From Alkalispirochaeta sp. (lineage in GTDB: Bacteria > Spirochaetota > Spirochaetia > DSM-27196 > Alkalispirochaetaceae): a DNA stretch of 19,595 bases. The DNA is taken from positions 1 through 19,595 of the forward strand of contig CBDESZ010000028.1 in the NCBI GenBank assembly GCA_965242725.1, given 5' to 3'. The notes beneath the pieces are model-generated. The model worked only from the letters and a program-made list of their open reading frames with translations, did not search any database and was not told the DNA's origin. Position 1 is the first letter of the stretch. The number at the start of each line of letters is the position of its first letter. Made by a program: the position numbers and the translations under genes. Of the stretch, positions 1-19,595 are shown piece after piece.

Positions 1-203
1 TCACCACGACCGGGTGCACCGGGCCGGACAACAACGATGTTTCCGACGCCGTCGGTTCGATGGGTCAATCCAAGGCGTTCTGCTTCACCTTTTACATAAT
101 CACGAACTGCCCCTTCTTTTTTGGAACAACGGGGTATTGCGGAAATGGCGGCGAAGTGACGCCACACCGCCTCTGGCTGGAGACCACGTATTGCATTGCT
201 CAT
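1..203 (-). CDS. pepD: Aminoacyl-histidine dipeptidase (M20 peptidase, PepD), 5' part; runs off the window edge
   Basis: Not in the ORF track. Manual translation from ATG at 203 gives MSNAIRGLQPEAVWRHFAAISAIPRCSKKEGAVRDYVKGEAERLGLTHRTDGVGNIVVVRPGAPGRG, matching the PepD N-terminal pattern (L.P..vW..F..I..IP..S..E...D.vGNi). Confidence 0.88.
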   Translation of the reverse strand, partial: MSNAIRGLQPEAVWRHFAAISAIPRCSKKEGAVRDYVKGEAERLGLTHRTDGVGNIVVVRPGAPGRG

Positions 204-210
204 GTCGCAG

Positions 211-239
211 ATTGTACGCGAATTGTCGGGAAGAGACAA
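211..239 (-). promoter_or_regulatory. Sigma70-type promoter of pepD, probably leaderless
   Basis: Minus strand reads TTGTCT (239-234), 17 nt, TACAAT (216-211), 7 nt, ATG. There is no Shine-Dalgarno. Confidence 0.65.
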
Positions 240-246
240 ACCATGG

Positions 247-1087
247 TCACTCCGGCGGAGAGAGTTCGTGCCGACGGTACGCCTGAATGCTCACGGAAAA
301 GAGAGGCTCATCGTCGTCGGCTGAGGCCACGTCACGATTAGGCTGAACGTGCAGAACGTGGGCGCCGAGCTCATAGCAACAGAGATTTCCAAACTCGCTT
401 ATTTTGTACGGTTTCTTGTTTGACGCGCCGACGGCGCCGTTATCAAGGGGAAGAACGGGATGGCCCGTTACCAGCCGTTCAATGATCGTCGAGAGGGGGG
501 GTTCGGGTATGCCCGTGTATGACGATTTTCCCGCCCGCGGCTTCCGCATCGTAAACGGTCTCCCGCCGCTGGACGAGGTCCTTTCCGTCGGCGTAGGGAT
601 CCTTGCGGGTAAAATCGATTCCGCCGTGAACCAGGATGGCACCGTCCAGGGAAACGACATAGCGGCTTTCCGCAAAGAGGCGCAGCCATCGTGGATCAAG
701 GCGCCTGGCGTTGTCCCCGTCCAGCAGGGCGGTGTTGTTCGTCTGCTCCAGCATACGTCTGAGGGCACCCTTGCCCGCCTTTGTCGCCCGAAGAATCGCC
801 GCCTCATGGTTTCCCCGAACGATCGTCACCGAGACGCCCTTTTCCATCAGTTCACTCAGGAACTCAAGAACCCCGATGCTGTCGGGGCCTTTACTCACGA
901 GGTCGCCCAGAAGATAGAGGTGGTCCGCAGGTGTCACGGCGAGTTCTTCCACGCACAGGGCGCGGAAGGTCCTTGAACACCCGTGAATATCCCCGATGAC
1001 AAAACGGCGGGGGCCCCCGTCGCGCTCGCCGTCGTAGCGGCCCGTGCTCCGCCGGATGAGGCGGGAAATCCCTCCCAGATCGACCAA
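247..1087 (-). pseudogene. Calcineurin-like metallophosphoesterase (Ser/Thr phosphatase / ApaH-like), split by an extra base in a C7 run; ~279 aa if repaired
   Basis: ORF 479..1087 has GDIHG, GDLVSKG, RGNHE, VHGG and HGHT and then stops. The expected tail (PLDNG...GNLCCYEL...VQPN) lies in the frame of ORF 247..807. Removing one base from the G7 run at 495-501 (+ strand) fuses them as HGHTRTPLSTIIERL. This may be a sequencing error rather than a true pseudogene. Confidence 0.85.
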
Positions 1088-1089
1088 TC

Positions 1090-1548
1090 TCAGCCTTTCT
1101 TCAGTCGCGCCGCCGATTTGTCGACGATGAGCTGGTAGATATTTCCGAAGGCGTTGGCCCGATTCGGCGTCAGCGTCGTTTTGAGATCAACCGCGTCTGC
1201 AAAACCCTCGATTGCGTCGCGGGAACCCGCGACGATATCCTCCGGGGTGAGATCGTTGAGGGCCTCAATCATGTAGGTCAACAGTCCGCGGACAACGTGA
1301 GCGTCCGATGAACCCCTGAAATGCATGACCCCTTCCCGGTACTCGTCCGCAATATACACATTACTGACGCATCCGTAGACAAAGTTTTCATCCACTCGTT
1401 CGTCGTCGGAGATCCCTTCCAGTTCCTTGCCTTTCTCGGTGATCGTGCGGTACATCTCCAGATTGTCGATCTCCCGCATCATGAGCAGTTCTTCAGTTAC
1501 TTCCTTGAGGTATCCTTTCATATCGTCAAGGGTCTTTCCTGTCGGCAT
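1090..1548 (-). CDS. sufE: SufE/CsdE-family sulfur acceptor protein
   Basis: VYGCVSNVYI (conserved Cys of the GC-x-S motif), FRGSSDAHVVRGLL and LTPNRANAF match SufE motifs. SD AGAGGAG lies upstream. Confidence 0.85.
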   Translation of the reverse strand: MPTGKTLDDMKGYLKEVTEELLMMREIDNLEMYRTITEKGKELEGISDDERVDENFVYGCVSNVYIADEYREGVMHFRGSSDAHVVRGLLTYMIEALNDLTPEDIVAGSRDAIEGFADAVDLKTTLTPNRANAFGNIYQLIVDKSAARLKKG

Positions 1549-1558
1549 AGTCGCTCCT

Positions 1559-3202
1559 CTATTTGACGACCCACGTGGTCGTACCGTCGCGGTGGTCTTC
1601 CAGGCGAATTCCCGCCTCGGCGAGGGTGTCCCGGATTCTGTCGGCAGTGGCGAAATCCTTTGCCGCCCGGGCGTTTTTGCGCAACTCGATGACCAGCTTC
1701 AACACCGCGTCCAGGTGGTCCTTCTCGCGAGAGTCTCCTCCGCTTTCCTGTTCCGGCCGGAGCCCCAGGACGTCACGCGTAAAGGCACGTATCGCCCGTG
1801 CCGCGGCGACCCGCGCATCCCGGGGGGCGTTATCCTCCGTGCCCCGCCCGAAGAGCTTCACCAGATCGAAAAGCGTCGCAATTGTCCTCGGTGTGTGAAA
1901 ATCGTCACCCATCGCCTTCCAGCACCCGTCGATAAGTTCCTTTACTGCGACGCTGTACTCGTCTTCGCCGGATATGTCGGCCCCTGTCGGCGCCGTCGCG
2001 CCGCTTTTGGCGATGCCGTCGATCAGCGGGCCCGCGGCGGAACGTTTTCCCGCGGTTTCCCTGCGTACCGCGGCGGCGGACTCTGCAGCTTCCGCCGCGA
2101 TCTCCCCGGCAAGAAGCTCCTCCGCCCGCTGCAGCCCCGCCATGAGGCGACGGTACCCCTTGTCCGCCCCTTCCAACGCTTCATTAGAGAAGTCGACGGT
2201 ACTACGGTAGTGAGACTGCAGCATGAAGAACCGGAGCACCATGGGTGAGAAGGGACGGTCAAGCCGCTCATGGGAGCCGGTAAACATCTCGTCAAGGGTA
2301 ATGAAGTTCCCCAGACTCTTGGCCATCTTCTGGCCGTCAACGGTGAGCATATTGGAATGCATCCAATAGCGCGCTGGATCACGCCCGTATGCGCCGTGAT
2401 TCTGTGCGATTTCCGCTTCATGATGGGGAAACTGGAGATCCAGCCCCCCGCCGTGAATGTCAAACTGCTCTCCCAGATAGCGGGTACTCATGGCGGTACA
2501 TTCAAGGTGCCATCCGGGGAATCCCTCGCTCCAGGGCCCCTTCCAGCGCATGATGTGCTGCGGTTCCGCCCGCTTCCACAGGGCAAAATCCAGGGGGCTC
2601 CGCTTTTCCCCTCCCCCCGCCGTTGAGCGCGTATTGGCCCGAAGATCTTCAAATATTTTGCCCGAGAGATTGCCGTAGGGCGAACCCGATTGAACGTACT
2701 GCTCCAGATCGAAGTAGACTGAACCATTGGATTCATATGCGAGCCCCGCATCGAGTATGCGCTGGACTACTTCTATTTGCTCAAGAATATGCCCGCTCGC
2801 CCGCGGTTCGATGGAGGGGGGCATACAGCCCAGCCGCTCCATACCGTCGTGGTAACTCAGGGTATATCGCTGAACGACTTCCATCGGTTCCACCCGTTCC
2901 AGACGGGCCCGTTTAGCCACCTTGTCTTCGCCGGCCAGCTCTTCTTCGTCCTCCAGATGGCCCACGTCGGTGATGTTGCGCACGTAGCGCACCTTATACC
3001 CGAGAAAACGTAAATATCGAAAGACCGTGTCAAAGACGACGGCGGTGCGGGCATGTCCCAAATGGGGATCGGAATAGACGGTAGGGCCGCACACATACAT
3101 CCCCACCAATGGTGGAGAGATCGCCTCGAATTTCTCCATCCTGCGCGCGAGGGAGTTGTACATGGAAAGTGCCTGGGTTGTATAACGTACTGGATGGTCC
3201 AT
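1559..3202 (-). CDS. cysS: Cysteine--tRNA ligase
   Basis: MYVCGPTVY, HLGH (HIGH), DFALWK, GFPGWHLEC, DIHGGGLDLQFPHHE, KMAKS (KMSKS) and the C-terminal ADRIRDTL..GI.LED...GTTW. Confidence 0.98.
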   Translation of the reverse strand: MDHPVRYTTQALSMYNSLARRMEKFEAISPPLVGMYVCGPTVYSDPHLGHARTAVVFDTVFRYLRFLGYKVRYVRNITDVGHLEDEEELAGEDKVAKRARLERVEPMEVVQRYTLSYHDGMERLGCMPPSIEPRASGHILEQIEVVQRILDAGLAYESNGSVYFDLEQYVQSGSPYGNLSGKIFEDLRANTRSTAGGGEKRSPLDFALWKRAEPQHIMRWKGPWSEGFPGWHLECTAMSTRYLGEQFDIHGGGLDLQFPHHEAEIAQNHGAYGRDPARYWMHSNMLTVDGQKMAKSLGNFITLDEMFTGSHERLDRPFSPMVLRFFMLQSHYRSTVDFSNEALEGADKGYRRLMAGLQRAEELLAGEIAAEAAESAAAVRRETAGKRSAAGPLIDGIAKSGATAPTGADISGEDEYSVAVKELIDGCWKAMGDDFHTPRTIATLFDLVKLFGRGTEDNAPRDARVAAARAIRAFTRDVLGLRPEQESGGDSREKDHLDAVLKLVIELRKNARAAKDFATADRIRDTLAEAGIRLEDHRDGTTTWVVK

Positions 3203-3211
3203 AACACCTCG

Positions 3212-3240
3212 ACGGTACCGACATCGCGCCGAATTTACAA
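3212..3240 (-). promoter_or_regulatory. Putative sigma70 promoter of cysS
   Basis: TTGTAA (3240-3235), 17 nt, TACCGT (3217-3212), 9 nt, ATG. Confidence 0.45.
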
Positions 3241-3327
3241 GTCCGCGGGATGCGGCGCACCGGACCGGTCAGCTACCGGTGGGCAGGTACCTCAACGTAT
3301 CGTCGGGAATGGGCCGTGCCGCTGCCG

Positions 3328-3873
3328 TCACTCAGGATGGTCAAACCAGTCGTCTTCAAGGGAGCCGGCACCGAAAAAGTTGATACCGCTTATGGTGTCT
3401 TCCACCGGTTTTCCCAGATCACCGAGGACGATCTTGTGGCCCGGGCAGCCGAGGCGGGCGCATACTTCGATGCGATTCCTGCCGCCGGGTAGTCGGAACT
3501 CGATACCCCGATGAGAGGAGCACCCCTCCACGTCGCATTGGCGCTCAATCATGAGGCTTTCACCCGTCTCGGGAACCGACGCTTCCACCCACTGGTCGTC
3601 GTGACCGAGTTCCGGCAGAAAGCCGAAGAGTTTGGCGTGGCTGCCCCAGAAGGCGTCGACAAAGATGAGCCCTTCCGTGTTGCCGATCTTCGCCTTGAAA
3701 CGAATACTCGGCTCACCATGAATACGCACACTCTCCGTGATGAGGGATGCGCCGGACGGACTGCTTACCGCTTCCACCACGAGAAATTCCCGGCCGTGTC
3801 GTTTTACCAGCTTCATGCCTTCCGGAATGGCTCGGAGGAATTCCAGGGGAATCTCATTATGTACGAGTTTCAT
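3328..3873 (-). CDS. Hypothetical protein with a C-terminal Cys/His putative metal-binding cluster
   Basis: 181-aa ORF with a normal globular composition, containing CDVEGC and CARLGCPGH, preceded by a clean promoter. Confidence 0.8.
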   Translation of the reverse strand: MKLVHNEIPLEFLRAIPEGMKLVKRHGREFLVVEAVSSPSGASLITESVRIHGEPSIRFKAKIGNTEGLIFVDAFWGSHAKLFGFLPELGHDDQWVEASVPETGESLMIERQCDVEGCSSHRGIEFRLPGGRNRIEVCARLGCPGHKIVLGDLGKPVEDTISGINFFGAGSLEDDWFDHPE

Positions 3874-3879
3874 ACCGAC

Positions 3880-3908
3880 AGTGTACTATAGCCGCATGGA
3901 GGGTGCAA
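3880..3908 (-). promoter_or_regulatory. Sigma70 promoter, leaderless layout
   Basis: TTGCAC (3908-3903), 17 nt, TACACT (3885-3880), 6 nt, ATG at 3873. No SD. Confidence 0.65.
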
Positions 3909-3986
3909 TTCACGAATACTCATACGCCCCCTCCGGCCGGTGATGCGAGCGTCCCCGTGACGCGCCGTGTAAAAATGGAGTGGAAA

Positions 3987-4448
3987 ATGCGTTGTCCGAA
4001 ATGTGGGTCCCTGGAAGACCGGGTCATTGAATCTCGTGCCCTTGCGGACGGAAGAACGATTCGCAGGCGCCGTGAATGCCTTGCCTGTGAGTATCGATTT
4101 ACCTCATACGAGCGTATCGAGGAAAAACAGCTCATGGTGATCAAGAAGAGCAAAAACCGCCGGGAGCCCTTTGACCGGGAAAAACTCGAAAAGGGAATAC
4201 AGCAGGCGCTGCGCAAGCGGTCGGTGAGCCAGAGCCTCATCGCCACGATGATCGATGATCTTGAGGAACAGGCGATCCGTGAAGGTATGGAATCCCATGA
4301 AATTTCCGCCGCCCGGATCGGTGAGCTCGTCCTGGAGCGGCTCTACAACCTCGACCGGGTCGCGTACATTCGATTTGCGTCGGTATATCGAAACTTTGAG
4401 AACGTGGAAGAGTTCATTCGGGAAATCGAAGAGCTTACAAAACAATAA
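3987..4448 (+). CDS. nrdR: Transcriptional repressor NrdR
   Basis: MRCPKC...IRRRREC..C..RFTSYER zinc ribbon, an ATP cone, and LDRVAYIRFASVYRNF. The likely start is ATG at 3987 after GGAG; the track ORF is over-extended to 3747. Confidence 0.97.
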   Translation: MRCPKCGSLEDRVIESRALADGRTIRRRRECLACEYRFTSYERIEEKQLMVIKKSKNRREPFDREKLEKGIQQALRKRSVSQSLIATMIDDLEEQAIREGMESHEISAARIGELVLERLYNLDRVAYIRFASVYRNFENVEEFIREIEELTKQ

Positions 4449-4483
4449 AGACCCGACGGTATGACCGACGGGTCTTTATTGTT
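4441..4483. terminator. Bidirectional intrinsic terminator between convergent nrdR and tRNA
   Basis: Perfect 15-bp inverted repeat AACAATAAAGACCCG (4441-4455) / CGGGTCTTTATTGTT (4469-4483), extended inward by CGGT/ACCG after one mismatch. U-rich tails occur on both strands. Confidence 0.85.
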
Positions 4484-4485
4484 GA

Positions 4486-4558
4486 TAGTGGCGAAGGGAC
4501 TTGAACCCCTGACCGAGCGGATATGAGCCGCTTGCTCTACCGACTGAGCTACGCCACC
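4486..4558 (-). tRNA. tRNA with CAT anticodon, most likely elongator tRNA-Met
   Basis: GGTGGCGTAGCTCAGTCGGTAGAGCAAGCGGCTCATATCCGCTCGGTCAGGGGTTCAAGTCCCTTCGCCACTA folds as a cloverleaf with anticodon arm AGCGG-CTCATAT-CCGCT and T-loop TTCAAGT. It lacks the initiator C1:A72 mismatch and three consecutive G:C pairs, and has G4:C69/G5:C68 rather than the C4:G69/C5:G68 of E. coli Ile2. CCA is not encoded. Confidence 0.93.
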
Positions 4559-4574
4559 TCGTGAACGAGGCGAG

Positions 4575-4602
4575 AATATACCAGGTTTCAGGAGGTTGTC
4601 AA
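4575..4602 (-). promoter_or_regulatory. Strong sigma70 promoter of the tRNA gene
   Basis: Consensus TTGACA (4602-4597), 16 nt, TATATT (4580-4575) with extended TG and a GC-rich discriminator (CTCGCCTC), typical of stable-RNA promoters. Confidence 0.85.
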
Positions 4603-4614
4603 TCCGCCGCGTCC

Positions 4615-7416
4615 CTATACGAGGTTGTGGCGGCGCGCCGCCTCCATCATTTGCTTGTTCCACGCGTTTTGCCTGAGATACCTCAGTTTGTCCCGATACT
4701 CGTCCATTCTGCTCGTCCGTTCCTGTATCAGTTTCACCGACCGACCCAGAACGGTTGTCCGGTCGTCCCGGTCCCTGGAGCGCTCCTCCGGAAGGACGCT
4801 TGAATAGAGGAAGTTGTACAATCCCGTATAGGGATCAAGGTTGGACACATCGGCGCCGCGGGTGAGGGAGTAGAAGATCGGCACCGCCTCATCCTGCCGG
4901 TCAAGGTGGGCGAGGGTAAGGGCGTAGAATCCTTTGAGGATACGCAGCAGCTGCGAACTCCCCGGTGCGTTGGCTATCACGAGGTCTTCTATCGATGCGT
5001 ACCCGTTGTCCCAGGTGACGCCCAATCGCGGCCATCGGTCGGACATTTCTTCAAGAGTTATCGCCTCTTCAAGTAACGGGAGGGCTTCCGCATACCGGCC
5101 GTCGGCGGTGAGCGCTTCAGCGAGAAACAAGAGAACTTCCGGCCGTCGTTCCTCACCGGTGAGGGCATCTTCAACACGGCTGTCGTCACCATCCACCAGG
5201 TAGAGAGAGTACTCTCTCCACACCCGAAGCACCGAGAGCGGCGCGGAAATCGTACAGGAACTGCAAAAGTCGTACAGACGTGAAAACTGCTCCGCAGCGC
5301 GGGCATACTCGCCCAGCTCAAAATGTATTCGTCCCTGGAGAAAACGCAAAAGTACATACCAGTCGGAAAAACCCCGTTCCAGAAGGGGCCTGAGCTGTTT
5401 TTCCGCCGCCACCGCGGCGCGGCTGAGATTACCCACCAGAAACAGACGGATTGCATCAAGGGACCTGGCAACGAGGACCGATCCGTCGTCATCCTCCCGC
5501 TGGTCCATGGCGAATCCGAGATACTGGCCGGCATCGGAGAGTCGGCGCTGGGCGAACATGATCCGTGCCATCAGGAGGTAACTTGCCGCAACGGCACCGT
5601 CCGGCACGGCATCGCCCTGCTGGAGGAGAACCGCCCGTTTTACGCTTTTCAACGCCCCGGGGTAGTCCCGACGGGCAAGAAAGTACTCCGCCGTCGAGAG
5701 ATGAATATCCGCCTCCCCTCGCCCCTCATAGTACGGCAGCACCTCTTCAATGGTCTGAAACGCAGAGTCGCACTCCTCAGGTCCCCGGGAATCGCGCAAA
5801 TAGAGGCGCAGCTGAACCGATGCCGTCGCCAGCCTCTCGTCATCACGAAAGGTTTTTTCCGACGTGACAATGCGCTGACGATAGAAAGAGACATTTCCGC
5901 CCACGGCGATCCGGTGCAGATACCGATGAAAGAGCGCCGTTCTTGTGTCCCGGGGCAGGCGCTCCTGCACAAAATCCCACAGGTCCGGTGTGAGCGGTAT
6001 ACGTCCATTCTCAAGGAGATCCAGGAGAAAATCGTCGATCTCCCGGCGAAGTGCGAGCCCCTCGTCTCCGAAGATCCCGTCGATCACGGGTGAGACGAGA
6101 CGGTGTACCGTCGGGAAACCGGTATCCACGAGAAAACCCGTCCGAGTCAGGTCCTTAACGATGCGAATACGCTCTGCCCGGCTGATACCGGATCGTACAA
6201 AGAGCTCGTCCATCATCTCCGGAGACAACAGGGAGGAAACACAATGGAGGTAATAAAGGGTCGTTCTGTGTTTGCCGCCCAGTGATGCGGCGGCGACGTG
6301 GAGCACCCCTTCCGGCTCTGTATCCTCCCCGGGCAATCGTTCACCCCTTCCGTCCAGTTGCGCCCAATAACGGTATGCCCTCTCCCCTTTCCCGTCGGTA
6401 TGGACTGAAAGCACGCGCCAACGGTTTTCGGGGACGTCTTCACCCGAAAAAGGATGGCCGGAGGAAACGACTACGATCCGTGCCGCCGGAGATGAGGAAA
6501 GCAGGAGGGGAACGAGACCGTCTTCCTCATCGCCCTCCTCGATCACGATCGTGGCACTATATGAATCGGTTGCGTCCAACAACCGCTCCAGGGCGTAGCG
6601 CAGTTCACCCGTGAGGTATGGCGTCGAGAGGTGGTCGTGACCTGGAGCGCTGAACCGATTGACCAGAACTGCCGCAGGCGGGTCGAGGGATGCTTCTCGT
6701 TCATCGTGCAGAAATTCGGCGCAGACCTTCCAGAAGAGCTCCTGAAGCGTCCGTCGACCGTCCCGTTGACCGTCCCGGGGGCCGTCGGAAATTGTAAAGA
6801 CCGGTCCTACTGAAGCCGCGTGAATTGAAGCGGAAATGCGGGAAATGTCTGTGGTGACGATCCAGCATCGCCGGGGACCTTCCCGGTCGCCCGACGGGAA
6901 GAGGAGTTCCGATACGGCTCCCACCGTCTTGTCGTCGGCGAGAAAATCGACATATCGCCTGACCGCAGACCAGTATTCGTCACGAAAAGCGACGATCTGA
7001 TATATTTCTCCCGTTTGTACCAGCTCAACCACCGGTTCGAGGGCGAGTGCCACCGGTTCCGTCGCGTGGACCCCGTTTCGGATACGGACGTGGCGGAGCA
7101 GCCGCTCCATGGCCGGAAAGACCGTACCTGCCGCGACGTTCTCGCGATAGTCCGCCAGGACGATGTATTCCAGGAGATACTCCCCCTGTACCGAGAGGAG
7201 ACGGTCCGCCGTCTTAAGGAGGTCGGCGACCTCTTCGGGATGACGAACCTTCTGCTGCCGGTCCTGAAAGAACAGTAAATCGCGGTCCTGCGCGACGAGA
7301 TGAAACGCGCCCGCCTCCATTGCACCGGTGATTTCGGCGATGAATTCGCCGTACCACCGCTTTTCGAGACGGGACATCTGACTTATGCCGGCAGCTTCTA
7401 TCAGGAGATAGTACAT
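4615..7416 (-). CDS. Large TPR-containing protein, possibly a degenerate cyclase-STAND-TPR architecture
   Basis: 933-aa ORF. The C-terminal half has TPR-like helices (AEYFLARRDYPGALKSVKRA, GRIHFELGEYARAAEQF, AEALTADGRYAEALPLLEEA). Confidence 0.85.
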   Translation of the reverse strand: MYYLLIEAAGISQMSRLEKRWYGEFIAEITGAMEAGAFHLVAQDRDLLFFQDRQQKVRHPEEVADLLKTADRLLSVQGEYLLEYIVLADYRENVAAGTVFPAMERLLRHVRIRNGVHATEPVALALEPVVELVQTGEIYQIVAFRDEYWSAVRRYVDFLADDKTVGAVSELLFPSGDREGPRRCWIVTTDISRISASIHAASVGPVFTISDGPRDGQRDGRRTLQELFWKVCAEFLHDEREASLDPPAAVLVNRFSAPGHDHLSTPYLTGELRYALERLLDATDSYSATIVIEEGDEEDGLVPLLLSSSPAARIVVVSSGHPFSGEDVPENRWRVLSVHTDGKGERAYRYWAQLDGRGERLPGEDTEPEGVLHVAAASLGGKHRTTLYYLHCVSSLLSPEMMDELFVRSGISRAERIRIVKDLTRTGFLVDTGFPTVHRLVSPVIDGIFGDEGLALRREIDDFLLDLLENGRIPLTPDLWDFVQERLPRDTRTALFHRYLHRIAVGGNVSFYRQRIVTSEKTFRDDERLATASVQLRLYLRDSRGPEECDSAFQTIEEVLPYYEGRGEADIHLSTAEYFLARRDYPGALKSVKRAVLLQQGDAVPDGAVAASYLLMARIMFAQRRLSDAGQYLGFAMDQREDDDGSVLVARSLDAIRLFLVGNLSRAAVAAEKQLRPLLERGFSDWYVLLRFLQGRIHFELGEYARAAEQFSRLYDFCSSCTISAPLSVLRVWREYSLYLVDGDDSRVEDALTGEERRPEVLLFLAEALTADGRYAEALPLLEEAITLEEMSDRWPRLGVTWDNGYASIEDLVIANAPGSSQLLRILKGFYALTLAHLDRQDEAVPIFYSLTRGADVSNLDPYTGLYNFLYSSVLPEERSRDRDDRTTVLGRSVKLIQERTSRMDEYRDKLRYLRQNAWNKQMMEAARRHNLV

Positions 7417-7454
7417 CTCTTACTGTATCGGCCGCTCACAGTCCTTTTTTGAGA

Positions 7455-8147
7455 TTACCCGTCACCGGAAAGGGCCGAATACTCAAGATCCGACAAGGCC
7501 CCCCTCTCCACCGTCAGCCACACCCGCCACCATTGCCCGTCGGTACCGCGGAGAAGGAGACGCTCGCCCTCACCGGCGATACGGTACGCCTCGTCCACCT
7601 CTCCGATGGCGTCCCTCGCCTCGAGCAGGCGGGACTGAACAAAGTCGCCGTAGGAATCGTCGACGGGTACCGATTGAGCGTCGTCATCGACCGGTCCGAG
7701 AAAGTAGTCCGCCACGGATATGACCACCGGAGAAATACCGGACCGGGGAATCGCGGAGATCTCGTCGCCTGTCGGAGCGAAGCGTGGAGTCGTCGCGGAG
7801 GCCCCTCGTATCGCCCGGACCGCGTCCCTGAGCTCCTCGGGTATCTGCTCACCTCTGATCGTCGTCACCACCGGTTGTCCCCGTCGGCCGTTCTCCGTTG
7901 CAGGCGCCCCGGAAACACCGTCCCCGCCGTCCCTTGGAGGCAGTGTCGCCTCCCCTTCCGCGTCGGTAACGGCGGCCGCAGGCCGTTCCATCGTTTGCGG
8001 CTGCAGCGCCTCCCTCGGCACCTCCCGTTCCTCCTCGGGGGAACGGGCCGAACCGATGAACGCTCGTCCCACTGCAACGGCAAGGACCAGAACGATGAGA
8101 ACGATGATTACCGATATCCATCGCCTGAGAGGCGTAGAATCAACCAC
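7455..8147 (-). CDS. Hypothetical membrane-anchored/periplasmic protein
   Basis: N-terminal RRWISVIIVLIVLVLAVAVGRAF transmembrane helix, then an E/A/P-rich linker and a small C-terminal domain. I place the start at GTG 8147 because a promoter sits 6 nt upstream; the track start is 8171. Confidence 0.75.
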   Translation of the reverse strand: MVDSTPLRRWISVIIVLIVLVLAVAVGRAFIGSARSPEEEREVPREALQPQTMERPAAAVTDAEGEATLPPRDGGDGVSGAPATENGRRGQPVVTTIRGEQIPEELRDAVRAIRGASATTPRFAPTGDEISAIPRSGISPVVISVADYFLGPVDDDAQSVPVDDSYGDFVQSRLLEARDAIGEVDEAYRIAGEGERLLLRGTDGQWWRVWLTVERGALSDLEYSALSGDG

Positions 8148-8153
8148 ATGTGA

Positions 8154-8182
8154 ATGGTAGTATGCCCGCATTATCTGGGCAA
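8154..8182 (-). promoter_or_regulatory. Sigma70 promoter, leaderless layout
   Basis: TTGCCC (8182-8177), 17 nt, TACCAT (8159-8154), 6 nt, in-frame GTG. Confidence 0.55.
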
Positions 8183-8202
8183 GGAATGGAAGGGTGGATC
8201 AT

Positions 8203-9471
8203 ATGGATACGGGACGTGCAATTCGAGACCATCTGGAGACGGCATACACCGCTCCCATACGGGATCCCCTGTGGGGACACATGTACCTCTCACCGGCGAT
8301 GCTGCAGCTCGTGAATACACCCGAGTTTCAGCAACTCAGCCGAATCAAACAGCTTGGCCCCACCTTTCTCGTCTATCCGGGGGCGACCCACACCCGCCTC
8401 AACCACAGCCTTGGAGTCTTTCATCTCGCCCGCAGGATCATATCCCGCATCGTCTATCATCCCCAGTCGCCCCGTCTCTCCGTCGAGGGTGTGAAATCCT
8501 ATCTCGCCGCCGCACTGCTTCACGACGTCGGCCATTTCCCCTACACCCACAGCTTCAAGTCCCTCCCCCTGGCGGAACATGAACATCTCACCGGGCGGAT
8601 CGTCCAGACGGGGAAACTGAAGAAGCATCTCCGGGACGATCTGCAGGTGGATCCCCGCTACGTCGCCGCCATCGTTGACGAGACGATGGACGATGGAGGC
8701 GACGATGAGCTTCGACTCTATCGCAACCTGCTTTCGGGCAGTCTTGACCCGGACAAACTGGACTATCTCAACAGGGACGCCTATTTCTGCGGCGTGCCCT
8801 ATGGCTTCCAGGATATCGATTTCGCCATAAGCAGAATACGACCAAACGGTTATGAGGGAATCGGGCTGGAGGAGACGGGGGTTTCCGCGGTGGAAAACAT
8901 CCTCTTCTCGAAATTTCTCATGTACCGTGCCGTCTACTGGCACAGAACGGTGCGCGTCGCCACCGCAATGATTAAAAAGGCGGTTCATCTCGGGCTGGAG
9001 GAGGAGGTCATACGTCCCGACGACCTCTATGGTCTGGACGACGAACTTTTCATTGCGCGCTTCAGCGACCACCCCTTTGAACCTTTTCAGTTGATTGGTG
9101 AAGTCGGACAGCGCCGGCTGTTGAAGCCGGTTGCGACAATCTCCTTCGACCAGACCAACCCCGCCCACCATCAGTTGAGCGATATCTCAGCGCGACGGGC
9201 GGTGGAAGGCAGACTGGCCCGTCAGCTTGGCGTCCCGACCTATCGGGTAATCGTCGATATTCCCGATCCGATTTCATTTGAAGCCTATTTCCCGATATTC
9301 GAAGAGGAAAAACAGTACGAATTTTCCCAGAAGAGTGTCTTCTCCTCCGACGTGGTGCGGAGCTTCACCGAGACGTTGCGAAAAATCAGGCTCATGGTGC
9401 CCCGGGACACGGTCACCGACGACTTTGACGGTACCGCCCTTCTGGAGGAGTCCTTTCATGAACTGGGCTGA
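8203..9471 (+). CDS. HD-domain phosphohydrolase (COG1078 / SAMHD1-like dNTP triphosphohydrolase family)
   Basis: IRDPLWG, FQQLSRIKQLG, VYPGATHTRLNHSLG, ALLHDVGHFPYTH, LDPDKLDYLNRD and MYRAVYWH. The start is ATG 8203 or GTG 8194. Confidence 0.93.
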   Translation: MDTGRAIRDHLETAYTAPIRDPLWGHMYLSPAMLQLVNTPEFQQLSRIKQLGPTFLVYPGATHTRLNHSLGVFHLARRIISRIVYHPQSPRLSVEGVKSYLAAALLHDVGHFPYTHSFKSLPLAEHEHLTGRIVQTGKLKKHLRDDLQVDPRYVAAIVDETMDDGGDDELRLYRNLLSGSLDPDKLDYLNRDAYFCGVPYGFQDIDFAISRIRPNGYEGIGLEETGVSAVENILFSKFLMYRAVYWHRTVRVATAMIKKAVHLGLEEEVIRPDDLYGLDDELFIARFSDHPFEPFQLIGEVGQRRLLKPVATISFDQTNPAHHQLSDISARRAVEGRLARQLGVPTYRVIVDIPDPISFEAYFPIFEEEKQYEFSQKSVFSSDVVRSFTETLRKIRLMVPRDTVTDDFDGTALLEESFHELG

Positions 9472-10225
9472 GTTGATACAGACCCATCCTCCCCGCAGCG
9501 TCATGGGCTTCCTCAAACGGACGGGGCGCGGCATCAATCGGTACGGCATGATAGGTGACGGCGATCGGGTACTGCTCTCGGTATCCGGAGGCAAGGACTC
9601 CCTTGCAATGGCGCTGGCGTTGCGCATGCGTCTGCGCTTTGTACCCATTCACTACCATTTGGAAGCGGTTATGATCGACTGGCGGGAACATCCCCATACG
9701 CCGGCCTCCCTGGAGCGGATCCGGGCGTTTTTCAGACAGATCGAAATACCCCTCACAATCATTCCGGCCGACATGAAACCCGATTCCTTTCGCGGACGCT
9801 TTGACTGCTATCGATGCGGTCGCAATCGGCGGCGTATCCTCTTTGAGTACGTCAAGGATTGGGAAGGCCGCCCCCTCATTGCGACGGGACACCACCTGGA
9901 CGACGTCGTTCAGACGACGCTTATGAACATGGTTCTCTATGGGACCTTCGCCACGATGAATCCGGTACAGCCGTTTTTCAACGACTCCCTCCGGGTCATC
10001 CGCCCGCTCTGCGAAGTACGGGAAGATACGATCAGAACGGTGACGGAACGGTTTGAACTCCCCGTCTCTTCCATCGACTGTCCCTTCCGAACGGCCAACA
10101 TCCGCTCACGGGTCAATCCGATCGTCAGGGAGCTGGCGACGCTCCATCCCCAGGCGCGGGAACACATATTCCGCTCCCTTCACAATATTGATACCGAGTA
10201 TCTGCCGGCGAGTTGTGATCTCTAA
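9458..10225 (+). CDS. ttcA: TtcA-family tRNA 2-thiocytidine biosynthesis protein (PP-loop ATPase)
   Basis: SGGKDS PP-loop, CYRC, ATGHHLDD, IRPL and CP motif. Start at ATG 9458 after SD GGAGGAG, overlapping the end of the HD gene. Confidence 0.85.
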   Translation: MNWAELIQTHPPRSVMGFLKRTGRGINRYGMIGDGDRVLLSVSGGKDSLAMALALRMRLRFVPIHYHLEAVMIDWREHPHTPASLERIRAFFRQIEIPLTIIPADMKPDSFRGRFDCYRCGRNRRRILFEYVKDWEGRPLIATGHHLDDVVQTTLMNMVLYGTFATMNPVQPFFNDSLRVIRPLCEVREDTIRTVTERFELPVSSIDCPFRTANIRSRVNPIVRELATLHPQAREHIFRSLHNIDTEYLPASCDL

Positions 10226-10241
10226 AGGGATACTGTACACT
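10213..10241 (+). promoter_or_regulatory. Internal sigma70 promoter with a very short leader
   Basis: TTGTGA (10213-10218), 17 nt, TACACT (10236-10241), 9 nt, ATG 10251. No SD. Confidence 0.55.
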
Positions 10242-10250
10242 CGGAATTCA

Positions 10251-10709
10251 ATGAAGTCGAACCGACTAATGCAGGAGAGAATTCGTCGCGTCCACGTCCT
10301 GTTCCAGGAACTGGGATATGAACTGACGGAAAGTGAAACGACTGAAGAGAGCTACAGCGCCGGCTTTGTCGGTTCCGACGGCTTTCAGGCGGGCTTTTTC
10401 ATCGACGCAGATTCTAAATTCCTGGAGCTTGCCTTCACATTTACGTTCACCGCGGAGATGGCCAACTTCGTCCGGGAGCGCATTGAGGAAGGTATGCGCT
10501 CGCTGTACGAATTCGGATGTTATTTTTCTCTCCAGACGGACGAGCAGGATATCGTCCTCACCATTTTCAGTAAGATATACTTTGCAGGATTGAACTATTT
10601 TGCCCTGAAGGAAACGATTCGTGACTTTCGGGACGCGACAGAAGCGATACAGGATCTCTTTGATATACCGTTTGAGATCGAGAAGGGGGACGACGATGGA
10701 GATTCATAA
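10251..10709 (+). CDS. Hypothetical acidic protein, possibly YbjN / type III secretion chaperone-like fold
   Basis: 152 aa from ATG 10251, acidic, with a helix-strands-helix-strands-helix pattern. The fold call is inference only. Confidence 0.75.
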   Translation: MKSNRLMQERIRRVHVLFQELGYELTESETTEESYSAGFVGSDGFQAGFFIDADSKFLELAFTFTFTAEMANFVRERIEEGMRSLYEFGCYFSLQTDEQDIVLTIFSKIYFAGLNYFALKETIRDFRDATEAIQDLFDIPFEIEKGDDDGDS

Positions 10710-11379
10710 CGTCATGGAAGAGCTGGTGGCGTCCGTTGTGGAAGAAATCTCCCGGGACGACGCCGCGAGTGCCAAACCTCGGTACAGCGCCACCGAAGAG
10801 AGCCGGATGGACGCAATCTGCTATATACTCAACCGTACCACCCCCCGCTACGTCAGCTCCGGTCGCGGATTTGCCCATATTACAAATGAACTGCAGAACG
10901 ATCAGCAGCTGGGCGTCGATTTAATGCGCCTCGCTCACGAAGCGCTGCACCGGGTGAGCGCCGTTCGCCGCGATTTTTACAACGGCGGAAGCGCACCCCA
11001 CTCCGCGGGGCCGTGCTACAATTTTGGAACGATCAAGGGACGAATCCTCGACGGCGCGAGGTTTTCTCCGGTAAGCGGCGTGGCCGTGACGCTCATGCGC
11101 GACGGAACGGCTGTGGAAATGTTTGATACCCGCTGGTCAAATCCCTTTGAGATCCCCCCGCAGGCGCCGGGTACCTTCAATTTCTGGCCGGCACCCATCG
11201 CGGCATCCGACAACGCGGCGACGAAGGAGTTTCCCTTTGAACTGCGCGTGGAAGACCCGCGGTACGAACCGCTCAGCCACTTTTTCTCCGTGACTGCCCA
11301 CCGAGGCGAGCAGGAGACACGCACGATATCACTGGATCGCGATATCGTACTTCCCGACCTCTACCTCTTTACACGGTAG
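10696..11379 (+). CDS. ComFB-family protein with a C-terminal carboxypeptidase-regulatory/transthyretin-like beta domain
   Basis: MEIHNVMEELV and RMDAICYILNRTTPRYVSS match the ComFB signature (N.ME..V...D...ALN.lpP.Y). The tail GTIKGRILDG...PVSGVAVTL matches the beta-sandwich start. SD AAGGGGG. Confidence 0.85.
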   Translation: MEIHNVMEELVASVVEEISRDDAASAKPRYSATEESRMDAICYILNRTTPRYVSSGRGFAHITNELQNDQQLGVDLMRLAHEALHRVSAVRRDFYNGGSAPHSAGPCYNFGTIKGRILDGARFSPVSGVAVTLMRDGTAVEMFDTRWSNPFEIPPQAPGTFNFWPAPIAASDNAATKEFPFELRVEDPRYEPLSHFFSVTAHRGEQETRTISLDRDIVLPDLYLFTR

Positions 11380-11400
11380 GTTGACGACCCGCGGAGCCCT

Positions 11401-11691
11401 TCACTCATAGGACTCCGAGTGGGTCTGAACCTCCTGCACCCTTCCGGGGACGATGGTTTCAATGAACTCCAGGATCCGCTGAATCACCCGCTCGCCGTAT
11501 TGGCGGTTATTGCTGACCACGGCGACGCCGAGCTGACTGAAGGAGAGACTTTCCTCCAGATCCACCTCCGCCACGCTGACGCGGAATTTTCGATTCACCC
11601 TGTCCCGAACGCTGTGAACAATTCTCCGCTTGTCCTTGATGGAGGTCAGATCGGGAATTTCAATTATCACCAGGAGCATGGAGACGATCAT
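11401..11691 (-). CDS. DUF503 (YlxP-like) family protein
   Basis: SIKDKRRIVHSVRDRVNRKFRVSVAEVD...LGVAVVSN is the DUF503 signature. Confidence 0.9.
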   Translation of the reverse strand: MIVSMLLVIIEIPDLTSIKDKRRIVHSVRDRVNRKFRVSVAEVDLEESLSFSQLGVAVVSNNRQYGERVIQRILEFIETIVPGRVQEVQTHSESYE

Positions 11692-11697
11692 GGGAGA

Positions 11698-12825
11698 TCA
11701 CTCTTCGTCGAATAGACTGGATATATCGGCGACGGAGAGGGCGCTCCCGCTTTCGTTCTCCTGTGATGCACCTTCACGGTCCTTCATGGGCAGGAACACG
11801 CTGTTGTACTTCTCCGCTAGCCGGTAAATGTCGTCGTCCCGATAGCGGTCGGGAATGACAACTTCAAGTGAATAGGCGCCTTCACTCATGCCCCGACGCA
11901 TGACGTGTATGGGATCGGTGACGGTCAGGGCAAAGTGGGGGCTGTATATCACCATAAAGACGATTACAAGCGCGAGAATGACCGCAAAGTACTGCAGGTT
12001 ACGTCGTGCCTCTTCCTGTTGCACAGGACGAAGATCGAGGAACAGCCTCAGATTGTCCCTTTCGGCATAGGTGTAATCCTGGGAGGTGAAATAGCGATCC
12101 AGGTATCCCTGATCGTACCGGCTGTAGAGAACGTTCCCTCCCGCCTCGACGGAGATGATTTCCCGACGACTCTGGGCGTACGCTTTCAGGGACGCAATGC
12201 GATCGGGAGCGGCCAGCTCCTCGGCAAGGATATAATCAAGCGATTCCGAAGCGGTTTCCCGGTAGGCAAGTTCAAACGTTGGTACCGTCACAAACATACC
12301 CGCCACTGACAGGATAATGAGGGTAAAGACAATCGTCGTCACCGCGCTGGCGGTAATGAAGGCGACGTGGCGCTGGGCCATCTGGGAGTCGGTGTTCTTT
12401 ATCTTTTTGAAGATCTTCAGGACGCGAAGCAGTCTCAGCACCCGGGTAATCCTGATCGCCTTGACCACCTTGAGGACGTTGAGCATACCCCCGACACCAC
12501 CGACGGGAACGCCGCCGGCGAGAAGGGCGAGAAGGCGGGGTCCGCTGTTCAGCATCACCAGGGGGATGCTGGCGAGAAAATCAATCCATCCCCGTTCGTT
12601 CCAGAAATATCGGGAAAACTGACCGCGCCGGGACGCGTCGTAGCTGCGGACGGCAAACTCAATTGTAAAAAAGAGATCGAATGCAAATCCGGTGATCGTC
12701 AGTATCGTCCGCAGATCGCCGTTCCAGGACAGGAGTATGGCGAGATCCTCCAGGAACGTCTGAACGAGGACGAGGACGATTGCGACAATCACGATACCTT
12801 CCAGGAATGAACGAGTTTTACCCAT
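11698..12825 (-). CDS. Ion_trans-like voltage-sensor domain membrane protein with an extracytoplasmic domain and a C-terminal HAMP-like region
   Basis: S2 FDLFFTIEFAVR, S3 WIDFLASIP, S4 KVVKAIRITRVLRLLRVLKIFKKIK, two more TM helices, then TDPIHVMRRGM...DDIYRLAEKYN. Confidence 0.85.
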   Translation of the reverse strand: MGKTRSFLEGIVIVAIVLVLVQTFLEDLAILLSWNGDLRTILTITGFAFDLFFTIEFAVRSYDASRRGQFSRYFWNERGWIDFLASIPLVMLNSGPRLLALLAGGVPVGGVGGMLNVLKVVKAIRITRVLRLLRVLKIFKKIKNTDSQMAQRHVAFITASAVTTIVFTLIILSVAGMFVTVPTFELAYRETASESLDYILAEELAAPDRIASLKAYAQSRREIISVEAGGNVLYSRYDQGYLDRYFTSQDYTYAERDNLRLFLDLRPVQQEEARRNLQYFAVILALVIVFMVIYSPHFALTVTDPIHVMRRGMSEGAYSLEVVIPDRYRDDDIYRLAEKYNSVFLPMKDREGASQENESGSALSVADISSLFDEE

Positions 12826-12831
12826 AATTAC

Positions 12832-13755
12832 CTACCAGACATTTTCCGCAGCGATCTTGTACAGCTCATCGAGCATTTTCACGTCAAATCCGTAAAATTT
12901 GTAGTTCCGGCGTGCCGTAGAAAGCCAGCTCTTGTCGGGGCTGTCCGCGCCCCGGTCCACCTTGAGATTGGCTTGATAGTTCCGCCCCCGGGCGGCCAGT
13001 ATCGCCGCGAGACGGGCCGTCGCTTCTATATAGGGATTCTCGTTGAAGGAAACGCTTCCGTGAACGACGCTCTTCAATACCCCTTCAGGGACCGGTTTCA
13101 GTTCCCGCTGCAGCCGTTCAAGAATCTTTTCCGCAAACTGGTTTTGCACCATGCCGCTCGTCCGGTCCGGGTGGGCATTGCCGCCGCCGAGAAAGAGTAC
13201 AGCCGGCTTCAGAAGGAGGTTGAGATTCACGAAATTCACGACCTCGTCCTTTCCCATACGGAGGCGTTGGACTTTGGTCAATTCAAAATGGATATACGTC
13301 TTGCGGTAGAATACTTCGTCGAGGTAGCGATCGACCATGCCGGAAACGACGGCAGTATAGGGACCGGTAAAGGCGCGACGGGCTTCCGGTTTTTCAAGAA
13401 GACGCTCGATGAAGGCGTAAACCAGTTTTCCGACCTTCTGGACGTCCACACCCTGGTCCTCGATGAGATGGAAAAACGTGTAATTCAGTTTTTCCGTGGT
13501 AAGTCTTTGAATATCCGGGTAGAGACGGGTGTTGATCACGTTGTACAACTGATTCACCAGGAGCGCAAAGATCTGGTTCCAGTTTTTTCCCGGAAAGAAC
13601 TGGCGTGAACTGAGCGTCGGGGCCAGTTGCGCGGCGTTACCGTGCAGAAATTGAATGATCTGTTCTTCCTGCTGGAGGAGGGAGAAGCCATTGAGTGCGG
13701 GATTCTGCAGGAGTCGGCTGATAAAGGCCTGTGCTTTCTGGCTTTCGGTGTTCAT
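12832..13755 (-). CDS. Conserved-looking hypothetical helical protein (307 aa)
   Basis: Long clean ORF lying 6 nt upstream of the next gene. ATG at 13755 follows a promoter. Confidence 0.85.
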   Translation of the reverse strand: MNTESQKAQAFISRLLQNPALNGFSLLQQEEQIIQFLHGNAAQLAPTLSSRQFFPGKNWNQIFALLVNQLYNVINTRLYPDIQRLTTEKLNYTFFHLIEDQGVDVQKVGKLVYAFIERLLEKPEARRAFTGPYTAVVSGMVDRYLDEVFYRKTYIHFELTKVQRLRMGKDEVVNFVNLNLLLKPAVLFLGGGNAHPDRTSGMVQNQFAEKILERLQRELKPVPEGVLKSVVHGSVSFNENPYIEATARLAAILAARGRNYQANLKVDRGADSPDKSWLSTARRNYKFYGFDVKMLDELYKIAAENVW

Positions 13756-13770
13756 AATACTGTGGCGCAA

Positions 13771-13799
13771 AGCATACTATACCAGGGGGAAGGGCTCAA
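13771..13799 (-). promoter_or_regulatory. Sigma70 promoter for the hypothetical / VSD-HAMP / DUF503 operon
   Basis: TTGAGC (13799-13794), 17 nt, TATGCT (13776-13771), 15 nt, ATG. No SD. Confidence 0.55.
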
Positions 13800-13806
13800 G
13801 TCTGAC

Positions 13807-16800
13807 ATGGGGAGAGATCATCGGCACCTGTTCCATTTGATCATCGCGGTGATCTTCATCATCCCATCCGTCCCGGCTGCCGGGGAGAGCTGGGAACCCG
13901 AACGCTCGCTCATTGAGGAGGAGGCACCGCCCTACCTGCTTGACCTCTCTCTGGGCGGGAACGATGCGGAGCTTTTTCTCTCAGGCCTCTGGAACGCCTC
14001 GTCTGAGGTGGCATTGGGCATGGCCCTGCACCCGCCCCTTCCGGAGACGGGGCGTCGCGTCACCTTCGGCAGGAGATATCCCGGATTCGAAACAAACTTC
14101 TTCGCCCAGACCGTGGATCTCACCCTCTCACTGTGGCTCTATGAGCGGTACTTTTTTGAGGCGACCTTTGCCGACGATTCACGGCTCAACTCCATCGCCG
14201 CCGGTTACTACGCCGCGGAAGATGAGCTGGTCAGGGAGTTTGTCGTCGGGAACGTACCTCTTGCGGTCTCCCGGTATCCCTACCAGTACACGGGGAACCG
14301 TGCCAACCGTGCAGGTGCGACGCCAAATCCCGGTTCCCTGCTGCGCCTTGAAACGGGGTCCACTTTTCATGAGTTTCTCATTCAACTGGAAAATACAATG
14401 GAACGTCGCCTGCGCATTTCCGGAGGGCGTATCGTTGAAGAGGCGGTGATCCCGCCGGAGCAGTACCTCCGCGGCCTCTCCTTCGTACTCCCCGACGGCG
14501 GTGTTTCCCGGCTGACCGTCTTTCTCCAGGACCCGGACGGCCAGGTGCTCGGCCGTCTTCCCGGAGACGGCTCTCTGCGTCGCTTCCGCGTTCTCGACGA
14601 CGGCGCAGGGGAGTACGTCGCCGATCTTGACGCCGGGACGGTCCGCCTGGGCGACACAGTTCCGGGAAACCGTACCGTCGCCGTCTATTACGAGACGGCC
14701 TCGGGAGCGGTCGGTCAGGCAGGAAACGGCGCGGGAGGTATCGTCGCCCTCGATCCCCTCACGGCGGCGCCGACCGATCAGACGACGGATTTTGCGTTCG
14801 GAACGGACCCGCTTTACAACCTGACCGAAACGGCCGCCGACTATGAGGGAAACGACTTCCGCCTCCAGCTGACCGACGGCCGGAATGCCCTCATCATACG
14901 CTCCCCGGGACTCTGGTCTCCCTTTGAGGCGGCGGACCTGTACCGCCTCCCGGCGGGAGCGGATGAGACGGGACGGTACCGCCTCGTTCGGCGCGATACG
15001 CTTACGCCATATGAGAGCGACATTCAATTGAGTCGCCGGCCCGAGACGTCCATCCTCAGGGCCCGTCGTCCCGGGACGTCCCCCCGGGACCCGGACTACC
15101 GCTATCCCTGGGCGGCGGAAACACCCCGGGATCTCCATTCCCGCATGTACGGCCCCAGAAGTGCCGGATTATCGCGATTCAGCAACAGCGGAATCTACGT
15201 GGAATACGGAACGGCGGTGGGAACGATACAGCTCGACGGAGACGTTGTTCCGGGTTCCGTCGCGGTCCGGTCGGGCGGCGTCGCCGTCGCCGGGGCAGAC
15301 GTAGACTACGACGGATCGACCGTTTCCCTGCCACCCTCCGCGGGGGCGGGGAATGTGGACATCGTCTATCGCGTATATGGTGATGACGGCACGGGAGGCG
15401 ATATCATTGTCATCAACGGAAACCGATGGACACTGCGACCGGATCTCACCCTCTCCGCCGCCGCCGGAATCAGGTGGAACGTCACCGATGACGGCTACTC
15501 CACGGAAATGAATCAACACCCCGGGCAGATAACCCTCTCATCGGGAGTATCGTGGAGGGGCGACAATCTTCAGGTCGAGGCGTCCGGCGCGGCCCAGTTG
15601 TCACAAAGCGACACGACCGGATTCTTTCGCCTCTTCGGGGGCACATCCAGGGACTCGGTGCTCGCCCCGTCGGCGGAGACGGTGTTCCCGCCGGGGGCGG
15701 CGGAAATCCTTTCGACCCGGGACGTCGACTATGGAGGCCCGGACCTTGCAGCATCGGCCTTTGTCTATCCCCGCTACCGCGATTACTGGTCGACGGACCT
15801 CCTCGGAAACGTTGCGCTCGGGGAATATACCTCTTCAGTCGAGGCCGATACCGACCGCGCCAACGGACGCATCGGCCCCTACATCGCCCGCAGCAGCGAT
15901 ACCGGCTATCGCGGCACCGTCGCCGTTCTGGAGTGGGACGCCCTTCCCTCGGATCGGTGGACGGGAATACACATAAACCGGAACGCTCCGGAGCAGGATC
16001 TCCGGGACGCCCGATCCATTCTCGTCACCTGGCGGTACATTCCCGATACTCCCGGCGCCCCCACGCCGGAAATTCTCCTGGAGATGGGAGCCCTCGGTGA
16101 GGACCTTGACGGCGACGGAAGGCTCGACCGGGGCAGAAGCGCGGTGGACCCGTTGATAGAGTACAACGGTGCCGACGGCGTGCGGCGGGCGGGTCAGGAC
16201 GCGCCGATACTGCAGCGCAGTCACAGCGAGGATACGAACGGCAACAACGTTCTCGATACCGAGACCCCGTCGGCAGTCTTCTCCTATGTGCTTCAAGCCT
16301 ATCAGCCCGCCACCACCGAGGGGTGGCAGAGTGTGGAAATCTCCCTGGACGCGCTTGACCATACGGGCGCGCCCTCCGGTGCGGTAGCCCGCAGCCGCCT
16401 CGCCGCCGTCCGCGCGGCCCGCATCGTCGCCGCCGCGCCGACGGGTCAAAGCATACCGTCCGGACGCCTCCTCGTCGGCGAGATACGGGTACGCCGCACG
16501 GGAGCCGTCACCGTCACCGAGGCGGGAGACAATGACTCGGGCAGCGCCGGCATCGTTCCTGACCCGCTCTCCGGTACGGAAGCCCTTCGCAACCGCTTTC
16601 ATCCGGTTGGCGATCGCTTCGTCCCCGACGGCGAGGATCAGCGCGTCGCGGCACTCTCGTGGAGGGGAGGCGCCGCTTCGGTCGCCGCGGAAGTGTCCAC
16701 CCCTGACCTCTCGATAAACGAATACGCCACGGCGACAACCTACCTGTTTCTCGACGCCCCGGTCTCCGAGGGCGGACCGGAAAAGGTCGCCCTCCGTATC

Positions 16801-18887
16801 GCCCCCTATCGGAACGCTCCCGGAGAGAAATCGATCATTGCCGAAATACCTGCGACGACGCTCCTGGACCGGTGGCATGAATTACCCTGAATCTTCAGGA
16901 CCGGGAGCTCCGCATAGACGGTGACCGCATTTCCGGTGCCACCGTTACCGTCGGGAGCCGGGCGGACCGGGAGCTCATGCGGGTCGCATCGCTGTCGGTG
17001 GAAGAGATCGGCGGTACCACGACGGGCACCCTCTACTTTGATGAGCTTCACGCCGCCGATGCACGAAGCGGCGTCTCCGGCGCCGGAAGGATCTATGCCG
17101 CGTGGTCCCGGACGGTCACGGAGGGGACCTTTGCGGGGACACGACTCTACGTCTCACAGTCCGTCGCCGCCCAGGGAGCCGATTTCCGCCTCGCCGGGAG
17201 TGCCGCCGGCGGAACCACCGGCGGCGGTGACGCATCCGACGACGTATCAAACGGCGACGACGGTGGCGACTACAGCAGCGCCGGTGCCGGCACAGGCACG
17301 TCCGGCACCGCGGATTTCAGTTCCGGCGCCGGCGGCCCCTCCCTTCCGACGGCGTCCGGCGTCGTAGCGACGGATACGAGGGCGGGTCTCACGGCCGGAC
17401 CGTTTCACCTCGAGGGACGTGTCGTTACCCGGGGGAGGGATGACGAAGGTTCCGCCGGATACGGACACGAAGTAGCGATCCCCCTCCTGCCGGGAGGGGC
17501 CGTCACGCTCCGGGAGAGCTTCTTCCGGGACTACCGCTACGGCAGCACCGGCTATTCCCGGCAGGTGGGCGTACAATCGGCGAGGGAGGGCTGGGGCACC
17601 TACCAGGTCTCGGCGTCCCATAATGTGTCGGAACGGGAAACACAGCAGGCGTGGCGCGTGGACCTCGCCCCGCCGTCGATTGCAGCCCTCCGCCTTCAAC
17701 TCCGCAACGACATTTCCCTCTTCGCACCGGACCTGACCGTCTCCTCCCTCCCCTACGGCTCGAGCTGGCGGGAGAGTACTGACTACCTCCTCCCCGTCCC
17801 GGAACGACTCAGCGCCCAGGAACGGCGCCTTGAAAGCGGCATATCCCTGGACATTGCCGCCCTGGAACTCACCGGAGACGGCGGCTGGACAAATCGCAGC
17901 TCCCTCTCGGGCGAGCACGAAAGCCGCCTCGCCCTCGGAATCTCCCTCCCCCTCTCATTCGAGCCCGCCGGCCGCCGGCCGTGGAAACTGACGCCGTCAT
18001 ACAGCCGTTCCTATCTTTTTATAGAAGAACTTCGTTCCGCCGGGTTTGCAGACGATGGTGCCGCGTGGGCCAACCGCATCGCAGGGGAACCGGGGATGGT
18101 TACGGCGCTGCCCATAGCGGAACTCTTTCAGACGCTCCCGTCGCCCGAATTTGACGCCCCCCTGCCCGGGGGAGAGCGCAGAAGCTATGACGCCGAGGGG
18201 TCACTTGAGTTTTCCCGGGTCTTTACGTCCCGCATCAGCGATCTCTGGATCCCCTCCGCCGCCCGTCTCGACGTGGAACGCTCACTTGCCTGGGAGGGGG
18301 ACAGTATAGAGGACTCACGGACGTGGCGAATGGAGGCGACGGCGACGGCGGTCAATCTCTTCGGCCGGGAAGGTGCCTACCCGCGTGCACTTCTGTATGC
18401 AAGCGATGAATTCCGGAACAGCGTGACCGCCAAAATCACTGAACGACCTCGCAGCGACGGGAAACCGGCGTGGTCGGTCGGCGCATCCCAGGGTACCTCC
18501 ATGTACGGAGCAGGCGAGAACCGACTTGACTCCCTTCTCGGGGTTACCGCGTCCCGTGACAGCTTCTGGACCGTTGAGTATTACGGCGAAGTGACCTACC
18601 GGTGGATCGATCGCAGGTATCCACCGTTGAACGTGCTTGAGCGGCTGGAAGAGACGCCCTATTACCGCCATGAGGAACGGACGGCCTTCACCGTTACCAC
18701 GGAAGATGGAACGTTCAAGTTGGGCGAGGTAACGGCGGGACACCGGACGGAACTGATCATCACCAGACAGGGGTCAATCTCCCTCTTCGGCGACCTGGGG
18801 TGGACGATGGACGCCGGAGAGTATGAAAATGGGGCGCTCCACCTCATTGGACTGCGTATCGGAGTGGAAGGGCGATTGAGCTATTGA
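13807..18887 (+). CDS. Very large outer-membrane beta-barrel protein (~1693 aa) with SprA/Sov-like motifs; one-base frameshift near 16880
   Basis: Signal peptide from ATG 13807 (MGRDHRHLFHLIIAVIFIIPSVPAA), many amphipathic beta strands, and a C-terminal beta-signal LRIGVEGRLSY. Adding one A at 16880-16881 joins ORFs 13627..16890 and 16977..18887 as WHEITLNLQDRELRIDG...ELMRVASL. Confidence 0.8.
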
Positions 18888-18920
18888 CGTTCATCCCAGG
18901 AAAATCAATGCCGATGAATA

Positions 18921-18965
18921 TCGATAAGGAGTCCCCTACGGGCTATTATTAATAGTAACAAGGAG
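18921..18965 (+). promoter_or_regulatory. Putative sigma70 promoter and RBS of the last gene
   Basis: TCGATA (18921-18926), 17 nt, TATTAT (18944-18949) in an AT-rich patch. SD AAGGAG at 18960-18965 lies 6 nt before the ATG. Confidence 0.5.
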
Positions 18966-18971
18966 CCTGTG

Positions 18972-19595
18972 ATGCACAGAAATTGGGTTCTCGTTCACGC
19001 GATGATTATTTCCGCCCTCTTCATAACGGGGGGAGGCGGCGATTTATACGGACAGGACGGAGATAGCCCGCCGGAATCACCGATCACATTCCGCCTCGGG
19101 GTGACCTTCGGCGTAAACTCCTTCGTCGACGAGGAGAGCGGCGACATCGATACCTACCAACTCCTTTCCCTCCGGCCCGATATTGCCTACGGGAAGGTGG
19201 GAGTCGGACTTGACCTGCCGATAAACTACCGTTTCACCGCAGGTGACGGCAGCGACTTTGAAGTACGCCGGGAAGACTGGATACCCGACTCGGACAGAAC
19301 CTTCGCCGAGGTATATCTCCCCAAATTCCGCTACGTGCGGTACGGAGAAGACGGCGACCCGCTGTATCTCCGTTTCGGAGGGCTTGCCTCCACGACCCTC
19401 GGCAACGGGTTCATTATGAACGGCTACTCCAATGAGCTCTACGCGCCTCAGCGCCGCGTCTTCGGAGGAGTTGTAGAGATTGACGGTGACGCATTCGGCG
19501 TGCCCTACGTCGGTCTGGAAACAATGACCGCCAACATGGCCACGTGGGATGTGATGGGAGGACGGTTGTATCTCCGGCCCCTCGTCTCCACCGCG
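18972..19595 (+). CDS. Secreted / probable outer-membrane beta-barrel protein, 5' part; runs off the window edge
   Basis: Not in the ORF track. Open frame from ATG 18972 to the end: MHRNWVLVHAMIISALFITGG...FRLGVTFGVNSF...YQLLSLRPDIAYGKVGVGLDLPINYRF...PKFRYVRYGEDGDPLYLRFGGLASTTLGNGFIMNGYSN. It has a signal peptide and alternating-pattern strands. Confidence 0.85.
   Translation, partial: MHRNWVLVHAMIISALFITGGGGDLYGQDGDSPPESPITFRLGVTFGVNSFVDEESGDIDTYQLLSLRPDIAYGKVGVGLDLPINYRFTAGDGSDFEVRREDWIPDSDRTFAEVYLPKFRYVRYGEDGDPLYLRFGGLASTTLGNGFIMNGYSNELYAPQRRVFGGVVEIDGDAFGVPYVGLETMTANMATWDVMGGRLYLRPLVSTA

Follow-up and report, generated by a model that had tools for sequence, protein, structure and literature searches.

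A membrane protein of 375 residues from Alkalispirochaeta sp. was found to join a voltage-sensor domain (VSD) without a pore, via two further transmembrane helices and a periplasmic domain, to a HAMP domain, after which no output domain follows. Signaling in trans, as postulated in a sequence-only reading of the gene, has a candidate partner in the product of the gene immediately upstream, for which an HD-GYP-like domain devoid of metal ligands is predicted. The two proteins very probably form a working pair of some kind, and the conservation of the VSD suggests that the membrane subunit probably senses membrane potential. The full mechanism favored here, a receptor split over two genes that would detect the coincidence of voltage and c-di-GMP, is advanced tentatively, its chances being rated just short of even. 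The features are compiled in Table 1, with positions referring to the window, i.e., the whole analyzed stretch of 19,595 nucleotides. All 13 residues named in the sequence-only reading were confirmed at their positions in the open reading frame (ORF; 12825..11698).

Table 1. Features of the gene pair and its immediate neighbors (positions in the window)
Feature	Position	Strand	Remarks
Membrane subunit gene, 375 aa	11698..12825	(-)	VSD (S1-S4)-TM5-periplasmic domain-TM6-HAMP-short acidic tail
VSD, residues 2-141	12403..12822	(-)	D50/F53/E56 in S2, D82 in S3
S4, seven conserved basic residues K119-K137	12415..12471	(-)	Invariant in 121/121
Helix 148-178, conserved S4-S5 linker exit into TM5	12292..12384	(-)	S147, H153 invariant
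Periplasmic α/β domain, about residues 181-270	12016..12285	(-)	PAS/Cache-like by topology only
TM6, residues 277-296	11938..11997	(-)	
Divergent HAMP domain, residues 296-344	11794..11940	(-)	From profile-profile comparison; weak Pfam matches in members
Post-HAMP helix motif N341-x3-L345-P346-x-K348-x-R350	11776..11805	(-)	Invariant in 121/121
Partner gene, 307 aa from ATG; soluble, all-helical	12832..13755	(-)	Stop 6 bp before VSD start
Partner residues about 102-307, predicted HD-GYP-like without metal ligands	12835-13452	(-)	
DUF503 gene	11401..11691	(-)	6 bp downstream of VSD gene; 73/80 loci
ComFB-domain gene (c-di-NMP receptor family)	10621..11379	(+)	Convergent; 62/80 loci

A protein search yielded 601 homologues at E ≤ 0.001 among 8,000 candidates scored. 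The 120 listed homologues comprise 356 to 459 residues and are 49 to 91% identical to the query; all named ones belong to the Spirochaetota, and databases label the family "ion transporter". A profile search over 1.84 billion representatives gave 373 matches, of which 150 were listed. Two comparison sets were used, one of 121 close and one of 101 diverse members.

The protein combines an S1-S4 domain, S4 charges, countercharges, and a Phe plug, as expected of a voltage sensor, and Pfam Ion_trans covers residues 7 to 174 only (profile positions 3 to 150 of 241). D50, F53, E56, D82, the seven basic residues of S4, S147, and H153 are invariant in all close members, and 79 of the 101 diverse members retain all seven S4 charges. 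Of the nine basic residues originally counted in S4, K119 to K137 hold as a conserved set of seven, whereas K140 and K143 are assigned to the S4 exit and the linker, because K140 is poorly conserved (basic in only 79 of 121 close members, Gly in 54 of 101 diverse ones). Nine Lys or Arg residues at every third position occur in 5 of the 16,790 stop-free six-frame stretches of at least 100 residues in the source genome; among the same stretches, seven basic residues with hydrophobic spacers are confined to the 375-residue ORF.

The absence of a pore loop, as previously read from the sequence, was borne out. No TxGYG or Nav-type filter motif is present in the TM5-TM6 region of any of the 121 or 101 members, and the loop is modeled as a soluble α/β structure (helix-helix-strand-strand-helix-strand-strand) without a re-entrant pore helix. 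In 21 of the 121 close members, the TM5-TM6 segment contains a G[YF]G string; in the rows printed it is preceded by D-Y or D-F, not by Thr, and lies within a predicted β-strand. The source genome also contains a separate pore-only potassium channel gene (TTGYG; G000:C4:243909-244601), for which there is no linkage evidence. Hv1 conducts through S1-S4 and is characterized by an Asp in the middle of S1 and an RxWRxxR pattern in S4. A VSD without a pore could accordingly be a conduit itself, for protons or a gating-pore current, gated from inside by the HAMP domain and the partner. This we consider very unlikely, since both Hv1 marks are missing from the family and the unbroken seven-charge S4 is accompanied by the F53 plug; S1 features V19 in 121/121 members, Q/H22, and T23, with acidic residues solely at its outer end (positions 26 and 27). 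A PTEN-like phosphatase after S4 was found neither in the query nor in the family members scanned.

Of the periplasmic sensor proposed earlier, the soluble domain stands in the structure model, but its role as a sensor is weakened by natural forms of 282 to 298 residues (L087, L088, L089, and L102) that lack this domain and keep the partner gene. The core of the system is thus formed by the VSD, two TM helices, HAMP, and the partner, and the four short forms represent good minimal constructs. The domain is the least conserved part of the membrane subunit. Its top Foldseek match, WalK, is weak (E = 0.11), comparison with a dCache profile by hhalign was not significant (0.5%), and none of the 121 or 101 members gave a Pfam Cache match.

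The HAMP-like segment is a real but divergent HAMP domain. Pfam HAMP scored below the cutoff on the query and gave weak matches in 20 of the 121 close members (best E = 3e-4). In profile-profile comparisons with 43 HAMP domains of the source genome, the region reached probabilities of 66 to 80% (E = 1.5e-5 to 5e-5), whereas six other protein regions serving as controls, with two alignments each, all remained below 1%. The segment shows two amphipathic helices and a connector following a TM helix, with the P, G, DE, and N positions of the HAMP signature. The helix motif behind it is the most conserved cytoplasmic element (N341 in 99 and K348 in 98 of the 101 diverse members), and it may serve as the docking site for the partner.

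In 74 of the best 80 loci (295 in total), the protein ends 16 to 50 residues beyond this motif. Longer tails of 119 to 186 residues occur in 3 of the best 80, and the motif is absent in 3, two of which are cut by a contig end; three long tails examined elsewhere in the family are acidic and of low complexity. Being common to 74 of 80 loci, the short C-terminal end is the native state, which agrees with the proposed lack of an output domain in cis and refutes the idea of a gene truncated relative to orthologues that continue into a catalytic domain. The same end point, together with S4 and countercharges that are invariant at 50% overall identity, makes it highly unlikely that the protein is a remnant or has a purely structural role in the membrane, its VSD fold having ceased to sense anything. 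Such a reading would be favored by the erosion of S4 in host-associated lineages and in 14 of the 101 diverse members, in which four or fewer charges are left; S4 keeps 4/7 charges in Borrelia and 1/7 in Brachyspira. Tail residues 363 to 372 (window 11701-11740, minus strand) follow the pattern L-x3-D-(I/V/L)-x2-(L)-(F/L) in 81 of the 121 close members, which may resemble the peptides by which FliM and CheZ bind CheY; the pattern is missing in Brachyspira and in solo paralogues.

The partner gene is located directly upstream in 78 of the best 80 loci. Its profile matches in 97 of 301 sampled genomes of the phylum, and in 92 of these 97 the VSD gene is the very next one on that strand (best partner match per genome), a count based on family matches from 112 genomes that omit weak hits, distant clade B, and 104 matches not listed. 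In the remaining five, one pair is unlinked, two are on separate small contigs, and two have no listed family match. Throughout 20 distant loci, partner and VSD stay paired while other neighbors change; the DUF503 link is a trait of close relatives and is gone in distant loci L083 to L102 except L093. The pair also occurs in Borrelia (B. anserina WP_025419829/WP_025419830) and Brachyspira, whereas searches of families f3 (0/28 genomes), f17 (0/45), and f7 (0/17) did not detect it. A solo paralogue as the only copy, with the partner missing, was seen in 17 of the 112 genomes. ComFB is described in a preprint as a c-di-NMP receptor family (bioRxiv 10.1101/2024.11.10.622515). As context outside the core pair, this neighbor lends weak support to a c-di-NMP link, because it is encoded on the opposite strand and restricted to close relatives.

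Several further observations concern the surroundings and relatives of the pair. Plus-strand genes for an HD-domain protein, a TtcA-like tRNA thiolase, a small protein, and ComFB (window 8194-11379) converge on the VSD operon, a row conserved in most close relatives. Divergent from the partner are three large unannotated plus-strand genes (window 13627-19595; about 1,087, 636, and >209 residues) without a Pfam or NCBIfam match, the first of which is linked in 73 of 80 loci. A tRNA-Met gene lies at window 4486-4558 on the minus strand. At L100:5056-6003, a class III nucleotide cyclase-PilZ fusion is encoded 1.3 kb from the pair on the opposite strand. Extra or unlinked partner copies without an adjacent VSD were found at L175 to L178 (genomes G044 and G025) and in G010 (up to five matches). 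The solo clade L097, L098, and L101 has neither partner nor tail, and a polysaccharide deacetylase is the next gene in all three. Members of a distinct clade (L163 to L167 and L169; 352 to 499 residues) display VSD-TM-periplasm-TM and a helical/acidic tail without a Pfam output domain; in three of them, a related unannotated gene of 400 to 420 residues, perhaps encoding a different partner, is located directly upstream.

The structure prediction makes it quite likely that residues 102 to 307 of the partner adopt an HD-GYP-like fold, with DvhD's HD-GYP domain as the best structural match; significant sequence similarity to HD-GYP phosphodiesterases was not detected. The HD and HH metal ligands and the GYP loop are present in none of 75 partners, and with all metal ligands lost the protein is not expected to be a phosphodiesterase. 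R-x-Y is retained in 61 to 62 of 63 close partners, R/K258 and Y/F260 being conserved among close partners only. Residues kept across all lineages (S276, W277, D291, E297, and W307) belong to a family-specific C-terminal insert and helix outside the putative nucleotide pocket, and the pocket erodes in Borrelia and Brachyspira. That the partner binds a cyclic dinucleotide in free-living lineages, most likely c-di-GMP, is conceivable, if less than evenly probable. The source genome has 24 GGDEF matches. Since genes for GGDEF proteins and for diadenylate cyclases are found there as well as in the tested Borrelia and Brachyspira-type genomes, the ligand could be either c-di-GMP or c-di-AMP.

The erosion of the pocket and the position of the universally kept residues outside it are what one would expect if the same pair, still with a voltage input, contained a nucleotide-free adaptor relaying the HAMP signal, e.g., to the chemotaxis or motor system. 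In Borrelia the pair is arranged tail to tail with flaA-cheA-cheW-cheX-cheY, with one gene between, and two tested members of f7, the family in which all 17 genomes gave no pair, lack flagellin. We nevertheless judge an adaptor of this kind rather unlikely: R-x-Y is retained in nearly all close partners, the chemotaxis neighborhood is found in 1 of 20 distant loci and on the opposite strand, and the correlation with motility comes from one lineage. DvhD, a dead HD-GYP receptor signaling to a periplasmic dCache domain, points to another reading, in which c-di-GMP would bind the dead partner and HAMP would signal outward to the periplasm, following LapD/DvhD logic, with the VSD tuning the response. 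Where S4 decays, in Borrelia and Brachyspira, periplasmic domain and partner do persist. Such an inside-out receptor is improbable, given that the four paired short forms and the low conservation mark the periplasmic domain as dispensable and that no LapG-type protease was seen among the neighbors scanned (selected ORFs).

A natural VSD-HD-GYP fusion was found among the weaker family matches, later than and independently of the fold match of the partner. This protein, L168 (G175:C716, L168:2589-4316, minus strand; 576 residues), consists of VSD-TM-periplasm-TM-HAMP followed by an HD-GYP domain whose HD, HH, GYP, and terminal Asp motifs are all intact and which Pfam HD_5 recognizes above the cutoff. 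Query residues 41 to 341 align with it (23%, E = 2e-11), and its HD-GYP domain sits exactly where the query stops; its HAMP domain is of the canonical kind (93%), and codon composition does not change at the junction. L168 is a single gene in a single fragmented genome (1/301), and no second fusion was found in the 301 genomes, 8 genomes of that genome's family, or two metagenome scans. In a tree of 32 rows, with those of Brachyspira left out, it groups on long branches with two relatives that lack an output and do not belong to the paired family. Judged by its motifs, L168 is a candidate voltage-gated c-di-GMP phosphodiesterase; its domain order shows that a VSD-HAMP module can apparently drive an HD-GYP domain, and descent of the pair from L168 is not implied. 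The genome with the fusion also carries the pair, as might be expected of a catalytically empty regulator that heterodimerizes with enzyme-fused VSD paralogues. A regulator of VSD-cyclase paralogues, put forward in the sequence-only reading, finds no counterpart here: the source genome (92% complete) contains the family as a single copy and lacks any further full VSD, and the sole fusion, in 1 of 301 genomes, carries HD-GYP rather than a cyclase, so that the broader version is extremely unlikely as well. A whole spirochete class of membrane-potential receptors in which VSD-HAMP drives c-di-GMP signaling, fused as in L168 or mostly split with a dead HD-GYP, seems somewhat unlikely.

HAMP domains are established dimerization modules. 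In the split receptor that we favor, the membrane subunit would be a HAMP-type signaling protein, hence probably dimeric, with the VSD as input. A change in membrane potential would move S4 and act through the conserved S4-S5 linker on TM5/TM6 and HAMP, and the conserved helix 341-350 would present the resulting state to the separately encoded upstream partner, which would take the place held by the fused HD-GYP domain in L168. Without metal, the partner would be a switch or an adaptor that may still bind a cyclic dinucleotide in free-living lineages, and the two proteins together would detect when membrane potential and c-di-GMP signals coincide. The process ultimately affected would most likely be motility behavior, a weak guess based on the flaA-che position in Borrelia and on titles concerning Spirochaeta aurantia, and weak because the pair is missing from most of the flagellated genomes sampled. 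Membrane potential is reportedly involved in chemotaxis of S. aurantia, to go by the titles of Goulbourne and Greenberg from 1981 and 1983 (cited in PMC4841586).

Two unannotated Borrelia genes with existing mutants, bb0674 and bb0675, acquire a candidate identity. In gene order, strand, and length, and with gph as upstream neighbor, BB0674 (712204-713250) and BB0675 (713244-714107) of B. burgdorferi correspond to the L083 pair. Both carry transposon insertions in the published library data (PMC3485029) and hence are dispensable in culture. One BB0675 clone lacking only lp5 scored in 0/15 mouse tissues, compared with 11/15 and 15/15 for other clones of the set; this is a single clone whose week-2 and week-4 rows are identical copies, and polar effects are possible. 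The larval-tick data (PMC6516651) give ratios of 0.0013 and 0.085 for BB0675 and of 0.0012 and 1.58 for BB0674 when computed by gene, with many neighboring rows varying equally and with false positives, according to the authors, in the group of 102 genes below 0.1. Values in the oxidant-screen data (PMC5333916) are mostly near neutral. According to PMC8323883, no c-di-GMP effector of B. burgdorferi other than PlzA is known. Taken together, the genetic data point to a role of the Borrelia pair in vivo; they say nothing on voltage, and the Borrelia sensor is eroded.

Enzymes gated by voltage sensors are known in eukaryotes (VSP). Compared with Ci-VSP/TPTE, the system described here is bacterial, separates S4 from the output by two extra TM helices, a periplasmic domain, and HAMP, and uses an HD-GYP-like output, usually as a separate gene, in place of a PTEN domain. 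Like DvhD of Desulfovibrio and LapD, it is a membrane receptor with a periplasmic domain and a predicted catalytically dead c-di-GMP enzyme domain, but the latter is encoded as a protein of its own, the receptor carries a VSD in addition, some lineages can do without the periplasmic domain, and we saw no protease/adhesin operon. The predicted fold of partner residues 102 to 307 is shared with the HD-GYP phosphodiesterases PmGH, PA4781, Bd1817, and V-cGAP3, and L168 has all of their catalytic motifs; the partner, in contrast, lacks HD, HH, and GYP and possesses an extra N-terminal helical domain of 100 residues and the family-specific insert. As in the 6-TM channels (Nav/Cav/Kv), S1-S4 is followed by TM5, but in place of a pore helix and selectivity filter, TM5 and TM6 enclose a soluble α/β domain and lead into HAMP. 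The TM5-periplasm-TM6-HAMP layout is that of TM-PAS/Cache-TM-HAMP sensors (WalK, MCPs, and class III cyclases), which differ in having a kinase, MCP, or cyclase domain in cis and no N-terminal VSD. A literature search for a HAMP-wired VSD, pore-less sensors in bacteria, a spirochete voltage sensor with a cyclase, bb0674, and bb0675, with most subscription papers outside its coverage, returned no description. The parts, i.e., VSD, HAMP receptor, and dead HD-GYP receptor, are known; their joining is not described in the literature searched.

With two proteins and one natural fusion, the model is directly testable, and a voltage-gated phosphodiesterase would be a tool to read or steer bacterial membrane potential. 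Should the somewhat unlikely reading of a spirochete receptor class driving c-di-GMP signaling hold, bacteria would have a first example of a voltage-to-second-messenger transducer, and bb0675 would encode a second c-di-GMP-pathway protein in Borrelia. Such a receptor would also be a candidate for the membrane-potential element behind the reports of 1981-83 and thus for the old question of how membrane potential enters spirochete chemotaxis. The pair may let spirochetes link membrane voltage to second-messenger signaling.

Follow-up and report, generated by a model that had tools for sequence, protein, structure and literature searches.

A distant SprA homologue in Spirochaetota: likely a motor-less variant of the type 9 translocon with a single giant cargo

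Introduction

The T9SS, or type 9 secretion system, combines an outer-membrane translocon, a PorV barrel and signal-peptide cargo tagged at the C-terminus with a GldLM motor, a GldKN ring, PorU and PorP. The translocon is known as SprA in Flavobacterium johnsoniae (PDB 6H3I, 6H3J, 8GL6 and 8GL8) and as Sov in Porphyromonas gingivalis (TIGR04189); SprA has about 2,400 residues and is a single-chain closed barrel of 36 strands, with an extracellular cap whose lateral opening binds PorV or Plug. SprE, SkpA and PPI are further T9SS subunits. A survey from 2016 detected T9SS in Bacteroidetes alone (PMC4793230), and according to a 2024 paper phyla outside the FCB group lack T9SS genes (PMC11285876).

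Here we describe a gene for a giant, predicted outer-membrane protein in a 19,595-nucleotide stretch of DNA, the window, from a genome of the phylum Spirochaetota whose closest named relatives are Alkalispirochaeta. An FCB origin of the contig was rejected. The protein shares collinear homology, a signal-peptide-like N-terminus and an aromatic last residue with SprA/Sov, and about 36 strands are predicted for it, against 36 in SprA. It differs in its length (about 1,690 residues, and 1,137 in Treponema denticola), in scoring under the family cut-off, in a C-terminal barrel segment that cannot be aligned and in a host outside the FCB group.

Results

Concerning the gene itself (13807-18887), two frames joined together encode the protein of about 1,690 residues (Table 1). 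The N-terminal frame opens with an ATG and closes at a stop codon at 16888-16890, and the C-terminal frame ends in ...GRLSY before a stop at 18885-18887. By eye, the N-terminus reads as a Sec signal peptide. The present sequence does shift frame near 16880, at a point where relatives are uninterrupted. The closest homologue (P0002) is intact and 60% identical over the N-terminal part, with an alignment ungapped through the break point; the N-terminal part ends at its residue 1066, where the C-terminal part begins, and the C-terminal frame is 48% identical to its residues 1066-1717. The break is probably an assembly error, although contigs from the three sequencing runs listed, none of them recorded as RNA, do not span it; the cargo gene described below is also broken in this assembly. 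The last residue is Phe, Tyr or Trp in 111 of 123 full-length family members, and is aromatic in all members of two other subgroups (115/115 and 25/25). The original prediction of a giant signal-peptide protein ending in ...GRLSY was borne out, as were the SprA/Sov-like motifs that it had listed, which lie in the same order as the SprA blocks: RRFRVLDD at 14578, FEAADLYRL at 14923, IQLDGDVVPGSV at 15226, LLEMGALGEDLDGDG at 16075, EDTNGNNVLDTE at 16228, GWQSVEISL at 16321 and AVRAARI at 16405. A promoter and terminator scan gave no signal above chance.

Table 1. Features of the SprA-like locus in window coordinates.
Feature	Coordinates	Strand	Basis
Divergent 308-aa conserved hypothetical gene	12832..13755	-	Fixed neighbour within the taxonomic order
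SprA-like gene, N-terminal frame (1,027 aa)	13807..16890	+	Open reading frame and homology
Signal-peptide-like N-terminus (basic, hydrophobic, small-residue end)	13807..13881	+	Read by eye
Predicted barrel segment 1 (amphipathic, about 8 strands)	13957..14412	+	Strand analysis, SprA match
Inserted soluble domains I (RRFRVL, FEAADLY and VVPGSV blocks)	14413..15387	+	Maps to Parabacteroides distasonis SprA about 300-700
Predicted barrel segment 2 (about 4 strands)	15388..15615	+	Strand analysis; coevolution, spanning the insertion, with the last part of segment 1
Inserted soluble domains II (EDLDGDG, EDTNGN, GWQSV and AVRAARI blocks)	15616..17060	+	Corresponds to SprA about 830-1430
Frame break of one base (probable assembly error)	16876..16884	+	Two frames against uninterrupted homologues
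SprA-like gene, C-terminal frame (668 aa), aromatic last residue	16881..18887	+	Open reading frame and homologue alignment
Predicted barrel segment 3 (amphipathic, about 24-25 strands)	17085..18884	+	Strand analysis, coevolution
Predicted outer-membrane protein of about 480 aa, start only, cut by contig end	18969..19595	+	Conserved neighbour within the taxonomic order

Homology to SprA was found through family profiles and longer relatives. Single-sequence searches with the two halves from the window gave no family match in Pfam, NCBIfam or PDB. A family profile (A4) matched P. distasonis SprA directly with 42.3 bits in four collinear blocks, against a best of -0.5 bits for 51 reversed or shuffled controls. 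A second profile (A1), which had no match in PDB, aligned with longer spirochaete forms over 991 columns (hhalign probability 100, E 4.6e-64), and these forms in turn matched F. johnsoniae SprA (PDB 6H3I; E 7.8e-32 and 1.9e-42) as the sole molecule. TIGR04189 was matched by 7 of 13 and 6 of 8 longer forms tested. The halves did not match this model, one of 26 close members did so at E 0.006, and none of the family members tested reached its cut-off of 200 bits, the best distant member scoring 173.7. Through the bridging forms, collinear homology spans about residues 130 to 1530 of SprA; the best match (SprA 225-324) falls in barrel segment 1, and for segment 3 no match to the C-terminus of SprA reached significance. 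ESM Atlas clusters gave SprA_N at 0.95. For the C-terminal half, SprA_N appeared at 0.88, which is a lead only. TamB, LptD and Omp85, the first two raised at the outset as other possible folds, were absent among the matches of both halves, 26 members of the A1 family and 19 further members. These profile chains, together with the collinear motifs, confirm at the sequence level that the gene encodes a true but distant and shortened SprA/Sov homologue, as had been proposed.

The SprA-like protein contains 36-37 amphipathic segments. In coevolution analysis, 20 of 37 strands paired best with a sequence neighbour (1.55 for adjacent pairs versus 0.95), while 17 did not. The pair of a strand near 13987-14016, in segment 1, with the last strand ranked first of 630 non-adjacent pairs; its value of 2.70 exceeds the 95% null maximum (2.52), and the highest single null value was 3.10. 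One top coevolution pair, 223-1623, goes unexplained. Coevolution favours a closed barrel with about 36 strands, in which the three segments would join across both inserted domains to complete a circle. Inserted domains I may form part of a cap, and segment 3 carries a Gly/Ser-rich loop near 17190-17370. Inserted domains II are missing from the compact T. denticola form (WP_253699949.1; 1,137 residues), a loss of about 500 residues.

The gene is not a chance frame, because relatives comprise 28 other proteins, matches in 40 of 41 genomes (its own included) and 1,113 clusters when grouped at 50% identity. A survey of orthologues and neighbourhoods, suggested with the original prediction, revealed the barrel family in 144 of 301 Spirochaetota genomes including T. 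denticola; it is apparently absent from Leptospira, Brachyspira, Borrelia and T. pallidum. In a tree of 45 rows, five of them almost unaligned and one an outgroup, families mostly clustered and the base was without resolution. A search with profile A6, which had no positive control, gave no match in genomes G128, G200, G243, G330 and G324. The 308-residue divergent gene matched no family in Pfam or NCBIfam. The downstream protein of about 480 residues and FecR-domain barrels were considered as core partners and rejected, being present in just 10 of 62 genomes of the class. Upstream in the Treponema loci lies a 650-residue gene for what is, by eye, a multi-helix membrane protein, with a marginal match in the present genome.

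The barrel was accompanied by a conserved giant protein of 1,300-7,500 residues with a signal peptide and one tag domain at the extreme C-terminus. Among 63 genomes of class Spirochaetia, which are related and so not independent samples, both were present in 39 and neither in 24, including 11 of 18 within one genus; no genome was discordant. The tag was found in 97 of the 301 genomes, all 97 of which have the barrel. Beyond the class the link is looser, with about 150 barrel genomes against 97 with the tag. In family f34 all three genomes have the barrel, and neither the tag nor the carrier described below was found in any of them. No part of the protein is better conserved than the tag, which is terminal in every case and has a near-invariant lysine not far from the end; a signal-peptide-like start was seen in 15 of 15 full-length members. 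Against the type A domain model TIGR04183 (cut-off 23) the tag scored 23.2 bits in one search and 18.6 in another; it did not match PF18962, and the PDB entries nearest to it were FlgD domains of flagella rather than T9SS tags of solved structure. A single tagged protein was found in 38 of 39 class genomes, the remaining one having a second short match, whereas Bacteroidota T9SS serve many tagged proteins per genome. SprB-type giant adhesins of Bacteroidota are likewise very large, low-complexity and repeat-rich surface proteins with a C-terminal secretion tag; the spirochaete protein differs in its type-A-like and FlgD-like tag and in the lack of a recognized gliding motor. Five OmpA proteins with FlgD/CHU_C repeats were rejected as cargo, the domains being internal and this family, with its similar Ig repeats, occurring in 13 of the 24 barrel-negative class genomes. 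A lipoprotein gene adjoins the cargo gene.

A candidate carrier was also present. The genome has a single PorV-like gene, which matches Pfam UPF0164 (PF03687) with 165 bits and NF033709 with 83.7 bits (cut-off 90); NF033709 was matched in 41 of 41 genomes, over the cut-off in two. In PDB, PorV was the only significant match of the carrier profile (E 4.6e-4), and FadL was not matched. The gene was found in 39 of 39 barrel-bearing class genomes. In other classes, genes for tag and carrier are paired in 8 of 19 genomes, and 12 of 37 listed carrier matches begin 86-367 bases after a tag on the same strand. In the present genome the carrier gene is unlinked to those of barrel and cargo. It is also retained in four class genomes in which no barrel was found, so it may have another job; it and a neighbouring helical protein of about 1,000 residues share one distribution (42 of 62 class genomes, these four included). 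Genome G128 has five UPF0164 copies, with neither barrel nor tag found. Beside the carrier gene, besides the helical protein, lies a BNR/HAMP/SpoIIE sensor. T. pallidum proteins of the UPF0164 type have been modelled as FadL transporters of lipids or small molecules (PMC8407342). The FadL-like TP0548, TP0856, TP0858, TP0859 and TP0865 share with the carrier the UPF0164 family, an NPA motif and, at the C-terminus, a helical extension; they are published as transporters, whereas here the family tracks the SprA homologue and matches PorV.

The original remark that no other T9SS gene is recognizable in the window held; elsewhere the genome carries the PorV-like gene and the tagged giant protein. 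Matches for GldM, GldL, GldN, GldK, PorP and the C25 peptidase were not found in the present genome. In the motor and ring searches (GldL, GldM, GldK and GldN), in which no control genome scored over the cut-off, GldM gave one weak match in 70 genomes, including genomes whose barrel exceeds 100 bits on TIGR04189, and GldL none of five over the cut-off, with only weak partial matches in frames of 600-1,000 residues. GldN reached E 0.08 at best, and GldK matched in its C-terminal half only, with 93 bits at best against 350, and did so in non-T9SS controls too. Peptidase C25, representing the PorU sortase, was found in 7 of the 70 genomes, and PorP/SprF (TIGR03519) was blank in the control as well. 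Of the longer open frames listed near the barrel, cargo and carrier genes, none was recognized as motor-like.

Discussion

Taking these results together, we consider it likely (probability roughly 0.7) that the gene encodes a distant SprA homologue whose product forms a single closed barrel with about 36 strands and exports one giant tagged protein with a PorV-like carrier, apparently without a GldLM motor. The barrel likely exports this protein because the two occur in exactly the same genomes of the sampled class. This co-occurrence lends support to the original proposal of an undescribed spirochaetal export system. [quoted passage not shown]

The barrel might instead export or anchor the giant protein alone, the UPF0164 barrel being a separate module with its neighbours or a lipid transporter. 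The four barrel-negative genomes that keep carrier and helical protein, the unlinked carrier gene and the FadL models of the T. pallidum relatives speak for this, but retention of the carrier in every barrel-positive class genome, its match to PorV and not FadL, and the tag-carrier gene pairs make it unlikely. That a full T9SS is present, with an energizing motor and ring too divergent for the GldK/L/M/N models, we regard as quite improbable. Extraction of T9SS substrates requires energy (PMC10994853), and Bacteroidota models can overlook true homologues here, because TIGR04189 does not see the barrel of this very genome; the lack of a control genome over the cut-off also leaves room for a hidden motor. 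Against it stand the near-absence of GldM even where the barrel scores well on TIGR04189, the fragmentary GldL matches and the genes around the three loci.

A SprA descendant that no longer secretes, serving as a large pore or assembly scaffold, would fit the low identity to SprA, the lack of a recognized motor, the loss in T. denticola and the resemblance of the tag to the FlgD Ig domains common in these genomes, with the shared distribution reflecting a dispensable surface module. However, the complete concordance in the class, the failure of other proteins with FlgD-like repeats to track the barrel, and the conservation and terminal position of the tag with its lysine render this very unlikely.

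If the protein is an exporter, then by analogy with F. johnsoniae the cargo would cross the inner membrane by Sec, its tag would enter the barrel from the periplasm and bind the loops of the carrier, and the cargo would leave the barrel sideways with the carrier, to remain outside as an adhesin-like surface filament. Energy might come from folding of the cargo outside the cell or from an unrecognized motor, and the helical protein beside the carrier gene is a candidate periplasmic partner. More tentatively, at slightly less than even odds, barrel, carrier and giant protein may form a motor-less dedicated line gained and lost together, with a near-minimal translocon in T. denticola, and the 'FadL-like' vaccine antigens of syphilis may be carriers left over after loss of pore and cargo.

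If the export reading is right, about half of the sampled Spirochaetota would have an unrecognized surface route for a giant protein. Two questions would become testable in cultured organisms: how a SprA-type pore acts in the absence of GldLM, and what SprA can do without, given that a complete inserted region is gone in T. denticola. For this periodontal bacterium a candidate for a surface adhesin can be named along with its putative exporter, and the findings suggest that the FadL-like outer-membrane antigens of T. pallidum may have a different origin.

A giant SprA-like gene with one frame break

The window comprises all of contig C28 of the source genome (4.34 Mb, 34 contigs, 92% complete). 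The original prediction had placed a giant SprA-like gene at 13807..18887. Its frames, motifs and intact relatives confirmed this, and every motif that had been named was found at its position. The gene is read in two frames, the N-part (P0001) and the C-part; in relatives it is a single frame of 1,565–1,760 aa. When aligned with P0002, the closest intact homologue, the N-part reaches residue 1066 and the C-part begins at residue 1066, indicating that the frame is broken once, near 16880. Of the 27 genes tested in the source assembly, 2 had a frame change, the barrel gene being one of the two, and the cargo, OmpA and sensor genes of this genome show further split frames that overlap. The break is probably an assembly error, or may reflect decay of the barrel gene in the source strain.

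The two genes downstream of the barrel gene are paralogues. The C-terminal region of the FecR-domain protein is homologous to the ~480-aa protein, this common region has no family match in either, and mutL comes after the pair. In two Treponemataceae loci, DinB (DNA polymerase IV) and the SprA-like gene form a single open frame; in two more, DinB lies immediately upstream of it.

Features of the window, the source genome (G000) and related loci (L)
Feature	Location	Strand	Remarks
Barrel gene, N-part	window, from ATG 13807	+	open reading frame, 1,027 aa
Barrel gene, C-part	window 16881 to stop at 18887	+	open reading frame, 668 aa
Ion_trans-like membrane protein	window 11698-12825	-	E 6.7e-12; divergent neighbour of barrel gene, fixed across the order
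308-aa protein	window 12832-13755	-	no family match; divergent neighbour of barrel gene, fixed across the order
Housekeeping genes	window 479-11691		metallophosphoesterase, SufE, CysRS, NrdR, 933-aa TPR protein, HD protein, PP-loop protein, ComFB-like protein, DUF503
tRNA-Met(CAT)	window 4486-4558		housekeeping stretch
Downstream paralogues	window 18969-19595; G000:C31:151721-152719; L032:11335-15049
DinB/SprA-like loci, Treponemataceae (four)	L089:4564-10641; L104:9097-15045; L088:4779-9373; L101:8784-14686
Cargo gene	G000:C25:63001-81669		three frames
Lipoprotein-like gene beside cargo	L131:9699-10790; L139-L154, L168, L170
PorV/PorQ-family gene	G000:C18:360137
PorV-like gene and neighbours	L137:2204-11247 (G000:C18)
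Putative Cas9-like protein, N-terminus	L167:3-1688		near T. denticola cargo gene
Lsa66-like OmpA proteins (five)	G000:C15:74541-79391; C18:321852-325946; C23; C25:241757-244411; C27

Homology to SprA

Searched singly against family and structure databases, the N-part and C-part gave no match, and TIGR04189 was touched by only 1 of 26 close members (E 0.006), the barrel of the source genome escaping it. The bridge to SprA is formed by longer forms (1,730–2,290 aa) from other spirochaete classes. A1, a profile of the barrel family, aligned with these over 991 columns (probability 100, E 4.6e-64). TIGR04189 matched 7/13 and 6/8 of the longer forms (E 4e-13 to 4e-51), all scoring below the cut-off of 200, and the sole PDB match of their profiles was F. 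johnsoniae SprA (E 7.8e-32 and E 1.9e-42). In a direct test, the profile A4, which has the window's N-part as its first row, scored 42.3 bits in four collinear blocks against annotated Parabacteroides distasonis SprA; none of 51 reversed or shuffled controls exceeded -0.5. Motif order relative to SprA was also kept via the bridging profile, with, for example, EDELVREFVVGNVPL corresponding to EDEIIKSLEAGNVSM, LLEMGALGEDLDGDG to YFNLGEISEDILKDE and EDTNGNNVLDTE to EDINGDNTLNE. The profile bridge, direct score and motif order thus support the earlier reading of a divergent SprA-like protein in a spirochaete. Profile comparisons of the last 500 residues with the SprA C-terminus gave no significant match. 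As the cut-off is not reached, we do not class the barrel as a TIGR04189 member. In the ESM Atlas, P0001 sits with SprA_N clusters (0.95), and the C-part, at 0.88, offers no more than a lead. Atlas clusters with SprA_N are already present in Elusimicrobiota and Gemmatimonadota, and therefore SprA outside Bacteroidota is already in databases.

Range of the barrel family

The nearest named relatives of the source DNA are Alkalispirochaeta and uncultured Spirochaeta contigs. P0001 had matches in 40/41 genomes of the relatives set (source genome counted), and the N-part profile A2 in 144/301 Spirochaetota genomes, representing 87/121 genera; A2 matches 1,113 clusters at 50% identity. With A2, no barrel was found in families f15 (0/7), f16 (0/2) and f27 (0/61) or in genome G128, and just 1 of the 34 f32 genomes gave a match. 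A second profile, A3, gave results in agreement. The named members, T. denticola WP_253699949.1 (1,137 aa) and Gracilinema caldarium WP_013968944.1, are all annotated hypothetical. The T. denticola form aligns collinearly with the family seen in the window (hhalign probability 100, E 8.8e-40), about 500 residues being missing from its middle.

Predicted anatomy of the barrel

SprA is described as a 36-strand barrel that is capped on the outside and has a lateral opening to which PorV binds (PMC10994853). In 175 aligned members (effective number 148), a heuristic count, with strands chosen by eye from amphipathicity peaks, gave three stretches of about 8, 4 and 24–25 amphipathic segments, 36–37 in total, with two soluble insertions between them. 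The best coevolution partner was the sequence neighbour for 20/37 segments, adjacent pairs scored 1.55 versus 0.95 for other pairs, and, spanning the insertion, the end of segment 1 paired with the beginning of segment 2. Of 630 non-adjacent pairs, that of one N-terminal strand (window about 13987-14016) with the last strand ranked first, at 2.70 (95% null maximum 2.52); one of 200 null runs attained 3.10. Against a barrel, 17 segments were best-paired with a non-neighbour, the segment 2-3 junction was weak and one high pair was unexplained. Coevolution supports a predicted layout of three stretches and 36–37 strands, in which the barrel would be closed.

Candidate cargo and carrier

The single cargo gene of the source genome, about 6,000 codons long, ends in one ~100-aa tag domain. 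This tag scored 23.2 against TIGR04183 (cut-off 23) in one search and 18.6 in another, and did not match PF18962. Full-length relatives (1,329–5,685 aa in that set) had a signal-peptide-like start in 15/15 cases; G, T, A, S, N and D are abundant in them, and databases label them as FlgD Ig-like, haemagglutinin-repeat or autotransporter-repeat proteins. Conservation in these relatives peaks in the tag, where a lysine near the end is almost invariant. The PDB neighbours of the tag are FlgD domains, solved T9SS tags not being among them.

A lipoprotein-like gene (~370–480 aa, no family), conserved in the order, adjoins the cargo gene in convergent orientation and was not seen beside it in most Treponema loci. 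Near the T. denticola cargo gene is what we take to be the N-terminus of a Cas9-like protein. Five source-genome proteins (Lsa66-like) combine tandem FlgD/CHU_C-like repeats with an OmpA domain at the C-terminus. In the copy of one relative (G018:C10), the N-terminus weakly matches the PorV family, a layout reminiscent of a fused PorP-tag-PorE arrangement.

The one PorV/PorQ-family gene of the source genome scored 165 bits with UPF0164 and 83.7 bits (cut-off 90) with NF033709, a model matched in 41/41 genomes. The sole significant PDB match of a 30-member carrier profile was PorV (E 4.6e-4), FadL being absent. Divergently oriented to the PorV-like gene are genes for a 1,001-aa helical protein and a BNR/HAMP/SpoIIE sensor. 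In G128 the former, which we take to be TP0855, likewise adjoins the UPF0164 cluster.

Co-occurrence of barrel and tag

The sample of class Spirochaetia comprised 63 genomes: barrel and tag were found in exactly the same 39, and neither was found in 24; the weakest matches behind this agreement, which was counted over related, non-independent genomes, had E values of 1e-20 and 3e-31. Agreement also held within groups (f12 28/40, genus g24 11/18, g20 1/2, g29 1/2, f18 2/4). The Lsa66-like OmpA proteins, whose Ig repeats are similar, served as a control family and were present in 51/62 genomes, including 13 of the 24 negatives, and the barrel/tag pattern is therefore distinct from general gene loss. 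The predicted barrel gene downstream of the SprA-like gene occurred in only 10/62 class genomes. Across the phylum, 97/97 tag-positive genomes were barrel-positive; about 50 barrel-positive genomes gave no tag at E 1e-6 with a tag profile built on a single order, and f34 gave neither tag nor carrier matches. In other spirochaete classes, some genomes (G044, G059, G072, G083 and G092) have 10–14 tagged proteins and 4–7 PorV-like genes, a form of the same system with several candidate cargoes.

A possible export route

From the homology, gene content and co-occurrence observed here, the most likely reading, at a probability of roughly 70%, is that cargo is exported through the SprA-like barrel with the PorV-like carrier in the fashion of F. 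johnsoniae. Sec would carry the cargo over the inner membrane, the tag would dock in the barrel on the carrier, and the cargo would leave to the cell surface; binding, export and surface location would be as described for F. johnsoniae (PMC10994853).

Bearing on an uninvolved carrier, which we consider unlikely, are its presence in all 39 barrel-bearing class genomes and in four others (G128, G200, G243, G330). In other classes, among the 37 carrier and 90 tag matches listed, 12/37 carrier matches (8/19 genomes) begin 86–367 bases downstream of a same-strand tag. A barrel that is a non-secreting descendant of SprA is very improbable.

Substrate extraction in F. johnsoniae is reported to require the motor (PMC10994853). 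A hidden motor in the spirochaetes seems improbable. GldM gave no match in the source genome and 1 weak match in 70 genomes; GldL gave weak partial matches only, GldN reached only E 0.08 in the source genome, and GldK matches were confined to the C-terminal half, far below cut-off. PorP and peptidase C25 were not found in the source genome, the latter being present in 7/70 genomes. With these models no control genome scored above cut-off, and TIGR04189 missed the barrel itself, so that these negative searches do not amount to absence. We do not class the spirochaete system as a T9SS, since tests for motor (GldL/GldM), ring (GldK/GldN) and sortase (PorU) gave no qualifying matches.

In the passages concerned, T9SS genes are said to be absent from phyla beyond FCB (PMC11285876) and the T9SS to be found in Bacteroidetes only (PMC4793230). 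Five T. pallidum proteins are treated as FadL transporters in text that leaves PorV unmentioned (PMC8407342); another paper, which mentions neither SprA nor T9SS, calls the same five 'PorV/FadL-like' in a supplementary legend (PMC13749626). A Brachyspira preprint reports one PorV/PorQ-annotated protein, read as FadL-like (10.1101/2025.01.03.631275). Our literature search, whose reach excluded most subscription journals and supplements, found no paper describing SprA in spirochaetes. The spirochaete barrel, carrier and cargo would work like the SprA-PorV-CTD core, and the results support a variant of the type 9 translocon.
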